From: Patescibacteria group bacterium
GTDB taxonomy: Bacteria > Patescibacteriota > Patescibacteriia > Patescibacteriales > UBA12465
Direction of reading: 5' to 3'
DNA: 64,000 bases
NCBI GenBank assembly: GCA_041651195.1
Contig: JBAZJR010000004.1
Location: 26,848 to 90,847 of the forward strand
Shown: in pieces, positions 1 through 64,000 of the stretch
How the letters are laid out: the number at the start of each line of letters is the position of its first letter
How positions within the stretch are numbered: position 1 is the first letter of the stretch
The notes under the pieces: model-generated
Seen by the model: only the letters and a program-made list of their open reading frames with translations
Databases searched by the model: none
Told to the model about the DNA's origin: nothing
Program-made: the position numbers and the translations under genes

Positions 1-47
1 AAGAACTATTAACGGAAATTCGGGACGCTTTGCGGAAAGATTCTTAA
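1..47 (+). CDS. 3' terminal fragment of an upstream CDS entering the window (unknown product)
   Basis: Frame 3 is open from the window edge (..ELLTEIRDALRKDS) to TAA at 45-47. A strong terminator hairpin follows. The fragment is too short to name. Confidence 0.3.
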   Translation, partial: ELLTEIRDALRKDS

Positions 48-74
48 TTGTCGTTTAATTATAATTAAGCTAAG

Positions 75-106
75 AAAAAAGAGGGATTGTTGATTCCCTC
101 TTTTTT
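75..106. terminator. Bidirectional intrinsic terminator
   Basis: The sequence reads A6-GAGGGA-8 nt loop-TCCCTC-T6. The A-tract and T-tract flank a GC stem between convergent genes. Confidence 0.7.
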
Positions 107-371
107 AATATACCATTTCTGCAATTCCCGAGCTAAAAACGATACAGCCCGTAAGTATTGCTATCGGCCGGTCATATAAGAAGGCCGATATAAAATACAA
201 CACGCCGAATCCTATAGTTAGGACGGCTTTAGGGACTTCAGTCATGGCTCCCGCCATAAATAGAATTAGTACCACTAACATTATAAACGGGATGGAATAA
301 TCTTTCTTCTCTTTTATAATAATAAAAGAGAGGTGTAATGCCATTAAAGTGAATACGATTGTCAGGAACAT
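105..371 (-). CDS. Small integral membrane protein (about 3 TM), unknown function
   Basis: This is an 88-aa ORF made almost entirely of hydrophobic segments. The terminator lies directly 3' of it. Confidence 0.5.
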   Translation of the reverse strand: MFLTIVFTLMALHLSFIIIKEKKDYSIPFIMLVVLILFMAGAMTEVPKAVLTIGFGVLYFISAFLYDRPIAILTGCIVFSSGIAEMVY

Positions 372-584
372 GTTTTCCTCCAGGGGTTTAATTATAAAAA
401 GTACGATTATTTATTAACCTCAAATAATACATTATCTTTTAATTTTTGTCAATAGTATAGTCAGTTTTAATTATATATTGTTTAATATTAGTAAAATAGT
501 TATCAGTCTATAAAAAAGGTCGAAATTAAAGTATAATAAGGATGTAAAAAGTCAGACCTATATTTAAGCCAGATCGGCAAACAT

Positions 585-1724
585 ATGGATAATCCTCTAA
601 TCATATTTTTATTGATTGTCATAGCGGTCGGGATAAGCGCCGTCATTTTTTTGCTCGTGCGCAGAAAAGAGGGCGGTGGAGAAAAAATGGGTGAGTTGCT
701 CGAAAGGTTAGAAAAACAGAATATTGAAGCGGTGGAGCGTTCCAGTCGGCAATCAGAAAAATTAGCGCAGCTGGCTCAACAGAACAGCGAATTGCGCCAG
801 GAATTAGATCGGAAATTATCGGAAACGCATCGGACTAACCAGGAGCAATTTGGGCAGAATGCCAAGATCGTCCAGAACATCACCTCGCAATCAGCAAAAC
901 TCATCGCCGACGTGACCGAGAAGCTGACCAAGCTCGATGAAACGAATAAACAAGTCGTTAATTTTTCTTCTCAACTCCAGAATTTACAGGATATCCTGAA
1001 GAATCCGAAGCAGCGCGGCGTCTTGGGGGAGTATTTTTTAGAAGAGACCTTAAAGAATGTCTTGCCGCCAAATTCTTTCCAGATGCAATATCCATTTAAG
1101 GACGGAACTATAGTTGATGCAGTGGTCTTCGTCAAAGATAAGATTATCCCGGTAGATGCGAAATTTTCTTTAGAAACTTATGAGAAGATCTTAAATACTA
1201 ATGACGTGGAACAGCGCGCCAAACTTGAGGCTCAATTCAAACAAGATTTGAAAAATCGCATCGATGAGACGGCTAAATATGTCAAGCCGAGCGAAAAGAC
1301 CATGGAGTTTGCCTTTATGTTCATCCCGTCAGAAGCGATTTATTATGATCTCTTGGTCAATAAAGTCGGCGCGGTCAAAGTCAATACGCGCGATCTGATC
1401 GAGTATGCTTTTCGGGACAAGAAAGTAATCATTGTCTCGCCGACTTCTTTCTTAGCCTATCTTCAGACCGTCCTACAGGGCTTGAAGGCGATGCAGATAG
1501 AAGAGAAGGCGAAAGAGATTAGGGCGAATATTGAAAAATTGCAGCGGCACATGGGGAGCTACGATGAGTTCATGAAAAAATTAGGGACGGCCATGTCAAC
1601 GACGGTCAACCATTATAATAATGCTTACGCGGAATTCAAGAAGATCGATAAGGACGTGACTAAGATCACGGATAAAGATAGCCAGATTTCCGTCTTGAAG
1701 ATCGAACGGCCGAAAAATAATTAA
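585..1724 (+). CDS. rmuC: DNA recombination protein RmuC
   Basis: It has an N-terminal TM, a long Q/E/K-rich coiled coil and a conserved RmuC C-terminal region (EFAFMFIPSEAIYYDLL, IVSPTSFLAYLQTV). Confidence 0.9.
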   Translation: MDNPLIIFLLIVIAVGISAVIFLLVRRKEGGGEKMGELLERLEKQNIEAVERSSRQSEKLAQLAQQNSELRQELDRKLSETHRTNQEQFGQNAKIVQNITSQSAKLIADVTEKLTKLDETNKQVVNFSSQLQNLQDILKNPKQRGVLGEYFLEETLKNVLPPNSFQMQYPFKDGTIVDAVVFVKDKIIPVDAKFSLETYEKILNTNDVEQRAKLEAQFKQDLKNRIDETAKYVKPSEKTMEFAFMFIPSEAIYYDLLVNKVGAVKVNTRDLIEYAFRDKKVIIVSPTSFLAYLQTVLQGLKAMQIEEKAKEIRANIEKLQRHMGSYDEFMKKLGTAMSTTVNHYNNAYAEFKKIDKDVTKITDKDSQISVLKIERPKNN

Positions 1725-1761
1725 GTAGGCGTTTGATCTTCCTCTATTTTTGGTAGATTTT

Positions 1762-2649
1762 ATGATTTTTTCCGGAATAGCAAATGAATCATTAGAAACG
1801 GCAATCATCAAGGTGGTTGCTTTCTTTGATTTATTCGAGCATCCACTGACGGCCTATGAAATCTGGAAAAATATAGAGCAGCCGGCCGAGCTTTCGGAAA
1901 TTTTAACTGTTTTAGACAAGCTTCCTGCAGCCCTTGGTTGCCGTAACGGTTTTTATTTCTTGGCTGGCCGGGAAGAAATTGTTACGACGCGCCAGAAGCG
2001 CCATAACTATACGGATCGCAAGATCAAGATTGCCCGGCGTTTCACTAAATTTTTCCAGCTATTTCCATCTGTCCGGATGATCGCGGTCGCCAACTCGATC
2101 GGCCAGTATAATCTGCGCGATGAGAGCGATATAGATTTTTTTATCATCACGGCGCCCGGTCGGCTTTGGCTCAGCCGCCTTTATTGCACGGGTTTAGCCA
2201 AGTTGCTTAATAGCCGCCCGACCCCCCAGGCTAAGCGGGATAAGATCTGTTTGAGTTTTTATATTTCTGACGATCATCTGGATATCAGCGACCTCCGTCT
2301 GACTGGAGCCGACCCTTATTTCGATTATTGGCGCCGTCATCTGGTTTTGTTGTATAATAAGAAAGGCACTTATGAAAAATTTTTATCGGCTAATGGCAAC
2401 CGGCCAGCCCAGGCCGATCAGGAGCGAGATAAAGGGCAGACAGCCCGGCGCAGCTTGATGAGTTTGGAAAATTTAGCCAAGCGGCTGCAATTAAAAATTA
2501 TGCCGCCCGCCTTAGCGGCGGCGATGAATAATTCCGACGGGGTAGTGGTCAATGATTCGGTCCTAAAATTGTATCAGCACGATCGTCGTCGTGAATTTGC
2601 AGAAAAATATGGACAAAAAATTAATGAAATCGCTGAAGTTAACGGTTGA
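1762..2649 (+). CDS. Hypothetical protein, possible nucleotidyltransferase-fold
   Basis: The ATG is at 1762; the track starts at an alternative TTG at 1750. An ESDIDFFIIT DxD-like signature is present. The 3' end overlaps the following Wzy_C-like gene. Confidence 0.6.
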   Translation: MIFSGIANESLETAIIKVVAFFDLFEHPLTAYEIWKNIEQPAELSEILTVLDKLPAALGCRNGFYFLAGREEIVTTRQKRHNYTDRKIKIARRFTKFFQLFPSVRMIAVANSIGQYNLRDESDIDFFIITAPGRLWLSRLYCTGLAKLLNSRPTPQAKRDKICLSFYISDDHLDISDLRLTGADPYFDYWRRHLVLLYNKKGTYEKFLSANGNRPAQADQERDKGQTARRSLMSLENLAKRLQLKIMPPALAAAMNNSDGVVVNDSVLKLYQHDRRREFAEKYGQKINEIAEVNG

Positions 2650-3907
2650 ATACGCCTTCTATCTTTGGGTCTTCCTGCTTCCCTGGCAGACCAAGATCAT
2701 CATGCGTCCTGGAGCCACTAACTTCCAGGAAATTTCCTTGTATTTAAGCCATCTGCTCTTACTTCTAATCTTAGTCAGTTTTTTTGTTTATAAACTACGT
2801 TATCGTGCCGATGATGAAAGGATTTCGCCTTTATGGCTAGCCCTCTCCGTCTTAGAGGTCGCGATTTTGAGCTCTTTTTTCTTTGCTCCCGACCAGCTAT
2901 TAGCCTTTTATCATTATCTCCTGTTCTTGACTGGCATCGGCCTCTTCTATCTCTTGCGAGTCGGCACAGAGACGATCAGCTATGAAGACACCTTTTTAGA
3001 TAAATTGAAGATTATCTATTTTTTCTTCGCCAGCATTTTTTTGCACGCTATTTTAGGGATTTACCAATTTTTGGCGCAACAGGCACCGGCTTGCAAGTAC
3101 CTCGGCTTAGCGGAACATGACGCCGATATCTTAGGAACCGCCGTTGTCGAGGCCGCTTCCGGCCGTTGGCTGCGCGCTTATGGCGGCTTGGATCACCCCA
3201 ATATTTTAGGCGGCGTCCTCGCGGTCGCCCTGCTTATTACTGGTTATTTATTGGCCAAGAAAAAGATGATCCGCTCTAAACGGGAGGCGATCGGTTCAGT
3301 CTTATTATTCATTTTTTATTTTGTCGGTCTCTTTTCTTTATTTTTTACTTTTTCCCGCGGCGCTTGGCTAGCCTATGCCATCGGGTTCGCGATTCTCCTG
3401 ATTATCCTGATCGCTAAGCCGGATCGCTGGATTCTTGGCCGCTTCATCGCGTTAGCATTCTTTTCCGCCATCATGCTCCTGATCGTCGCTTATCCTTATC
3501 GGGATTTGTTGCAGGCTAGGATCGGCGGCGAAGCCCGTCTAGAACAAAAATCGTTATTAGAAAGAGAGGAATATCTAGGGCAGGCTGCCGCGCTGATCCG
3601 CGATAATTGGTTTGGGGTTGGGACTGGTAATTATACGGTGGCCGTGGCTTCGCGGGATGCGTCCCTTAAAGATCCTTGGTCTTATCAGCCAGTCCACAAT
3701 GTTTTTCTTCTTCTGTGGGCCGAGGCTGGCTTTTTGGCGGTCATTTCTTTCTTGGCCTTCCTCTTTTTCCTGATTAAAAAAAATCGCCGAGAGGCCTTCT
3801 CCGCGGCGGTTTTGATCGCCTTGATCGTCCTGATGTCATTCGATCACTGGCTCTTGAGTTTGCCTTTCGGATTAGTTTTTCTCTTCTTTATCCTCGGCTT
3901 GCTTTGA
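2591..3907 (+). CDS. O-antigen ligase / Wzy_C-like polytopic membrane protein
   Basis: It has many TM segments and the family motifs FSRGAWLAY and QPVHNVFLLLWAEAGFLA. The start is uncertain (2591, 2609 or 2624). Confidence 0.8.
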   Translation: MNLQKNMDKKLMKSLKLTVEYAFYLWVFLLPWQTKIIMRPGATNFQEISLYLSHLLLLLILVSFFVYKLRYRADDERISPLWLALSVLEVAILSSFFFAPDQLLAFYHYLLFLTGIGLFYLLRVGTETISYEDTFLDKLKIIYFFFASIFLHAILGIYQFLAQQAPACKYLGLAEHDADILGTAVVEAASGRWLRAYGGLDHPNILGGVLAVALLITGYLLAKKKMIRSKREAIGSVLLFIFYFVGLFSLFFTFSRGAWLAYAIGFAILLIILIAKPDRWILGRFIALAFFSAIMLLIVAYPYRDLLQARIGGEARLEQKSLLEREEYLGQAAALIRDNWFGVGTGNYTVAVASRDASLKDPWSYQPVHNVFLLLWAEAGFLAVISFLAFLFFLIKKNRREAFSAAVLIALIVLMSFDHWLLSLPFGLVFLFFILGLL

Positions 3908-4143
3908 ACCTTCGGCTGGATATAATAATTAGTCTGGAGGAAGAGTAGATCGCTTTCTAGGTTATTTAGAGTTTTTTTGAAGACGGCCGCGTCGGCGCAA
4001 CCGTCTTTTTTTATTTTCTGCCGCAGCAAGCGCAGAATGGTCGCGATGGTGCCGAAATAATCGTCGCTCTGTACGTGGAATCTTACGCCCGCCTCGTCTT
4101 TGACCGACCAGACGAGAGGCCTGATCATATATTTCTTGGGCAT
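3844..4143 (-). CDS. Small basic hypothetical protein downstream of radC
   Basis: This 99-aa ORF starts 3 nt after the radC stop and is probably co-transcribed. It has a Lys-rich tail. Its 3' end overlaps the convergent gene by 64 nt. Confidence 0.4.
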   Translation of the reverse strand: MPKKYMIRPLVWSVKDEAGVRFHVQSDDYFGTIATILRLLRQKIKKDGCADAAVFKKTLNNLESDLLFLQTNYYIQPKVQSKPRIKKRKTNPKGKLKSQ

Positions 4144-4146
4144 AGC

Positions 4147-4863
4147 TTAAATGATGCTGACGAATTTATCTTTGCTGATGATTAGGTGGTCCAAAACCTC
4201 AATTCCCAAGATATTGCCCGCTTCCAGTAGTTTATTAGTTATTTCGACATCTGCCCGCGTCGCTTTTAGGACGCCAGAGGGGTGGTTATGGGCGATGATG
4301 ATCGCAGCCGCCGAGTATTCTAAGGCCGGGCGGAAGACCTCGCGCGGTTGGACCAGGGAAGCGTCAAGCGTGCCGAGAGAAATCACTTCATCGTGGATCA
4401 GCTGGTAATGGGTGTTTAGGTATAGGCCGCGGAATTGTTCTTTATTTAGGTTGCCCATCTCTTTCAAGTGATTAAAAGCTTGGGCGGCCGTCCGGATAGT
4501 GATAGAGCCGCCCGGCTTCTTTTGGTAGAAGCGCCGGCCTAATTCAAAGCAAGCGACGATCTGGCAGGCCTTGGCAGTCGGGATTTTCAGGTCTTTTTCG
4601 ATGATTGCCGGGTCTTTTTGATAAGCGATGCCTTTTTCGCCGTATTCTCTGAGGAGTCGATTGGCCATAGAAAAGACCTCTTCTTTTTTTGTCCCGACAC
4701 CCAAGACGACTGCCAAAAGTTCGGCTGAGCTTAGGCTGCCTGCGCCTTCTTTAATCATTTTTTCGCGCGGCCTCTCTTCATCCGGCAGATCTTTAACCCG
4801 CAGGATCTGATATTGCCGGCCGTGGTTTAGGACCAGGTCTCGATCGCTGATTTTATAAGGCAT
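4147..4863 (-). CDS. radC: RadC-like JAB/MPN domain protein
   Basis: It has the HNHPSG JAMM motif, an N-terminal HhH-like region and the typical length. Confidence 0.92.
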   Translation of the reverse strand: MPYKISDRDLVLNHGRQYQILRVKDLPDEERPREKMIKEGAGSLSSAELLAVVLGVGTKKEEVFSMANRLLREYGEKGIAYQKDPAIIEKDLKIPTAKACQIVACFELGRRFYQKKPGGSITIRTAAQAFNHLKEMGNLNKEQFRGLYLNTHYQLIHDEVISLGTLDASLVQPREVFRPALEYSAAAIIIAHNHPSGVLKATRADVEITNKLLEAGNILGIEVLDHLIISKDKFVSII

Positions 4864-4976
4864 AGGGGTAAAAATTAAATAAGGTTAGAGGATTTGTCTT
4901 TACTTCAAATTATATCAAAGATGTGGTAAATTTAAAACACAGCCCGAAAGATTATTTATTAATAAGCTATATTAGT

Positions 4977-6242
4977 ATGAATAAATATAAAGTTAATATC
5001 TTGTCAAATAAGATTCCTTTGATTACCGTGCCGATCAAGGGTGCGCCGACCGTGACCGCGCTCGTAGTCATCAAGACCGGCTCTAAATATGAAACGCGCC
5101 AGACTAACGGCTTATCCCATTTTTTGGAGCACATGTTTTTCAAGGGAACGGCGCGCCGGCCGAATACTTTGGCGCTGTCGAGCGAATTAGATTCTTTGGG
5201 CGGCGAATATAACGCTTTTACTACCAAAGAATTTACCGGCTACTGGGTTAAGGTCGCGTCTCCTAAGCTCGGAGCGGCACTAGACATCATTAGCGATATG
5301 CTCCTTAATTCTTTATTCGATCCAGCCGAGATCGAAAGGGAAAAGGGCGTGATCATCGAGGAGCTGAATATGTATGAAGATAACCCGCTCATGCATGTGG
5401 AAGACGTCTTTGAGGCTTGCTTGTATGGCGATACGCCAGCTGGTTGGGAGACTATCGGGACGAAAGCTAATATCCAGCGCTTTAAGAAGAAAGATTTTTT
5501 GAAATATTTTCAGGCGCAATATGGCGCTCGCAGCGCCTACGCTGTCTTAGCGGGCGGAATCAGGAAGGAAGACAAAAAAGCCGTGTCTAAGATGCTGGCC
5601 GCTTTTCCGGCCAATGCTTGGCGTGATAAGCCGATAGTTAAAGAGAGGCAGTCGGCGCCTCAAGTGCGGGTGGCTGTTAAAAAGATCGACCAGGTTAATT
5701 TATCTTTAGGTGTCCGGACTTATCCGATCGGTCATCCGGAAGAATTTAAAATGCGTCTTTTAGCCGTTATTCTGGGCGGCTCTATGAGTTCCCGCTTGTT
5801 CATCAACTTGCGGGAAAGGAATGGTTTGGCTTACTACGTCCGGACGATGGCTGATTTTTATTCTGATTCTGGTTATTTGACGACCCAAGCGGGCGTTCCG
5901 ATTGATAAAGCGGAAGAAGCAGTCAAGATTATCCTGGCGGAATACAAGAAGATGACGGTTGACCTGGTCAGTGCTGAAGAATTAAAACGCGCCAAAGATC
6001 TCCTGCAAGGCAAATCTTTATTGCAGCTCGAAGCGACCGACAATTTGGCTAATTGGTATGTCCGCCAGGCGATCCTCCGGAAAAAGATCATGACGCCGGC
6101 GGAATTCTTGAAAAAGATCAATCGGATCACAGCATTGGAATTACGCCAAGCGGCCCGCCGAGTCTTTGTCGACCGCGGTCTGAACCTGGCTTTGATCGGG
6201 CGGGTCGAAGCCGCGCGATTCCAGCCGATCCTTAAATTTTAA
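4977..6242 (+). CDS. M16 (pitrilysin/insulinase) family zinc peptidase
   Basis: The inverted zinc motif HFLEHMFFKG (HxxEH) is present with two M16 halves. The ATG at 4977 is preferred over the GTG at 4923. Confidence 0.9.
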   Translation: MNKYKVNILSNKIPLITVPIKGAPTVTALVVIKTGSKYETRQTNGLSHFLEHMFFKGTARRPNTLALSSELDSLGGEYNAFTTKEFTGYWVKVASPKLGAALDIISDMLLNSLFDPAEIEREKGVIIEELNMYEDNPLMHVEDVFEACLYGDTPAGWETIGTKANIQRFKKKDFLKYFQAQYGARSAYAVLAGGIRKEDKKAVSKMLAAFPANAWRDKPIVKERQSAPQVRVAVKKIDQVNLSLGVRTYPIGHPEEFKMRLLAVILGGSMSSRLFINLRERNGLAYYVRTMADFYSDSGYLTTQAGVPIDKAEEAVKIILAEYKKMTVDLVSAEELKRAKDLLQGKSLLQLEATDNLANWYVRQAILRKKIMTPAEFLKKINRITALELRQAARRVFVDRGLNLALIGRVEAARFQPILKF

Positions 6243-6249
6243 TCGTTAT

Positions 6250-9200
6250 ATGGGCAATAAGATGGATCTATCGCATCTTAATTCCGCGCAGAAGCGGGCG
6301 GTCACGCATGATACTGGCCCGCTTTTGATCGTGGCTGGCGCCGGCACTGGGAAGACTACAGTTTTGATCAATCGCCTAGCTTACTTGATCATGGATAAAA
6401 AAGTATCGACCGATGAAATCCTGCTTCTGACTTTTACGGAAAAGGCGGCGGGCGAGATGGAGGAGCGGGCGGACAAAATCCTGCCTTATGGCTATGTCGA
6501 CCTCTGGATCAATACTTTCCATAGCTTCGGGGAGAGGATCTTAAGGGAGTTCGGTCTGGATATCGGCTTGAATGCTAGCTTTAAGCTGCTTACCGAAACC
6601 GACCAATGGGTGCTGATCAAGAAGAATCTTAGCCGCTTTAACTTAGATTATTACCGTCCTTTAGGTAATCCGACTAAGTTCATTTCGGAATTGATCCATC
6701 ATTTTTCTCGCCTGAAAGATGAAAATATTTCGGCCGCGGAATATCTGAAATACGCGGAAGAATTAGAGTCGGATCAGGATCAGCGCCTTAGCGGCCAAAA
6801 ATTAGCTAAGACAGCCAGGGTTCTGCCGAAAAAGAAAGGGGCGGCGCGGAGTGCGCGGCCGATGGCGAGGGAAACCGCGGGAGAAGATGAGGGTGGCGAA
6901 TTAGAAATCGGCCGGATCAAGGAGCTCGCGGAGGCCTATCATATTTATAATCAGCTGCTCCTGGAAAACAATTTTTTGGATTTCGGGGATTTAATCGTTT
7001 ATACTTTAAAATTATTTCGTGAACGCCCCAATATCCTGGATTTTTATCGGGCTAAGTTCCATTACCTCATGGTGGATGAATTTCAGGATACGAACTGGGC
7101 TCAATATGAATTGGTCAAACTGCTCGCCGCGCCGAAACATAACCTAGTCGTGGTCGGTGACGACGATCAGGCGATCTATAAATTCCGTGGCGCCTCCTTA
7201 TCTAATATCATGCAGTTCAAGGACGATTATCCGCGCGCGACCGAGATCATCTTGACCGAAAATTATCGTTCACGGCAGGAAATTTTGGATTACGCCTATG
7301 AATTCATCAAGCATAATGATCCGAACCGGCTCGAGGTGAAATTGCGGATCGATAAGCGGCTGAAGGCTGATGGCGTAGCTGTTCGAAAATCCGGCACGGA
7401 GCCGGCTGTCCGATTTTTTAACTTTGCCACGCAGGCCGATGAACTCTCTTTTGTCGCCCAGCAGATAAAGGATCTTTTTGTCGCGCGACAGGATGCGGTT
7501 AATTGGTCTGATTTCGCGATCTTAGTGCGGGCTAACGATACGGCCGAAGCTTATGTCAAAGAACTGAGCCGCCAAGGGATACCGAATCAGTTTATGTCCT
7601 GGCGCGGCCTATATTATAAGCCACTCATCTTGGATATCTTGGCCTATTTTAAATTATTGGATAATTATCACGAATCCGCCGCTCTGTTCCGAGTCTTGAA
7701 TATGGAGCCTTTCAAGGTCGCGCATACGGATCTGATCACGATTAATAAGATGGCCGCCCGGAAGGTCTGGTCGCTTTTTGAGGCTCTGAAAAATATCAAT
7801 GCGATTGTCGGCATCAGCGCGGAAAGCGTCCAGAATATCAATAAATTATTAGCTTTGATCGCCGAGCATTCGCGTTTGGCCGCATCCGTGTCGCCGACCA
7901 AAATTTTTTTGCATTTTGCTTATGACTCCGGCCTATTGGCCGATCTGGACCGTGATCGTGACCTCGAATTATTTTCTTATTTGAATCAATTTTATCGGAA
8001 GATAAAGCGCCTAGAAGAAGCGGAACCGGATCTGCGGCTGAAAGATTTCTTGACGGCTATCAATCTGGAGCTCGAAGCGGGCGAGACCGGCGCTTTGAAG
8101 CTGGATTTCGCCGACGCGGATACAGTTAAGGTTATGACGGTCCACGGCGCCAAAGGACTGGAGTTCAAATATGTTTTCCTGGTCAATCTAGTCGACAAAA
8201 AATTCCCGACTATTTCGCGCAGCGAGAAGATATCTATCCCCGATGCCCTGGTTAGAGAAAAAATCACAGCCAGTCCGGATGTCCATCTGGAAGAAGAGCG
8301 GCGCCTATTTTATGTCGCCCTGACGCGCGCCAAGGAAGGCTTGTATCTGACGAGCGCGCGAGATTACGGCGGCGTACGAGAAAAGAAGCCATCGCGTTTT
8401 ATTACGGAGCTAGGTTTAGAGAGCGAAGTCTTGCCGGAGATTATTTTAAGCGAAAAAAATGAGTTTTTGCGCGATTTGCACCGCTTGAATGCACGTGAGC
8501 TGGCGCTCAGTGCGAATCAGGCGGCGGCCGATGTTTATCCGCTCCCGGCAAAATTTTCTTTTTCGCAATTAGCCGCTTACTCTACCTGTCCTTTGCAGTA
8601 TAAATTCGCTTTCATCCTGAAGGTGCCGGTGCCGCAAGATAAGGCTTCTCTGATTTTTGGTCGTGTCCTCCATAATACTTTATATAATTTTTTATTACCT
8701 CTCTTAAGCGCTCGGCCAGCATGGCAGGGGGATCTGTTCGGCGCAACCGTTATCGGGCAAGAAGCCGAGTCTACTAAAGCTGAAGCGCTGAAAAAATTAA
8801 TTAGTGCAGCAAGATTAGAGGAGCTTTATAAAGAATTCTGGCAGCCGGATGGTTATCCGGATAAGCTGACGCGTGATCAGTATCGGGCGCGCGGGCAGGC
8901 CTCGCTCCATAAATTCCTAGCCGCCTGGCTGGAACAGCGCCCGGCCGAGATACTTTTCCTGGAAAAGAAGTTTTCCTTCAAGATCGGCGAGGATATTATC
9001 AAAGGGACGATCGATCGCGTCGATAAGCTGGCAGACGGGACTTTGGAAATCGTCGATTATAAGACCGGTACGGCCAAGACCAAACTGGATTTCGCTGCCA
9101 AACGCCAGCTGATCCTCTATCAATTATTTTTGGAAGAGTTCCTGGGATTAAAAGTCAGCCGGCTTAGCTACTACTATTTAGAGAGTGGCGAGAAATTATC

Positions 9201-9351
9201 TTTTATGGCGACGGCAAAGGATTTTGCTAAATTGCGCTTGGAGGTGGGGGCGGAGATCAAAGCTATCAAAAGCCGGAATTTCGCGCCGACGCCGTCGCGG
9301 ATGTGTGATTTCTGCGATTTTAATTCGATTTGCGAATTTCGGCAGACTTGA
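6250..9351 (+). CDS. UvrD/PcrA-type SF1 helicase fused to a C-terminal PD-(D/E)xK Cas4/AddB-type Fe-S nuclease
   Basis: Helicase motifs present are Walker A GAGTGKTT, VDEFQDT and TVHGAKGLEF. The C-terminus has CPLQY, IVDYKTG, QLILYQ and CDFCDFNSIC (Cx2Cx5C). Confidence 0.9.
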   Translation: MGNKMDLSHLNSAQKRAVTHDTGPLLIVAGAGTGKTTVLINRLAYLIMDKKVSTDEILLLTFTEKAAGEMEERADKILPYGYVDLWINTFHSFGERILREFGLDIGLNASFKLLTETDQWVLIKKNLSRFNLDYYRPLGNPTKFISELIHHFSRLKDENISAAEYLKYAEELESDQDQRLSGQKLAKTARVLPKKKGAARSARPMARETAGEDEGGELEIGRIKELAEAYHIYNQLLLENNFLDFGDLIVYTLKLFRERPNILDFYRAKFHYLMVDEFQDTNWAQYELVKLLAAPKHNLVVVGDDDQAIYKFRGASLSNIMQFKDDYPRATEIILTENYRSRQEILDYAYEFIKHNDPNRLEVKLRIDKRLKADGVAVRKSGTEPAVRFFNFATQADELSFVAQQIKDLFVARQDAVNWSDFAILVRANDTAEAYVKELSRQGIPNQFMSWRGLYYKPLILDILAYFKLLDNYHESAALFRVLNMEPFKVAHTDLITINKMAARKVWSLFEALKNINAIVGISAESVQNINKLLALIAEHSRLAASVSPTKIFLHFAYDSGLLADLDRDRDLELFSYLNQFYRKIKRLEEAEPDLRLKDFLTAINLELEAGETGALKLDFADADTVKVMTVHGAKGLEFKYVFLVNLVDKKFPTISRSEKISIPDALVREKITASPDVHLEEERRLFYVALTRAKEGLYLTSARDYGGVREKKPSRFITELGLESEVLPEIILSEKNEFLRDLHRLNARELALSANQAAADVYPLPAKFSFSQLAAYSTCPLQYKFAFILKVPVPQDKASLIFGRVLHNTLYNFLLPLLSARPAWQGDLFGATVIGQEAESTKAEALKKLISAARLEELYKEFWQPDGYPDKLTRDQYRARGQASLHKFLAAWLEQRPAEILFLEKKFSFKIGEDIIKGTIDRVDKLADGTLEIVDYKTGTAKTKLDFAAKRQLILYQLFLEEFLGLKVSRLSYYYLESGEKLSFMATAKDFAKLRLEVGAEIKAIKSRNFAPTPSRMCDFCDFNSICEFRQT

Positions 9352-9393
9352 GCCAGCGCCATAACATAGGTTTTATATTTCGGTTATAAATTT

Positions 9394-9960
9394 ATGTTCA
9401 GATCAGGAAATATTAACCGTATATTATGGTCGGGTCGACCGTCAGTCGGCTTTACTCTCATTGAATTATTGGTAGTTATCGCGATTATCGGTCTGTTATC
9501 AACCATTTCTATTTTGGCTTTAAATAGTTCCCGCCATAGAGCCAAGATTGCTGCCGTCCAGTCTGATATAAGCCAGTTTATGCGGGCGGTAGCGATTGCG
9601 CAAGGAGAAACTAATAAAGTTTTATTGCAAATTACCGGTTCTGGTTGTAGCATTTGCACTGGTGCATGCGGCGGCTCTTATGGCGGCGTACGCGACCTCA
9701 GAAATGTACCGGAAAGCGATACTTGTTATGTGCGGTGGATTACTGATTTGAATAATATTGAAATTGCATCCGGCGGCATCGCCTTAGGCGTTAATAAATT
9801 AAAACGTGATCCTTGGGGAAGCCCGTATTTGCTTGATGAGAATGAATGTGAGGGAGGCGGTACCTGGGCCGACACTATCCGGTCAGCCGGTCCGGATGGC
9901 CTTTGGCCGAGCAGTGACGATATTGCCTTTACTATCCCTAAAGCTAACATTTGTCCGTAA
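9394..9960 (+). CDS. Prepilin-type (type IV pilin / pseudopilin-like) protein
   Basis: The leader ends in G. It is followed by FTLIELLVVIAIIGLL, the class III signal with Glu at +5. The C-terminal domain is Cys-rich. Confidence 0.8.
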   Translation: MFRSGNINRILWSGRPSVGFTLIELLVVIAIIGLLSTISILALNSSRHRAKIAAVQSDISQFMRAVAIAQGETNKVLLQITGSGCSICTGACGGSYGGVRDLRNVPESDTCYVRWITDLNNIEIASGGIALGVNKLKRDPWGSPYLLDENECEGGGTWADTIRSAGPDGLWPSSDDIAFTIPKANICP

Positions 9961-9978
9961 ATATTGTATAATCATCAT

Positions 9979-11001
9979 ATGACTATGAATAATGACCGCT
10001 TAATCAGCCCGATCGAACGCCAAGGCGATGACGCCCTGGATCTGTCTTTGCGCCCCAAAACCCTCATAGAATATGTCGGCCAGGAAAAGATCAAACAAAA
10101 TTTAGAAATTACCATCGCTGCCGCCAAAAAACGGGGCGAGCCGATCGAGCATGTCCTGCTTTATGGCGCTCCCGGCTTGGGCAAGACGACCCTGGCGCAT
10201 GTTATTGCTAATGAGATCGGAGCGAATATCCGCGTCACTTCCGGGCCGGCGATTGAAAAGAGCGGCGATTTGGCGGCTATCTTGACCAATTTAGAACCAG
10301 GCGACATCTTATTTATTGATGAGATTCATCGGCTGAATAAGACGGTCGAGGAGATCCTTTATCCGGCCATGGAAGACTATGCCTTAGATATTATTATGGG
10401 CAAGGGTCCGAGCGCCCGCACTTTACGTCTAGACTTGCCCAGATTTACCATTATTGGCGCGACTACTTTGGCGAGCCTCTTGTCCTCACCGCTTCGTGAT
10501 CGTTTCGGGATCACTCATCACTTGAATTTCTACGAGACTGATGATATCGAGAAAATTATCAGGCGGAGCGCTGGTATCCTGGGAGTCGAGGTAGATCAGG
10601 AAGCGCTTCAAGAGATTGCCAAGCGCAGCCGCCGCACCCCGCGCATTGCTAACCGCCTCTTGAAACGGGTGCGCGATTATTGCGAGGTAAAGGGCGATGG
10701 CCGGGTGTCTTTAAAAGACAGCTTAGAGGCTTTTAATATGTTGGAAGTGGACGCGCTGGGCCTGGATTTAGTCGATCGGCGGATATTGGAAACTATTATC
10801 AATAAATTCAAAGGCGGACCGGTCGGCCTCAATACTTTAGCCGCTGCGACTGGCGAAGAAATGGACACGATAGAAAATATCTATGAACCGTATCTGATGC
10901 AGCTCGGTTTTTTGGATCGTTCGCCGCGCGGCCGTTTAGTGACCGCGCTTGGCTATCAGCATCTGGGGTTGAGGGAGCCGGGGGCGGAGAAACTGGTATA
11001 G
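9979..11001 (+). CDS. ruvB: Holliday junction branch migration helicase RuvB
   Basis: It has Walker [12 protein letters not shown] and Walker B FIDEIHR, and is collinear with RuvB along its full length. The ATG at 9979 is preferred over the TTG at 9964. Confidence 0.95.
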
Positions 11002-11045
11002 AAGAAAGTGACTATTTATTAAATAATTAATTTTTTGGCAAAAAT

Positions 11046-11624
11046 ATGACTATTGCTATGAGCAAGACCAGGGAAATGTTCCCTTTGAGCAAGAAAAAAA
11101 TTATTAAAAAAACCTTTTTTTCTGGTAATCTGTCCGGCCTCGGTCATATATTAGTGATTTTAGCAATAATAAGCATCGGTTATTTTATCAACAATTCGCT
11201 GAATGTCGGTTCAGTCACCAGCGAAAACCCTATTATTTTGGATCAAAAATCTTTAAGATATATCGGCTTTCTAGTTCTTGGTTATCTGGTTTTTGCCGCC
11301 ATTACTCTTTTATTGGGTTATTTTTATCAAAAATGGTATTTTTCCACGTACTTTTATGACTTGACTGATAATTTTATCATTATCAGAAAGGGGCCGATTA
11401 CGCCAAAAGAGATTTCCATTCCTTATGAAAGGATTCAGGACGTTTATGTTGATCAGGATTTTTTTGATCGTCTCCTGGGCATTTATGATGTTCATTTATC
11501 TAGTGCCACATTCTCCTCTGGCCTGGAAGCTCATATTGACGGCGTGGGGAAAGAAGCGGCGGACGGGTTAAAAAATTTATTATTGAGCACTATCCAACAA
11601 AAAATCGTGAAACTTCAAGCGTAA
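11046..11624 (+). CDS. Membrane protein with bacterial PH (bPH_2, YdbS/YdbT-like) domain
   Basis: Two TMs are followed by YDLTDNFIIIRKGPITPKEISIPYERIQDVYVDQDFFDRLLG, the typical bPH_2 pattern. Confidence 0.7.
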   Translation: MTIAMSKTREMFPLSKKKIIKKTFFSGNLSGLGHILVILAIISIGYFINNSLNVGSVTSENPIILDQKSLRYIGFLVLGYLVFAAITLLLGYFYQKWYFSTYFYDLTDNFIIIRKGPITPKEISIPYERIQDVYVDQDFFDRLLGIYDVHLSSATFSSGLEAHIDGVGKEAADGLKNLLLSTIQQKIVKLQA

Positions 11625-11642
11625 TTTCTCATTTCTATAAAT

Positions 11643-12179
11643 ATGGATAATATTAATAGTAGTCAGGCTATTACGGAAAAGACCTACCCGATCAGCCCGA
11701 TTTGGATATTCAAAGTTAATTTCGTATATTTAGTGCTTCTATTGATAATTATTAAAATTTGTCTGAGCTTAGCTCTGGATTTTTTTGTAATTTTTATAAT
11801 AGTTATTTCTTCGTTGATTATAATGCTGTTAATTAATGGATTAGCCAGGATTAATTTTCATTTTTTATTTAATGATAAATTCATCTCGGTTAGACAGGGC
11901 ATAATTTTTAAGAGGCAAAGGAATTTAGTTTATGGAGTAATCCAAAACATTTTAGTAAAGCAGAGTTTTTTTGACAAAATATTTGGTATCGCATCTCTAA
12001 GCCTAGAGGACGCTTCTAAAAGCGGTAACCAATTCGGCAACTTTGGGGATTTAGTCGGTTCCTGGGGACATAAAATTAATATTCCTGGATTAAAGAAACA
12101 AAAAGCCGAAGACTTAAAGAGTATTATCTTAAATAAATTAAATGAGCAGGCAGGCCATGACGGGCAATCCGGTTTATAA
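11643..12179 (+). CDS. Second bPH_2-domain membrane protein (paralogous architecture)
   Basis: TMs are followed by FNDKFISVRQGIIFKRQRNLVYGVIQNILVKQSFFDKIFG. Confidence 0.7.
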   Translation: MDNINSSQAITEKTYPISPIWIFKVNFVYLVLLLIIIKICLSLALDFFVIFIIVISSLIIMLLINGLARINFHFLFNDKFISVRQGIIFKRQRNLVYGVIQNILVKQSFFDKIFGIASLSLEDASKSGNQFGNFGDLVGSWGHKINIPGLKKQKAEDLKSIILNKLNEQAGHDGQSGL

Positions 12180-13240
12180 TGAGAAGATATTATATGTATC
12201 AAGTTTCTGATTTTGACTACTATCTGCCGCCCGCCCTGATCGCCCAAGAGCCGGCTAAACCGCGGGACCACTCGCGGCTTTTATTGTTAGATAAGAAAAC
12301 AGGGAAAGTCGAACATGATCATTTTTATAATTTGATTGATCATTTGCGGCCGGGCGATCTTTTAGTTTTGAATAATTCCAAGGTTTTCCCAGCGCGTCTC
12401 CTGGGACGTAAGGAATTAACCGGCGGCGCGGTAGAGATATTTTTGCACCGGCAGCTGTCAGTCCGGAAATCAGATGGCAACGTCTGGGAGTGCTTGGTCG
12501 GCGGCCGGGCGAAAGAAGGCGTAAAGGTTGATTTTTCGCGCGGCCTACAGGCGACTATCCTCAAAAATAATAATAATGGTACCTGGCAAGTCGGATTTAA
12601 TCTGACGGGCGACAAATTCTGGCGTGCAATCAACCAGATCGGCCTGGTTCCTCTGCCGCCTTATATCAAAAGGAATAAAAAAATGGATAGCGATAAGTCT
12701 AGTTATCAGACCGTTTTTGCTGATGCACGTAAGGTCGGTTCCGTCGCGGCGCCGACAGCCGGCTTGCATTTTACCAAGAGCCTATTGAAGAAAATAAAAG
12801 CCCGCGGCGTAAAGATAGTAGCGGTTACTTTGCATGTTGGCCTGGGCACCTTTGCGCCGGTAAAGACGGAAAAGATCAGCGAACATAAGATGCACAGCGA
12901 GTTCGCGTCAGTTGGCGTAGCGGCCGTCAGAGCTATCATTAAGACAAAAGAAACTGGAGGGCGCGTTATCGCTGTCGGGACCACCAGCTGCCGGACTTTA
13001 GAATCTTTAGATTTACGCCAGGTGAGAACTCAATCTTTCTGGACCGATATCTTTATCTATCCTGGCTATAGATTCAAGGTAGTTGATGCCTTGGTCACTA
13101 ATTTTCATTTGCCTAAATCTAGCCTCCTGATGCTAGTCAGCGCGCTGGCTGGCAAGGGGAATATAGATCTGGCGTATCGGCAAGCGCTTAGCCAAAAATA
13201 CCGTTTCTTCAGTTACGGAGACGCAATGTTTATTTATTAA
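12179..13240 (+). CDS. queA: S-adenosylmethionine:tRNA ribosyltransferase-isomerase QueA
   Basis: Conserved segments are VSDFDYYLPPALIAQEP, GSVAAPTAGLHFT and VGTTSCRTLES. The start overlaps the previous stop (TAATG); ATG 12194 is an alternative. Confidence 0.93.
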   Translation: MRRYYMYQVSDFDYYLPPALIAQEPAKPRDHSRLLLLDKKTGKVEHDHFYNLIDHLRPGDLLVLNNSKVFPARLLGRKELTGGAVEIFLHRQLSVRKSDGNVWECLVGGRAKEGVKVDFSRGLQATILKNNNNGTWQVGFNLTGDKFWRAINQIGLVPLPPYIKRNKKMDSDKSSYQTVFADARKVGSVAAPTAGLHFTKSLLKKIKARGVKIVAVTLHVGLGTFAPVKTEKISEHKMHSEFASVGVAAVRAIIKTKETGGRVIAVGTTSCRTLESLDLRQVRTQSFWTDIFIYPGYRFKVVDALVTNFHLPKSSLLMLVSALAGKGNIDLAYRQALSQKYRFFSYGDAMFIY

Positions 13241-13312
13241 ATATAAGCTAAATTAAGCTATTTGATTTTTTTCTTGTTTTCTGATATAGTGGGGATAATT
13301 ATTGTCTAATTT

Positions 13313-13882
13313 ATGAAGAAATTTTTTCTCTTTGTTTGGGAGATTACGAAAGTAGTAGCGATTTCCTTGGCGATCATCCTGCCGGTTCGCTATTTTTTGA
13401 TTCAGCCGTTCTATGTCAAGGGCGCCTCGATGGAGCCGAACTTTTATGATCACGAATATCTGATTATCGATGAGATTAGTTACCGCTTTGAAGCGCCGCG
13501 TCGCGGGCAAGTCATCGTTTTCCGTTATCCGCGCGATCCGCAGGAATATTTTATTAAGCGAATCATCGGTTTGCCCGGCGAAGAGATTCAGATCAAAGAT
13601 GGCCAGATTATGATCTTTAATGCCGAATATCCAGACGGCTTCGCCTTGCCTGAAGAGTATCTGCCTTCTGACCTCTTGACTTATGATCAGAGCGAGAGCA
13701 AGATAGCCATCGGTCCGAATGAATATTTCGTGCTTGGCGATAATCGCAACGCCTCTAAGGATTCGCGCAATTTCGGACCGGTCGATAAGAGTTTTATCAC
13801 CGGGAAAGTCTTATTCCGCGGCTGGCCGCCGACGAAATTAGCGTTTTTTGGTTCCGAATCTTGGCCGCAATATAATAATTAA
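13313..13882 (+). CDS. lepB: Signal peptidase I
   Basis: It has an N-terminal TM, the catalytic Ser box GASMEPN, the Lys box YFIKRIIGLPGE and GDNRNASKDSR. Confidence 0.92.
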   Translation: MKKFFLFVWEITKVVAISLAIILPVRYFLIQPFYVKGASMEPNFYDHEYLIIDEISYRFEAPRRGQVIVFRYPRDPQEYFIKRIIGLPGEEIQIKDGQIMIFNAEYPDGFALPEEYLPSDLLTYDQSESKIAIGPNEYFVLGDNRNASKDSRNFGPVDKSFITGKVLFRGWPPTKLAFFGSESWPQYNN

Positions 13883-13886
13883 GTTT

Positions 13887-15269
13887 ATGCCCAGGCGCAA
13901 AAAAAACATGCCGGAAACGGCCAAAAGCCTTGAAAAGCGTAATGAAAAAGTCCCGCCGCGGCTTTTAGGAATGAAAGATCTGGTCGGCGCGGATAGCCGA
14001 TATTTTGACTTTGTCGTAGACAAGGCGCGCGAGTATGCTCGACTTTATAATTTCGCGACGATTAAGACGCCATCCCTAGAGACTTATGATTTATATAAGA
14101 AATCTACCCGGCGTAGCACCGGTAAAGAATTTTATTTTGTCGAAGGAGAAAAGAACGAGAAAGTTACCTTGCGGCCGGAGCTCACCCAGGGGATCGTCAG
14201 AGCTTATTTAGAGAATAACCTCGGAGAAAGCGGCCAGCCGGTGCGTCTCTTTTCTCTGGGTCCGATCTTCCGTCATGAAAAACTCCAGACCGGGCATTAC
14301 CGAGAATCTACCCAGGCGGATTTTGAGATTATTGGAGACAATAAGCCGCTTTCGGAAGCGCTGCTCATAGCGGCTGCCCACAATTTTTTCAAGGAACTCT
14401 CGATCAAGACCCAGGTCCAGATCAATAGCATCGGCTCCTTGGAATGTCGGCGTGAATATTGCAGCAAGCTGGCGGCCTTTTACAAAGAAAGAGGCCGGCG
14501 TTCCAAACTCTGCCATTATTGTAAGAATAATATCGGTAAGAATTGCCTGAGTTTGCTGGACTGCAAGGAAGAGAGCTGCTTAAAATTGGCCGAAGAGGCG
14601 CCGCAGATAGCAGATTATTTATCTTCGGAAAGCCGTGAACATTTTGCCAAGACCCTGGAATTCTTAGATGAATTGAATATTGATTATAATTTTAATCCTT
14701 ATCTGGTGCGTGGACTAAATTATTATAGCGATACCGTATTTGAATTTTGGCCGGCGAATGAAGACGGCTCACTGATTTCCAAGATCGCTTTGGCTGGCGG
14801 CGGCCGTTATGACTCTCTGATTGAGAGCTTGGGCGGCGCCCCGACCGCGGCTATCGGCCTCGCGATCGGCTTAGAACGGACGATCGCTCGGATCAAAGAT
14901 AAAGCCCTCTTGATTAATAAGCCGGAAGAGGATATAGTGTTTATTGCCCAATTGGGCGATCAGGCCAAGCTAAAGTCAATGCAGTTATTTGAAGATTTAC
15001 GTCTCGCTGGCTTTAATGTCCGCCAATCTTTCGCTTCCGATAGCCTGAAGATCCAATTAGAAGAAGCAGTGAATATGCGAGCCAAGACCTGTCTGATTTT
15101 AGGGAAGAAAGAGATTATGGACGAAACGATCTTGATGCGCGATATGGATTCGGGCGCCCAGGAGACCATCGTTTTTAAGAAGATCAGGGAGCGCCTGGCT
15201 AAAAAAGATAAATTAATTGAAAAAAAAGTTAATAATAGAAAGGAAGGTGGATTATATGGCGGATTTTAA
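13887..15269 (+). CDS. hisS: Histidine--tRNA ligase
   Basis: It shows the class II aaRS HisRS pattern (RGMKD-like LGMKDL, LRPELT, GGGRYD). The ATG at 13887 sits right after the lepB stop, and the upstream extension in the track overlaps lepB. Confidence 0.93.
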   Translation: MPRRKKNMPETAKSLEKRNEKVPPRLLGMKDLVGADSRYFDFVVDKAREYARLYNFATIKTPSLETYDLYKKSTRRSTGKEFYFVEGEKNEKVTLRPELTQGIVRAYLENNLGESGQPVRLFSLGPIFRHEKLQTGHYRESTQADFEIIGDNKPLSEALLIAAAHNFFKELSIKTQVQINSIGSLECRREYCSKLAAFYKERGRRSKLCHYCKNNIGKNCLSLLDCKEESCLKLAEEAPQIADYLSSESREHFAKTLEFLDELNIDYNFNPYLVRGLNYYSDTVFEFWPANEDGSLISKIALAGGGRYDSLIESLGGAPTAAIGLAIGLERTIARIKDKALLINKPEEDIVFIAQLGDQAKLKSMQLFEDLRLAGFNVRQSFASDSLKIQLEEAVNMRAKTCLILGKKEIMDETILMRDMDSGAQETIVFKKIRERLAKKDKLIEKKVNNRKEGGLYGGF

Positions 15270-15489
15270 AAGAAAACCTGGAGAAAGTTTTGAAAGTTTC
15301 TTGCGTAAGTTCAAGAAGGGCTTGAAGAACAGCAAGCGTTTGGAAAAAGCGCGTTCCAAACAACACCTTGCGTCCAAAACGACCAAGCAGTTGCAGAAGA
15401 AGCACGCCTTGATCGGATTAAAATTGCACAAGAAAAATGAATATTTGCGCAAGATCGGGAAATTGCCGGAAAGCAATATGCGCCCATAG
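15256..15489 (+). CDS. rpsU: 30S ribosomal protein S21
   Basis: This is a 77-aa basic protein (ESFESFLRKFKKGLKNSKRLEKAR). An AGGAAGGTGG Shine-Dalgarno lies 6 nt upstream of ATG 15256. It overlaps the hisS end by 14 nt. Confidence 0.85.
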   Translation: MADFKRKPGESFESFLRKFKKGLKNSKRLEKARSKQHLASKTTKQLQKKHALIGLKLHKKNEYLRKIGKLPESNMRP

Positions 15490-15512
15490 TTTTTATTCTT
15501 GGTTACGATGAG

Positions 15513-15549
15513 AAAGGCCGCCCGCGATTTATCACGGGCGGCCTTTTTG
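15513..15549. terminator. Bidirectional intrinsic terminator
   Basis: The sequence is AAAGGCCGCCCG-10 nt loop-CGGGCGGCCTTTTT, between convergent rpsU and the pilin gene. Confidence 0.8.
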
Positions 15550-15563
15550 GTGAGCCATATAAT

Positions 15564-16079
15564 CTATCTTTCAAACGCTCCAGCCACCCATTCAAATTCA
15601 CCATTCCAACTGCGGTTCGGACAAGTCCAGCCAGGGCTGGTTGGATAAGTTTTACCAGTGCCGCGGATACCTAGGACGTAATAAGCGCCGCGGGCGCTGT
15701 TGCAGCCGTAGTTGCCGGTTCCATAGCGGTAATAATTATAGCCATTACAACCCGTCGTATCTTGGTCACCCGGAACTATGTTCATGATGCCAGGCAGATA
15801 TCCGGCGAGCAGTTCATGATCTTTATTCCCAGTATCCCAGCCGCTACAGTTGTCATCGTTGTTATTAGGGGGAGGGTAATATCCATAAATATCATAGTAT
15901 ACTTCTAGGGCTGTTTGGATTTGTTTCATATCGGCTAAACGGCGAGTTATTTTAGCCTTTTCTCTGGCAGAATTGAGCCCGACGATAGATAGTGACGACA
16001 GCAGGCCGATAATCGCGATTACGACTATCAGCTCAACAAGAGTGAAACCTGTATTTGGGTAGAATTTTATCGAAGACAT
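15564..16079 (-). CDS. Prepilin-type (type IV pilin-like) protein
   Basis: The N-terminus reads MSSIKFYPNTG / FTLVELIVVIAIIGLL. Confidence 0.8.
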   Translation of the reverse strand: MSSIKFYPNTGFTLVELIVVIAIIGLLSSLSIVGLNSAREKAKITRRLADMKQIQTALEVYYDIYGYYPPPNNNDDNCSGWDTGNKDHELLAGYLPGIMNIVPGDQDTTGCNGYNYYRYGTGNYGCNSARGAYYVLGIRGTGKTYPTSPGWTCPNRSWNGEFEWVAGAFER

Positions 16080-16085
16080 AATATT

Positions 16086-17549
16086 TCATCTGTTGATTCC
16101 AGGGATGAAACGTTTGATGGTCTCCAGTTTTGATTTCTTGGCGAACTGCTTGATCCGGTCGCGCGCTCTTTTCGTCTTGACGAATTTTAACCAGTCGCGG
16201 TTCGGATAAGGGCGTTTTTTTTCTGTAATAATTTCGACAAAGTCGCCATTCTTCAGTTCTTGATCCAGACGGCCTAGCTTATCGTTGATAATCACGCCCG
16301 CCGCGTGGTTACCGATATTGGTATGGACGGCATAAGCGAAATCAATCGGCGTCGCTTGCTCCGGCAGCTCGAAGACATCTCCTTTCGGTGAGAAGACGAA
16401 TATCCGATCGCGGAAAATATCCAATTTTATTTTTTTTACGAATTCGCTGGTGTTGGTGATTTCTTTTTGGATCTCAATGATCTCTTTGAGCCAGGCCGGA
16501 GCCTGGTAAGAGCCGCCTTGCCGCGCCTTATAGTACCAGTGGGCGGCTAAACCGTAAATACTTTCTTCATGCATCTCTTGGGTTCTGATCTGGAATTCCG
16601 TTGTTTTGCCCTCCGGCCCGAAGATTGTTGTGTGGAGCGAGCGGTAACCGTTGGGCTTCGGGACAGCGATATAATCTTTAAATCGATTCGGCTTCGGCTT
16701 CCAGAGAGTGTGGATGACGCCCAATGATTTATAGCAGTCATCAATAGTCGGGACGATCAGCCGTAAGGCGAAAACATCGTAGATTTCATCAAATTTACGA
16801 TCTTTCTTCTGCATCTTTAAATAGATGCTGTAGAGATGCTTAAAGCGGACTTCTACCGTACATTTAATTCCAGCCTCCTCTAATTTGACGGTGAGGATCT
16901 TTTTGATTTTTTGGAAAAATTGGTTGCGTTCTACCTTCTTCTCCACCTCGTATTTATATTCTAATTCCTGGTATTCCTCTGGATATAGGACTTTAAAGCA
17001 GATATCCTCCATCTGCCATTTTAAGCGGGCAATACCTAAAAGTCCGGCGATCGGCGCGTAAATTTCCAAAGTTTCCCGCGCAATCCTTTTTTGTTTGTCC
17101 GGCGGCAGGTTCTCCAGGGTGCGCAGGTTATTTAAGCGATCGCAGAATTTGATGAAAACGACGCGCAGATCCGCCGCCATCGCCAGGAACATCTTCTTCA
17201 GGTTTTCCCGATATCGTTCAATGCCGCGGTATTTGATTTTGCCGAGCTTAGTGACCCCCTCGACGAGCATAGCGATTTCCGGTCCGAACAAGGACCTGAT
17301 TTCTTCCAAGGTCCGGCTGGTATCTTCTGGGACATCATGCAAGAGTCCGCCCGCGACCGTCGCGGCGTCAGCCTTGATTTCCGCCAGGGTGTAGGCAGTG
17401 TGGAGCGGGTGTTGGATATATGGTTCGCCGTTCTTGCGACACGCGCCGTCATGGGCGGCGTCAGCGAATTCGAAGGCTAGCTGCAAGACTGTGACGTCCG
17501 CGCCGGGATGGTTATCTTGGAATTTTTTGATCACTCGTTCGATCGTCAT
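16086..17549 (-). CDS. rel: Short bifunctional (p)ppGpp synthetase/hydrolase (Rel/SpoT homolog: HD + synthetase + TGS only)
   Basis: The HD hydrolase motifs (QHPLHTA, LLHDVPEDT), the synthetase motif (NGYRSLHTTI) and the TGS domain (IFVFSPKGDVFELPEQATPIDFAYAVHTNIG) are present. The protein ends shortly after TGS at 487 aa. Confidence 0.9.
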   Translation of the reverse strand: MTIERVIKKFQDNHPGADVTVLQLAFEFADAAHDGACRKNGEPYIQHPLHTAYTLAEIKADAATVAGGLLHDVPEDTSRTLEEIRSLFGPEIAMLVEGVTKLGKIKYRGIERYRENLKKMFLAMAADLRVVFIKFCDRLNNLRTLENLPPDKQKRIARETLEIYAPIAGLLGIARLKWQMEDICFKVLYPEEYQELEYKYEVEKKVERNQFFQKIKKILTVKLEEAGIKCTVEVRFKHLYSIYLKMQKKDRKFDEIYDVFALRLIVPTIDDCYKSLGVIHTLWKPKPNRFKDYIAVPKPNGYRSLHTTIFGPEGKTTEFQIRTQEMHEESIYGLAAHWYYKARQGGSYQAPAWLKEIIEIQKEITNTSEFVKKIKLDIFRDRIFVFSPKGDVFELPEQATPIDFAYAVHTNIGNHAAGVIINDKLGRLDQELKNGDFVEIITEKKRPYPNRDWLKFVKTKRARDRIKQFAKKSKLETIKRFIPGINR

Positions 17550-17555
17550 ATCCCT

Positions 17556-17585
17556 TTGTCCTTTTTTTGTCTTTTATGATATAAT
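17556..17585 (+). promoter_or_regulatory. Candidate sigma70-type promoter of the surface-protein cluster (extended -10)
   Basis: TTGTCC is followed by an 18-nt spacer and TGaTATAAT (17577-17585), 60 nt upstream of ATG 17645. This is a pattern match only. Confidence 0.4.
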
Positions 17586-17644
17586 AAAAGCATAATAATT
17601 ATACCATAAGAGGTTTGATTTAAAAACTTTAGTAGTTTGCTTTC

Positions 17645-20347
17645 ATGACTAAAAAAAATAAATTAATCATCCTGATTTTTGCTTTTTTAGGAATGATTTT
17701 AGCGGCTGATTTTGCGTTAGCGGCTGATTTTGGTTTGGATATAGTAAATAATGGTTTAGGAGGTTCATTGGCGGCGACCGATCCGCGGATTGTCGCGGGA
17801 CGGATCATCCAGATCGCTTTGAGTTTTTTGGGCGCTATCGCGGTGATTCTGATTATGGCGGCCGGTTTTTTGTGGACTACCTCCGGCGGCGATGAAGAGA
17901 AGATAACGCGAGCCAAAGCCATCCTCCGGAATGCCATTATCGGATTAGTGATCATTTTATCCGCTTGGGGAATAGCGACTTTCGTCCTATCGCGTTTGTT
18001 AGATGCGACCGGCGGGACGGGCGGCACAAGCTATCCAGGCGGTAGCGGTGGAAGCTTTTCTAACCCTGGTATTGGCGCGATTGGCGCTTGTAGTATCGAG
18101 AGTTTTTACCCGGCGCCTAATCAGTCGGAAGTGCCGCGCAATACTTCGATCATGGTTACTTTCAAAGAAGCGGTTAAGGCGGATAATCTGTGTTCTAATG
18201 CTTCGGGCACGGTCTGCGCCTGTAATAATACGGATTGCAATAAGATAAATCCGGCCGCCATCCGCGTTTACAAGACTGATTTAGGAGACGCTTGTCCCGG
18301 GTCTTCTTGCCCCGCTCCGAACGGCAATATTACGGATATTTATCTTTCCGTAGCGAGCGGCAATAAGACTTTGATATTAACGCCAGCCAGCCTTCTCGGC
18401 GTATCGAGCGGCAATACGGATTATTCAGTGAAATTAACGAATCAGCTTAAGAAATCCGATGGCTCTTCAATATTTAAGAATTGCGACGCTGATTACGCGG
18501 CATGGAATTTTACGGTCACGAGCAGCCTGGATCTGATACCGCCTCTAGTTGCCCCGTCCGGGATATTTCCTCTGCCTGATAATGAACAAGATGTTTTTCA
18601 GACCACGATTCCGGCTAAGGCGGCCAGCGGCGCTATCGCCGTCAGCGTTTGTCCGAAAATTTATTCACCCGCTCAGGTTAAAGCAGTCAGTCCAATCGGC
18701 ACCAGCCCGACTAAGGTCCAAGTAGATTTAGATTATCATGGCTCTTTATCTTCTTTTAAGGTAGTCGTTCCGGCGGGCTCGCCTAATAAAGCGCAATTGT
18801 TCGATGGTAACAACAATCCTCTTGGCATTGCTGATTTTGATTCTTCGGGCCGCGCCTCTTTTAAGGACATTCTATCTTTTACCAGTTCGACCCATTTAGA
18901 GGGGAACGCTTGGGATATTTCCATCAGTCCGGAGCAATTAGCTGACACTTTGACGGTTAATGGCACTGTCTATACTTTTGCTGCCACAGGTGAAAACGAT
19001 AATATCCCCGTGCCGAGTAGCTGTAATAATGTGACCCAAGCTTTGAATATCCAGGCCGAGTTGAGCGGACACCCTGATATCGTCGTTGATCGTATCGGCC
19101 ATATTGTCTCTTTAGCGGCTAAAGTCGCGGGACAGAGCGGTAACAATATTGCCGTGACGACGACTAATACAGATGCCTTGGCGATAACGCCCTTAGCAGG
19201 AGGTAGCGACGGCCAGAAGCTGGATCAGATGAAAGATAAGAAGGATCGGCCAATGAATTCTGCTATCCAGATTAATTTCAGCGAAGCGGTCAATCCGCTC
19301 ACTATTTCCGGTTCAGCTGTCGAAGTCGCTAAGTATATCCGCGTCGTGAATGCGTCCGCTTCCAGCAGCCCGGCCGGAACTTTCTGTAATAGCGATGCGG
19401 CCTGCCGCTCTTATAAATGTGAAAATAGTGTTTGCGTGGGAGATTATCTGGGCGGGAAATTTACAGTCAGTAATGGCTATCGGACTGTCGAATTTATTTC
19501 TGATCGGGAATGCGGCTTGAACGGATGCGGCGAAAAGATTTATTGTTTACCCGCCAATAGCCATTTAGCCGTCGAATTGATGGCCGCTAATTTAAAAACT
19601 TGCAATACTGACGCGGATTGCTTGGCTTATAGCCCTTTTAAGACCTGTTCTGATACGCCGCTCGGCTATAAGACCTGCCAGAATCCGGAAAATAAGAATT
19701 ATCCGGCCGCGAATCTCAGCAGCCTCGATGGCATTATCGACGCCGCGGTTAATTCTTTCGACGGCGATCGCAGCGCTTTTGCCGACGGCCCCCGGAGCTT
19801 TTATTATGATAATTATAGCGCTACATCCCCGGTCAATATCGGCCAGCAAGATAAGTATAAATGGTCTTTCTATATTAACGACCAAATTATGTTGAATCCG
19901 CCGCAGATTACGGCTATCAAGCCTGTCCAGGGCGAGGGAGCCGTGAAGCTGATTGACCCGGTCGAAATTCATTTCAATACTTTGATGTTGAATAGCACTT
20001 TGCGGACCGGTAGTATCGCTATCGATAATGGTAATTCTAAGACTGAGCATAAATTGATAAATTTACGTAGCACTTCTGTTGCCCCTTTGGGGTATTGGGT
20101 CTTGAATGATAATTTAGATTCCGCCCCTTTCGATGGCGAGCCAGATCTGACGGTCGCTAAGATTTGGCATTCGCCATTCGCCCAATCATCGACTTTTAAA
20201 GCACAGGTTGGTTCGGGCGTTAAAGATATTTATCAGAATTGTTTTAAGCCAAGCGTTGGGCCGGATTGTGCTGTAACGCCAGATCAGCCGTCCTGCTGTT
20301 TCGGCAACCCGACGAGCATTTTGGGCGCGGATGGGGATTGCCAATAA
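17645..20347 (+). CDS. Large surface protein: signal peptide, VirB2/TrbC-like double-TM hairpin, Gly-rich linker, Ig-like (Big_5/SbsA-type) segments and Cys-rich modules
   Basis: This is a 900-aa ORF with signal peptide ..FALA/ADFG. Two hydrophobic helices flank the charged loop TSGGDEEKITRAKAILRN. There are three P-x-x-x-V...I.I.F.E.V type Ig-like starts (FYPAPNQSEVPRNTSIMVTFKEAV, MNSAIQINFSEAVNP, ITAIKPVQGEGAV..IHFNT). Confidence 0.9.
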   Translation: MTKKNKLIILIFAFLGMILAADFALAADFGLDIVNNGLGGSLAATDPRIVAGRIIQIALSFLGAIAVILIMAAGFLWTTSGGDEEKITRAKAILRNAIIGLVIILSAWGIATFVLSRLLDATGGTGGTSYPGGSGGSFSNPGIGAIGACSIESFYPAPNQSEVPRNTSIMVTFKEAVKADNLCSNASGTVCACNNTDCNKINPAAIRVYKTDLGDACPGSSCPAPNGNITDIYLSVASGNKTLILTPASLLGVSSGNTDYSVKLTNQLKKSDGSSIFKNCDADYAAWNFTVTSSLDLIPPLVAPSGIFPLPDNEQDVFQTTIPAKAASGAIAVSVCPKIYSPAQVKAVSPIGTSPTKVQVDLDYHGSLSSFKVVVPAGSPNKAQLFDGNNNPLGIADFDSSGRASFKDILSFTSSTHLEGNAWDISISPEQLADTLTVNGTVYTFAATGENDNIPVPSSCNNVTQALNIQAELSGHPDIVVDRIGHIVSLAAKVAGQSGNNIAVTTTNTDALAITPLAGGSDGQKLDQMKDKKDRPMNSAIQINFSEAVNPLTISGSAVEVAKYIRVVNASASSSPAGTFCNSDAACRSYKCENSVCVGDYLGGKFTVSNGYRTVEFISDRECGLNGCGEKIYCLPANSHLAVELMAANLKTCNTDADCLAYSPFKTCSDTPLGYKTCQNPENKNYPAANLSSLDGIIDAAVNSFDGDRSAFADGPRSFYYDNYSATSPVNIGQQDKYKWSFYINDQIMLNPPQITAIKPVQGEGAVKLIDPVEIHFNTLMLNSTLRTGSIAIDNGNSKTEHKLINLRSTSVAPLGYWVLNDNLDSAPFDGEPDLTVAKIWHSPFAQSSTFKAQVGSGVKDIYQNCFKPSVGPDCAVTPDQPSCCFGNPTSILGADGDCQ

Positions 20348-20387
20348 AATAAAAAGTTAAGATATAAATTCCAAAATTTACAAAATT

Positions 20388-23300
20388 GTGCCTCAAAAAA
20401 TTTTAAAACATTTATTATCATTCATTCTATTAGCAGCCGGATTTCTGGTTGCACCGGCGGTTTTAGCGCAGGGTTTCGGCGTTAATGAGGTAAACAATGG
20501 TTTGTCCGGCTCGCTTACGGCGACGGATCCGCGGACCGTGGCCGGGCGGGTAATCAATATCATCCTGGGTTTCTTAGGGGTAATCGCTGTCGGCTTGATC
20601 TCTTACGCCGGCTTCTTATGGCTGACTTCTAACGGTAATGAAGAAAAGATAGAAACGGCAAAAAAAATCTTGCGCAATGGGATAATCGGTCTAGTCATAA
20701 TTCTAGCTTCTTGGGGGATCGCGATGTTTATTTTGACCCGGTTTGGTGGCACGGGCGGGAATTCCGCGGGCGGCTGCTATGAAGGGGAAGTCGCTTCTTG
20801 CGGTTGTGGAGGAGCTATGGTTTGTAGCGGCGGAAGCTTTGGCTCTTGTATCGGCTCTGATTGCGGTGGCAATAACGGTGGCGGACCGGAAAGCTGTGAC
20901 TCTAGCCTGAGTGCCGGTTGTCAAGCGGCTGATCAGATTTGCGCCCCGGGGAAATATTGCGACAATAACGACTGTGGCTGTAAGCCGAAAGGCAATTTGG
21001 GCGATCCCTGCAATATCGACGCAACCGGTGGCACCTGCACGCCTGATAATAATCGTTGCGCCGACTACTTATCTTGTAATCCGCAAAGTTGCTTATGTTA
21101 CGGCCCGCCGGTCATTACGGAAATCAGTCCCTTGGGCGGTTTTTGCCAGGAAAACGCTAATAAATCCTGTTTCCAAGATAGCGATTGCGCAACGGTTTGC
21201 GACCTGACCACCCCTAATGGTACGGCGCATAATTTTATTACGATAATTGGCAAGAATTTTGGCGCCTATTCTTCGTCCAGCCAGGTGATTTTTGCGGCCA
21301 GCACTACGCCGGTAATTGGCAATGAGCCATCGAGCCTTAATTCGGCCTGCTTGGACACTTGGCGCGATGACCAAATCGTGATCGCCGTTCCAGCCGGTGT
21401 CAGTACCGGACCGATCAAGGTAGTCAATAAAGACGGACTCAGTGATACCACCGGCAATGATTATGGTCCGTCGATTGCCGATTTCCGGGTTAACGGGATT
21501 AATCGCCCCGGTTTATGCTATCTTGACCCTAGCCGCGGCGTCCTAACTACCGCTGTCGGCTATCAAGGCATCAATCTCTATACAGGTCAAGCTTACTTCG
21601 GTAATTATGAAAATAATGTCAAAGCCTTAGATTCCCAGTTTGTCGACAGCTCCGGTTTATCCGGGACCTCGACGACGCCGAATATTCGACCTGGCGATTC
21701 CGGCAGCTTTATTCAGAGCGAACTTAACGGTTTGCCGGAGAAGAGTAATTACTTGCGTTTTACTAAGGAGTCAGAGCCTGGCGCCGGACCTTATATTTCC
21801 TCTTTTTATCCTACCAGCGGCAACGCCGGGCAGTATGTCACGATCCGGGGAAATTTGTTTGGCGGCGCCCGCGGCACTTCACGCGTTTATTTCGATGATA
21901 TCGAAGCGACTTATGATTTTCCAGAAATGTGTCTGAATTCGGTATGGAAAAATAACCAGATAGTCGTCAAGGTGCCAGCCGGCTTAGCTGACGGCTACCA
22001 TACTATCAAGCTGACTATCGGCGCGACAACGGTCGATACGCAAAAATTAAATCCTAATTCTTTCCGTTTTGATAAGAATCTAGAACTAAGATCCAGCTTA
22101 TGCAAGATCGAGCCGGAGCGCGGTCCAGCCGACACGCCAGTGACTCTTTGGGGAGAATATTTCGGGCGGCTAGGCAGCGAGGGCTTGGTTAAATTCAATT
22201 ATGATAAATCAGCGACGGGGACGATCGAAAAAGACGGCCGAGCGAATATGATCGAGACAACCGTTCCAGCCGGAGCGATTACCGGTCCGGTTCGCGTTAT
22301 TAATAATAGTGTCTGGGGGAATGAGATGAATTTTTCTATCGGGGAATGTATGGTCGACTCTGATTGTGGTACGCAAGTCTGTTGTCCGAAGAATACTTAT
22401 CGGTCCGGCCGCTGCGCCCAGGCGCTAGCCGACTGTTTTATTGATATTCCTAATTCAGTTTTTGAATGGAGCTTTAATACTAGCTTTAATGCCTCGGATG
22501 ATCCAACTACTGCCAGTTGCGCCGGTTTAGCCAGTTATTTCGGCGCTTGCCAGACCGGCTCAGCCTGTCCTAATGTCCCCGGCTCTTGTTCTCCTTATGC
22601 CGGTGGCGGCCAAAAGATAGTCGCCGATTGCGATTATAGCTGTGCTGCCTTCACCGGCTGCGGCCTATTGGGCGCTGCTTGCCATTATGACTCGACTATC
22701 GATAAGTGCGTGCAGAATGAGGCTGTCGGTAATTGCGATTTGGCTAAGACAATTACTTATGAACGGGATGGCCAAGATTATCAGGTTCCAGCTGTTTGTA
22801 ACGTTGCTAAAAATTGGGAAATAACCTTGAATTCTTCCTGTCCAGATGGCTGGACTAAGTCTAGCGGTAATAAATGCGTTGATTTGAATTCCACTTGCGC
22901 GGTTTGCGCTGCCGGCTTGGCTTGTGAAAAGATTCAGCCGACCGATACGGTTGGACATTGCGTTTCCGCTAAAGTCTGTCCGAGCGGCGCGGTCTGCGCT
23001 GATAATTTTCAGGACGGCCAAGATAAATGCGTCGTGCCAGATAAAGCGACTTGCGACTGTTGCTGTACGATCGGTCAGGACGCTCGTGATTGTTGTGCCC
23101 CCTTGAAATGTGAAGGCTCCTGTGGCGCCGATACCGGTAAGACCAATAATGTAACTTTGGGCCGTTGCGGCGGCTGCAAAGCGGCTGGTGATACGCCGGC
23201 GGAACGCGATGCCGCTTGCAATTGCTCGGGGCATAGCGGCCAGTTCTGCGAGATTAATGATCCACGTTTTCCAGATGGCGTCTGTTCAGACTGCGCTAGC

Positions 23301-26300
23301 TTATCCGGGCAGGATTGTAGCGACCACAGTAGCGCCTGCTGTTTAGACGCCCGCAAGACAGCGGCGACAGCCGACGATATTTGTCGCGGCGGCGATGGGC
23401 AAGCTTTGACTACGGACAAGAATAATCCAGATTTTGGTTATTGCGCTTATTATAAATGTGAAAGCTTGGACTCTGTGCCTCCTGGCGATCCGACTAAATG
23501 CGCTTCGTCTACGCCATTTAAGATCGGCAATTATCCGAGTGTGGCCGCCTGTGCCGCGGATTGTCTGGACAATGACCCTTGTTCCGGCATTACTGATATC
23601 ACTAAATGCCAAGAACATAGTAATTGTTGTTTTGATGCTAAGATCACGGGAGCGGCTAAATGCCGCTTGGGCGCTCCGATTGCCGGTAGTAGCAGTAACG
23701 GCTATTGTGCTTATTATGATTGTGCCACTGATCCCGTTGGCAATAGTTATTGCGCTTCTTCTACCCCGATTAAGTCCGGTACTTATAGCAGTCTCGAATC
23801 TTGCGATAAATATTGCGCTAATCCGCCAAGTGGCCCCGGCCTATCTTGCAACGGCCTGACGAGCGACACTTGCGCTAGTGAGAAGTGTAATTTTCCGAAT
23901 TTTGCCTGTTTGTTGGATAGCGGCCAATTAGGCGTTTTGCCGCCGGATTGCGGCGCTTGTTGCTGCCAGCCCGGCGCGACGACAACCTCCCCTTTTGATC
24001 CTAATTTGATATGGCAGTGCTTGCCTGATAAGGGGAATTGCACTGGCGCTAATCGGGGCTTGTATTGCGGCTGCAGCAGCGATGAGCAGTGTGGCCTTAA
24101 TACGATCGGAACGATTGGCTGTGGTTCTGATACTTGTTGCCAGGCTCGTCCGGAAATTACGGCGACTTCACCGGCACATTTGGCGGATAAAGTCTGCCGC
24201 AACGCCTTAGTGAAAGTTGACTTTAATTCGAATATGGATGTGACGAGCTTTAATGGGAACGTCTTGCTCTTAGAGGAACGTGAATATGATAGCGGTGTCT
24301 GTCCAGCCGGGACCTTTATTGCCCAGGGCGACTCTTTGGCCGATATATTGGCTCAGAAGAATAAGGTTTGGTTAGCGCGCCTTCTCGATAAGCTGCAAGC
24401 TGGTATAGTGCGGTTAACTAGATATTTTTCCGACCAGGCTTTTGCTAATCCGCCCAGCGATAGCAAATTATATTGCTCTGTCCCTGGCACCGCCTCCGGC
24501 GAGAATAATGGTGACTATAGTTCTCTAATTTTCGCGCCGCAAAAACTACTCTCTCCCGCGACCAATTACTATTTAGTGGTTAAAGGCGATGAAAATCTCA
24601 ATAGCAAGACGGGCGTTTTAAGCGCTGTGGCTATCGGTTTCAATGGTAAAGGTTATGGCAATGACGCAAATCTCAGCTCTTATATCCTGTCTAAGGATTT
24701 GAAGTTCAATAATCAGAGTTATATTAACGCGCAAATCATCAAGTTCAGCACGCTATCCGATCAGAGCCCGAGTGCCGGCATTTGCGCTGTCGACGAGGTA
24801 TTTGTCAATCCATCATCTTATCTTTTTAAAACTACGGAGAATAGTTTGGATGAAAATGACGCTGCCCCCGGACATCGGACCTTTGATACGATAGCTGATC
24901 GCGATCGGGTCTTTACGGCCTATGCCTATAGCGCTGATAAGCAGCTGCTTCAGCCAGTCACCGGCTATTTTTGGCGCTGGAATCTCACGGTGGATAATCC
25001 GGACATTGCGGCCATTAATCCGATTCCTGGCCTGCCCGCCAATCAAGCTTTTGTTTACGCGCGTGGCGGCATTACTGACGGCGAAACGAAAATCAAGGCG
25101 ACCATAGATATGTCGAGCTTTTTAGACGGCTGCGCCGGAGGAAAGTGTTCTTGCCAAGATGCGCTTTGCAGCAATCGATGTTGTAATGCTTATTCTGGTG
25201 GCGACGGGTTTAATCAATCCAGCAATCTTTATGTTTTCTTGTGCAATAATCCTTGGCCGTCAGTCGGTCCAAACGGCGAATGGCTGCCCTGGGCAGACAA
25301 CAGCGTAAACTGCTTATCCGGCTCCGGGGACTGCAGCAGCTATAATTATAAATTTTATTATTGTCGGGATGCCGGCGGGAATGGAACTTTAGATGATTTG
25401 CCAGCTATCAGTGATCCCGCTGTCGTTCGTGGTACGAGCGCTAATCTTTTATGCAGTTCTGACCGCACACCTTGCTCCGTTTTGAATGGCGCTTGCGGTC
25501 CGGATCAGAATGGCGATGGGACGGCCGACGGTTTCTGCCTTTGGGATGTCTTGAAAGAATCATATTTCTTCCGTGCTGGTTTGCCGGCGGGCGGGGAAGT
25601 TACAGGGGCTAGCGATGTCCAGACTAGTGGCGCGGTTCGAGTCACTTGGTCAGCTGCGGCCAGCCAGGCAAGCGCCTATAAAGTTTATTATTTAGGTTCC
25701 AGTCAGGGCAACATGGCGAGCCGGGAGGTCAAAGCATCTGAAGCCTGTACGACCGTTGGCACACTCCATAATTGCCAGACGGTAATCACTGGCTTGAAGA
25801 ATAATATTCCCTATGTTTTTAAAGTTACCGTCCTGTCCGTCAACCGGACAGAGACCCAATTAACCGGCGAAAAGACCGCGACGCCGACCGATAAGACTGT
25901 CCCTGCTGCGCCGCTCGGTTTGCTTGCCGCCCCGGCCGGCGACCAATTAAGATTCTCATGGGCTAATAATACCGATGACGCTTCTTTCTATCGCTTATAC
26001 CATGGTTTCAGCGCCGGACAGCACGGCGAGTCTTTTGATTCCGCGGTTGGCGCTACCAGCTTGGTTTATCCGTTAGACAGCCTGATCGTCGGCCGCCATT
26101 ACTTTGCCTTATCCGCCCTTGATAGCTATAAGAATGAAAGTACAAAATCCAGCGATTTTAACTTAGAACGGCAATCCGCTAATTCTTTGACTATTGGTAA
26201 TCGTTCTTATCGCTTAGCTGCCGATAATTGGTGGTATGCGGCTCCTAATTTGTCCGATCTCTCTGACGACCGCGCTTGTCTAGTTGAATTGAGCGTTGCT

Positions 26301-26489
26301 GATGAGACCGGAGAAATAGCCTGTAATGACGACCTTCTTACCGCTGAAAGCACTCGGTGGTTTACCGGGCAGATTAAAGGCGCAGCGGGGAATCCTTATT
26401 GCGCGACTGCGGCTTGTTCTGTCCAGATAAATCCTAATTCTTGCCGTTTAGGCGGGAGCTTGACTGGGGCTTGTTATATTCATGATTAG
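20388..26489 (+). CDS. Giant (2033 aa) cysteine-rich surface protein: the same VirB2/TrbC-like N-module, IPT/TIG repeats, Cys-rich modules, an Ig-like segment and two FN3 domains
   Basis: The start is GTG and there is no in-frame ATG near the N-terminus. The N-terminal ~125 aa are paralogous to the previous gene. There are four IPT/TIG-like units (ITEISPLGG..ITIIGKNFG, ISSFYPTSGNAGQYVTIRGNLFG, CKIEPERGPADTPVTLWGEYFG). FN3-like units (VRVTWSAAAS..YKVYY and LRFSWANN..YRLYHG) lie near the C-terminus. Confidence 0.9.
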   Translation: MPQKILKHLLSFILLAAGFLVAPAVLAQGFGVNEVNNGLSGSLTATDPRTVAGRVINIILGFLGVIAVGLISYAGFLWLTSNGNEEKIETAKKILRNGIIGLVIILASWGIAMFILTRFGGTGGNSAGGCYEGEVASCGCGGAMVCSGGSFGSCIGSDCGGNNGGGPESCDSSLSAGCQAADQICAPGKYCDNNDCGCKPKGNLGDPCNIDATGGTCTPDNNRCADYLSCNPQSCLCYGPPVITEISPLGGFCQENANKSCFQDSDCATVCDLTTPNGTAHNFITIIGKNFGAYSSSSQVIFAASTTPVIGNEPSSLNSACLDTWRDDQIVIAVPAGVSTGPIKVVNKDGLSDTTGNDYGPSIADFRVNGINRPGLCYLDPSRGVLTTAVGYQGINLYTGQAYFGNYENNVKALDSQFVDSSGLSGTSTTPNIRPGDSGSFIQSELNGLPEKSNYLRFTKESEPGAGPYISSFYPTSGNAGQYVTIRGNLFGGARGTSRVYFDDIEATYDFPEMCLNSVWKNNQIVVKVPAGLADGYHTIKLTIGATTVDTQKLNPNSFRFDKNLELRSSLCKIEPERGPADTPVTLWGEYFGRLGSEGLVKFNYDKSATGTIEKDGRANMIETTVPAGAITGPVRVINNSVWGNEMNFSIGECMVDSDCGTQVCCPKNTYRSGRCAQALADCFIDIPNSVFEWSFNTSFNASDDPTTASCAGLASYFGACQTGSACPNVPGSCSPYAGGGQKIVADCDYSCAAFTGCGLLGAACHYDSTIDKCVQNEAVGNCDLAKTITYERDGQDYQVPAVCNVAKNWEITLNSSCPDGWTKSSGNKCVDLNSTCAVCAAGLACEKIQPTDTVGHCVSAKVCPSGAVCADNFQDGQDKCVVPDKATCDCCCTIGQDARDCCAPLKCEGSCGADTGKTNNVTLGRCGGCKAAGDTPAERDAACNCSGHSGQFCEINDPRFPDGVCSDCASLSGQDCSDHSSACCLDARKTAATADDICRGGDGQALTTDKNNPDFGYCAYYKCESLDSVPPGDPTKCASSTPFKIGNYPSVAACAADCLDNDPCSGITDITKCQEHSNCCFDAKITGAAKCRLGAPIAGSSSNGYCAYYDCATDPVGNSYCASSTPIKSGTYSSLESCDKYCANPPSGPGLSCNGLTSDTCASEKCNFPNFACLLDSGQLGVLPPDCGACCCQPGATTTSPFDPNLIWQCLPDKGNCTGANRGLYCGCSSDEQCGLNTIGTIGCGSDTCCQARPEITATSPAHLADKVCRNALVKVDFNSNMDVTSFNGNVLLLEEREYDSGVCPAGTFIAQGDSLADILAQKNKVWLARLLDKLQAGIVRLTRYFSDQAFANPPSDSKLYCSVPGTASGENNGDYSSLIFAPQKLLSPATNYYLVVKGDENLNSKTGVLSAVAIGFNGKGYGNDANLSSYILSKDLKFNNQSYINAQIIKFSTLSDQSPSAGICAVDEVFVNPSSYLFKTTENSLDENDAAPGHRTFDTIADRDRVFTAYAYSADKQLLQPVTGYFWRWNLTVDNPDIAAINPIPGLPANQAFVYARGGITDGETKIKATIDMSSFLDGCAGGKCSCQDALCSNRCCNAYSGGDGFNQSSNLYVFLCNNPWPSVGPNGEWLPWADNSVNCLSGSGDCSSYNYKFYYCRDAGGNGTLDDLPAISDPAVVRGTSANLLCSSDRTPCSVLNGACGPDQNGDGTADGFCLWDVLKESYFFRAGLPAGGEVTGASDVQTSGAVRVTWSAAASQASAYKVYYLGSSQGNMASREVKASEACTTVGTLHNCQTVITGLKNNIPYVFKVTVLSVNRTETQLTGEKTATPTDKTVPAAPLGLLAAPAGDQLRFSWANNTDDASFYRLYHGFSAGQHGESFDSAVGATSLVYPLDSLIVGRHYFALSALDSYKNESTKSSDFNLERQSANSLTIGNRSYRLAADNWWYAAPNLSDLSDDRACLVELSVADETGEIACNDDLLTAESTRWFTGQIKGAAGNPYCATAACSVQINPNSCRLGGSLTGACYIHD
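23313..23816 (+). repeat. Tandem protein-level repeat (2 units of about 70-84 aa) inside the giant protein
   Basis: Unit 1 (23313-23564) reads DCSDHSSACCLDA...GYCAYYKCES...KCASSTPFKIGNYPSVAACAADC. Unit 2 (23604-23816) reads KCQEHSNCCFDAK...GYCAYYDCAT...YCASSTPIKSGTYSSLESCDKYC. Confidence 0.75.
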
Positions 26490-26498
26490 TTAAATTAT

Positions 26499-29400
26499 AT
26501 GGGAAACAATCGATTTAAATTAATTTTTGCTCTGATATTTTTTGTTTGTCTTCTATCCGCTATAAAGATTTCTTTGGCGGCCGAACCGTACAGCGCGCCT
26601 GCTAATAGTTCAGACGCTATTGCGGTCCGGATAATCCCTAATCCTAATCATTACAGTATCGCGCGCTGGTATGAAAGCCAGGGCTTCCAGGGTTCGCCCC
26701 AATCATTATTAGTCGATGGATACGAAGCGATCAGGGATGGCCGGACGGTCTACGTGAATGCGGCTAATATCGATCAAGCTACGCGAACGATTTACACCAA
26801 TATCTATTTGATCTCTTATAATCAGGATTCGGCGCCGAATACAGTCGATATTCTCGGTCAAATTATCGCACATTGGAAATTTAATAATAATCTAGTGGAG
26901 AGCTCTCCGGCCACTTGCTCTGTCTCGGCCTTGAATTGTGCCGCAGACACGGATTGCCCTCAGGGCTCCGCCTGTCTTCTTTCAGGCGGCAGTAACGCCT
27001 ATTCTATTAGCGGCAGTAATGCTTATAATTTTTGCCTTTTGAAGCAGCCTAAGAATTGTTTAGTTGATGCGGATTGTCCGACCGACTATTTTTGTAATAG
27101 TTTGAAAGCGCGGGTTACCCGCGATCTAAAAAGAGTCGGCCGCTTGGAAGAGATGAAAGAGGCCTTAGCTAATTTTAAGAAAACTAATCAATATTATCCG
27201 CGCCTGGCTGCCGGCAGCTATTTAGCGGGTAATAGCATTTCTACTTGGCCGAGCTGGTCGCAAGAATTGCTTTCTAATTTAGCTTTACCCCAGTCTTTCG
27301 TCGATCCGGTCAATCGCCTTGGCGCTTGCCCCGGCTATGACCAGAAGACTTGTTGGAGTGTTGCGGCTAAGAAATTTTTTAATAATCAATCTAATTTTGG
27401 CGCCGTTCAATTAAATTTGCCGCCGGATAGTTATGCTTTTGCCTATGCCACTGACGCGACTGGCTCTAAGTATAGTCTCTGCGCCGTCTTAGAGAGCCGG
27501 ATGCCTTCCTTGGCATACCGTTTTTCTCCTAACGATCCGGCTGATTCCGCTTGTGCCATTTTAGGAATCGGGGGCGATGGGCAAGCCGCCAATACTGCCC
27601 CACAGCTTGTTAATCAATTTCTCGTCGGGGAAGTCGGCCGGGAATTTAACGGCTATATCCAGGTGAAAGATAACGAGAATAATCCTTTAATTTGGACGCT
27701 TGATACTACTGGAACTGACTGGGCTAGCTGGAGCGCCGCGCCAACCCTGAAGGATACGAGCAGTTTTGGCCAAAAGAAAGTTTCTGCCGCCCGGGCGGGA
27801 GCCAAGGGCGATTACAGTCTTAATTTAGGAGTCAATGATGGGAAGTTGACAGTCTCGATCCCCTTGAGCATAAAAATACTTTCTTCCATGATCAATATCG
27901 AGGCGGATGACGCGGCATATATCGCGAATCCGATCGATCGTTTCAGTTACAGCTTTTCTTTTTCCGGCCGCGGCGTTTCGGCCTCGTCTTATTCTCTGAT
28001 TCCCGACCCGGCTAACCCCTTTGATTTATTAGCGGATCTCGGGCCATCTGCCCGGACCGTCAGCTTAATCGGCCCCGATAGATATCGCATCAGCTATAGC
28101 GGCTTTATCCCTAAGTCGCGGACAATAAGTCAAGACTTGGATTTTAAATATAATCTTCGGGTGACAGACAGTCTCGGTAATAGCGCAAATAAGGGCTTCG
28201 CGATCCAGGTCAAAGCGGAAAAGCCCCTATTAGACTTTAATTGTTCGGACGCCGCCCGGGTTGGGATTTTCTATTCTTGTACGCTCGGCGCCTTGCAGCA
28301 AGGCAACCATAATTTAAAATACTCTGCTACTAATCTGCCCGCCGGCTTTAAATTAAGCGCCGGAACCAGCCAATTCCTGCAAGGCAGCTCTGCCTACGCT
28401 ACTGCCTCGCGAGCCACGATCACGGCTACTAATGAATACGGGGCGGCTGTTTCGCGCGATTTTGCGCTGAAGGTAAATACCTATTGTGGCGACGGCGTTA
28501 AGCAGACGCCTAATACGGAAGGGCGCGGCGGCCTGTATAATGACGGATATGAAGATTGCGATATACAAGATTCGGTCGCTTCCGGCATCAGTTTCAGCGC
28601 CGATTCACAGTATGGCTGCCAGACAACTGATTCTTCCGCTCGGCCCTTTCCGATCCTCACTAATGATCAATGCGTTTTTAAATCGCCTACCCAGGGCGGC
28701 GGCTACTGCGGCGACGGTTATTGCCAGGCCAAGATCAATAACGCGGTAAGAGAAACCTGCGATAATTGCGCTGCTGATTGTTGCCAGGCGCAGGCAGTCA
28801 ATAATAATTGTACGCCGCAATGCGCTGGCAAGAGTTGCGGTGACGATGGTTGCGGTGGTTCTTGCGGCCTTTGCGCTTCCAGTCAGACTTGTATTAACGG
28901 GCACTGTATCGGCGCGCAATGTTCGGCCAGCACCCAATGTAATGATAATAATCCCTGTACCGACGAGACCTGTTCCGGCGGCGTCTGTAGCTATAGCCAT
29001 AGCCATAATAGCTTTAAGACCGATTGTACCTATGGTACCTATTACGACTATTTTGCCCTATCGGGGGGCACCGTTGTTGCCACTTCCTCTGATCATAATA
29101 GCCGCTGTTTCATCAAAGGCACTAAATCTTGCAGCCAGGGCGTCTTCGGTGATTGTATAACTCAAGATCCGCGTGCGGGATATTGTACGGATTATGATAA
29201 GAGGTGCGAGGGAGAGACTTATAATGCCACTAAATTAGGAATTAATCTTGCCTCAGTTTGCAACGGCACCTGTGTCAATACGGGCAATGATGATTTCTGT
29301 TTGGATGGCGGCGGTAATAGGATCGACTCAAAGCCCTGTTCCGTCCTATTTAATAATAATCGTTTCAGCGGGAACGCCCCTTGCGATAAAGACTGCACCG

Positions 29401-29843
29401 GTTATACCACTTCCACCGCTTATTGTATCTGTACGCCAGACACCTGCGCGTCTACGGGCCGTGTCTGCGGCAGCGGCTATCCGAACGGCTGCGCTGGCGC
29501 TCCTAATGCCGGCACTCTATATTGCGGCGCTACATCCTCTACCGCTTCTTGCAATTATGGCACTTGTTACGGGACTAAGACCAGGACCTGTTCGGCATCC
29601 GGCACCTGGAATGCCTGGGGAGCCTGTTCTGTGCAGGCGCCGACCTGTGCTTCTTTGAAGTATGTCTGCGGCAGCAAGAATAGCGATGGTTGCGGCGGGT
29701 TGATAAATTGTGGCGCCGATTCCCGGACCAGTCGCTTATGTACAGTATCGGGTAGTAACGGCTATAAAGGGTATTATTTAGATACTTGCGTAAAGGGCGC
29801 TTGGGTCAATGGGATTAACTGTCTGCCGCTTAAGGTAAAATAG
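26499..29843 (+). CDS. Large (1114 aa) secreted cysteine-rich protein with Ig-like region and CGDG-type Cys-rich repeats
   Basis: It has an N-terminal signal peptide (..KISLAAEP). CGDG motifs are present (YCGDGVKQTPN..YEDCD and GGYCGDGYCQ..ETCDNCAADC), and the C-terminal third is dense in Cys. It starts 9 nt after the previous stop. Confidence 0.9.
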   Translation: MGNNRFKLIFALIFFVCLLSAIKISLAAEPYSAPANSSDAIAVRIIPNPNHYSIARWYESQGFQGSPQSLLVDGYEAIRDGRTVYVNAANIDQATRTIYTNIYLISYNQDSAPNTVDILGQIIAHWKFNNNLVESSPATCSVSALNCAADTDCPQGSACLLSGGSNAYSISGSNAYNFCLLKQPKNCLVDADCPTDYFCNSLKARVTRDLKRVGRLEEMKEALANFKKTNQYYPRLAAGSYLAGNSISTWPSWSQELLSNLALPQSFVDPVNRLGACPGYDQKTCWSVAAKKFFNNQSNFGAVQLNLPPDSYAFAYATDATGSKYSLCAVLESRMPSLAYRFSPNDPADSACAILGIGGDGQAANTAPQLVNQFLVGEVGREFNGYIQVKDNENNPLIWTLDTTGTDWASWSAAPTLKDTSSFGQKKVSAARAGAKGDYSLNLGVNDGKLTVSIPLSIKILSSMINIEADDAAYIANPIDRFSYSFSFSGRGVSASSYSLIPDPANPFDLLADLGPSARTVSLIGPDRYRISYSGFIPKSRTISQDLDFKYNLRVTDSLGNSANKGFAIQVKAEKPLLDFNCSDAARVGIFYSCTLGALQQGNHNLKYSATNLPAGFKLSAGTSQFLQGSSAYATASRATITATNEYGAAVSRDFALKVNTYCGDGVKQTPNTEGRGGLYNDGYEDCDIQDSVASGISFSADSQYGCQTTDSSARPFPILTNDQCVFKSPTQGGGYCGDGYCQAKINNAVRETCDNCAADCCQAQAVNNNCTPQCAGKSCGDDGCGGSCGLCASSQTCINGHCIGAQCSASTQCNDNNPCTDETCSGGVCSYSHSHNSFKTDCTYGTYYDYFALSGGTVVATSSDHNSRCFIKGTKSCSQGVFGDCITQDPRAGYCTDYDKRCEGETYNATKLGINLASVCNGTCVNTGNDDFCLDGGGNRIDSKPCSVLFNNNRFSGNAPCDKDCTGYTTSTAYCICTPDTCASTGRVCGSGYPNGCAGAPNAGTLYCGATSSTASCNYGTCYGTKTRTCSASGTWNAWGACSVQAPTCASLKYVCGSKNSDGCGGLINCGADSRTSRLCTVSGSNGYKGYYLDTCVKGAWVNGINCLPLKVK

Positions 29844-29859
29844 CTTATCATATAAAGAT

Positions 29860-30177
29860 ATGAGTAATAGAAATAAAATTATCTTAATTGCTCTCGGCCT
29901 GGCTCTGATCGTTATGCTAGCCCTTCTGATTTGGCTCGGATTTTCTCCATCTGATATTACGAACCAACCGACCGGAGGGGCCACCGCCATAGAATTTATG
30001 ACGGATCAGGAAAAAGATGTCCTCCAGGTGCCGCGGGATCTTCGGGCGCAAGTAATTACCAGAGAGGCCGATGGCGGGATCGGCGTGTATAAGATCATCA
30101 GTTCTGATAATGAGGTCGTCCTCGATCCGGCTCAAGTTCCGCCGATCAGCCCGCGGCAAAAAAATTCCCTCCGTTAA
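29860..30177 (+). CDS. Small N-terminally membrane-anchored protein
   Basis: This is a 105-aa ORF with the TM IILIALGLALIVMLALLIWLGF. It starts 16 nt after the previous stop. Confidence 0.55.
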   Translation: MSNRNKIILIALGLALIVMLALLIWLGFSPSDITNQPTGGATAIEFMTDQEKDVLQVPRDLRAQVITREADGGIGVYKIISSDNEVVLDPAQVPPISPRQKNSLR

Positions 30178-30242
30178 ATCTGGGTCTGGCCAAGGCCGCG
30201 GTTATCAGATATAATTAAGGTAATAATAAATAAGAGAAAAAT

Positions 30243-31016
30243 ATGTTTAATGATTTAAACAATCCGAATAACCAGGGTCGCCCGGCGGTAGACGATATTT
30301 TTGCCGAGACCGATAAGAGCGCCGATGGCGCTCCGACAAATAGCGCAAACGCGGCAGCCGGTATCGATACGAAGCACGTCGGCCTGACTGCTACGGATGG
30401 GATGATGGGAGAGGCGGCGGAAAGGACGATCGGCAATAAATGGTTTAAGATCAGCCTTATTTCCATTATCGCGGCGATTGTTATCCTCGGCGCCTACTTG
30501 CTTTATAGCAAGGTCTTTAAGGCGAGTCCGGATATTAATTCTCCTGCCACCATTACTCCGTCCGAATCCTCCGTAATTACCCCAAGTCCATCTGAAAATG
30601 CGCCAGTTGCTCCAGCGGCTAGCGACTCAGGCTCTTTTGTAATCCCGACCGGAGACGGAATAACGGGCTCAGAAGTTATCCCTGATATTCCGGGAGTTAA
30701 CGCGCCAGGAATAGTTGACACGGCGACTACGGTTGAAGATATTATATTGGATAACCCGGTAGTCCCGATCGATTCCGATAGCGATGGCCTGACCGATAGC
30801 GAAGAACAGGCCGCGGGCACTAATATCAATGTGATCGATACTGATAATGACGGTTTGAGCGACTATGAAGAAGTAAAGATTTACCGCACCAACCCTTTGA
30901 GCGCCGATACAGACGGCGATAGTTATTTAGACGGCGCGGAAGTTAAGAGCGGCTATGACCCGAATGGGACAGGAAAATTAAATGGAGTGCCGGATAGCGT
31001 TAAGTCCGCTGAATAA
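30243..31016 (+). CDS. Single-pass membrane protein with thrombospondin-type-3-like acidic (Ca-binding type) repeats
   Basis: It has a cytoplasmic N-terminus, the TM ISLISIIAAIVILGAYLLY, a P/S/T linker and DSDSDGLTDSEE..DTDNDGLSDYEE..DTDGDSYLDGAE, ending GYDPNGTGK. Confidence 0.8.
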   Translation: MFNDLNNPNNQGRPAVDDIFAETDKSADGAPTNSANAAAGIDTKHVGLTATDGMMGEAAERTIGNKWFKISLISIIAAIVILGAYLLYSKVFKASPDINSPATITPSESSVITPSPSENAPVAPAASDSGSFVIPTGDGITGSEVIPDIPGVNAPGIVDTATTVEDIILDNPVVPIDSDSDGLTDSEEQAAGTNINVIDTDNDGLSDYEEVKIYRTNPLSADTDGDSYLDGAEVKSGYDPNGTGKLNGVPDSVKSAE

Positions 31017-31027
31017 AATTTTGTATT

Positions 31028-31222
31028 ATGCTGACGAATAATGAAAATAAATCGCCGGCGCGATCTCGGGCCATTGGCGTTAAGCAGGCTTTGCCTCGTT
31101 TATCCCTAAGTTTGCACACCATGCCCCAGACTGCCGATAGCCATTTTAAAAAATGGCTATTTTTGGGACTTTTGATTTTCGGACTCATGGTCTTGATCGC
31201 TTTTTTAATCTTTTGGCAATAA
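31028..31222 (+). CDS. Possible small tail-anchored membrane protein
   Basis: This 64-aa ORF fills the gap and has the C-terminal TM WLFLGLLIFGLMVLIAFLIFW. No homology is recognisable. Confidence 0.35.
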   Translation: MLTNNENKSPARSRAIGVKQALPRLSLSLHTMPQTADSHFKKWLFLGLLIFGLMVLIAFLIFWQ

Positions 31223-31242
31223 TTTAAAGACGGGTCCAACTT

Positions 31243-32253
31243 ATGTTCAAAAAGAAGAAGAAAATTGAACAAAATACAGAAATTATCAGCCAGCTGAATC
31301 AGGAGATGGTTGTCCATAATATGCCGAAAGCCTCAAAATTAGGGGATATTTATGCTGTCGGCGCGGCTCCCGCCGTGATTCCTGTTGCGCCGCCTATTCC
31401 TGCGACGCAGCCGTCAGCTCCCGTTCGGGCCAATTTTAAAGCTACCGGCGTGATAATCATGGTGGCCGGTTTCTTGGTTATCGCTGGTTTAGTCTATCTA
31501 AGCTATCGTTTCATTATTGCGCCGTCTACTGAGACTGGTCAGGGAACAGTTGTCCCGGACGTGACCCCGGCTATTATTCCGGCCGCGACAAGCGTTGAGC
31601 CGGTTATGCCGTCTACAGATATTGCGACAATCGCGCCGCTGATTGATTTAGCGACCACGACCGTTGTAACGCCTGATGAAGAGCCGGAAGATGTTGATCC
31701 TCTTTTATTCCCGGATGCCGATAAAGACGGATTAAATGATGGCGAAGAAGCGCTGCTTGGAACGACCGCAACGTCGACCGATTCCGATAGCGACGGATAT
31801 TCCGATTTCGCGGAGACTATCAACGGATATGATCCGACAGGAGCTGGCAAGATCAGCGCTAATGCCCAACTCGCCAAGCACGCTAATCAAGCCTTTTCCT
31901 ATGAATTACTATACCCTAAAGGTTGGCCGATCCAGACTTTGAATGGCGACGCGACGACTATCTTTACCGCGCCAGATAATTCTTTAATCCAGGTTTCGGT
32001 GCAGGACAATCCGAATCAGTCGGGGATATTGAGCTGGTATGAGGAAAGCTTCCCGAATCTAGCGATCACTTATGATAAGGTCAGGAGCACCTACAGCTGG
32101 GAGGGGATAATGGGCGAGAGCGGCCTGAATTTCTATCTGACAGATAAGCAGCGTTCTAACATTTTCGTTATCTCTTATATTCCGGCCCTAGAGAGCCGCA
32201 TCGCCTATCCGACCATCTTCCAATTGATGATCAACTCTATTTTTATAAAATAA
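31243..32253 (+). CDS. Single-pass membrane protein with thrombospondin-type-3-like repeats plus a C-terminal globular domain
   Basis: It has the TM GVIIMVAGFLVIAGLVYLSY, a P/T/V linker and DADKDGLNDGEE..DSDSDGYSDFAE..GYDPTGAGK. The architecture is paralogous to 30243-31016. Confidence 0.8.
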   Translation: MFKKKKKIEQNTEIISQLNQEMVVHNMPKASKLGDIYAVGAAPAVIPVAPPIPATQPSAPVRANFKATGVIIMVAGFLVIAGLVYLSYRFIIAPSTETGQGTVVPDVTPAIIPAATSVEPVMPSTDIATIAPLIDLATTTVVTPDEEPEDVDPLLFPDADKDGLNDGEEALLGTTATSTDSDSDGYSDFAETINGYDPTGAGKISANAQLAKHANQAFSYELLYPKGWPIQTLNGDATTIFTAPDNSLIQVSVQDNPNQSGILSWYEESFPNLAITYDKVRSTYSWEGIMGESGLNFYLTDKQRSNIFVISYIPALESRIAYPTIFQLMINSIFIK

Positions 32254-32270
32254 ATTTTTTTATAGATAGA

Positions 32271-32300
32271 AAAACTCCGCGGTTACAGCCGCGGAGTTTT
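32271..32300. terminator. Bidirectional intrinsic terminator
   Basis: The sequence is AAAACTCCGCGG-TTACAG-CCGCGGAGTTTT, between convergent genes. Confidence 0.8.
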
Positions 32301-32321
32301 AAAATGACTGGTTGAGCCGAT

Positions 32322-32906
32322 TTAGGCTTTCAGGCCGATGACTTTATCGATCAATCCATAGCGCATCGCCTCGGATGACGTCATGAAATTATCGCGGTCG
32401 CTATCCTTTTCTATAGTCGTGATTTTTTGTCCAGTATGGAGGGCTAGAATCTTATTCATATTATCCTTTATCTTCAGGATATGTTCAGCCCGAATTTTGA
32501 TATCAGAGGCTTGTCCCTCGGCACCGCCCATGACTTGATGGATCATGATTTCGCTATTCGGCAAGGCGAAGCGCTTTCCTTTTTTCCCGGCCGCCAAGAG
32601 GACGGAAGCCATTGAGGCTGCCAAACCGACGCAGATCGTGGAAACATCGGATTTGATATATTGCATCGTATCATAAATAGCCAGACCGGAAGAAACCGAG
32701 CCGCCCGGAGAGTTGATATAGAATTTGATATCTTGGTCTTTATTTTCCGCGTCTAAGAATAAGAGCTGGGCAATGACGATATTAGCGACATGATCATCGA
32801 TCGGTTCGCCCAAGAAGATGATCCGATCGCGGAGCAGGCGGGAATAGATATCGTAAGCCCGCTCCATCTGACCCTCCTTTTCGATTACGGTTGGGATAAG
32901 TGGCAT
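32322..32906 (-). CDS. clpP: ATP-dependent Clp protease proteolytic subunit
   Basis: It matches ClpP along its full length ([16 protein letters not shown], catalytic Ser in GLAASMAS, His in MIHQ). Confidence 0.95.
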
Positions 32907-32965
32907 ATAGAAAAATTACTTATATTAGACTTTTATTATAGACAAAATTAGCACTTTTTTAAATA

Positions 32966-32994
32966 TTGACTAAATGATAACTGTATGTTATTAT
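32966..32994 (+). promoter_or_regulatory. Strong sigma70-like promoter (TTGACT-17-TGtTATTAT) pointing away from clpP
   Basis: The -35 is TTGACT at 32966-32971, followed by a 17-nt spacer. The extended -10 is TG (32986-32987) plus TATTAT at 32989-32994. Confidence 0.5.
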
Positions 32995-33000
32995 TTTAAA

Positions 33001-33134
33001 TTCCAATTATATTAAAAGTTTAGCGTTCGGTAAATAAATTATAAAAATTAAAATCGGTTCTTATGAAGTAATTCATAAGATTCCGTCCCTAAAGTAGCCT
33101 GGAGCGTGTCACACACCGCGTTCCAGGTTTTTTT
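33001..33134 (+). ncRNA. Candidate ~130-nt small RNA or secDF leader/attenuator (no known family recognised)
   Basis: It is bounded by the promoter above and an 11-bp-stem hairpin (33098-33127, two G-U pairs) followed by T7 (33128-33134). It contains a 7-bp hairpin with a GUAA tetraloop (33061-33078). The only ORF is ATG-AAG-TAA. Confidence 0.35.
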
Positions 33135-33209
33135 ATCCGGCGGACAGTATTCGCGGTAGCAGCCAGCCCCTTGATTTTTATCGCCGGCTGGTCTAAGATA
33201 AAATTAGTT

Positions 33210-33237
33210 TTGCTAATATAAAAGAATTCTTTATTAT
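33210..33237 (+). promoter_or_regulatory. Possible proximal secD promoter
   Basis: TTGCTA, a 16-nt spacer and TATTAT lie about 35 nt upstream of ATG 33273. This is a pattern match only. Confidence 0.3.
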
Positions 33238-33272
33238 TCTGCCCTATTTCGGGCGTTTTTCGCTCCAAATCT

Positions 33273-34847
33273 ATGTCAATCATCCAAAAGTTTTCCAAAC
33301 TCTCTGCCCGGGCTAAAGCCTGGTGGCTCTTGGTCCTTATCTTTATTTTTACCATCGCCATCGGCCTAGTCGTCGCTGGCAGCCGTTATAATGATTTTTC
33401 TAAGGCGCTGGCGAGCAGAACTAATGGGATCATCGTTTTACCCCAAGTTAAAGATATTCCTTTCAGCCTCGGCTTGGATCTGCAGGGTGGCGCCCATCTA
33501 GTTTATCAGGCTGATGTCAACAGCATCCCGGAAGCTGACCGCGCCGGAGCCATGGAGGCGGCTCGCGATGTTATTGAACGTCGGGTTAATGCTTTCGGCG
33601 TCAGTGAACCCCTAGTCACGGTTAATCGGAGCATTGCCGGCGATTATCAGATTATCGCTGAGCTAGCCGGCATTAAAGATGTTTCCGAGGCTATTAAGAC
33701 CATTGGCGAAACTCCGATCCTAGAATTTAAAGAGCAGGGCGATATGGCACAAGTCGTTCCGGCCGCCTCTGCCGATCCCGCCGCTTCTGAAAACGAGATG
33801 GTCCTGGATCTAGAGCAGTCGTGGCAGAATACAGAATTAAGCGGCAAATATTTAAAACGCGCCTCCGTCCAATTTAATCAGAATGACGGTTCGCCGGAAG
33901 TTTCTTTAGAGTTTAACGCCGAAGGGGCGAAAATTTTTGAAGAGATAACCAGCCGCAACATCGGCAAGCCGGTCGCGATCTTCTTGGACGGTTACGTCAT
34001 CAGCGCGCCGAATGTCAATGAAAAAATCAGCGGCGGACAGGCCTCTATTTCTGGGAGTTTCAGCGTAGAAGAGGCTAAGCTTTTGGTCACTAGGCTGAAT
34101 TCCGGCGCCTTGCCGGTACCGATTTCTTTAATTTCCCAAAAGACCGTGGAAGCCAGTCTAGGCTCCGTTTCTATCGATAATAGTCTTAAGGCCGGGCTGA
34201 TCGGCTTATTGCTTGTGTCTTTATTTATGATCCTGTATTATCGCCTCCCCGGGTTTTTATCAGTCCTGTCTTTATTGGTTTATGGCTTGACGGTTCTAGC
34301 TATTTTCAAATCTCTGCCGGTTTGGTTAGCCCTGGTCTTAATCATCATCATGATCGGCTCGATTTTTTATGTTTTCAATGAATTGAAGATATTCAATGGC
34401 ACTTTAGCCTTATTATTCATTATCGTCGGCTTTCTTTTATTTTTTTACGCGTTACAATCAGTTACTTTATCGCTCTCCGGTATCGCTGGTTTTATCCTTT
34501 CTTTGGGTATTGCCGTTGATGCGAATGTTTTGATCTTCTCGCGGACGCGGGAAGAGTTGAAAGCTGGCAAGACGGTTTCTCAGGCGGTTAATGACGGCTT
34601 TAAACGAGCCTGGCCGTCTATCCGTGACGGCAATGTTTCTACGATCATCACCTGCCTGATCCTAATGTTCTTCGGCACCTCGACTATCCAGGGTTTCGGC
34701 ACGACCTTATTCATCGGTATCGTGATCTCTTTATTTACCGCTATCGTCGTTACCCATACTTTGTTCGTAGTCATCTTGGGCGATTGGCTGGAGAAGAGGA
34801 CCTGGCTCTTGGGCGTGCGTCGCCCGAAGGCGGAAGCACAAAAATAA
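33273..34847 (+). CDS. secD: Protein translocase subunit SecD
   Basis: It has an N-terminal TM, a large periplasmic domain (LGLDLQGGAHLVY) and a C-terminal 5-TM bundle (GIAVDANVLIFSRTREE). Confidence 0.92.
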   Translation: MSIIQKFSKLSARAKAWWLLVLIFIFTIAIGLVVAGSRYNDFSKALASRTNGIIVLPQVKDIPFSLGLDLQGGAHLVYQADVNSIPEADRAGAMEAARDVIERRVNAFGVSEPLVTVNRSIAGDYQIIAELAGIKDVSEAIKTIGETPILEFKEQGDMAQVVPAASADPAASENEMVLDLEQSWQNTELSGKYLKRASVQFNQNDGSPEVSLEFNAEGAKIFEEITSRNIGKPVAIFLDGYVISAPNVNEKISGGQASISGSFSVEEAKLLVTRLNSGALPVPISLISQKTVEASLGSVSIDNSLKAGLIGLLLVSLFMILYYRLPGFLSVLSLLVYGLTVLAIFKSLPVWLALVLIIIMIGSIFYVFNELKIFNGTLALLFIIVGFLLFFYALQSVTLSLSGIAGFILSLGIAVDANVLIFSRTREELKAGKTVSQAVNDGFKRAWPSIRDGNVSTIITCLILMFFGTSTIQGFGTTLFIGIVISLFTAIVVTHTLFVVILGDWLEKRTWLLGVRRPKAEAQK

Positions 34848-34858
34848 TAATTAATCAT

Positions 34859-35764
34859 ATGATTCGGATCATCCAAAAAAGAAAAATATTTTTAAGCCTT
34901 TCTAGTCTGGCCGTTATCGCTTCGGTCTCCGCCCTTATTTTTTGGGGCTTGAATTTCGGCATCGATTTCACCGGCGGCAGCTTATTAGAAGTCGGATTTA
35001 CCAATTATCAGCCGAGCATCACGGCCGTCCAGGACAGCCTGCGGGAGGCGGGCTTACATAACCTTATCGTCCAGCCGACCGACGATTCCGTGATCTTGCG
35101 TTTTAAGGAGAATACCGAGGAAGCCCATCAAGCGGCTATCCGTGGTTTGCAGTCTTTAGTCGAAAACCAGTCTGGGGCAGACTGGAGGGAGTTGCGCTTT
35201 GATTCGGTCGGTCCGTCGGTTGGCCAGGAACTCAAGAGCAAGTCTTTTAACGCGACCGTGATTGTCTTTATCATGATTATCTTGTATATTTCCCTGGCTT
35301 TCCGCAAGGTTTCTAGGCCGGTCGCTTCCTGGAAGTATGGCGTGGCCGCGATTATCGCTCTTGTCCATGACATCTTTTTCATTCTCGGTATTTTCGCGGT
35401 TCTCGGCCGTTTTTATGGAGTGGAAATTAATACGCCCTTTATCGCCGCAATTCTAACAGTGCTCGGGTATAGCGTGAGCGATACGATCGTCGTTTTTGAC
35501 CGCATCCGCGAGAATCTGCCCAAGAGCCAGGAAGACTTTGAAAATACGGTCAATCGCAGTATCAATCAGACTTTAACTCGGTCTATCAATACTTCTCTTT
35601 CTTCCGTTTTAGCTTTGTTGGCTGTCCTTTTTTTCGGCGGCGAGACGATCAAAGACTTTGCCTTAGCTTTGGTTGTTGGCATCATTGTAAGCACTTATAG
35701 TTCAATTTTTGTCGCTAGCCCGGTCCTGGTTGTTTGGGACAAGTTCACCCGTCGGCATAAATAG
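34859..35764 (+). CDS. secF: Protein translocase subunit SecF
   Basis: Conserved segments are GIDFTGGS, HDIFFILGIFA and YSVSDTIVVFDRIREN. The ATG at 34859 follows the secD stop, and the track's upstream extension overlaps secD. Confidence 0.92.
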   Translation: MIRIIQKRKIFLSLSSLAVIASVSALIFWGLNFGIDFTGGSLLEVGFTNYQPSITAVQDSLREAGLHNLIVQPTDDSVILRFKENTEEAHQAAIRGLQSLVENQSGADWRELRFDSVGPSVGQELKSKSFNATVIVFIMIILYISLAFRKVSRPVASWKYGVAAIIALVHDIFFILGIFAVLGRFYGVEINTPFIAAILTVLGYSVSDTIVVFDRIRENLPKSQEDFENTVNRSINQTLTRSINTSLSSVLALLAVLFFGGETIKDFALALVVGIIVSTYSSIFVASPVLVVWDKFTRRHK

Positions 35765-35790
35765 GCTAATATTAAATTAGAATATAAAGA

Positions 35791-35816
35791 AAAGAGCTGT
35801 TCCCAGCTCTTTTTTT
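35791..35816 (+). terminator. Intrinsic terminator after secF
   Basis: The sequence is AAAGAGCTG-TTCC-CAGCTCTTTTTTT. Confidence 0.75.
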
Positions 35817-35834
35817 ATCTGGTATAATTAGAGC

Positions 35835-38180
35835 ATGAAAATCAATTTTCACGTGCCTCAGATTTCCGGGCGCCATATTTTAGATGGCCTGATCGAAGCT
35901 TCTTATCTGGCGGTCATTCTCTTGATACCACTTTGGTTCGCCTATTGGTTCCCGACCTATAATATTTTTGAGTTCAATAAAATGGTCTTATTTCGGTCTC
36001 TGGTCTGGCTGCTTTTATTTTTTACCGCTATCAAGGTTATTTTTTATCCGCCAACCGGCGGCTGGCCGCCCCGCCAATTTTTTAAGAAATATTGGCTCTG
36101 GCCAACGATCTTTATTATTAGTTTGAGCCTGTCCTTAGTCGGCTCGATTGATCCGATCCAAAGCTTTTATGGGACTTTGTCCCGCCAGCAAGGCCTCAGC
36201 AGCCAATTGTTTTATTTTCTATGGTTTATCTTGCTTAGTTTTAATCTTATTTTTTTCAATTCGTCCGAGGCGGCCAGCTCGGCCAGCTTCTTTGAGGTTC
36301 GAGCCGGGCTAGATGCGAAAATCCGACGGATTATTATCACAGCCTCTATATCTGGATTTATCGTCGCGTCCTACGGTATCCTCCAAGCCTTGAATATTGA
36401 TTTTTTAAATTGGGCTGAAGCGCCATTTTTAACGCGACGGAGCTTTTCCACTTTTGGCCAGCCGAATTTCCTGGCTTCTTGGCTGCTTTTGGTCGTTCCT
36501 CTCAGCCTCCATCTATTTTTTAAGAGTCGGCATTTTTTTATCAGATCTCTCTGGCTGCTGGTCGCCAGCCTGCAGCTTATTTGTTTATTTTTGACAGGCA
36601 GCCGGGCTGGGTTAGTGGCTCTAGTTGCGACTATTTTTTTGTTCCTAGCCTATTTATTCATTTTTGCCGGTTGGTCGCGACGAAAAAAATATTGGCTAGC
36701 TGGAATATTTATTATTATTGTTTTCGCATCTGCCACCAGTATCAGCGGGTCTTCCGGCCGTAGCTGGTCCGAAGTGATCAATTTCAATTACGGTTCCGCC
36801 GGCGCCCGAATTAATTTTTATCGGGCGGCGCTTGAGGCGATTCCGTCTCGGCTCTTTTTTGGCTTCGGTTTGGAAAATAGCCAGGAAGTTTTCATTAAAT
36901 ACTATGAGCCAGATTGGGGCGTATATGGGGATGTCAGCCAGATAGCTGACCGAGCCCATAATCTGTTCCTTGATATTTTATTGACGACGGGAGTGGTGGG
37001 CCTATTCTCTTTCGTTATCCTTTATTATTTTTTCTACCGTTTAGTTTTTGATAATACCCGCAAGCAAAGGTCGGCCGGACTGTCTCTCGCTCTCGCCTTA
37101 GGCGTCAGCGCTTATCTACTTTCCTTATTATTTGGATTTGCCATGGCCGCTGGCGAGATTTATTTTTGGTTATTTTTAGCTCTGCTGGTCGCGCTTAATA
37201 GCGCCGGAGAGAGCCGGTTAGCCGCTAAGACTGTTTCGCGCCGCGCTGATTTTCCTAGGCGTTTGCCCTTTAAGATATTCTTAATCCTACTGGCTGCGAT
37301 CGCGATTTTTTGGCAAGTGCGGCGTAATTTAGATTGTTTGATCGCCGATTATTATTTTTTCCAAGCCGATCTTGCGCTCAACCGTCAAGAATATTTTGCG
37401 GCCCTAGCTATTATCGATCATCTGGCGGATCAACCGGCTGATCCGGCCAGCCAGGAGTTTTATCACCTGATTCTAGGGGAGCGGTTGAGCGCTATTTATC
37501 CGACACTGATTCAGTCAATCGTTAAGCGCGAAATTCAGGAGAAGCTAGAAGCCTTAGATCGATCATTGGGCGATCAGGGCTATCGCCAGCTTCTAGCGCG
37601 GGCAGAAATCAAGCGCTCTCTAGGTGATTTTGTAGCAGCGCGAGGTTATTTATCACAGTTAGCCGCGCTGACGCCGTATTGGCCGCCCGTCCAGCTGGCT
37701 CAAGGACGTCTTGAATTAGCCGCCGGAGATAAAAAAAAGTCCCTCCTCGCTTATTATTCTGCTAGTTTGAATCTTCCTGATGTTAATGATCAGCGTTTGA
37801 ACGAAGATCATCGCCGCGTTGTTCTCCGCTATCGGTCTTTTATTTATGGCCAGATTGCCTCTATTTATGAGTCAGAACGACGCTACCCTTTGGCCGCGCG
37901 TTATTATCAAGATGCTTATCGAGATAATCCAGACGACCTATCTTTATTAAAAAAAGTAGCAGACGCCTATTATCAGGCCGGGGATCTGCCCCAGGCTTTG
38001 GTTTATACAAAGCATGGCTTTTCCCGCGACCCGGCAGATTATCATTGGCCTTGGGCTTTAGCTCTGCTCTATCATGGATCTGGCGATAGGGAGCAAGCAA
38101 CTTTTTATATTAACCGCGCTTGGCTACTCGCATCGGATAAAATGGAGCTTGAATCTTTATATCGAGAATATAATAAATAG
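35835..38180 (+). CDS. Wzy_C (O-antigen ligase/O-oligosaccharyltransferase-like) membrane domain fused to C-terminal TPR repeats
   Basis: The N-terminal ~450 aa are polytopic with LTGSRAGLVALV and ADRAHNLFLDILLTTGVVGL. The C-terminal ~300 aa are helical repeats (YYQAGDLPQALVYTKHG etc.). Confidence 0.8.
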   Translation: MKINFHVPQISGRHILDGLIEASYLAVILLIPLWFAYWFPTYNIFEFNKMVLFRSLVWLLLFFTAIKVIFYPPTGGWPPRQFFKKYWLWPTIFIISLSLSLVGSIDPIQSFYGTLSRQQGLSSQLFYFLWFILLSFNLIFFNSSEAASSASFFEVRAGLDAKIRRIIITASISGFIVASYGILQALNIDFLNWAEAPFLTRRSFSTFGQPNFLASWLLLVVPLSLHLFFKSRHFFIRSLWLLVASLQLICLFLTGSRAGLVALVATIFLFLAYLFIFAGWSRRKKYWLAGIFIIIVFASATSISGSSGRSWSEVINFNYGSAGARINFYRAALEAIPSRLFFGFGLENSQEVFIKYYEPDWGVYGDVSQIADRAHNLFLDILLTTGVVGLFSFVILYYFFYRLVFDNTRKQRSAGLSLALALGVSAYLLSLLFGFAMAAGEIYFWLFLALLVALNSAGESRLAAKTVSRRADFPRRLPFKIFLILLAAIAIFWQVRRNLDCLIADYYFFQADLALNRQEYFAALAIIDHLADQPADPASQEFYHLILGERLSAIYPTLIQSIVKREIQEKLEALDRSLGDQGYRQLLARAEIKRSLGDFVAARGYLSQLAALTPYWPPVQLAQGRLELAAGDKKKSLLAYYSASLNLPDVNDQRLNEDHRRVVLRYRSFIYGQIASIYESERRYPLAARYYQDAYRDNPDDLSLLKKVADAYYQAGDLPQALVYTKHGFSRDPADYHWPWALALLYHGSGDREQATFYINRAWLLASDKMELESLYREYNK

Positions 38181-38184
38181 TGAT

Positions 38185-38952
38185 ATGATTAATTTATTTT
38201 TAGTCGGGGCATTCGTGTTGGGGCTGATTATCGGCAGTTTTTTGAATTGCTTGATTTGGCGCCTATATAAGGAGGAGTCGCTCAGCGGCCGCTCTTATTG
38301 TCCGCATTGCCGCCGGACTATCGCCTGGTATGATAATATCCCAGTTTTAAGCTTCTTGTTCTTAGGCGGTAGATGCCGCACTTGTCGCGCCCGCATTTCT
38401 TGGCAGTATCCTTTAGTGGAGATGGCGACAGCACTCTTATTCCTGTTGAGTTTCCGTCAAGAGATGTCTAGTCCGGATTTTTTCCTTCTCTTATTGCGCG
38501 ACTGGTCATTGATTGTCGCTTTGATCATCGTCTTTGTTTATGACTTCCGCTGGCAGCTGGTGCCGATGGCCGTTGTTTGGCCGTTTTCCGCCCTAATCTT
38601 AGTTTGTAATCTCTTTTTAGGCGTGCCGGTTCTGCAAATTTTATTTTTTGCCGCCTTAGGCAGCGGATTTTTTCTGGTCCAATATCTATTAACTAAAAAA
38701 CAGGGCGTCGGCGAAGGCGATATCTGGTTAGGATTGATGTTGGGGCTAGCCTTTCCTTCCGCCAGCCGGCTATTTTTAATCATGGTCGTTTCTTACGGAT
38801 TAGGGGCGATCATCAGCCTGGTTTTGATTTACGGACGGAAGAAAAAATGGCGATCGCGCATCGCTTTGGGTCCGTTTTTAGCTTTAGGGGCTATTATTAC
38901 TCTAATTTGGGGAGAGGCGCTCATCAATTGGTATTTAAGCCTCTTTTTATAG
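38185..38952 (+). CDS. pilD: Prepilin peptidase (A24 family, PilD-like)
   Basis: The zinc motif reads CPHCRRTIAWYDNIPVLSFLFLGGRCRTCRARISWQYPLVE. The catalytic Asp regions are VFVYDFRWQ and GEGDIWLG. The ATG at 38185 is 4 nt after the previous stop. Confidence 0.88.
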   Translation: MINLFLVGAFVLGLIIGSFLNCLIWRLYKEESLSGRSYCPHCRRTIAWYDNIPVLSFLFLGGRCRTCRARISWQYPLVEMATALLFLLSFRQEMSSPDFFLLLLRDWSLIVALIIVFVYDFRWQLVPMAVVWPFSALILVCNLFLGVPVLQILFFAALGSGFFLVQYLLTKKQGVGEGDIWLGLMLGLAFPSASRLFLIMVVSYGLGAIISLVLIYGRKKKWRSRIALGPFLALGAIITLIWGEALINWYLSLFL

Positions 38953-38973
38953 GTTTTTTGTCGGCGCGGGGAA

Positions 38974-39002
38974 TTGTTTAATTTTTAGAAATTTTGTATA
39001 AT
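38974..39002 (+). promoter_or_regulatory. Candidate ftsA-ftsZ promoter
   Basis: TTGTTT, a 17-nt spacer and TATAAT (38997-39002) lie 36 nt upstream of ATG 39038. Confidence 0.45.
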
Positions 39003-39037
39003 ATTAACAGCAATTATTTCTAATCTAAATCACACTT

Positions 39038-40297
39038 ATGAAGGATAATGTTATCGCTGGCTTAGATATTGGCTCTACTTCCATCCGCTTAGTCATCGGC
39101 CAAAAGATCACTGGTCCGGCCGGTGAAGAGCTGCAGATTATCGGCGCCGTTTCCGGCCCGACCGCCGGCGTCAGCCGAGGTATCGTCAATAGCATCGAAG
39201 AAACGACTTCCTCTATTTCAGCTGTCCTGGAAAAGGCGGAACGTTTGGTCGGCGTGCCGATTACGCGGGTTTGGGTGAGCATCAACGACCCCTATATAAA
39301 ATGCGAGCGCTCTAAGGGCGTAGTGGCCGTAGGGCGCAGCGACGGAGAAATAAATGAAAATGACGTCAATCGGGCGATTGAAGCGGCGCGCGCTTTGGCG
39401 GTGCCGGTCAATTATGAGATTCTCCATGTCATCCCGATAAAATTCAGCGTTGATAACCAGGGAGACGTCAAAGACCCTATTGGCATGAACGGCATCCGCT
39501 TGGAAGTAGAAACCCTGATCGTCCAGGGATTGAGCACCCAGATCAAGAATTTGACTAAGGCGATTTATCGGACTAGCCTGGAGATTGAGGATTTGATTAT
39601 TGCCCCCTTGGCGGCCGCCGAAGCGGTTTTGAGCACCAAACAGAAAGAATTAGGCGTTGCGCTCGTTAATCTCGGTTCCGCTACGACCTCACTAGCGGTC
39701 TATGAGGAGCGCAATCTGATCCATACGGCGATCCTTTCAATCGGCGCGGAGCACATCACTTCCGATATCGCTATCGGCTTACGTTGCCCGATCAATTTAG
39801 CGGAGAGGATCAAATGTGAACATGGTACGGCTTCGGTGGAAGAGGTAGACAAGAAAGACGAAGTCGATGTCAGCCAGCTGGTTAAAGAGGAGGAAGTCAA
39901 TGATGATATTAATGTGATTTCGCGTAAATATTTGGCAGAGATAATCAACGCTCGTGTGGAAGAGATCTTCGATAAGATCGATAATGAGTTTAAGCGTATC
40001 GACCGGTCTGGCATGCTGCCAGCCGGCGTGATTTTTGTCGGCGGCGGCGCTGAATTAGACGGCCTGGTGGAGGCGGCAAAGCAGAAGCTGCGCCTACCCG
40101 CGGCGCTCGGGGCGGCTAAAAATATAAATGTCATCATCGATAAGGTGCGGAATCCGGAATTTTTGACGGCGCTCGGCCTGGTGATCTGGGGCAGCCATAG
40201 CGAAGGGGACGGTTCAGGAGAGAATAATTTTAAACGGAACCTCGGCGGCTTATTGGAAAAGACTAAGGGTTTATGGAATAAGATCATGCCCAAATAA
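39038..40297 (+). CDS. ftsA: Cell division protein FtsA
   Basis: It has an actin-like ATPase fold (GLDIGSTSIRLVIG, VNLGSATTSLAVY, GVIFVGGGAEL) and sits immediately upstream of ftsZ. Confidence 0.93.
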   Translation: MKDNVIAGLDIGSTSIRLVIGQKITGPAGEELQIIGAVSGPTAGVSRGIVNSIEETTSSISAVLEKAERLVGVPITRVWVSINDPYIKCERSKGVVAVGRSDGEINENDVNRAIEAARALAVPVNYEILHVIPIKFSVDNQGDVKDPIGMNGIRLEVETLIVQGLSTQIKNLTKAIYRTSLEIEDLIIAPLAAAEAVLSTKQKELGVALVNLGSATTSLAVYEERNLIHTAILSIGAEHITSDIAIGLRCPINLAERIKCEHGTASVEEVDKKDEVDVSQLVKEEEVNDDINVISRKYLAEIINARVEEIFDKIDNEFKRIDRSGMLPAGVIFVGGGAELDGLVEAAKQKLRLPAALGAAKNINVIIDKVRNPEFLTALGLVIWGSHSEGDGSGENNFKRNLGGLLEKTKGLWNKIMPK

Positions 40298-40321
40298 GAA
40301 ATATTTAATCAAGATAATTTT

Positions 40322-41515
40322 ATGGCTGAAATAAAACCAGAAATTGAGACCTTTGCGAAGATAAAAGTAGTCGGCGTCGGCGGCGGCGGCGGCAGCGCGA
40401 TCAACCGGATGGTCGCTGGCGGCATCAAAGGCGTCGGTTTCGTCGCGATCAACACCGATGTCCAGGCTTTACATTATAATAAAGCGACCGAGAAGATCCA
40501 TATCGGCAAGACGGTTACCCGGGGATTGGGCGCGGGTATGAATCCGGATCTCGGTAAGGGCGCGGCCGAAGAATCACAGAATGAAATCCGCGAGGCTTTG
40601 AAAGATTGCGATATGGTTTTTGTCACTTGCGGCTTAGGCGGCGGTACCGGTTCCGGCGCTTCTCCGATTGTCGCCCAGATCGCCAAGGACCTCGGCGCTT
40701 TAACGGTCGCGGTGGTCACCAAGCCTTTTATGTTCGAGGGTGGCCAGCGGAAGAATATCGCCGATCGGGCTTTTTCGGAATTGGCGGATAAGGTTGATAC
40801 GATCATTACGATTTCTAACGACAAGTTATTGCAGGTCATTGATAAACGAACCTCCCTGCTAGATGCTTTTAAGGTGGCTGATGATGTCTTGCGTCAGGGC
40901 GTCCAGGGTATTGCTGAAATAATCACCGTCCCCGGCATCATCAACGCTGATTTTGCCGACGTTAAGGCCGTTATGGCCAACGCCGGGTCAGCCCTGATGG
41001 GCATCGGGCAGGCGAGCGGTGAAAATAAAGCGGTCGAGGCGGCTAAGGATGCGATAAATTCTAGCCTGCTAGATATGTCTATCGATGGCGCGCGCGGTAT
41101 CGTCTTTACGATTACCGGTGGTCCGGATTTGAGTATGACCGAAGTCTCAGAGGCCGCGAAAGTCATCACTTCGGCCGCTGATGACGACGCGAAGATAATT
41201 TTTGGCGCGGTCGTCGATGAGAAGATGAAGGATCAGATAAAGATTACCGTGGTGGCGACTGGTTTTGATGGCCATGGCAAGACCCAAAAGAGCGAGCTGA
41301 CTAAGTCTTATACCCCTAATACTTTCATCGTGGAGAAAGAGAATGAAAAAGAACTTAGCGCTACGGCTAGTAGCGATAAGAACAAAGGGAAGTTTTCAGT
41401 TTTCAAGAATATACCGATGAAACCGGCTTTAGAGAAGAAGGCCGAGAAGCCGGCCATTAAGGAAGAAGATGATGACTTGAGCGTGCCAGCCTTTATCCGG
41501 AAGAAGATGGGCTGA
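40322..41515 (+). CDS. ftsZ: Cell division protein FtsZ
   Basis: It has the tubulin signature GLGGGTGSGASP, KVVGVGGGGGSAINRM and the C-terminal peptide DDDLSVPAFIRKK. Confidence 0.97.
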   Translation: MAEIKPEIETFAKIKVVGVGGGGGSAINRMVAGGIKGVGFVAINTDVQALHYNKATEKIHIGKTVTRGLGAGMNPDLGKGAAEESQNEIREALKDCDMVFVTCGLGGGTGSGASPIVAQIAKDLGALTVAVVTKPFMFEGGQRKNIADRAFSELADKVDTIITISNDKLLQVIDKRTSLLDAFKVADDVLRQGVQGIAEIITVPGIINADFADVKAVMANAGSALMGIGQASGENKAVEAAKDAINSSLLDMSIDGARGIVFTITGGPDLSMTEVSEAAKVITSAADDDAKIIFGAVVDEKMKDQIKITVVATGFDGHGKTQKSELTKSYTPNTFIVEKENEKELSATASSDKNKGKFSVFKNIPMKPALEKKAEKPAIKEEDDDLSVPAFIRKKMG

Positions 41516-41557
41516 ACGCGGCGGCCGGCTAATCGATTCTAAAAAATCAGACCTATT

Positions 41558-41596
41558 AAAAAAAGATTAGATAAAGTTCTAATCTTTTTTGTTTTT
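41558..41596. terminator. Bidirectional intrinsic terminator
   Basis: The sequence is AAAAAAAGATTAG-8 nt loop-CTAATCTTTTTTGTTTTTT, between convergent ftsZ and the pyrC-like gene. Confidence 0.7.
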
Positions 41597-41609
41597 TAGA
41601 AACTGGCAA

Positions 41610-42650
41610 TCAGACGACTTTCCAGGTTAATTCTTGGCCGGCCAGGAAAGGAATAACGCCGTCATAATCTTTAGGCACGATCCAGGGTTCTTTTTGGATC
41701 GTTATTTTGGCCTGGTTTATCGGCAGTCTATAGAACTGTGATCCGAATTTAGCCGTAAAATCTCCAAAACGATTTTCTGTTCCTTCTTCGTAAAAGACAG
41801 AAAAAACATGCGGGATAGCGGTTGGAGCGGAGAATATCCCTGCGGCGGGAGGAGCGGCTAGTTTCTTCTCTAATGGATGCGGCGCCGAGTCGGAGCCAAA
41901 GAAGAATTTCGGATTACCGCTCGTTGCCGCCCGGCGCACCGCCTTGATATCGCCCGCCGATTTCAATACCGGCTTGCAGTAGAGGAGAGGATTCACTACC
42001 GCCCCGCCTTTGATAACATCGCCGTAATGGTATGGGCCGAGATGATGGGCGGTGATGGTGGCCGCGACATTATCCGGCGCCTCCTCCACTATCTTGACCA
42101 TGGCGGCGGTTGACACATGCTCTACTACTATCCGCAGTTTTGGAAAATTTTTGATGACGTCAAGGAGAAATGGGATAGCACGGGCCTCTCTCTGCTTTTC
42201 GGGTATATCCGCGTTGTTAGCTGGATCCTTCGCCAATTCCCAGTGCCCAGAAAAGACCATATCCCAATGTTCCGCCTCTTCTAATATCGGATAATAATCT
42301 TTTAGCTCAGCCAAAGGCACGCCGCTCGCAGAGTTGGTGGAAGTATTGCCGGGTATAAGCTTCAAGACGCTGGTGCCTAGCAAGCCCATCTCGTTAGCTC
42401 GCCAGATAGCGCCGCGGGTAGTTTCGCCCGTGAACATCATCGTTCTGATCGGCTGGAATCTTGGGTTTAGATTCTTAATCTGGCAATAGTAGCCAAGAGC
42501 TTCTTCGCCGCTTGTAATAGGCGTTTCCAGATTCCCCATCACTAAGACTTTTCCGAACATATTACTATGCGAAATAACTTTCGCTAACATTAGCCCGTCT
42601 CTTAAGTGAGCATGGAAATCGTCCGGTTGGATAAAGCTAAATCTTTCCAT
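41610..42650 (-). CDS. pyrC: Class II (E. coli PyrC-type) dihydroorotase-like amidohydrolase
   Basis: It is collinear with E. coli PyrC as I recall it. Matching segments are DDFHAHLRDG (HxH), LKLIPGNTSTNS (carboxylated Lys position), SGHWE, VEHVST, GSDSAPH and PFLAGQELTWKV. Confidence 0.8.
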   Translation of the reverse strand: MERFSFIQPDDFHAHLRDGLMLAKVISHSNMFGKVLVMGNLETPITSGEEALGYYCQIKNLNPRFQPIRTMMFTGETTRGAIWRANEMGLLGTSVLKLIPGNTSTNSASGVPLAELKDYYPILEEAEHWDMVFSGHWELAKDPANNADIPEKQREARAIPFLLDVIKNFPKLRIVVEHVSTAAMVKIVEEAPDNVAATITAHHLGPYHYGDVIKGGAVVNPLLYCKPVLKSAGDIKAVRRAATSGNPKFFFGSDSAPHPLEKKLAAPPAAGIFSAPTAIPHVFSVFYEEGTENRFGDFTAKFGSQFYRLPINQAKITIQKEPWIVPKDYDGVIPFLAGQELTWKVV

Positions 42651-42877
42651 TTTTACTCCTGCTTGGTTTACAAATATAGTTGATTTATATAAATAGTGGA
42701 TTTATATAGCTAGATCATCATTTTTTAATGAGCGATTACTCACTATCTTAGAAGTAATTGCCTATTTTGTCAATTTTAAATTAATAATTTAATTAGAGTT
42801 AAGGATGAGGATTATTTTTTATAAAATTCTGTGGATAACTATAGAAAAAAAGAGTATTTATTTTAAGATTAGCTAAA

Positions 42878-42906
42878 TTGACCCGAAGGAAAATTTTTGC
42901 TAAAAT
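42878..42906 (+). promoter_or_regulatory. Candidate nrd operon promoter
   Basis: The pattern is TTGACC (42878-42883), a 17-nt spacer and TAAAAT (42901-42906). Confidence 0.5.
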
Positions 42907-42915
42907 ATAGATATA

Positions 42916-42931
42916 ACACAACATTTAGTGG
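42916..42931 (+). promoter_or_regulatory. NrdR box 1
   Basis: ACACAACATTTAGTGG matches the published 16-bp NrdR-box consensus acaCwAtATaTwGtgt at 13 of 16 positions (hand count). It sits just downstream of the -10. Confidence 0.55.
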
Positions 42932-42947
42932 TTTGACTTTAAAAAAG

Positions 42948-42963
42948 CCACAAAATATAGGGT
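42948..42963 (+). promoter_or_regulatory. NrdR box 2
   Basis: CCACAAAATATAGGGT matches the consensus at 13 of 16 positions. Its centre is 32 bp from box 1, about three helical turns, which is the usual tandem arrangement. Confidence 0.55.
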
Positions 42964-42970
42964 TTTATCT

Positions 42971-43429
42971 ATGAAATGTCCTATCTGTTATTTCCCGGAT
43001 ACTAAGGTAGTTGACTCCCGAGTAGCGCCGGACGGCCTCTCTATCAGGCGCCGGCGTGAGTGTTTGAAATGTAGCTTCCGTTTCTCTACTTATGAGGAAA
43101 TCGAACTCTTAGACCTGGTAATCGTCAAGCGCGATGGCCGGCGGGAATCGTACAGCCGCGAAAAGATGGTGAGCGGCCTAAAAAAATCTTGCGAAAAGCG
43201 GCCGATCACCGAGGATCGCTTCAAGAAACTGATCCATTCTATCGAAAGAGACTTGCAACGGTTGAAAAAAACGGAGATTACCTCCCGCCAGATCGGGCAG
43301 ATGGTCATGAAGAATTTGAAAAAGATCGATCCGGTCGCCTATATCCGTTATGCCTCGGTTTATGAATCTTTTAAGGATGCCCATGAATTCCGGAAAGAAT
43401 TAAATAAATTAATTAACGAGAAAAAGTAA
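42971..43429 (+). CDS. nrdR: Transcriptional repressor NrdR
   Basis: It has the zinc ribbon CPICYFPDTKVVDSR..CLKCSFRFSTYE and an ATP-cone. Confidence 0.93.
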   Translation: MKCPICYFPDTKVVDSRVAPDGLSIRRRRECLKCSFRFSTYEEIELLDLVIVKRDGRRESYSREKMVSGLKKSCEKRPITEDRFKKLIHSIERDLQRLKKTEITSRQIGQMVMKNLKKIDPVAYIRYASVYESFKDAHEFRKELNKLINEKK

Positions 43430-43430
43430 T

Positions 43431-45515
43431 ATGTCTGAAGCCATCAGCAAAGTAATCAAGCGGTCCGGCGAAATTGTTGACTTTAACCAGGCGAAGATCG
43501 TCCAGGCGATTTATAAGGCTGGGGTCGCGGCGGGCACAGATGATCATCATCTGGCGAAAAAATTAACCGATCAAGTAGTCTTGCGCGTCAATCAGAAATT
43601 CCACAAATCGAGCATCCCGGCTGTCGAAGAGATCCAAGATATCGTGGAAGAGGTGTTGATTGATAATAAATTGATCAAGGCGGCTAAGGCTTATATCTTA
43701 TATCGTGATCAGCATCGGCAGCTACGCGATATCAGCGCCGCGACTTCCGACAATAAATTAATGGAAGATTATCTGGGTCGGGCGGACTGGCGTTTAAAAG
43801 AGAACAGCAACATGAGTTTTTCCGTCCAAGGCCTGAATAATTACATTGCTTCTTCAATTTCGGCGCGCTATTGGCTAAATAAGATGTATCCGGAAAACAT
43901 CCGCCAGGCGCATGTGAACGCTGATTTTCATATCCACGATTTGGGTTTGCTCGCTCCGTATTGTTGTGGCTGGGATTTGAAAGACCTGCTGATCAAAGGT
44001 TTTCGCGGTGTGAATGAGAAAGTCCAGAGCAGCCCGCCGAAGCATTTCCGCAGCGCGCTCGGACAGATCATTAACTTTTTCTATACTATGCAGGGCGAAG
44101 CGGCGGGCGCGCAAGCTTTCGCTAATTTTGATACTTATTTAGCGCCGTTTATTCGTTATGATAAGCTAAGCTATAAGGAAGTGAAGCAGGGCTTACAGGA
44201 ATTCATGTTCAATATCAATGTGCCGACCCGCGTCGGTTTCCAGACCCCTTTTACTAATGTCACCCTGGACGTCACTCCCTCGCCCTTGATCGGTGAAGAG
44301 AACGTGATTATCGGCGGCGAGATCAAGCCGGAAAAATATAAAGATTTCCAGGCAGAAATGGATATATTCAACCAGGCTTTCGCCGAAGTGATGATCGCCG
44401 GCGATTCAACCGGCCGGGTTTTTGGTTTTCCGATACCGACTTATTGCATTGATAAGGATTTTGACTGGGATCGTGAATGTTTGAAGCCGGCCTGGGAGAT
44501 GACCGCTAAATATGGTATCCCTTATTTTTCTAATTTCGTTAATTCTGATATGAAGCGCGATGACGCTCGTTCGATGTGCTGCCGCTTGCGGCTGGATAAT
44601 CGGGAATTGCGCAAGCGCGGCGGCGGCTTGTTCGGAGCCAATCCTTTGACCGGTTCGATCGGCGTCGTGACGATCAATCTCCCGCGCCTCGGCTATTTAT
44701 CAAAAACTAAAGAGGAATTCAAGGATCGCCTTCTTAGACTGATGGAATTATCTAGGGACAGCCTAGAGATCAAGCGCAAGATCATTGAAAAGTTTACTGA
44801 AGATCGCCTTTATCCTTACTCAATGCATTATTTAGGCGATATTAAAGAACGCTTTGGCTCTTATTGGAAAAACCATTTTTCTACTATCGGTATCAATGGC
44901 ATGAATGAGGCGGCGCTTAATTTGATGGGCAAGGATCTAGCGACGCCAGAGGGGCGGGCTTTCGCCGCCGAGATTTTAGATTTCATGAGAGAGAAATTGA
45001 TGGATTTCCAGAATGATACGAATAGTCTTTATAATCTTGAGGCAACGCCGGCTGAAGGTACGACCTATCGTTTCGCTAAGAAGGATCAGGAGCTTTACCC
45101 GGGTATTATTTGTGCTAATAGCGAAGCGGTGCAAACACAGGGTGCCCCCGCATATTATACTAATTCTACCCATCTGCACGTCAGTTTCACCGACGATATC
45201 TTTTCCGCTTTGGATTTGCAGGATGATTTACAGGTTAAATATACCGGCGGCACGGTTTTGCATGGTTTCTTAGGAGAACGCCTGCCAGACGGAGAAACAG
45301 CTAAAAAACTGGTCAAGAAGATAGTGGAGAATTATCGTTTGCCTTATTTTACGATCACGCCGACTTTCTCGATTTGTCCTAAGCATGGCTATCTATCCGG
45401 CGAGCATAAATATTGTCCGAAATGCGATGAAGAAATCGGTTATCGCGAGGATGTTCCCGAGCCTGATCAGGCCGGCTTAGCTACTAGCCAGGCAGAAGGA
45501 TCAGTTAATTTATAA
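43431..45515 (+). CDS. nrdD: Anaerobic ribonucleoside-triphosphate reductase (class III) large body, lacking the glycyl-radical C-terminus
   Basis: An N-terminal ATP-cone is followed by the NrdD core (HIHDL, FGANPLTGSIGVVTINLPR) and a C-terminal zinc-ribbon region (CPKHG..CPKC). The ORF then ends with a non-conserved tail and has no RxxG[YW] radical loop. Confidence 0.9.
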   Translation: MSEAISKVIKRSGEIVDFNQAKIVQAIYKAGVAAGTDDHHLAKKLTDQVVLRVNQKFHKSSIPAVEEIQDIVEEVLIDNKLIKAAKAYILYRDQHRQLRDISAATSDNKLMEDYLGRADWRLKENSNMSFSVQGLNNYIASSISARYWLNKMYPENIRQAHVNADFHIHDLGLLAPYCCGWDLKDLLIKGFRGVNEKVQSSPPKHFRSALGQIINFFYTMQGEAAGAQAFANFDTYLAPFIRYDKLSYKEVKQGLQEFMFNINVPTRVGFQTPFTNVTLDVTPSPLIGEENVIIGGEIKPEKYKDFQAEMDIFNQAFAEVMIAGDSTGRVFGFPIPTYCIDKDFDWDRECLKPAWEMTAKYGIPYFSNFVNSDMKRDDARSMCCRLRLDNRELRKRGGGLFGANPLTGSIGVVTINLPRLGYLSKTKEEFKDRLLRLMELSRDSLEIKRKIIEKFTEDRLYPYSMHYLGDIKERFGSYWKNHFSTIGINGMNEAALNLMGKDLATPEGRAFAAEILDFMREKLMDFQNDTNSLYNLEATPAEGTTYRFAKKDQELYPGIICANSEAVQTQGAPAYYTNSTHLHVSFTDDIFSALDLQDDLQVKYTGGTVLHGFLGERLPDGETAKKLVKKIVENYRLPYFTITPTFSICPKHGYLSGEHKYCPKCDEEIGYREDVPEPDQAGLATSQAEGSVNL

Positions 45516-45535
45516 TTATTTATAATCATAAAAAT

Positions 45536-45673
45536 ATGAGCCCTATCAAAGTCTCTCGGCAGGAATGTCTAGTCTATAGCCGTGTCGTCGGCTGGCTGAC
45601 GCCGACTAAAAATTGGAATCTCGGCAAACAGAGCGAATACGTCGATCGCAAGCCGTATCAGTCTAATAATTAA
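45536..45673 (+). CDS. 45-codon ORF encoding the NrdD glycyl-radical segment (not in the ORF track)
   Basis: The hand translation is MSPIKVSRQECLVYSRVVGWLTPTKNWNLGKQSEYVDRKPYQSNN. This is the canonical NrdD C-terminal glycyl-radical pattern. It is in a different frame from nrdD, 20 nt after its stop. Confidence 0.7.
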   Translation: MSPIKVSRQECLVYSRVVGWLTPTKNWNLGKQSEYVDRKPYQSNN

Positions 45674-45687
45674 ACCAATTTAATCTT

Positions 45688-46413
45688 ATGATAATCGGCG
45701 GTTTAGAGAAGTTGACTCTTCTCGACTACCCCGACCACCTAGCGGCCATCATCTTTACTCAAGGTTGTAATTTCCGATGCCACTTTTGCTATAACCCCTT
45801 GCTTGTCCTGCTCCATCAGGGAAAGGACGAAAAAATAAAAAAGGAAAAAGGTTTGTCTCCGCTGTCCCCGCAAAACCTTTTTCCTTTTTTAACTGAGAGG
45901 TTTGGCCGCTTGGAAGGGGTAGTGATTACCGGCGGGGAGCCGACTTTGCATCCCGATCTGCCGGAGTTTATCAAGGCGATCAAGGATATCGGCTATTTGG
46001 TCAAGCTGGACACTAATGGCACTAATCCGAATATGTTGTCGCGCCTTATCAAAGCGAAATTAATTGATTATATCGCGATGGATCTGAAAGCCCCTCTGGA
46101 TAAGTATGAAACAGTAGTCGGCGCGCCGGTCAACTGTAAAGATTTGCAAAAAAGTGTTAAAATTATAATGGCGAGCGGCTTACCCTATGAATTCAGGACT
46201 ACGGTCGTTCCCGGCCTTTTAGAGCGCGACGATTTTGCCAAGATGGGCGAGATTATCAAGGGGGCTAGTAAATGGTATCTGCAGAATTTCAAGTCTGATA
46301 CCGATTTGGTCAATACGGCTTATCGCGCTAAATCTGCCTATAATAGCCGCGAGATGGCCGAATTTGCCGCCATCGGGAAAGCTTACGTCGATCTATGCGC
46401 GGTGCGCGGCTAA
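45688..46413 (+). CDS. nrdG: Anaerobic ribonucleotide reductase activating protein (radical SAM)
   Basis: Conserved segments are LTLLDYPDHLAAIIFTQGCNFRCHFCYNP (CxxxCxxC) and GVVITGGEPTL. Confidence 0.9.
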   Translation: MIIGGLEKLTLLDYPDHLAAIIFTQGCNFRCHFCYNPLLVLLHQGKDEKIKKEKGLSPLSPQNLFPFLTERFGRLEGVVITGGEPTLHPDLPEFIKAIKDIGYLVKLDTNGTNPNMLSRLIKAKLIDYIAMDLKAPLDKYETVVGAPVNCKDLQKSVKIIMASGLPYEFRTTVVPGLLERDDFAKMGEIIKGASKWYLQNFKSDTDLVNTAYRAKSAYNSREMAEFAAIGKAYVDLCAVRG

Positions 46414-46453
46414 CCAGGAAGAATCAGTCTAATCAGATAAATATCTTGATCAT

Positions 46454-48286
46454 ATGAGAGATGTGGCGGTATTTGCCCAGACAACTTATCGGAACGAATC
46501 GAAAAGATTCGGCATCAAAACCGACGACCGTCGCCGGCATATGTATTTAGTGGGGAAAACCGGCATGGGCAAGTCGACGATCCTGGAGAATATGATCGTT
46601 GACGATATACGCGCCGGCCACGGTGTCGCGGTAGTTGATCCGCATGGCGATTTGGCGGAAAAGATCATTGAATTTATTCCAGCTAACCGGATTAATGATG
46701 TCGTCTATTTTAATCCTTCGGATATAAACTACCCGATCGCTTTTAATGTGGTCGAACAGGTGGAGCCGCATCTGCGCCATCTAGTCGCTTCCGGATTGAT
46801 CGGGGTTTTTCAGAAACTTTGGGCTGATTCCTGGGGACCGCGTTTAGAATATATCTTGCGTAATGCGATCCTGGCGATTTTAGATTTCCCAGGCTCTACT
46901 CTCATGGGCGTCGTCCGTATGCTCTCAGATAAGAATTACCGCAAACGGGTCGTAGCCAATATTAAAGATCCGGTCGTCAAGGCCTTTTGGGAAAAAGAAT
47001 TTTCTGGTTACGCTGATAAGTTCGCCTCCGAAGCGGTGTCGCCTATTCAGAATAAGGTCGGACAATTTTTGTCCAATTCTTTGATGCGTAATATTATCGG
47101 CCAAGTAAAATCAGCCATTGATATCCGCGACATTATGGATAATGGGAAGATTATCATTATGAATTTATCCAAAGGCCGTATCGGCGAGGATAATTCGGCT
47201 CTCTTGGGCGCGATGATGATCACTAAGATCCAGCTCGCGGCGATGAGCCGGGTAGACGTGCCGGAGCAGGAACGGCGTGATTTTTATTTGTATATCGATG
47301 AATTCCAAAATTTTTCCACGGACAGTTTTGCTAATATCTTATCAGAAGCCCGTAAATATCGATTGAATCTGATCTTGGCGCATCAGTATATAGAACAATT
47401 AAGCGAGAAAGTAAAGCCGGCCGTTTTCGGCAATGTCGGCACGATGGTCGTCTTCCGGGTCGGCGCGGCTGACGCCGAGGAGCTGGTGAAAGAATTTACC
47501 CCGACTTTTACGGAGGAAGACTTGGTCAATTTGCCAAAATATGAAATGTATCTGAAATTGATGATCGATGGCATCTCTTCTTCGCCGTTTTCGGCTGCCG
47601 GTTTGCCGCCGCTCGCCAAAGAAGAGGAAACTGGCAATACCCAGAAAGTTATTGATTATTCCCGGCAAAAGTATGCCTCGGATCGCGCTTCCGTTGAAGA
47701 AAAGATTATGAGTTGGCATGAGAATGATGGCGGAGAACTTGCCCCGAGCGAAATTTCTTCAGTTAAAATAGCCAAGGTTATTACGGTGCCGCCGCCGAGC
47801 CGTCCTCCCTTGCCGAAAACCGTCCCCGCAACTCCAGCCGCCCGGCCGAAGCCGGCGGAGCCAGCCAGCCAGCCGAGCTTTACGCCCGCGCCGGCCAAAT
47901 CTAAAATAAAAAACGGCTATCCAGCGGTTTGTAATAGTTGCGGGCAGGAAACTATGACGGTTTTCCAGCCGGATGGTATCCGGCCGGTCTATTGCCGCGA
48001 CTGTTTGAGTAAAAAAAAAGAAGAAAAACGCCTTGAACTCGAAGCTCGTCAGCAAGCCAAGGAAAGAGAAAAGAGAGAATTCTTAGATATCGCTCCGCCG
48101 GCGTCTTCGTCGCCTACTCCCACTTTATCCCTAAATGATCTGAATCGCGTCGCGCCTCGAGATTTTCGGGGTCGGGAGATGAAGCTCAAGCCCGCCGCCC
48201 GCCCAGCCGCCGATACCGATGCCCACTACGAAGAAAAGGAACTAAAGGAGGGAGAGGCGGTCATCATTACCAATAATAATTTTTAG
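46454..48286 (+). CDS. Soluble T4SS coupling-protein-like (TraD/VirD4/HerA-class) P-loop ATPase with C-terminal Pro-rich linker and CxxC-x17-CxxC zinc ribbon
   Basis: It has Walker A GKTGMGKST, Walker B FYLYIDEFQNF and LILAHQYIEQL. There is no N-terminal TM. The C-terminus has CNSC-17 aa-CRDC followed by a K/E-rich segment. Confidence 0.85.
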   Translation: MRDVAVFAQTTYRNESKRFGIKTDDRRRHMYLVGKTGMGKSTILENMIVDDIRAGHGVAVVDPHGDLAEKIIEFIPANRINDVVYFNPSDINYPIAFNVVEQVEPHLRHLVASGLIGVFQKLWADSWGPRLEYILRNAILAILDFPGSTLMGVVRMLSDKNYRKRVVANIKDPVVKAFWEKEFSGYADKFASEAVSPIQNKVGQFLSNSLMRNIIGQVKSAIDIRDIMDNGKIIIMNLSKGRIGEDNSALLGAMMITKIQLAAMSRVDVPEQERRDFYLYIDEFQNFSTDSFANILSEARKYRLNLILAHQYIEQLSEKVKPAVFGNVGTMVVFRVGAADAEELVKEFTPTFTEEDLVNLPKYEMYLKLMIDGISSSPFSAAGLPPLAKEEETGNTQKVIDYSRQKYASDRASVEEKIMSWHENDGGELAPSEISSVKIAKVITVPPPSRPPLPKTVPATPAARPKPAEPASQPSFTPAPAKSKIKNGYPAVCNSCGQETMTVFQPDGIRPVYCRDCLSKKKEEKRLELEARQQAKEREKREFLDIAPPASSSPTPTLSLNDLNRVAPRDFRGREMKLKPAARPAADTDAHYEEKELKEGEAVIITNNNF

Positions 48287-48288
48287 TT

Positions 48289-48861
48289 ATGTATTTATTT
48301 TTCGATACGGAAACGACCGGCTTGCCCCGGAATTATCAAGCGCCGCTTGATGATTTTTTAAATTGGCCGCGGATCGTCCAGATCGCTTGGAGCTTATATG
48401 ATGCGGCGGGTAATCACTGGGAAAGTTTCAGCTATATCATTAAACCAGACGGCTTTGTCATCCCGTCGGAAGCGACCAAGATCCATCGGATATCGCAAGA
48501 ACGAGCCCTGGCGGAAGGCGTTAATCTGCGCTTAGCTTTGGAGCATTTTTTACGCGATGTCAGGAGCGCCAAGCAGCTAGTTGCCCATAACATCGATTTT
48601 GATGAGAAGATCGTCGGCGCTGAATTATTGCGAGAAAGATTAGACAATCCTTTGCCCGCCGCCAGCAAGATTTGTACGATGAAAAGCAGCGTCCAATATT
48701 GCCGGCTCCCGACAGCGCGCGGCGGCTATAAATGGCCGAACTTATCTGAACTTTATAATTGTCTTTTCGCTACCGGGTTCGCGGAGGCGCATGATGCCGT
48801 CTTCGACGTCAAGGCTTGCGCGGATTGCTTTTTTGAGCTAAAACGGAAAGGTATCGTTTAA
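48289..48861 (+). CDS. DEDDh 3'-5' exonuclease (DnaQ/epsilon-like)
   Basis: The Exo motifs are FFDTETTGL (Exo I), VAHNIDFDEKI (Exo II) and AHDAVFDV (Exo III). It starts 2 nt after the previous stop. Confidence 0.85.
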   Translation: MYLFFDTETTGLPRNYQAPLDDFLNWPRIVQIAWSLYDAAGNHWESFSYIIKPDGFVIPSEATKIHRISQERALAEGVNLRLALEHFLRDVRSAKQLVAHNIDFDEKIVGAELLRERLDNPLPAASKICTMKSSVQYCRLPTARGGYKWPNLSELYNCLFATGFAEAHDAVFDVKACADCFFELKRKGIV

Positions 48862-48864
48862 TTT

Positions 48865-50460
48865 ATGGCGCAGCCTATCAATTACCTGAAAATCGGCAAA
48901 GCGACCGATCTCGCCGGGCGGGATCGCCTAATTTATCGTCTTTTGGAAATTTTTCCGGGATTTTTATCGATTTTTTTGCTTCTTATCCTGACGATCCTGT
49001 CTTATTTCAAGCCGGTCCTCGTGGCCTATTTTATTATCGCTTTTGACGTTTATTGGCTTCTTTTGGTCATCTATATGGCCATTTTTTTGATTACTTCTTA
49101 TTATCGATTGCAGGCGGGCTTAAAGACCGATTGGCGGCAAAAATGCGCGGATCTGAAAAGCGAAAGCTTCGACCGGTCAATTCTCCCGCCGACCTCCTTG
49201 GCGCGGCAAGGAGTCTCAGCCGACGATCTGTGGCAGCTTATTATCTTGCCGAATGTCCATGAAGGGCCGGAGATCCTGCGGACTTGCCTCGCTTCTTTAG
49301 TAGATGACGGTTTTCCGACTGACCGGATGATCGTCGCCTTAGCGATCGAAGAGCGCGCGGGCGAAGCGGCGCGCGTGAAGGCAGAAACTATGCGGCAGGA
49401 ATTCGGCGCCCAGTTCGGCCGTTTTATCATCACCATCCATCCCGATACCCTGCCCGGCGAGTTGAAAGGGAAAGGAGCTAACCAGGCCTGGTCGGCCGGC
49501 ATCGTTAAGAGCCAGATCATCGATCAGGAAAAAATGGATTATGACAAGATCCTGGTCAGCGTTTTCGATATCGATACCGTCGTGCGGCCCGGTTATTTTT
49601 TCGCCCTGACTTATAAATTTTTGACCGTGCCCGACCCGTATCATACCAGCTATCAGCCGGTGCCGGTCTATCATAATAATATCTGGGACGCGCCCTTCTT
49701 TTCTCGCGTCGCGGCCTCTTCTAATACCTTCTGGCAGATGATCATGCAGATCAGGCAGGAAAGCCTGGTTACCTATTCCTCGCACTCCATGACCTGGCGG
49801 GCTTTAGTAGATATCGGTTTCTGGTCGACACAGAATGTTTCGGAAGATTCTCGGATCTTTTGGCATTGCCTCATGCATTATAACGGCCATTATCGGGTTG
49901 AACCGGTTTATTTCGAATTATCGATGGATGTGACGCACGACGAAAGCCTTTGGAAAACCGCGAAAAATCTTTATCGCCAGCAAAGGCGTTGGGCTTGGGG
50001 CGGCGAGAACATCCCTTATTTATTGTTTAACGCGGGTAAGCGTTGGCAGAATCAGGGATTAGACAAGGGCCGGATCATCAGCCATATTTTTATCCAGATT
50101 TATGGTTTTAACGCTTGGGCGACCAACGCCCTAATCATTGCCGTCATCGGCTGGTTGCCGATGCTTCTCGGCGGCGACCGCTTTAATTCTACGGTTTTGT
50201 CCGGCAATCTGCCTTCGATCACCCAGAATCTGATGAATATCGCGATGATCGGCTTAGTCTTATCCGCGACTATCTCCGCCCTCCTATTGCCGAAGAAGCC
50301 AGCTAAATATCATTTTTGGAAGAAGGCCCTGATGAGTCTGGAATGGCTGGCCGTGCCGGTGACTATTATCATTTTCGGCTCTATTCCTTGCTTAGAAGCG
50401 CAAATCCGCCTGATGTTCGGCAAATATATGGGTTTTTGGTGGACGCCGAAGAAACGTTGA
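48865..50460 (+). CDS. Membrane-embedded family 2 glycosyltransferase (processive synthase-like)
   Basis: It has N- and C-terminal TMs, a GT-A core with SVFDIDTV (DxD) and the QQRRWAWG (QxxRW) motif. Confidence 0.85.
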   Translation: MAQPINYLKIGKATDLAGRDRLIYRLLEIFPGFLSIFLLLILTILSYFKPVLVAYFIIAFDVYWLLLVIYMAIFLITSYYRLQAGLKTDWRQKCADLKSESFDRSILPPTSLARQGVSADDLWQLIILPNVHEGPEILRTCLASLVDDGFPTDRMIVALAIEERAGEAARVKAETMRQEFGAQFGRFIITIHPDTLPGELKGKGANQAWSAGIVKSQIIDQEKMDYDKILVSVFDIDTVVRPGYFFALTYKFLTVPDPYHTSYQPVPVYHNNIWDAPFFSRVAASSNTFWQMIMQIRQESLVTYSSHSMTWRALVDIGFWSTQNVSEDSRIFWHCLMHYNGHYRVEPVYFELSMDVTHDESLWKTAKNLYRQQRRWAWGGENIPYLLFNAGKRWQNQGLDKGRIISHIFIQIYGFNAWATNALIIAVIGWLPMLLGGDRFNSTVLSGNLPSITQNLMNIAMIGLVLSATISALLLPKKPAKYHFWKKALMSLEWLAVPVTIIIFGSIPCLEAQIRLMFGKYMGFWWTPKKR

Positions 50461-50506
50461 TCATTTTTATCGAAGCCGGGAATATTTTATGCTATACTGT
50501 TAAGTG

Positions 50507-50938
50507 ATGATAAAGAATAGAATATACCCCCGCATCCTGAATCCGGCGCCTGACGCGCCAGTTCATAATTTTTTTTATCGCCTGGTTTCCAGCCAGCGTT
50601 TTTTAGCGATTATTGGCCTGGTTTTTTTAGTGGTCATCATCTTTCCGCTCGCCAGGACCTATAGCCAGCGCCGTTTGGTAGAGCAAGAAATAGCGGATGT
50701 CCAGGCTCAGATCCAAGACTTTGAAAGCCAGAATCAGCAGCTTAAAGACCTGATCACTTATTTGCAGTCCGATCAGTCCTTAGAAGAGCAGGCGCGCTTG
50801 AATCTTAATCTAAAAAAGCCCGGCGAAGCAGTAGTCGTCGTGGAAAATAAGATAGCGGGCGTTAATGAGATCGCGGCCGCCACGGCCGATTCCGCGGAAG
50901 GGAATCTGGCGAAGTGGTGGCACTATTTCTTCGATTGA
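50507..50938 (+). CDS. FtsB/DivIC-like septum formation initiator (TM + coiled coil)
   Basis: It has a single TM (FLAIIGLVFLVVIIFPL) followed by the heptad-rich IADVQAQIQDFESQNQQLKDLITYLQ and EEQARLNLNLKKPGE. The start is GTG 50504 or ATG 50507. Confidence 0.6.
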   Translation: MIKNRIYPRILNPAPDAPVHNFFYRLVSSQRFLAIIGLVFLVVIIFPLARTYSQRRLVEQEIADVQAQIQDFESQNQQLKDLITYLQSDQSLEEQARLNLNLKKPGEAVVVVENKIAGVNEIAAATADSAEGNLAKWWHYFFD

Positions 50939-51010
50939 GCCGAGAAGGGGATTCGGACCCCTGACCTACGCGTTACGAGTGCGTTGCTCTACCAGCTGAG
51001 CTATCTCGGC
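50939..51010 (-). tRNA. tRNA-Thr (anticodon CGT)
   Basis: A hand-folded cloverleaf gives acceptor GCCGAGA/TCTCGGC, D arm GCTC-AGCTGGTA-GAGC, anticodon loop CTCGTAA and T arm AGGGG-TCCGAAT-CCCCT. No CCA is encoded. The 3' end abuts the TGA of the convergent CDS. Confidence 0.88.
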
Positions 51011-51015
51011 ACGGG

Positions 51016-51087
51016 AGCGGGTGAGCGGAATCGGACCGCCTTCCTCAGCTTGGGAAGCTGATGTAATAACCATTATACGACACCCGC
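51016..51087 (-). tRNA. tRNA-Gly (anticodon CCC)
   Basis: A hand-folded cloverleaf gives acceptor GCGGGTG/CACCCGC, anticodon arm TCAGC-TTCCCAA-GCTGA and T arm GGCGG-TCCGATT-CCGCT. No CCA is encoded. It lies 5 nt from tRNA-Thr. Confidence 0.85.
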
Positions 51088-51140
51088 GTATTCGTGTAGA
51101 TATTATAGAATTATTAAATCATTTTAGTCAATCAGTATTT

Positions 51141-52670
51141 ATGCCCATGATCCTTAAACGAAGCAAATCCCTAGTCTTTTTAATCGGATTTTTTTCTTTT
51201 ATCGTCCCGTTCGCGGCTGGCGCGGCCGTGTCTGAATTGGAGATAAATTATGACCCGGCCGCCTTTACGGCGCCGGCGACTTTATCGGTCGCGACCAGCT
51301 CGCCGGAGAGCATGGCCGCTAGCTTGCCGTGGGAATGGCAAGCTCTGACCACGATTTACGAATATTCTTTCGCGACGAACGGCTTTTATGATCCGAGCCG
51401 GCCATTGCAGATCAAGATTTCTTATCCCGACGCGGATAAATATTATAAGCAGATTTTTATCTATGATGCTTGGAGCAAGGTCTGGCGGCCGATTCCGACC
51501 GCTGACGAGCCTGAGACGGGCTATGTCACCGCGACTACTGACTCGACCGCGGGCCGCTTGATTCTTTTGAGCAATCCAGACCTGATGACAGTCGGCTCGG
51601 CCAGCTGGTACGCTTTTAAGAACGGGCTCTTCGCCGCTTCACCGGATTTCGCCAAAGGCTCTGTTTTACGGGTCCATAACTTGGCTAACGGAAAATCAGT
51701 AGACGTAACCGTCAATGATTGGGGGCCGGATCGCGGCCTGCATCCAGATCGCGTCATCGATCTTGATAAAGTCGCTTTCAGCCGGATCGCTTCTCCGGCG
51801 GCAGGCTTGATTTCCGTCAAAGTGGAGCCCTTGAAGATCGTTGTTCCGGAATCTAAAAAAGCGGTGCCGCAGTCGACCGGCGAATTGACGCTGACCGCCT
51901 CTTCCGCCGTCTTGGTTTGGGAGAAGAACGGGCAAGTGCTCTGGGGCAAGGATGAAGAAAAAGTATCCCCTTTGGCTAGCTTGACTAAATTAGTCGCCGC
52001 TAAGATATTTATGGAGACTAAGCCGGATCTGAAGAAAGTCGTCAGCTATAAGAAGGCGGACGAAGAATATAATAATAAGTATTGCCCGCCCGGCGAATCC
52101 GCCCGCCTGAGAGTGAAAGACGGAGAGACTATGACTATAGAAGACCTGCTTTATAGCGCCTTGGTCGGCTCAGCCAACAACGCGGTAGAAAGCTTGGTCC
52201 GAGTCAGCGGCTTGAACCGCGCGGCTTTCATCGCGCGGATGAACGAGGCGGTCAAGAAATGGGGCGCTTCTTCAACCCGCTTCATAGAACCATCCGGCTT
52301 ATCTCCGGACAATGTGAGTTCTCCTTTGGATTATGCTATAATAACTAAAGAAGTATTTACTGATGCTCTCTTGAAAAAGATCAGTACGACCCAGCGCTAT
52401 ACTTTTAAGACCCGGAATACTAAAAAAGCGCATACGTTGACCAACACCAATCAGTTATTGAAGACCAATACTTATCCGATCATCGGTTCCAAGACCGGTT
52501 ATCTGGATGAAGCGGGTTATTGCCTGATGACGCGGGTGGCGACGGCGCAAGGCAACCTAATCGCGATCAATTTCGGGTCCACTAGCAAGGCTAATAATTT
52601 TTTGGATAATGAGCAGATCATCCGTTTCGGCCAGCGCCTCCTCCAGAATCTGCTCGCTAAGGATAAATAG
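51141..52670 (+). CDS. Fusion of an RlpA-like double-psi beta-barrel domain and an S11 (PBP5-type) D-alanyl-D-alanine carboxypeptidase
   Basis: It has a signal peptide and a DPBB region (GSASWYAF..LRVHNLANGKSVDVTVNDWGP..VIDLDKVAF). The S11 motifs are SLTK (SxxK), SAN (SxN) and SKTG (KTG). The ATG at 51141 is used because the track's upstream extension overlaps the tRNAs. Confidence 0.85.
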   Translation: MPMILKRSKSLVFLIGFFSFIVPFAAGAAVSELEINYDPAAFTAPATLSVATSSPESMAASLPWEWQALTTIYEYSFATNGFYDPSRPLQIKISYPDADKYYKQIFIYDAWSKVWRPIPTADEPETGYVTATTDSTAGRLILLSNPDLMTVGSASWYAFKNGLFAASPDFAKGSVLRVHNLANGKSVDVTVNDWGPDRGLHPDRVIDLDKVAFSRIASPAAGLISVKVEPLKIVVPESKKAVPQSTGELTLTASSAVLVWEKNGQVLWGKDEEKVSPLASLTKLVAAKIFMETKPDLKKVVSYKKADEEYNNKYCPPGESARLRVKDGETMTIEDLLYSALVGSANNAVESLVRVSGLNRAAFIARMNEAVKKWGASSTRFIEPSGLSPDNVSSPLDYAIITKEVFTDALLKKISTTQRYTFKTRNTKKAHTLTNTNQLLKTNTYPIIGSKTGYLDEAGYCLMTRVATAQGNLIAINFGSTSKANNFLDNEQIIRFGQRLLQNLLAKDK

Positions 52671-52690
52671 GCCATAAAATATTTAAGCTT

Positions 52691-53371
52691 ATGATCAGAC
52701 TGGAAAACGTTTCCAAATCCTATATCAATAAGATAAAAGTCTTAAGGAATGTCAGCCTGGCCGTCGAGCCGGGCGAATTTGTTTCCATCGTCGGCCAGAG
52801 CGGCGCCGGCAAGACGACTGTCGTCCGTCTCCTGATCGGCGAAGAGCGGGCTGATTCCGGCAAAGTAGTCGTCGGCGACTGGGATATTACGAAGATCAAT
52901 CGGCGGGAAGTGCCTTTCTTACGCCGGCAGATTGGCGTAATCTTCCAGGATTTTAAATTATTGCCGAAGAAGACTCTAGAAGAGAATGTCGCCTTCGCTT
53001 TGCAGGTGTCTGGCGGCCGCCCCGCTAAGATCAAGAAGATCGTGCCGAGCGTCATGAAGATCGTCGGCTTAGCTGATAAGAAAGACCGTTATCCGAGCGA
53101 AGTGTCGGGCGGCGAGCAGCAGCGGGCAGCGATCGCCCGCGCCCTGGTCCATCAGCCGAAGATCCTCTTAGCAGATGAGCCGACCGGCAACCTGGACGCC
53201 ATCAACGCCAATGAGATCATCGACCTTTTGTTGCGCATCAATAAATTTGGCACGACGGTCATCTTAGTGACTCATAATAAAGATATCGTCAATCGCTTGA
53301 ATAAGCGGGTGATCGCCATGGAGCACGGCCAGGTCATCAGCGACCAGGAGCACGGGAAATATTTACTTTAG
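52691..53371 (+). CDS. ftsE: Cell division ATP-binding protein FtsE
   Basis: It has Walker A GQSGAGKTT, ABC signature VSGGEQQR and Walker B ILLADEPT, and sits upstream of ftsX. Confidence 0.95.
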   Translation: MIRLENVSKSYINKIKVLRNVSLAVEPGEFVSIVGQSGAGKTTVVRLLIGEERADSGKVVVGDWDITKINRREVPFLRRQIGVIFQDFKLLPKKTLEENVAFALQVSGGRPAKIKKIVPSVMKIVGLADKKDRYPSEVSGGEQQRAAIARALVHQPKILLADEPTGNLDAINANEIIDLLLRINKFGTTVILVTHNKDIVNRLNKRVIAMEHGQVISDQEHGKYLL

Positions 53372-53382
53372 AGCGAAAAATT

Positions 53383-54291
53383 ATGTTATCCCTCTATCGC
53401 ATCATAAAATTCAGTTTCCAAGACATCGTCCGCAATATTTGGCTGACTATCGTGACGGTCACGATCCTGCTTTTAGCCCTATTTTCCATCAATACCCTGG
53501 TGACGGTCCGCCTGATCAGCGATAACGCCGTCACGGCGATCAAAGAGAAGATCGATATCAGCCTTTATCTAAAGCCGGATACGGCGGAGACCGAAATTTT
53601 GGCCTTGAAGGACAAAGTGGCTGCTTTGCCGCAAGTCAAGAATGTCCTTTATGTCTCTAAGCAGAACGCAATCGATTCTTTCCGCCAGAAATACCAGAAT
53701 GATCCGGCGATCCTGGCCGCCCTAAAAGAATTAGGGCGCAATCCGCTTTCGCCGAGCCTGACTATCATCCCGAAAGATTTTGATGAGACCGAACTGGTCA
53801 TCAATAATTTGCGGACCATCGATAGCCCGATCATCGAATCGCGAGATTTTTCTGATAATTCCGTCATCTTGAGTAAGATTACGAGCATCACCAAGCGGGT
53901 TAATCAGGTCGGCCTGTTCATCATTTCCATCTTTATCCTGATCAGCCTGCTCGTGGTCTATAACGCGATCCGGGTCGCGATCTATACCCACCGCCAGGAG
54001 ATAGAGATCATGCGCCTGGTCGGCGCCTCCAATTTCTTCATTTACATGCCGTTCATATTTTCCGCCCTGGTTTACGCTTTATTTAGCGTGCTCATCATCA
54101 TTTCTGTCTTTTACCCCTTCCTGTCACTGCTCCAGCCCTATCTAGAAGCTTTCTTCACGGGCTATAATATCAATATTATCGCTTATTTTGTCGATAATTT
54201 CCTTTTGATCTTCGGAGCGCAATTCGGCGTAATCTTATTGATCAATATCTTAGCCAGCCTGTTTGCCGTCCGGAAATACGCGCGCATCTAA
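53383..54291 (+). CDS. ftsX: Cell division permease-like protein FtsX
   Basis: It has TM1, an extracytoplasmic domain and three C-terminal TMs (EIEIMRLVGASNFFI). Confidence 0.9.
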   Translation: MLSLYRIIKFSFQDIVRNIWLTIVTVTILLLALFSINTLVTVRLISDNAVTAIKEKIDISLYLKPDTAETEILALKDKVAALPQVKNVLYVSKQNAIDSFRQKYQNDPAILAALKELGRNPLSPSLTIIPKDFDETELVINNLRTIDSPIIESRDFSDNSVILSKITSITKRVNQVGLFIISIFILISLLVVYNAIRVAIYTHRQEIEIMRLVGASNFFIYMPFIFSALVYALFSVLIIISVFYPFLSLLQPYLEAFFTGYNINIIAYFVDNFLLIFGAQFGVILLINILASLFAVRKYARI

Positions 54292-54305
54292 GTTGCGCCG
54301 CTTGG

Positions 54306-54334
54306 TTGACAGTTTGGCTGATTTTTAATAATAT
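54306..54334 (+). promoter_or_regulatory. Candidate promoter for tRNA-Gln
   Basis: TTGACA (54306-54311), a 17-nt spacer and TAATAT (54329-54334) lie about 35 nt upstream of the tRNA 5' end. Confidence 0.45.
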
Positions 54335-54368
54335 CCTTGTGGCGAGGGTATTTTATTATCACTCCTAT

Positions 54369-54439
54369 TGCGGGATCGTCTAATGGTAGGACAGCGGCCT
54401 TTGAAGCCGTTTATCTTGGTTCGAATCCAAGTCCCGCAG
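54369..54439 (+). tRNA. tRNA-Gln (anticodon TTG)
   Basis: A hand-folded cloverleaf gives acceptor TGCGGGA/TCCCGCA (U1-A72), D arm GTCT-AATGGTA-GGAC, anticodon arm GCGGC-CTTTGAA-GCCGT and T arm CTTGG-TTCGAAT-CCAAG. No CCA is encoded. Confidence 0.9.
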
Positions 54440-54446
54440 CTTTATA

Positions 54447-54470
54447 AAATCGCCTTTTTAGGCGATTTTT
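54447..54470 (+). terminator. Intrinsic terminator after tRNA-Gln
   Basis: The sequence is AAATCGCCT-TTTT-AGGCGATTTTT. Confidence 0.7.
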
Positions 54471-54489
54471 GCTATAATTAATGTAATAT

Positions 54490-55017
54490 ATGAAACTATA
54501 TAGATTCAGTCCGATTGAGGATAAAGAGCGGTTATTTGAAGCTATAAGATACATTCACTTCGCTTCTTTTGGATTATGTAAAAAAATATTAGGCAAATAT
54601 CTCCCTGTTGCCGGAAATATCGGAGTATTCTGCCATTATGACGATGAATATAGATTTTTGACTAAATTACGAGAAGACCTGACCGAAGAAGCGGATAATT
54701 GGAATAAAAAATATTACCGCCTCCATGAGCCGATTGTGGTGCCTGGCCGGGGCAATATTCCGGGAGCAGTTTATACCTATCTTTACATCCGTCAGCCGGA
54801 TCAGCACGAGGAGGTCGGCGATGTTGATTTCGTTCTAAGCGCCGCGGAATTTAAGAGATTGAAAGAGTCGTTGCTGAAGGGCTCGGCGATTGAAGGCCTA
54901 GAGATATTTGATCGTCCCGATCTGGACTTGATCAGGCTATCTGACCCGGATATCGACGTCCTCTCCTTTATCGGCATGAAAGATATGGCGGAGAACGTAA
55001 AGATAAACATAGATTGA
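54490..55017 (+). CDS. Hypothetical protein (no recognisable family)
   Basis: This is a 175-aa ORF. TGcTATAAT (54470-54478) lies 11 nt upstream of its ATG. Confidence 0.6.
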   Translation: MKLYRFSPIEDKERLFEAIRYIHFASFGLCKKILGKYLPVAGNIGVFCHYDDEYRFLTKLREDLTEEADNWNKKYYRLHEPIVVPGRGNIPGAVYTYLYIRQPDQHEEVGDVDFVLSAAEFKRLKESLLKGSAIEGLEIFDRPDLDLIRLSDPDIDVLSFIGMKDMAENVKINID

Positions 55018-55067
55018 AAGCGCCAGTTAATATTTAGATGATCAGAGGATATTAAGCATCGTAGCGT

Positions 55068-55508
55068 ATGGAGAAAATCTCATTACAAAAAGCGACTTTG
55101 CATGATTTAGACAAAGTGGCGGCCTTGGAGAAAGAAGCGGATTCTAAAACTTATTCCGCGCTAACCGTTCGGTCGGAATTACAAGATTTTATTAAGAATG
55201 AGTCAGTCTATCTGATCAAGAGACAGGATCTAGTCGTCGGTTTGGTCGCTTATAAAGTTTTAAAGGGCAATATCGCCCATTTCGACGGTTTAATCGTCCG
55301 GCCGAAGCTGAGACGCCAGAACATTGCCACCCAGGCGATGGCTCGGCTCTTGAAAGGCATGGCTAAATATGCCCGGATCGAATTAGGAGTACATCCGCAT
55401 AATAATCCCGCCCTATGCTTATACTTGAAACTCGGTTTCATTATCCAATCTTGGCGCGATAATTATTTCGGCGACGGGGAGCCGAGATTGATATTAGTAA
55501 AGAAATAA
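55068..55508 (+). CDS. GNAT family N-acetyltransferase
   Basis: It has the typical length and an acetyl-CoA binding segment (GLIVRPKLRRQNIATQAM..LGVHPHNNPALCLYLKLGF). Confidence 0.8.
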   Translation: MEKISLQKATLHDLDKVAALEKEADSKTYSALTVRSELQDFIKNESVYLIKRQDLVVGLVAYKVLKGNIAHFDGLIVRPKLRRQNIATQAMARLLKGMAKYARIELGVHPHNNPALCLYLKLGFIIQSWRDNYFGDGEPRLILVKK

Positions 55509-55539
55509 ATTCCGATGAATAATCGGTTGAGTATAATTT

Positions 55540-56070
55540 ATGAAATGGATCGGCATCAGCGGCGGCTGGCGGCAAATCAATGAGACAATTGAAAATGATG
55601 TTCGTCAGACGGTAGCGAAAATTATGGAGCGCGGGGACGGCATCGTTTCCGGCGGCGCCTTAAATGTTGATTCGGCCGCCCTCGACGAAGCTTTGAAGCA
55701 TGACGCCTTGGCCCAGCGGATCAAGATATTCCTGCCGACTACTTTAGAAAAATTGTCTGAACATTATCGGAAGCACGCGCGGTTGGGAACGATCACGGCC
55801 GCCCAGGCGGAAAACTTGATCAAGCAGTTGAGCGCATTGCGGCAGATAAATAGTTCGGCCTTGATAGAAAATCCAGATATCAATTTTACCGAGGAAAACA
55901 AAAAAGCCAAATATTATGAAAGAAATGCTAAGGTAGTAGAGGCTTCGGATGAATTGGTGGCCTTCTGTGTCAGGACTCAGGCAAGCGAAGGTTTAGGAAC
56001 GGCGGACACTATCCGCAAAGCAGCAGCAAAGGGGATCCCGATCGATTTGCATTCTTATGATCTTACTTAA
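55540..56070 (+). CDS. SLOG/DprA-like Rossmann-fold protein (function unknown)
   Basis: GIVSGGALNVDSAALDEAL resembles the SGGAxGxD motif of DprA/SLOG proteins. The C-terminal GLGTADTIRKAAAKGIPI resembles the second conserved patch. The assignment is tentative. Confidence 0.5.
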   Translation: MKWIGISGGWRQINETIENDVRQTVAKIMERGDGIVSGGALNVDSAALDEALKHDALAQRIKIFLPTTLEKLSEHYRKHARLGTITAAQAENLIKQLSALRQINSSALIENPDINFTEENKKAKYYERNAKVVEASDELVAFCVRTQASEGLGTADTIRKAAAKGIPIDLHSYDLT

Positions 56071-56130
56071 GCAATTCATATGATCGATATTTGAAGGGAG
56101 CTGATACATTTAATTTTAGAAATTAATTAT

Positions 56131-58518
56131 ATGTCCAAACAAAAAACTATCTTAGCAGTTTTAGGTGGAGTTTTTTTGGTGGTTATCGCCGCCGCCCTGG
56201 TTTATTGGTTCTATTTTTTGCCCCAGACGGGCAAAGATATGAGCCCGGCGGCCGGTCAGCCTAACCGTCCAGCGACAGCCGATCAAGCGACAAACGCGCC
56301 CGCGGCGGCTAATGAACCGAATATCGGTTTTGTCCCGGCCTATCGGGAAGAACGGGTGCCGCTCGATCAAGTCGCTAATTATCAGGCGCTTAAGTCTAAA
56401 TATGGTTTGAATTTTTCGGCCGCCCAGGAGAAGTATTTAGAAGAAAACCGGTTTTTATTGATCGATCATGATCAGGTTCCTTTTCTGACCGCTCTAGCGG
56501 GGCCTAATTTTGACCAATGGCTGAAAGATTCTGATGCTCTCGGCGGCGGCTCTATCTTTGATCGTAAGCCGGAAGATACGGTCCTGGTGACCCCGGATCT
56601 GGTTCTGCACGCCTACCATAAATATTTTGAATTGACTCTAGAAAAATTGGAACAGCATGAGCTGAGCCAGGCCCTGGGCGATTTCCTGTCCGGTTTGCAC
56701 GCTAACCTGGCGGACGCGGCCGCCCAGAATAGCGGCACTATCAAAGAACGCTATCAAAGCCTAGAAGCGCAGATCCTCCTCGCCCGCGTTTTATTCGAAA
56801 ATAAGAATGCGGCCAAGCCGAGCTATTTTTCCAGCCCGGACGAGGAACAAAAATATAATGATCAGGATAAGGATATCGATTCTTTAGCGAATGCCGAGAA
56901 GATTTTAAATAAGTATGCCAAAGATCTACCCGCTGATTTAACGGATAAAATCAGGATTGATCTAGCCGCGATTTATTCGGCCGACGCTATCGGTCAGTCG
57001 CCGCTCTTCAAGCAATACGACGATCAGATCAAGACCGATTATACGCAGTTTACGCCGCGCAGCCATTACGCTAAGAATTCTGTCCTGCGCGCCTATTTCC
57101 GGGCGATGATGTATCTGGGCCGGAGTAGTTATCTGTTAAAAAGTGACCTGGGTATCGCCGATACTAACTTGCTCGTCAAGCAGATGGCGCGGAGTCGTGG
57201 GGAAGCCCCCGCTCCTCTGGAAGCCTGGAAGAAAATCATGGCCGTCACCGGCTTTTATGCCGGCGAGAGCGATGACCTGTCTTATCTGGAATGGCAAAAT
57301 TTTAAGAGGAGCATCTTGGGCGAGGACATCAGCTCTGACGCGGATTTGATCGCACCGGCCAATATCAGTAAATTAGCTCAGAATCTTGATCAGCTTCGTT
57401 TGCCGCAGATATTATCCGATGTGATTGTCGATGAAAATATGGCCGCCCGGACCAAGGCAGATCTGTTGCGCCAGACGCTGGGCTTCCGGATTTTCGGCCA
57501 GAAATTTACTTATGACGCCTGGATTTTAAACAGCCTGACGGCTGGTGAGGAAAAGACAGATGCTAAGCTGCCCTCTACTCCCTCCGCCTTATTTATTCCC
57601 GCGGCCTTCGGCGATGGGCAAGCGCAAAGCCATACGCAACAATTCTTGAATCAGGACACCAAGTTTACGGCCGCTGAAATTACCGGTTTTTTGAGTAAAT
57701 TAGAACAGAAGCGAGCGGATATCGCTAAGGTTAAGAATGAAGATTGGTTCCATTCCATGGGCAGCGCTTGGCTTTATATCTTGGGCTCGTTGACGCATGA
57801 TTATGGCGCGCATTATCCGCTGTATATGCAGACGAGACCATTCTTAGATAAGCAGATTCAGTCCTTCCTCGGTTCTTATGCCGAGCTTAAGCACGATACG
57901 CTACTATACGCGAAACAGAGTTACGCCGAATTAGGCGCGGGCGGCAATGATCGCCCTATCCCACCGGTGGTCAAAGGTTTCGTGGAACCGAACCTGGAGT
58001 TTTGGACGAGATTTAACAATCTGCTCAGCCGGACTGACCAGCTATTTCGGGATAATGACCTCTTCAAAGGTGATGCCGCGGCTGATCGCCTGCATCAATT
58101 CCAGCAGATTTCTGCTTTGTATGCGGGCATCGCCGAGAAAGAGCTGCGCGGCCAGGCCATCAGCGATGATGATTATGAAAGTTTAAGGACAACTAAATTA
58201 TCATTTATGGCCCAGCCATTCGAAGCAGTCGATCCGGATGAGACTTCCGGTCAGACGGCCCTGATCGCCGATATCCATACCGACGCCGTGCGCAGCCAGA
58301 TACTTTACGAAGCGACGGCCAAGCCTTATCTGATGTTAGCGATTGTCGGTAATGAGGGATCGCCGCGCGTGGCCGCGGGACTGGTCTATAATCATTATGA
58401 ATTAACTGATCCGATCGGACGGCGGTTGACCGATGAGGATTGGCGGAAGAGAGTCTATCAAGATAATCACCTCTTGCCCGCCAAGAACTTTTGGTATCAG
58501 TCATTGCTCGTAAAATGA
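56131..58518 (+). CDS. Large N-terminally anchored extracytoplasmic protein, DUF3160-like
   Basis: It has an N-terminal TM. The overall size and segments such as YTQFTPRSHYAKN and YAELKHDTLLYAKQSYAE match my recollection of DUF3160. This has not been verified. Confidence 0.6.
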   Translation: MSKQKTILAVLGGVFLVVIAAALVYWFYFLPQTGKDMSPAAGQPNRPATADQATNAPAAANEPNIGFVPAYREERVPLDQVANYQALKSKYGLNFSAAQEKYLEENRFLLIDHDQVPFLTALAGPNFDQWLKDSDALGGGSIFDRKPEDTVLVTPDLVLHAYHKYFELTLEKLEQHELSQALGDFLSGLHANLADAAAQNSGTIKERYQSLEAQILLARVLFENKNAAKPSYFSSPDEEQKYNDQDKDIDSLANAEKILNKYAKDLPADLTDKIRIDLAAIYSADAIGQSPLFKQYDDQIKTDYTQFTPRSHYAKNSVLRAYFRAMMYLGRSSYLLKSDLGIADTNLLVKQMARSRGEAPAPLEAWKKIMAVTGFYAGESDDLSYLEWQNFKRSILGEDISSDADLIAPANISKLAQNLDQLRLPQILSDVIVDENMAARTKADLLRQTLGFRIFGQKFTYDAWILNSLTAGEEKTDAKLPSTPSALFIPAAFGDGQAQSHTQQFLNQDTKFTAAEITGFLSKLEQKRADIAKVKNEDWFHSMGSAWLYILGSLTHDYGAHYPLYMQTRPFLDKQIQSFLGSYAELKHDTLLYAKQSYAELGAGGNDRPIPPVVKGFVEPNLEFWTRFNNLLSRTDQLFRDNDLFKGDAAADRLHQFQQISALYAGIAEKELRGQAISDDDYESLRTTKLSFMAQPFEAVDPDETSGQTALIADIHTDAVRSQILYEATAKPYLMLAIVGNEGSPRVAAGLVYNHYELTDPIGRRLTDEDWRKRVYQDNHLLPAKNFWYQSLLVK

Positions 58519-60338
58519 AACCAGCGCGGTGGATCTTAATATCAGCCGCCCTGGTTTTGCTTCTTCTGGCCGTTTATTTTATCCGAGGAAATCGGCCGCT
58601 TCAAGATGAGACCCTGACAGCCGGCCCGGATCAGCTAGAGTTATCGGAAAATGTCATGATTATTAGATCGGCTGCCGCGGAACCGATCGGGAAACAGTAT
58701 TCAGACCCCTCTTTATTTCTTTCGCCGATCAAGCAGGCGCCGCAAACTGCGGTTGCCGGAGTTGTGACCGGCTTGATCGTTCCTCATCATCTTTTAGCTA
58801 AGGATTTGGTGGCCCAGGCTTTTGCCGCTGCCGCCCCGGGCCGCTATCGGCGGATCATCTTGATGAGTCCGGATCATTTTGACGCCGGCCGGACCGCGAT
58901 TTCGGTAACCGAGCGTAATTTCTCTACGGTTTTTGGCGAAGTGCAAACGGCGGCAGAAATTTCCCGCCAACTCAAGAAATTATCTTTTGTTAGCGAAGGT
59001 GATTTTTTTTATCGCGAGCATGGCTTGCAAGCGGTATTGCCGTTTATCAAATATTATTTTCCGGCGGCGGAAATAGTCGCCCTGACTTTTAAGCCGACTG
59101 TTTCTCAGGCGGAGCTAGATCAGATAATCGCGATCTTGGCTAAGGAGTTGCCCGCTGATTCCTTGGTTATTCAGAGTACGGATTTTTCCCATTATCTGAC
59201 ACCAGCGCAAGCGGCGGAGCGAGACGCGCAAACTATCGCGGCCTTGTCCGCTGGCGATCCGGCGCGAATGTTAAATCTCAATCAGCCGGACAATATCGAT
59301 TCGCTCGCCGCCCAATATGTCCAAGCGCGCTTGCAGGCCGACCTGTTTGGCGCGCCTCTTAAGGTCTTAGATCATAAGAATTCCCAGGATTATACAACCG
59401 AAGTCGTCACTTCATCCACCAGTTATCTGGCGGCGGCCTATACTCAGCCTGGTATTTTACCGGTGAAAGTTTCGTTGCGCGAGCCAGGCACGGCGGAATT
59501 AATTTTGGTCGGCGATATTATGTTATCGCGCTATATCGGGGAGATGATGGCTCGGCGGCAAGATTATGATTTTCCTTTCGCACTGATCAAACCGTATCTG
59601 GCCGGCGCCGACCTGGTCTTCGGTAATTTAGAGGGGCCGATTTCCGACCAAGGGGTATCAGGCGGCAAAATTTATTCTTTCCGCGCTGATCCGGCGGCGG
59701 CGCGCGGCTTAAAAGAAGCTGGGTTTACGGTCTTGGGGGTGGCGAATAACCACATTTTTGATTATGGGCCAGCCGCTTTTTTAGATACTTTGGATAATCT
59801 AAAAAAGGTCGGGCTAGCTTATGCCGGCGGCGGCCATGATTTTTCTGAGGCGCATCAGGGAGCCACCCAAGAAATCAACGGTATCAAGATCATCTTCTTG
59901 GCCTACACCGACCTTTTGCCGGAGAGTTTAGCCGCCAGTGAGAAGCGGGCCGGTTTTGCTTATTTAGATTTAAAACAGATGGCCGAAGACATCCGAGCGG
60001 CCAAGGAAAAATCGGATCTGGTTATCGTGTCTTTTCATTGGGGGCGGGAATATGAAACCAAGCATAATGCCCGCCAAGCCGCCGTGGCCGAGGCGGCAAT
60101 CGCCGCTGGCGCGTCGCTGATCATCGGACACCATCCGCATGTCGTCCAGGAGGTAGCCGTAAAAGATGGGATTACGGTCGCCTATAGCCTGGGCAATTTT
60201 ATCTTTGATCAGAATTTTTCACCCGAGACAAAAGCGGGTCTGACTCTGAAAGTTTCCATTAAGGAAAAAAAGATAATCAGCGTCGAACCGCAGCCGGTCA
60301 AATTTAATCATTATTTCCAGCCGCAGATAAAAGACTGA
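58515..60338 (+). CDS. Fusion of a MEMO1/AmmeMemoRadiSam-B-like domain and a CapA-type metallophosphatase domain
   Basis: It has an N-terminal TM and a MEMO-like half (GLIVPHHLLA, ILMSPDHF, STDFSHY). The CapA-like half has LILVGDIMLSR, FGNLEGPIS, VANNHIFDYG, SFHWGREY and GHHPHVVQ. The ATG at 58515 overlaps the upstream TGA (ATGA). Confidence 0.8.
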   Translation: MKPARWILISAALVLLLLAVYFIRGNRPLQDETLTAGPDQLELSENVMIIRSAAAEPIGKQYSDPSLFLSPIKQAPQTAVAGVVTGLIVPHHLLAKDLVAQAFAAAAPGRYRRIILMSPDHFDAGRTAISVTERNFSTVFGEVQTAAEISRQLKKLSFVSEGDFFYREHGLQAVLPFIKYYFPAAEIVALTFKPTVSQAELDQIIAILAKELPADSLVIQSTDFSHYLTPAQAAERDAQTIAALSAGDPARMLNLNQPDNIDSLAAQYVQARLQADLFGAPLKVLDHKNSQDYTTEVVTSSTSYLAAAYTQPGILPVKVSLREPGTAELILVGDIMLSRYIGEMMARRQDYDFPFALIKPYLAGADLVFGNLEGPISDQGVSGGKIYSFRADPAAARGLKEAGFTVLGVANNHIFDYGPAAFLDTLDNLKKVGLAYAGGGHDFSEAHQGATQEINGIKIIFLAYTDLLPESLAASEKRAGFAYLDLKQMAEDIRAAKEKSDLVIVSFHWGREYETKHNARQAAVAEAAIAAGASLIIGHHPHVVQEVAVKDGITVAYSLGNFIFDQNFSPETKAGLTLKVSIKEKKIISVEPQPVKFNHYFQPQIKD

Positions 60339-60361
60339 TTAAGCGGATCGCTTGAGTAAAT

Positions 60362-60397
60362 AAAAAAGGAAATCTACTAAAGATTTCCTTTTATTTT
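60362..60397. terminator. Bidirectional intrinsic terminator
   Basis: The sequence is A6-GGAAATCT-ACTAA-AGATTTCC-TTTTATTTTTT, between convergent genes. Confidence 0.7.
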
Positions 60398-61093
60398 TTA
60401 ATAACCAATAATCGAGAAAAATATACTTTTGTCATATTCTTCCAAACTTTTTGTTGTTTCATTCGCGATTGCTTCCAGCCATTTCGGGTTGGGAGTTTCA
60501 TCTCGCAGGTCGGTGCGCATCGCTTCTTGGAGTAGGCGGATATGGTCGTTGAGCGATCTAGCGAATTGGTCAAAGTATCGGGCTTCGTGCCAGTAGGGAT
60601 GGTTTCCATGGCCGCCGCCGAACATTTTGACAGAGGGGATAGCGCCTTGTATCCATATCAACCAGCCCAGGCATAGGAAGATCAAGCGCCAAATCGGCTG
60701 CATTTCGGTCAGCCGCATTTCTAGAGGTTTCCTGGTGACTGTCCTGAGTTCGGCAATATTATCGTATAGATCCTTATAGAACCTATACTTAGCATGTCGA
60801 TGCACCTCCGCCCAATAGAAGGGGGCTTTTTGGAATTCCTCATCGTTGATTATCGACGTCAAGATTAGATTAGTCTTAGCCAGCTCTTTCTTATTGAGCG
60901 TGGCAGCGTAAACGTCGATGATCAAGAGGTTTAGTTGCGGGTGGACATAGAGTCCGTATTTTTCATACAGCGAGGTTATCTGGGCGTTGCTGGTGCGGCT
61001 CAATCTTTGTTTTTGCTGGCAGATATTGGCGGTCTGCGCGCCGATATCTTTAATTCTTTCGGAGAAACATTCGATAATATTAAGCGTATCCAT
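60398..61093 (-). CDS. Hypothetical protein (orphan, one central hydrophobic segment)
   Basis: This is a 231-aa ORF bounded by a terminator and a 196-nt divergent promoter region. No family was recognised. Confidence 0.6.
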   Translation of the reverse strand: MDTLNIIECFSERIKDIGAQTANICQQKQRLSRTSNAQITSLYEKYGLYVHPQLNLLIIDVYAATLNKKELAKTNLILTSIINDEEFQKAPFYWAEVHRHAKYRFYKDLYDNIAELRTVTRKPLEMRLTEMQPIWRLIFLCLGWLIWIQGAIPSVKMFGGGHGNHPYWHEARYFDQFARSLNDHIRLLQEAMRTDLRDETPNPKWLEAIANETTKSLEEYDKSIFFSIIGY

Positions 61094-61289
61094 TTTTGTT
61101 CCACTTTTGTGATTAAAATTTTTAAAAAATTTGTAAAGAACAACATTTTAGTTTATGGTTTTTATTAACTTTTGTCAATATGAGTCGTGTCGCCCGCTCG
61201 TCTCGGAATCTATCGGTTCGCGATTGATTTTTTAGTCTTTTTGGCTTAAAATTTAAGTATTAACGACTTCTCCTTAAGGCTTAAGATAT

Positions 61290-61832
61290 ATGAGCGTCAA
61301 GATCATCTACTTCGTGCACGGCACGACGACCGACAACGAAAACAGCAAATCGACCGGCTGGGCGCCAGGCGAATTATCAGCGGTCGGCATCCAACAAGCA
61401 AAGGCCTTGCCAGAACAGATTAAGGAACACGATTTCAAGGTAGTTTTTTGTTCGGACTTGAAACGGGCGGCAGACTCGGCGGAGCTGGGTTTTAAGGGAG
61501 ATTATCCGATAATTCCCGATAGCCGGTTAAGAGAGATAAACTACGGCGACCTGACCCAGGCGGATGAGAGCTTAGTCCACTATGATGAGCATATCAACGT
61601 TCCGTTCCCGAACGGAGAGAGCCTGCAAGATGTCGGCCGGCGGATAAAAATTTTTTTGGATTATCTCAAAGAAAATTATAATGATCAATTCGTCGCGATC
61701 CTGGCGCATAAATCTCCACAGCTGGCTTTAGAGGTGCTTTTGAACGGCAAGACCTGGGAAGAAGCTCTGCGCGACGACTGGCGTAACCGGAAAGCCTGGC
61801 AGCCGGGTTGGATTTATGAAATAAAAGATTAG
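61290..61832 (+). CDS. Histidine phosphatase superfamily (phosphoglycerate mutase-like) protein with a variant VHG motif
   Basis: IYFVHGTTTDN occupies the position of the RHGxT motif. SDLKRAADSAE, EINYGD and ILAHKS (second His) are also present. Confidence 0.7.
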   Translation: MSVKIIYFVHGTTTDNENSKSTGWAPGELSAVGIQQAKALPEQIKEHDFKVVFCSDLKRAADSAELGFKGDYPIIPDSRLREINYGDLTQADESLVHYDEHINVPFPNGESLQDVGRRIKIFLDYLKENYNDQFVAILAHKSPQLALEVLLNGKTWEEALRDDWRNRKAWQPGWIYEIKD

Positions 61833-61835
61833 TTT

Positions 61836-62543
61836 ATGTTTAGCGCGTACGACAATATTAAGGCTGGACTATCCTTGAAAGAAGACGGCAATATGAAATG
61901 CTCGACGGAGGACGCGGAAGACACTTCATTTAAAAATCGGGAATTATTTTTTAAGAAACAGGGTTTAGACAATAAAGATGTCGTGTCAGCCGGCCTGGTC
62001 CACGGCGGCCAAGCGGCCGTCATCGGTAGCGACAGCCGTGGTAAATCCGTGGCGGGTTATGACGCCTTGATTACTGATCAGCCGGGAGCGATACTAACGG
62101 TTACGGTCGCGGATTGTCTGCCGCTTTATTTTTATGATCGCGCGAAGCAAGCAATCGCCCTGGCGCACGCGGGCTGGCGCGGCGTCTTAACGCCGATTAC
62201 CAAGAATGTGCTGGCAGCTCTCGCTACCCATTATGGCTCTCGCCCGGCGGACATCGAAGTCTTTATCGGGCCGCATCTCCAAAAATGTCATTTTACGGTC
62301 AAAGAAGACGTGGCCAGCCAGTTCGTTGCTTATCCATCCTTGATCAGCCGGAGCGATAAGATATATATCGATTTAGCCGGCATTGTCCGTCAACAATTAA
62401 TCGAGGCCGGCGTAAGAAGCGAGCAGATCCGGTCGAGCGATGAATGCACCTATGAGCTGGCTGATAAGTACTTTTCCTATCGTCGCGATGGCGGGGAATT
62501 GCAAACTATGATTGCTTATTTAAGGATTAATCCGATCGTTTGA
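61836..62543 (+). CDS. pgeF: YfiH/PgeF family (Cu-oxidase_4, peptidoglycan editing factor-like) protein
   Basis: Conserved segments are VTVADCLPLYF, LAHAGWRG and CTYE..YFSYRRDG. Confidence 0.88.
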   Translation: MFSAYDNIKAGLSLKEDGNMKCSTEDAEDTSFKNRELFFKKQGLDNKDVVSAGLVHGGQAAVIGSDSRGKSVAGYDALITDQPGAILTVTVADCLPLYFYDRAKQAIALAHAGWRGVLTPITKNVLAALATHYGSRPADIEVFIGPHLQKCHFTVKEDVASQFVAYPSLISRSDKIYIDLAGIVRQQLIEAGVRSEQIRSSDECTYELADKYFSYRRDGGELQTMIAYLRINPIV

Positions 62544-62550
62544 TTGCCAT

Positions 62551-64000
62551 ATGTTCCAAGAAGCGAAAATTGAAAGATTATTAAAGAGCCTGATTTTTAT
62601 CGGCCTTTTGGCGCTGGTCGTCATTATTTTTTCTCAGCAGATAAAATTTACTTCGAGCGACCTGGGCCGGCACCTGGAGAACGGGCGGATCGTCTGGCAG
62701 GATCGCCAGGTCTTATTTACTAATTTCTATTCTTATACCGAGCCGGATCAGCTTTTCGTCAACCATCATTGGCTCTCTGGAGTGATCTTTTATGCGGTTT
62801 ATCTTCTTGGCGGTTTTAAGTTATTATCTGTATTTAATATCTTATTGATCCTGGCCGCTTTCAGCCTGGCCTTTAATCTGGCGCGCCGGAAAGCGGGATT
62901 TTATGTGGCCAGCCTTTTATCCATACCGGCGATCTTCTTGCTCAGCGAACGCGTCGAGGTCCGGCCGGAAATCGTCAGCTATTTATTTATCATCCTGTCC
63001 CTGGTGATTATCGATAGCGCGGCGACCAGCAAAAGATACGGCCGCCTCTGGTGGCTCGTCATTCTCTCGGCGGTTTGGGTAAATATCCATATTTATTTCT
63101 TCATCGGTTTGGCGCTTATCGGCTTCAAGGCGGCCGCGGAATTTTTGCCGCCCTTTTCTCGCCCGGCAGGCGGCCTTAAAGATCGCCTGGCGGCCGGCTG
63201 GTTAGCGGCTAAGCCCTGGATCAAGACTTTTATCTATGCCAGTTTGGCCGGCCTGCTTAACCCTAACACTTGGCGCGGCCTGCTCTATCCTTTTAATATT
63301 TTTCAAAATTACGGTTATGAAATCGCCGAGAATAAATCTATCTTTTATCTGGGGAGCTTGATGATCAACCATAACTTCGCGGTTTTTAAATTCTTATTAC
63401 TGCTTCTAATCCTGAGCTTCCTGCTCTATTATCTGGTCATTAAGAAATTAAATCTGTTTGAGTTATTTCTTGCTTTATTTTTTTCCAGCCTCGCCTTCTT
63501 CGCTTCCCGTAATTTATCGCTTTTTGCTCTCACGGCCTTGATCCTGATCAGCGTTAACTTGGCCGCGCTCCGCAATTATCTGCAGGCGGAGCGGCCGTCT
63601 TTAGCGCTGCTTTGGCGCCGGTCTCTCTGGCCTTATGGCGCCGGTTTGTCCCTAGCCTTGATTCTGCTCGCCCTGCCTTATCTCTTGACCGATTATGCCC
63701 GTCAGGGCAGCTTTATCAAGAATGCGCCTGGTTGGGGATTAGCGGCGGGCAGTACCGATTCGATCGAGTTTTTCCGAGAACGCGGCTTAAGCGGCCCGGT
63801 TTTCAATAATTATGACCTAGGTAGCGCGCTTATCTTCTGGCTTTATCCGGATGAGCGCGTCTTCGTCGATAACCGTCCGGAGGCCTATCGCTATGATTTT
63901 TTTACCGAAATCTATAAGCCGCTCCAATCTGATCCGGCTAAGTGGCGGGCTTTTAGCGATATTTATAAATTTAAGACCGTTTATTTCGCCTATACCGACT
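62551..64000 (+). CDS. Large polytopic membrane protein, 5' part (runs off the window; GT-C-like by architecture only)
   Basis: I translated it by hand from ATG 62551 and found no stop in 483 codons to the window end. It has more than 10 hydrophobic segments and then a soluble part (VFNNYDLGSALIFWLYPDERVFVDNRPEAY). It is absent from the ORF track. Confidence 0.8.
   Translation, partial: MFQEAKIERLLKSLIFIGLLALVVIIFSQQIKFTSSDLGRHLENGRIVWQDRQVLFTNFYSYTEPDQLFVNHHWLSGVIFYAVYLLGGFKLLSVFNILLILAAFSLAFNLARRKAGFYVASLLSIPAIFLLSERVEVRPEIVSYLFIILSLVIIDSAATSKRYGRLWWLVILSAVWVNIHIYFFIGLALIGFKAAAEFLPPFSRPAGGLKDRLAAGWLAAKPWIKTFIYASLAGLLNPNTWRGLLYPFNIFQNYGYEIAENKSIFYLGSLMINHNFAVFKFLLLLLILSFLLYYLVIKKLNLFELFLALFFSSLAFFASRNLSLFALTALILISVNLAALRNYLQAERPSLALLWRRSLWPYGAGLSLALILLALPYLLTDYARQGSFIKNAPGWGLAAGSTDSIEFFRERGLSGPVFNNYDLGSALIFWLYPDERVFVDNRPEAYRYDFFTEIYKPLQSDPAKWRAFSDIYKFKTVYFAYTD

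What the first reader, a model, noticed from the sequence alone, without database searches (positions are those of the whole stretch)
46454..48861. Soluble T4SS-coupling-protein-like ATPase with a zinc ribbon, translationally packed with a DEDDh exonuclease
Seen: the ATPase has a TraD/VirD4/HerA-type P-loop core (GKTGMGKST, FYLYIDEFQNF, LILAHQYIEQL). It lacks the N-terminal TM helices of canonical coupling proteins. Its C-terminus has a Pro-rich linker (PPPSRPPLPKTVPATPAARPKPAEP...), CNSC-17 residues-CRDC and a Lys/Glu-rich helix. From memory, a CxxC-x17-CxxC domain has been defined as a small zinc-binding family. A DnaQ-like exonuclease starts 2 nt after its stop and a GT2 synthase 3 nt after that. 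Inference: this may be a DNA-translocating motor plus exonuclease pair. It could serve DNA uptake or nucleotide scavenging (fitting the neighbouring nrd genes), a T4SS-like export route together with the VirB2-like anchored proteins 26 kb upstream, or a HerA-nuclease-type defence pair.
Basis: partly seen in the sequence, partly recalled or inferred. Interest (0 to 1): 0.55.

Follow-up and report, generated by a model that had tools for sequence, protein, structure and literature searches.

The report
Orphan VirD4-like ATPase beside unrelated exonuclease
The ATPase is an ordinary member of a very widespread, still uncharacterised family of secretion-type (VirD4-like) motor proteins of Patescibacteria. 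The exonuclease next to it is a neighbour only in one sub-lineage, so the two are probably not a dedicated motor-nuclease machine.

Summary
Three tightly packed + strand genes encode a 610-aa TM-less VirD4/TrwB-like P-loop ATPase with a C-terminal CxxC-x17-CxxC zinc ribbon, a 190-aa DEDDh exonuclease and a multi-TM GT2 synthase.

The proposed motor-plus-exonuclease pair is not supported. In 72 related loci the exonuclease follows the ATPase in only 19. All 19 lie in one clade that shares a ~16-kb housekeeping block, and a nested subclade has lost the exonuclease. Spacers of 0-3 nt also separate unrelated genes elsewhere in the window.

The ATPase belongs to the near-universal "orphan T4CP homologue" family of Patescibacteria, already reported in 2,918 of 3,035 genomes and rarely near virB4.

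The family's conserved partner is a single-pass membrane protein (PF26449), not a nuclease:
- It sits directly upstream in 37 of 72 loci.
- It is fused to the ATPase in 70 of the 150 best cluster representatives.
- Its predicted fold matches only VirB4/TrwK.

The window encodes no PF26449 homologue, and neither do the ~14 kb of contig flanks that could be read. The apparent fused orthologue in Southlakia epibionticum is dispensable in Tn-seq.

Verdict: a known kind with unknown function, and modest interest.

The parts
46454..48286 (+). Gene for the 610-aa VirD4/TrwB-like (T4CP-like) P-loop ATPase with a C-terminal zinc ribbon. It has no TM segment.
   Evidence: ORF. Pfam PF10412, PF02534, PF12696, PF01935 and PF23477. 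NCBIfam TIGR04272. Closest solved sequences are TrwB 1e9r (E 1.6e-6) and, with the family profile, DotL 6sz9. No TM segment. More than 8000 Patescibacteria homologues.
46454..47722 (+). Conserved ATPase core (aa 1-423): RecA-like nucleotide-binding domain with an all-helical insertion (aa ~99-229).
   Evidence: It is 50-80 % identical across 44 relatives, with about 100 invariant positions. In the AF2 model, helices 99-229 lie between strands 83-86 and 233-237 (low-confidence model).
46553..46576 (+). Walker A, GKTGMGKS (aa 34-41).
   Evidence: G34, K35, G37, G39 and K40 are invariant.
47285..47305 (+). Walker B, YLYIDEF (aa 278-284).
   Evidence: D282 and E283 are invariant.
47786..47914 (+). 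Pro-rich, poorly conserved linker (aa 445-487).
   Evidence: Length and sequence vary among relatives. pLDDT is below 50.
47915..48019 (+). CxxC-x17-CxxC treble-clef/zinc-ribbon domain (aa 488-522; C493, C496, C514, C517).
   Evidence: PF23477 at 1.5e-12 and TIGR04272 at 6.7e-13. The four Cys are invariant. pLDDT is about 90 with two beta-hairpins. The motif is present in 61 of 72 close relatives and in 0 of 70 fused forms.
48020..48283 (+). Lys/Glu-rich helix (the predicted helix spans aa 515-545 and so begins inside the zinc-ribbon feature) followed by a tail. The tail carries two conserved short motifs: LSLNDL (aa ~557-563) and the terminal GEAVIITNNNF.
   Evidence: Helix 515-545 in the model. 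The 'ISLxxL' and terminal 'GExIxF' motifs recur in distant relatives.
48289..48861 (+). Gene for a 190-aa stand-alone DEDDh 3'-5' exonuclease. It is a lineage-specific neighbour and not a conserved partner.
   Evidence: PF00929 at 1.6e-10. PADLOC generic DEDDh profile at 1.8e-27. D6, E8, D105, H168 and D173 are invariant. All dnaQ/epsilon equivalog models score far below cut-off. It is adjacent to the ATPase in only 19 of 72 loci.
48865..50460 (+). Gene for a multi-TM GT2 processive glycosyltransferase. It neighbours the ATPase more widely than the exonuclease does.
   Evidence: PF13632 at 9.8e-09. Five hydrophobic segments. It lies downstream of the ATPase in 35 of 80 loci, including two distant ones, L049 and L052.

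Best explanation
What it is. The 610-aa protein is the catalytic subunit of a Patescibacteria-wide, chromosomally encoded, VirD4-like ('orphan T4CP') ATPase family.

How it most likely works (inferred from family knowledge). It forms an ATP-driven ring of the FtsK/HerA/VirD4 class at the inner face of the membrane. It engages a nucleic-acid or protein substrate through its helical insertion and its zinc-ribbon tail. It then hands the substrate to, or pulls it from, an envelope channel of the T4SS type.

The family's usual partner. In most lineages the ATPase is tethered by a single-pass membrane protein (PF26449, about 430-550 aa). That protein is encoded immediately upstream or fused to the ATPase N-terminus, and its predicted fold resembles VirB4/TrwK. 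The window's sub-lineage has lost this neighbour. It has also lost the small TM protein that replaces the neighbour in sister genomes. What remains is a free-standing ATPase.

The exonuclease. It is an intact, independently acting housekeeping DEDDh 3'-5' exonuclease. It sits between the ATPase and the GT2 gene because of one clade-specific rearrangement. The 2-3 nt spacers reflect genome compaction and probable co-transcription, not a dedicated complex.

Shown here:
- family membership;
- motif integrity;
- absence of a TM segment;
- the zinc-ribbon domain;
- the phyletic pattern of the neighbours;
- the PF26449-ATPase fusions.

Inferred:
- ring formation;
- membrane recruitment;
- the nature of the substrate;
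- the link to the T4SS.

Confidence is about 0.85-0.9 for 'ordinary family member with no conserved exonuclease partnership'. It is about 0.4 for the T4SS-associated translocation mechanism. The overall figure of 0.6 is a compromise between the two.
For: Family.
- Pfam TrwB_AAD_bind, T4SS-DNA_transf and TraG-D_C all score above their gathering cut-offs.
- TrwB and DotL are the only significant solved relatives.
- The family profile aligns over about 300 columns with the VirD4-like TrsK of pGO1, but only over the Walker A of the VirB4-like TrsE.

Breadth.
- More than 8000 close homologues, all from Patescibacteria.
- At least 594 GTDB species.
- 7,234 50 %-cluster representatives at E<=1e-30.
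- The literature reports 5,713 VirD4-type T4CP homologues in 2,918 of 3,035 Patescibacteria genomes, only 148 of them near virB4 (PMC12102498).

Partner.
- PF26449 is directly upstream in 37 of 72 loci, mostly with gaps of 2-40 nt.
- 70 of the 150 best representatives are PF26449-ATPase fusions.
- The AF2 model of PF26449 (pLDDT 74.5) has TrwK/VirB4 chains as its 12 best PDB matches (prob 0.98-1.0, E 4e-4 to 4e-3), followed by unrelated hits at E>0.01.

Exonuclease not a partner.
- It is present at +1 in 19 of 72 loci, all in a single clade, with a nested loss.
- Spacers of 0-3 nt also join unrelated genes in this window, for example pilin-like/RuvB at 9960/9964, bPH_2/QueA at 12179, and 61832/61836.

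T4SS parts. Pilin-domain surface proteins lie in the window.
Against: - There is no VirB4, VirB6, VirB8 or relaxase gene in the window or in the ~14 kb of readable flanks.
- Family members are rarely near virB4.
- The apparent orthologue in S. epibionticum, SEML1_0293, is non-essential, whereas the T4SS genes are essential. This argues against an obligatory role in that T4SS.
- SEML1_0293 is 921 aa with the ATPase domain at 402-719, and it lies downstream of the same Sigma70_r4/HARE-HTH gene. Its orthology rests on those two facts, not on its sequence.
- PF26449 is absent from this window, so how this particular ATPase would reach the membrane is unknown.
- The VirB4-like fold of PF26449 rests on a predicted model with low TM-scores (0.27-0.35). 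No sequence-level support was found.
- The AF2 model of the ATPase itself was too poor (pLDDT 62) for a fold comparison.
- Within its clade the ATPase-exonuclease order is stable and tightly spaced: 12 of 19 gaps are <=10 nt. A clade-specific functional link therefore cannot be excluded.
Confidence: 0.6

Rival explanations
1. First reader's model. The ATPase is a DNA-translocating motor that feeds DNA to the adjacent DEDDh exonuclease. The pair serves DNA uptake or nucleotide scavenging and supplies the neighbouring anaerobic ribonucleotide reductase pathway.
For: - The genes are tightly packed and on the same strand in the order nrdR-nrdD-nrdG-ATPase-exonuclease.
- This order is conserved in 19 loci, mostly with short gaps.
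- Patescibacteria lack de novo nucleotide synthesis and are naturally competent (PMC10633639).
- There is an architectural precedent. CedD of Sulfolobales has a TM segment, a VirB4-NTD-like domain and an ATPase, and it is required for DNA import (bioRxiv 10.1101/2024.09.27.615246).
Against: - The exonuclease and nrd neighbours are restricted to one clade, and a nested subclade has lost the exonuclease.
- In the majority of lineages the neighbours are PF26449, a sigma-like protein, SecDF, Pgk and similar housekeeping genes.
- Tight spacing is genome-wide.
- As summarised in a review, a comEC mutation that abolishes transformation did not affect viability in S. epibionticum, so uptake is not an essential nucleotide source there (PMC12857230).
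- The match to the CedD model is only 27 bits against a cut-off of 600.
Confidence: 0.12
2. The pair is a HerA/nuclease-type anti-phage defence module.
For: - PADLOC hits for the ATPase: mad8 at 8e-17 and HerA profiles down to 7e-11.
- PADLOC hits for the exonuclease: the Cas-associated DEDDh profile at 1.8e-27 and PDC-S48.
Against: - The hits are to generic P-loop and DEDDh profiles.
- The family is near-universal in the phylum and 50-80 % identical across classes, unlike patchy, fast-evolving defence genes.
- The context is cell division, nrd, Sec and glycolysis genes, not a defence island.
- The adjacency is not conserved.
- DUF87 is barely above its Pfam cut-off, at 26.2 against 23.2 bits.
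Confidence: 0.03
3. The ATPase is an FtsK-like chromosome or septum DNA translocase that belongs to the cell-division cluster in which it sits (FtsA, FtsZ ... FtsB, Dac, FtsE, FtsX).
For: - It is embedded between division genes in the window and in 17-28 related loci.
- T4CPs and FtsK share the same ATPase superfamily (established knowledge).
Against: - The division context is confined to one clade.
- A bona fide FtsK with 4TM, alpha, motor and gamma domains exists and is essential in the patescibacterium S. epibionticum, whereas the apparent orthologue of this ATPase there is dispensable.
- For the window protein, the Pfam scan (E<=0.01) returned no FtsK_SpoIIIE hit.
Confidence: 0.07
4. It is a canonical coupling protein of a conjugative or integrative element that transfers DNA through a relaxase-dependent T4SS.
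For: T4CP Pfam domains, including the TraM-recognition region. T4SS-pilin-domain proteins lie 20-29 kb upstream.
Against: - No relaxase, VirB4 or VirB6 gene in the window or readable flanks.
- No N-terminal TM segment.
- All TraD/VirD4 equivalog models score far below cut-off, for example 47.8 against 366.
- Chromosomal housekeeping synteny is conserved across species.
- Relaxases are rare in the phylum: 109 in 103 of 3,035 genomes.
- GC content is unremarkable across the region.
Confidence: 0.03

Closest known systems
VirD4/TraD/TrwB type IV coupling proteins (T4CP; Pfam PF10412, PF02534, PF12696; structures TrwB 1e9r and DotL 6sz9)
   Same: - Same ATPase superfamily and the best sequence match over the whole core.
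- Walker A and B motifs, and an apparent all-helical insertion in the nucleotide-binding domain.
- A variable C-terminal extension that could act as an adaptor, as the TraD tail does.
   Different: - No N-terminal TM anchor in cis.
- No linkage to a relaxase or to VirB4.
- Chromosomal, and highly conserved across a phylum.
- The C-terminal extension is a zinc ribbon plus conserved short motifs instead of an acidic TraM-binding tail.
- Scores are far below every curated TraD/VirD4 equivalog threshold.
Orphan T4CP homologues of Patescibacteria (Quinonero-Coronel et al. 2025, PMC12102498), including S. epibionticum SEML1_0293 (Wang et al. 2023, PMC10633639)
   Same: This is the family to which the window protein belongs. 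It is VirD4-type, present in about 96 % of genomes and usually far from virB4. Its function is unknown, and the authors raise possible exaptation.
   Different: - The window protein is the split, zinc-ribbon-bearing form without an adjacent membrane partner.
- SEML1_0293 is the long form (921 aa), and the fused forms examined here lack the zinc ribbon.
- The passages of those papers retrieved by term search do not mention the PF26449 partner or fusion, its VirB4-like predicted fold, or the zinc-ribbon subfamily. The papers were not read in full.
VirB4/TrwK (and split VirB4 systems such as TrsD+TrsE of pGO1)
   Same: - Taken together, PF26449 plus the ATPase reproduce the VirB4 layout: a membrane-proximal N-terminal module followed by a RecA-type ATPase.
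- PF26449's predicted fold hits only TrwK/VirB4.
- pGO1 likewise encodes an N-terminal-like TrsD directly upstream of its VirB4-like ATPase.
   Different: - The ATPase domain is sequence-wise VirD4-like, not VirB4-like.
- There is no detectable sequence similarity of PF26449 to VirB4 or TrsD.
- The PF26449 gene is absent from this window.
CedD/CedB DNA-import ATPases of Sulfolobales
   Same: The architecture is TM helix, then a VirB4-NTD-like domain, then an FtsK/HerA-superfamily ATPase. It works in DNA import rather than export. This shows that such an architecture need not mean conjugative export.
   Different: It is archaeal, in the HerA/VirB4 clade, and UV-induced. Sequence similarity is confined to the Walker A region, at 27 bits against a cut-off of 600.
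DnaQ/epsilon and other stand-alone DEDDh exonucleases (ExoX, RNase T, PolC exonuclease domain)
   Same: All three Exo motifs with the DEDDh histidine are present. The best NCBIfam similarities are to epsilon-like models.
   Different: - At 190 aa it ends right after Exo III, so it has no epsilon C-terminal polymerase-binding extension.
- It scores 16-37 bits against cut-offs of 71-1043.
- It has no solved homologue detectable by sequence.
- There is no Pol III gene context in the window.

Membership tests
VirD4/TraD/TrwB type IV coupling protein | FtsK/HerA-superfamily nucleotide-binding domain with Walker A and B motifs that matches T4CP-specific profiles | tested here: met
   PF10412 scores 48.2 bits (cut-off 20.5), PF02534 25.3 (20.1) and PF12696 25.6 (22). 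TrwB and DotL are the only significant PDB sequence hits. The motifs are invariant.
VirD4/TraD/TrwB type IV coupling protein | All-alpha domain inserted in the nucleotide-binding domain | tested here: inconclusive
   Predicted helices at 99-229 lie between core strands, and the PF10412 alignment spans residues 23-344. However, the model has pLDDT 62 and the fold search was uninformative.
VirD4/TraD/TrwB type IV coupling protein | N-terminal transmembrane anchor | tested here: not met
   No hydrophobic segment reaches TM level, and the gene starts 40 nt after nrdG. In relatives a separate or fused single-pass PF26449 protein may supply the anchor.
VirD4/TraD/TrwB type IV coupling protein | Genetic linkage to a T4SS (VirB4, VirB6 ...) and/or a relaxase | tested here: not met
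   None is present in the 64-kb window or the ~14 kb of readable flanks. Family-wide, only 148 of 5,713 homologues lie near virB4. The whole genome could not be searched.
VirD4/TraD/TrwB type IV coupling protein | Reaches curated equivalog or subfamily thresholds (TraD, VirD4-like CD1115) | tested here: not met
   SXT_TraD scores 47.8 against 366, CD1115 38.5 against 250 and TOL_TraD 32.2 against 647.
VirD4/TraD/TrwB type IV coupling protein | Hexameric, DNA-stimulated ATPase that recruits substrates | not testable with these tools
   This needs biochemistry or multimer modelling.
CxxC-x17-CxxC zinc-binding domain (TIGR04272 / PF23477) | Profile match above cut-off with four conserved Cys at CxxC-x17-CxxC spacing | tested here: met
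   TIGR04272 scores 48.1 bits (cut-off 36) and PF23477 47.4 (cut-off 27). C493, C496, C514 and C517 are invariant. Zinc binding has been shown for two archaeal members (PMC12704099). It was not shown here.
HerA-nuclease pair (repair or defence) | Conserved operonic pairing of the ATPase with its nuclease | tested here: not met
   The exonuclease is adjacent in 19 of 72 loci, all in a single clade, with a nested loss.
HerA-nuclease pair (repair or defence) | HerA-type ATPase (HAS barrel plus HerA core) rather than a T4CP type | tested here: not met
   DUF87 scores only 26.2 bits against 23.2. T4CP profiles score higher and cover the whole core. The HAS barrel was not assessed structurally.
DnaQ / Pol III epsilon (for the exonuclease) | DEDDh catalytic motifs | tested here: met
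   D6 and E8, H100-N101-x-x-F104-D105, and H168-x4-D173 are all invariant in 120 homologues.
DnaQ / Pol III epsilon (for the exonuclease) | Equivalog-level similarity, a C-terminal polymerase or clamp-binding extension, and Pol III context | tested here: not met
   The best epsilon model scores 37.3 bits against 245. The protein ends 17 residues after Exo III. No Pol III gene is in the window. A proofreading role is not excluded.
VirB4 (for the composite PF26449 + ATPase found in relatives) | Membrane-proximal N-terminal domain followed by a RecA ATPase | tested here: inconclusive
   PF26449-ATPase fusions make up 70 of 150 representatives. The PF26449 model hits only TrwK/VirB4, but the TM-scores are 0.27-0.35, the aligned region is not reported, there is no sequence support, and the ATPase part is VirD4-like. 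The PF26449 gene is not present in this window.

The most novel reading that the evidence does not exclude
The phylum-wide 'orphan T4CP' of Patescibacteria may be neither a coupling protein in the conjugative sense nor a relic. It may be a third kind of T4SS-type motor: a bipartite or fused machine made of a VirB4-N-terminal-like membrane module (PF26449) and a VirD4-like ATPase. One large branch adds a zinc-ribbon adaptor tail. Its role would be core and non-conjugative, for example loading or importing nucleic acid or protein at the epibiont-host interface. The window's clade would then be a remodelled, membrane-partner-free version that has become operonically coupled to a DEDDh exonuclease which trims the translocated DNA.
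Probability: 0.2. Interest if true: 0.65.

Novelty: new member of a known kind. Interest (0 to 1): 0.3.

Why it matters
For the finding as stated, little changes. The gene is already annotated in public records as a T4SS DNA-binding / CxxC-x17-CxxC protein. Its family has been counted across Patescibacteria, and the exonuclease link is a local accident of gene order.

The family itself is worth attention, for four reasons:
- It is among the most conserved Patescibacteria-enriched proteins.
- It has no assigned role.
- Its real conserved partner, a membrane protein of unknown function with a VirB4-like predicted fold that is often fused to it, gives a concrete and testable handle.
- A genetically tractable host, S. 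epibionticum, carries what appears to be a dispensable orthologue, so phenotypes such as transformation, host attachment and T4SS pilus output can be measured directly.

Tried and rejected
1. AF2 model of the ATPase. The 66-sequence alignment had only 74-85 % identity. It gave pLDDT 62, and Foldseek against the PDB returned only noise. It was not used for classification.
2. PF26449 as a degenerate ATPase paralogue. hhalign against the ATPase profile gave probability 0.5 %, so this was rejected.
3. The small TM protein of sister genomes as a truncated PF26449. hhalign gave probability 0.4 %, so this was rejected.
4. Sequence-level link of PF26449 to VirB4, TrsD or any solved protein. There were no hits with three different profiles or with the pGO1 TrsD sequence. 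NCBIfam had nothing, and the local Pfam copy lacks PF26449.
5. PF26449 or the small TM gene elsewhere in the window or the contig flanks. Nothing was found.
There was no overlap, but only the top 120 of each list are visible, so this is inconclusive.
7. Names or taxonomy for the fused representatives. None is on record.
8. Promoter and terminator scan. Nothing decisive. The best + strand promoter-like site is upstream of nrdR.
9. PDB sequence search for the exonuclease. No hit.
10. Literature search for PF26449 / DUF8128. No paper was found. The name DUF8128 is from memory and is unverified.

Full report
OBSERVATION

They are separated by TAG-tt-ATG and TAA-ttt-ATG.

The 610-aa protein:
- It matches the T4CP profiles TrwB_AAD_bind (9.6e-13, residues 23-344), T4SS-DNA_transf and TraG-D_C above their Pfam cut-offs. 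DUF87/HerA is only just above its cut-off.
- Its only significant solved relatives by sequence are TrwB and, with a family profile, DotL.
- It has no hydrophobic segment of TM strength, and it starts 40 nt after nrdG.
- Residues 488-522 match the curated CxxC-x17-CxxC domain (TIGR04272 6.7e-13; Pfam zf_Tbcl_2 1.5e-12). The four Cys are invariant. Zinc binding has been shown for two archaeal members of that domain family (PMC12704099).

The 190-aa protein is an RNase_T-fold DEDDh exonuclease. D6, E8, D105, H168 and D173 are invariant in 120 homologues. The third protein is a multi-TM GT2. The description is therefore correct in every checkable detail.

ORGANISM AND CONTEXT

All close homologues come from Patescibacteria (CPR) MAGs, largely Falkowbacteria-like.

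The window is an ordinary chromosomal stretch. It encodes RmuC, RadC, an AddA-like helicase-nuclease, RuvB, QueA, HisRS, RelA/SpoT, ClpP, SecDF, prepilin peptidase, FtsA, FtsZ, NrdR/D/G, FtsB, a DD-carboxypeptidase and FtsEX.

It contains no VirB4, VirB6 or relaxase gene. Neither does the ~14 kb of the contig that could be read beyond the window. It does contain two giant surface proteins with an N-terminal T4SS_pilin domain. VirB2-like pilins have already been described for the patescibacterial T4SS.

IS THE ATPase-EXONUCLEASE ADJACENCY CONSERVED?

I fetched 80 loci from different GTDB species that encode a relative of the ATPase (48-96 % identity). I then mapped all window neighbours onto them by tblastn, clustered their ORFs, and searched them with an HMM of the exonuclease.
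- In the 72 loci with a complete ATPase gene, the exonuclease lies at +1 in 19.
- It is found nowhere else within +-8 kb in the other 53 (one marginal HMM hit at E 0.0034, 12.9 bits, is not credible).
- The 19 loci also share the whole FtsA-FtsZ-NrdRDG...GT2-FtsB-Dac-FtsEX block.

A neighbour-joining tree of the ATPase cores shows that they form one clade. Inside it, a subclade (L012, L018, L019, L022, L025, L027, L039) has ATPase directly followed by GT2, so the exonuclease was lost again. The nrd genes are confined to the same clade.

GT2 is a broader neighbour than the exonuclease, at 35 of 80 loci.

Spacers of 0-3 nt are common in this window between unrelated genes. Examples are pilin-like/RuvB at 9960/9964, bPH_2/QueA at 12179, and 61832/61836.

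WHAT THE FAMILY IS

The family is huge and unusually conserved:
- more than 8000 homologues at 68-85 % identity among the listed hits in the 90 % database;
- at least 594 species;
- 7,234 50 %-cluster representatives at E<=1e-30;
- about 100 invariant positions across 44 relatives that span several CPR classes.

It has been noted before. Quinonero-Coronel et al. 2025 counted 5,713 VirD4-type T4CP homologues in 2,918 of 3,035 Patescibacteria genomes. Only 148 were near virB4, and relaxases were almost absent. The authors suggested that the gene may have been exapted.

THE REAL CONSERVED PARTNER

The most frequent neighbour is a 415-570-aa protein with one N-terminal TM helix.
- It lies directly upstream in 37 of 72 loci, mostly 2-40 nt away. 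It is usually preceded by a Sigma70_r4+HARE-HTH protein and SecDF.
- The protein database labels it PF26449. The local Pfam and NCBIfam copies have no model for it.
- Of the 150 best 50 %-cluster representatives of the ATPase, 70 carry this module fused to the N-terminus of the ATPase domain. This is a Rosetta-stone link.

An AF2 model of the module (pLDDT 74.5, pTM 0.68) retrieves TrwK/VirB4 of plasmid R388 as its 12 best PDB matches (probability 0.98-1.0). Everything below that is unrelated. The TM-scores are low (0.27-0.35), the aligned region is not reported, and no sequence method confirms the link. I therefore treat 'VirB4-N-terminal-like' as probable, not shown.

The layout recalls two known cases:
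- split VirB4 systems, such as TrsD directly upstream of the VirB4-like TrsE in pGO1;
- the archaeal DNA-import ATPase CedD, which has a TM segment, a VirB4-NTD-like domain and an ATPase.

The ATPase part itself remains VirD4-like. It aligns over about 300 columns to pGO1 TrsK but only over the Walker A of TrsE.

In the window's clade, PF26449 is replaced upstream by NrdRDG plus a small (79-143 aa) single-TM protein, seen in 22 loci. The window and its three nearest relatives (L002, L004, L005) lack even that small protein. HMMs of both proteins find nothing in the window. Whether PF26449 is encoded elsewhere in this genome could not be tested.

THE ZINC RIBBON

It is present in 61 of 72 close relatives. 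None of the 70 fused forms has it, and only 11 of the 80 unfused representatives do. It therefore marks one large branch of the split form.

Behind it, two short motifs recur in distant relatives: 'ISLxxL' and a terminal 'GExIxF'. These look like docking peptides. Their partners are unknown.

EXPERIMENTAL ANCHOR

In the Tn-seq data for Southlakia epibionticum (PMC10633639 supplement):
- SEML1_0293 is 921 aa with PF10412 at residues 402-719, which indicates a long, fused-type form. It lies directly downstream of a Sigma70_r4+HARE-HTH gene, the same synteny as in my loci. It is classed non-essential at all time points, with read counts falling from 5817 to 1372.
- A second T4CP-like paralogue, SEML1_0142, is essential.
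- A canonical FtsK, SEML1_0096, is also essential.
- The T4SS genes are essential.

Orthology of SEML1_0293 is inferred from its domain coordinates and synteny, not from its sequence.

MECHANISM

The best-supported reading has four parts:
- The protein is a ring-forming, ATP-driven VirD4-class motor subunit that normally works at the membrane together with PF26449.
- Its helical insertion and zinc-ribbon tail bind the cargo or an adaptor.
- It serves a T4SS-type channel. Export or import cannot be decided.
- The exonuclease is an independent housekeeping DEDDh enzyme.

The exonuclease could still be a proofreading or 3'-end-trimming nuclease. It fails every curated epsilon threshold and has no C-terminal extension, and its substrate is unknown.

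Rival readings are listed separately with their evidence: a DNA-uptake motor plus nuclease, a defence pair, an FtsK-like role, and a conjugative T4CP. None is favoured by the comparative data. A clade-specific cooperation between the ATPase and the exonuclease cannot be excluded.

NOVELTY AND SCORE

The gene is an annotated member of a documented, uncharacterised family. The proposed system (motor plus exonuclease) is not a conserved entity. I rate it 'new member of a known kind', with interest 0.3.

The side result is the PF26449 partner and fusion, its VirB4-like predicted fold, and the zinc-ribbon branch. It was not mentioned in the passages of the papers retrieved by term search, which were not read in full. 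It is what makes the family, rather than this locus, worth a follow-up.

LIMITS

- The 80 loci are the best 80 of at least 594 matches, so close relatives are over-represented.
- ORFs in the loci were called with a simple greedy caller.
- The tree is a neighbour-joining tree without support values.
- The ATPase structural model failed.
- No whole genome could be searched.

Noticed in passing
window 17645-20347 and 20388-26489 (also 26499-29843): Two giant proteins (900 and 2033 aa) carry an N-terminal T4SS_pilin (VirB2-like, PF18895) domain followed by Big_5, TIG and fn3 repeats. A third large ORF (1114 aa) has a weak He_PIG Ig hit. No VirB4 gene lies nearby.
   Followed up: partly
L023 3825-5291, L024 6477-7970 and 35 other loci; not in the window: A single-pass membrane protein (PF26449 in the database's precomputed Pfam) is the most conserved neighbour of the ATPase family. 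It is fused to the ATPase in 70 of 150 representatives. Its AF2 model matches only TrwK/VirB4.
   Followed up: yes
L001 7707-7976 and 21 other loci; the position corresponds to window 46414-46453: Sister genomes encode a small (79-143 aa) protein with one strong C-terminal TM helix between nrdG and the ATPase. The window, L002, L004 and L005 lack it. It has no family assignment, and hhalign shows no link to PF26449.
   Followed up: partly
L023 2475-3704 and 28 other loci; S. epibionticum SEML1_0294: A Sigma70_r4 + HARE-HTH protein precedes PF26449 and the ATPase in 29 of 72 loci. It is essential in S. epibionticum. This gives a conserved triad of unknown meaning.
   Followed up: no
L037 10115-11605, L048 9809-11302, L063 8295-9713, L064 8874-10358; representatives P0334 and P0345: Some lineages carry a second, adjacent paralogous ATPase of about 496 aa without a zinc ribbon (same strand in L037, L048 and L063; opposite strand in L064). 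Two ~1200-aa representatives show two matched ATPase stretches each. P0334 also carries a PF26449-like module. P0345 had no PF26449 hit.
   Followed up: no
window 48122-48142 and 48251-48283 (aa ~557-563 and 600-610 of the ATPase): Two short motifs behind the zinc ribbon, 'ISLxxL' and a terminal 'GExIxF', recur in distant relatives despite otherwise unalignable tails. They are possible docking peptides.
   Followed up: partly
window 51021-52670: A fusion of a DPBB_1 (RlpA-like lytic transglycosylase) domain with a Peptidase_S11 D-Ala-D-Ala carboxypeptidase.
   Followed up: no
window 58491-60338: A Memo-like domain is fused to a PGA_cap (capsule synthesis) domain. It overlaps the end of a DUF3160 protein gene (56131-58518).
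   Followed up: no
window 55540-56070: A 176-aa protein has only a weak DNA_processg_A (DprA) hit in the precomputed annotation. It may be a truncated or divergent DprA.
   Followed up: no
L038, L044, L045, L047, L050, L054, L059, L067 (downstream of the ATPase): In Paceibacteria-like loci the ATPase is followed by Pgk, a DHH/DHHA1 phosphoesterase and RNase H. This is another nuclease-flavoured but non-universal neighbourhood.
   Followed up: no
L082 13594-14703 (contig beyond the window's 3' end): A serine recombinase (Recombinase + Zn_ribbon_recom) lies at the end of one assembly's contig, after a 674-aa protein with no family and a GT2.
   Followed up: no
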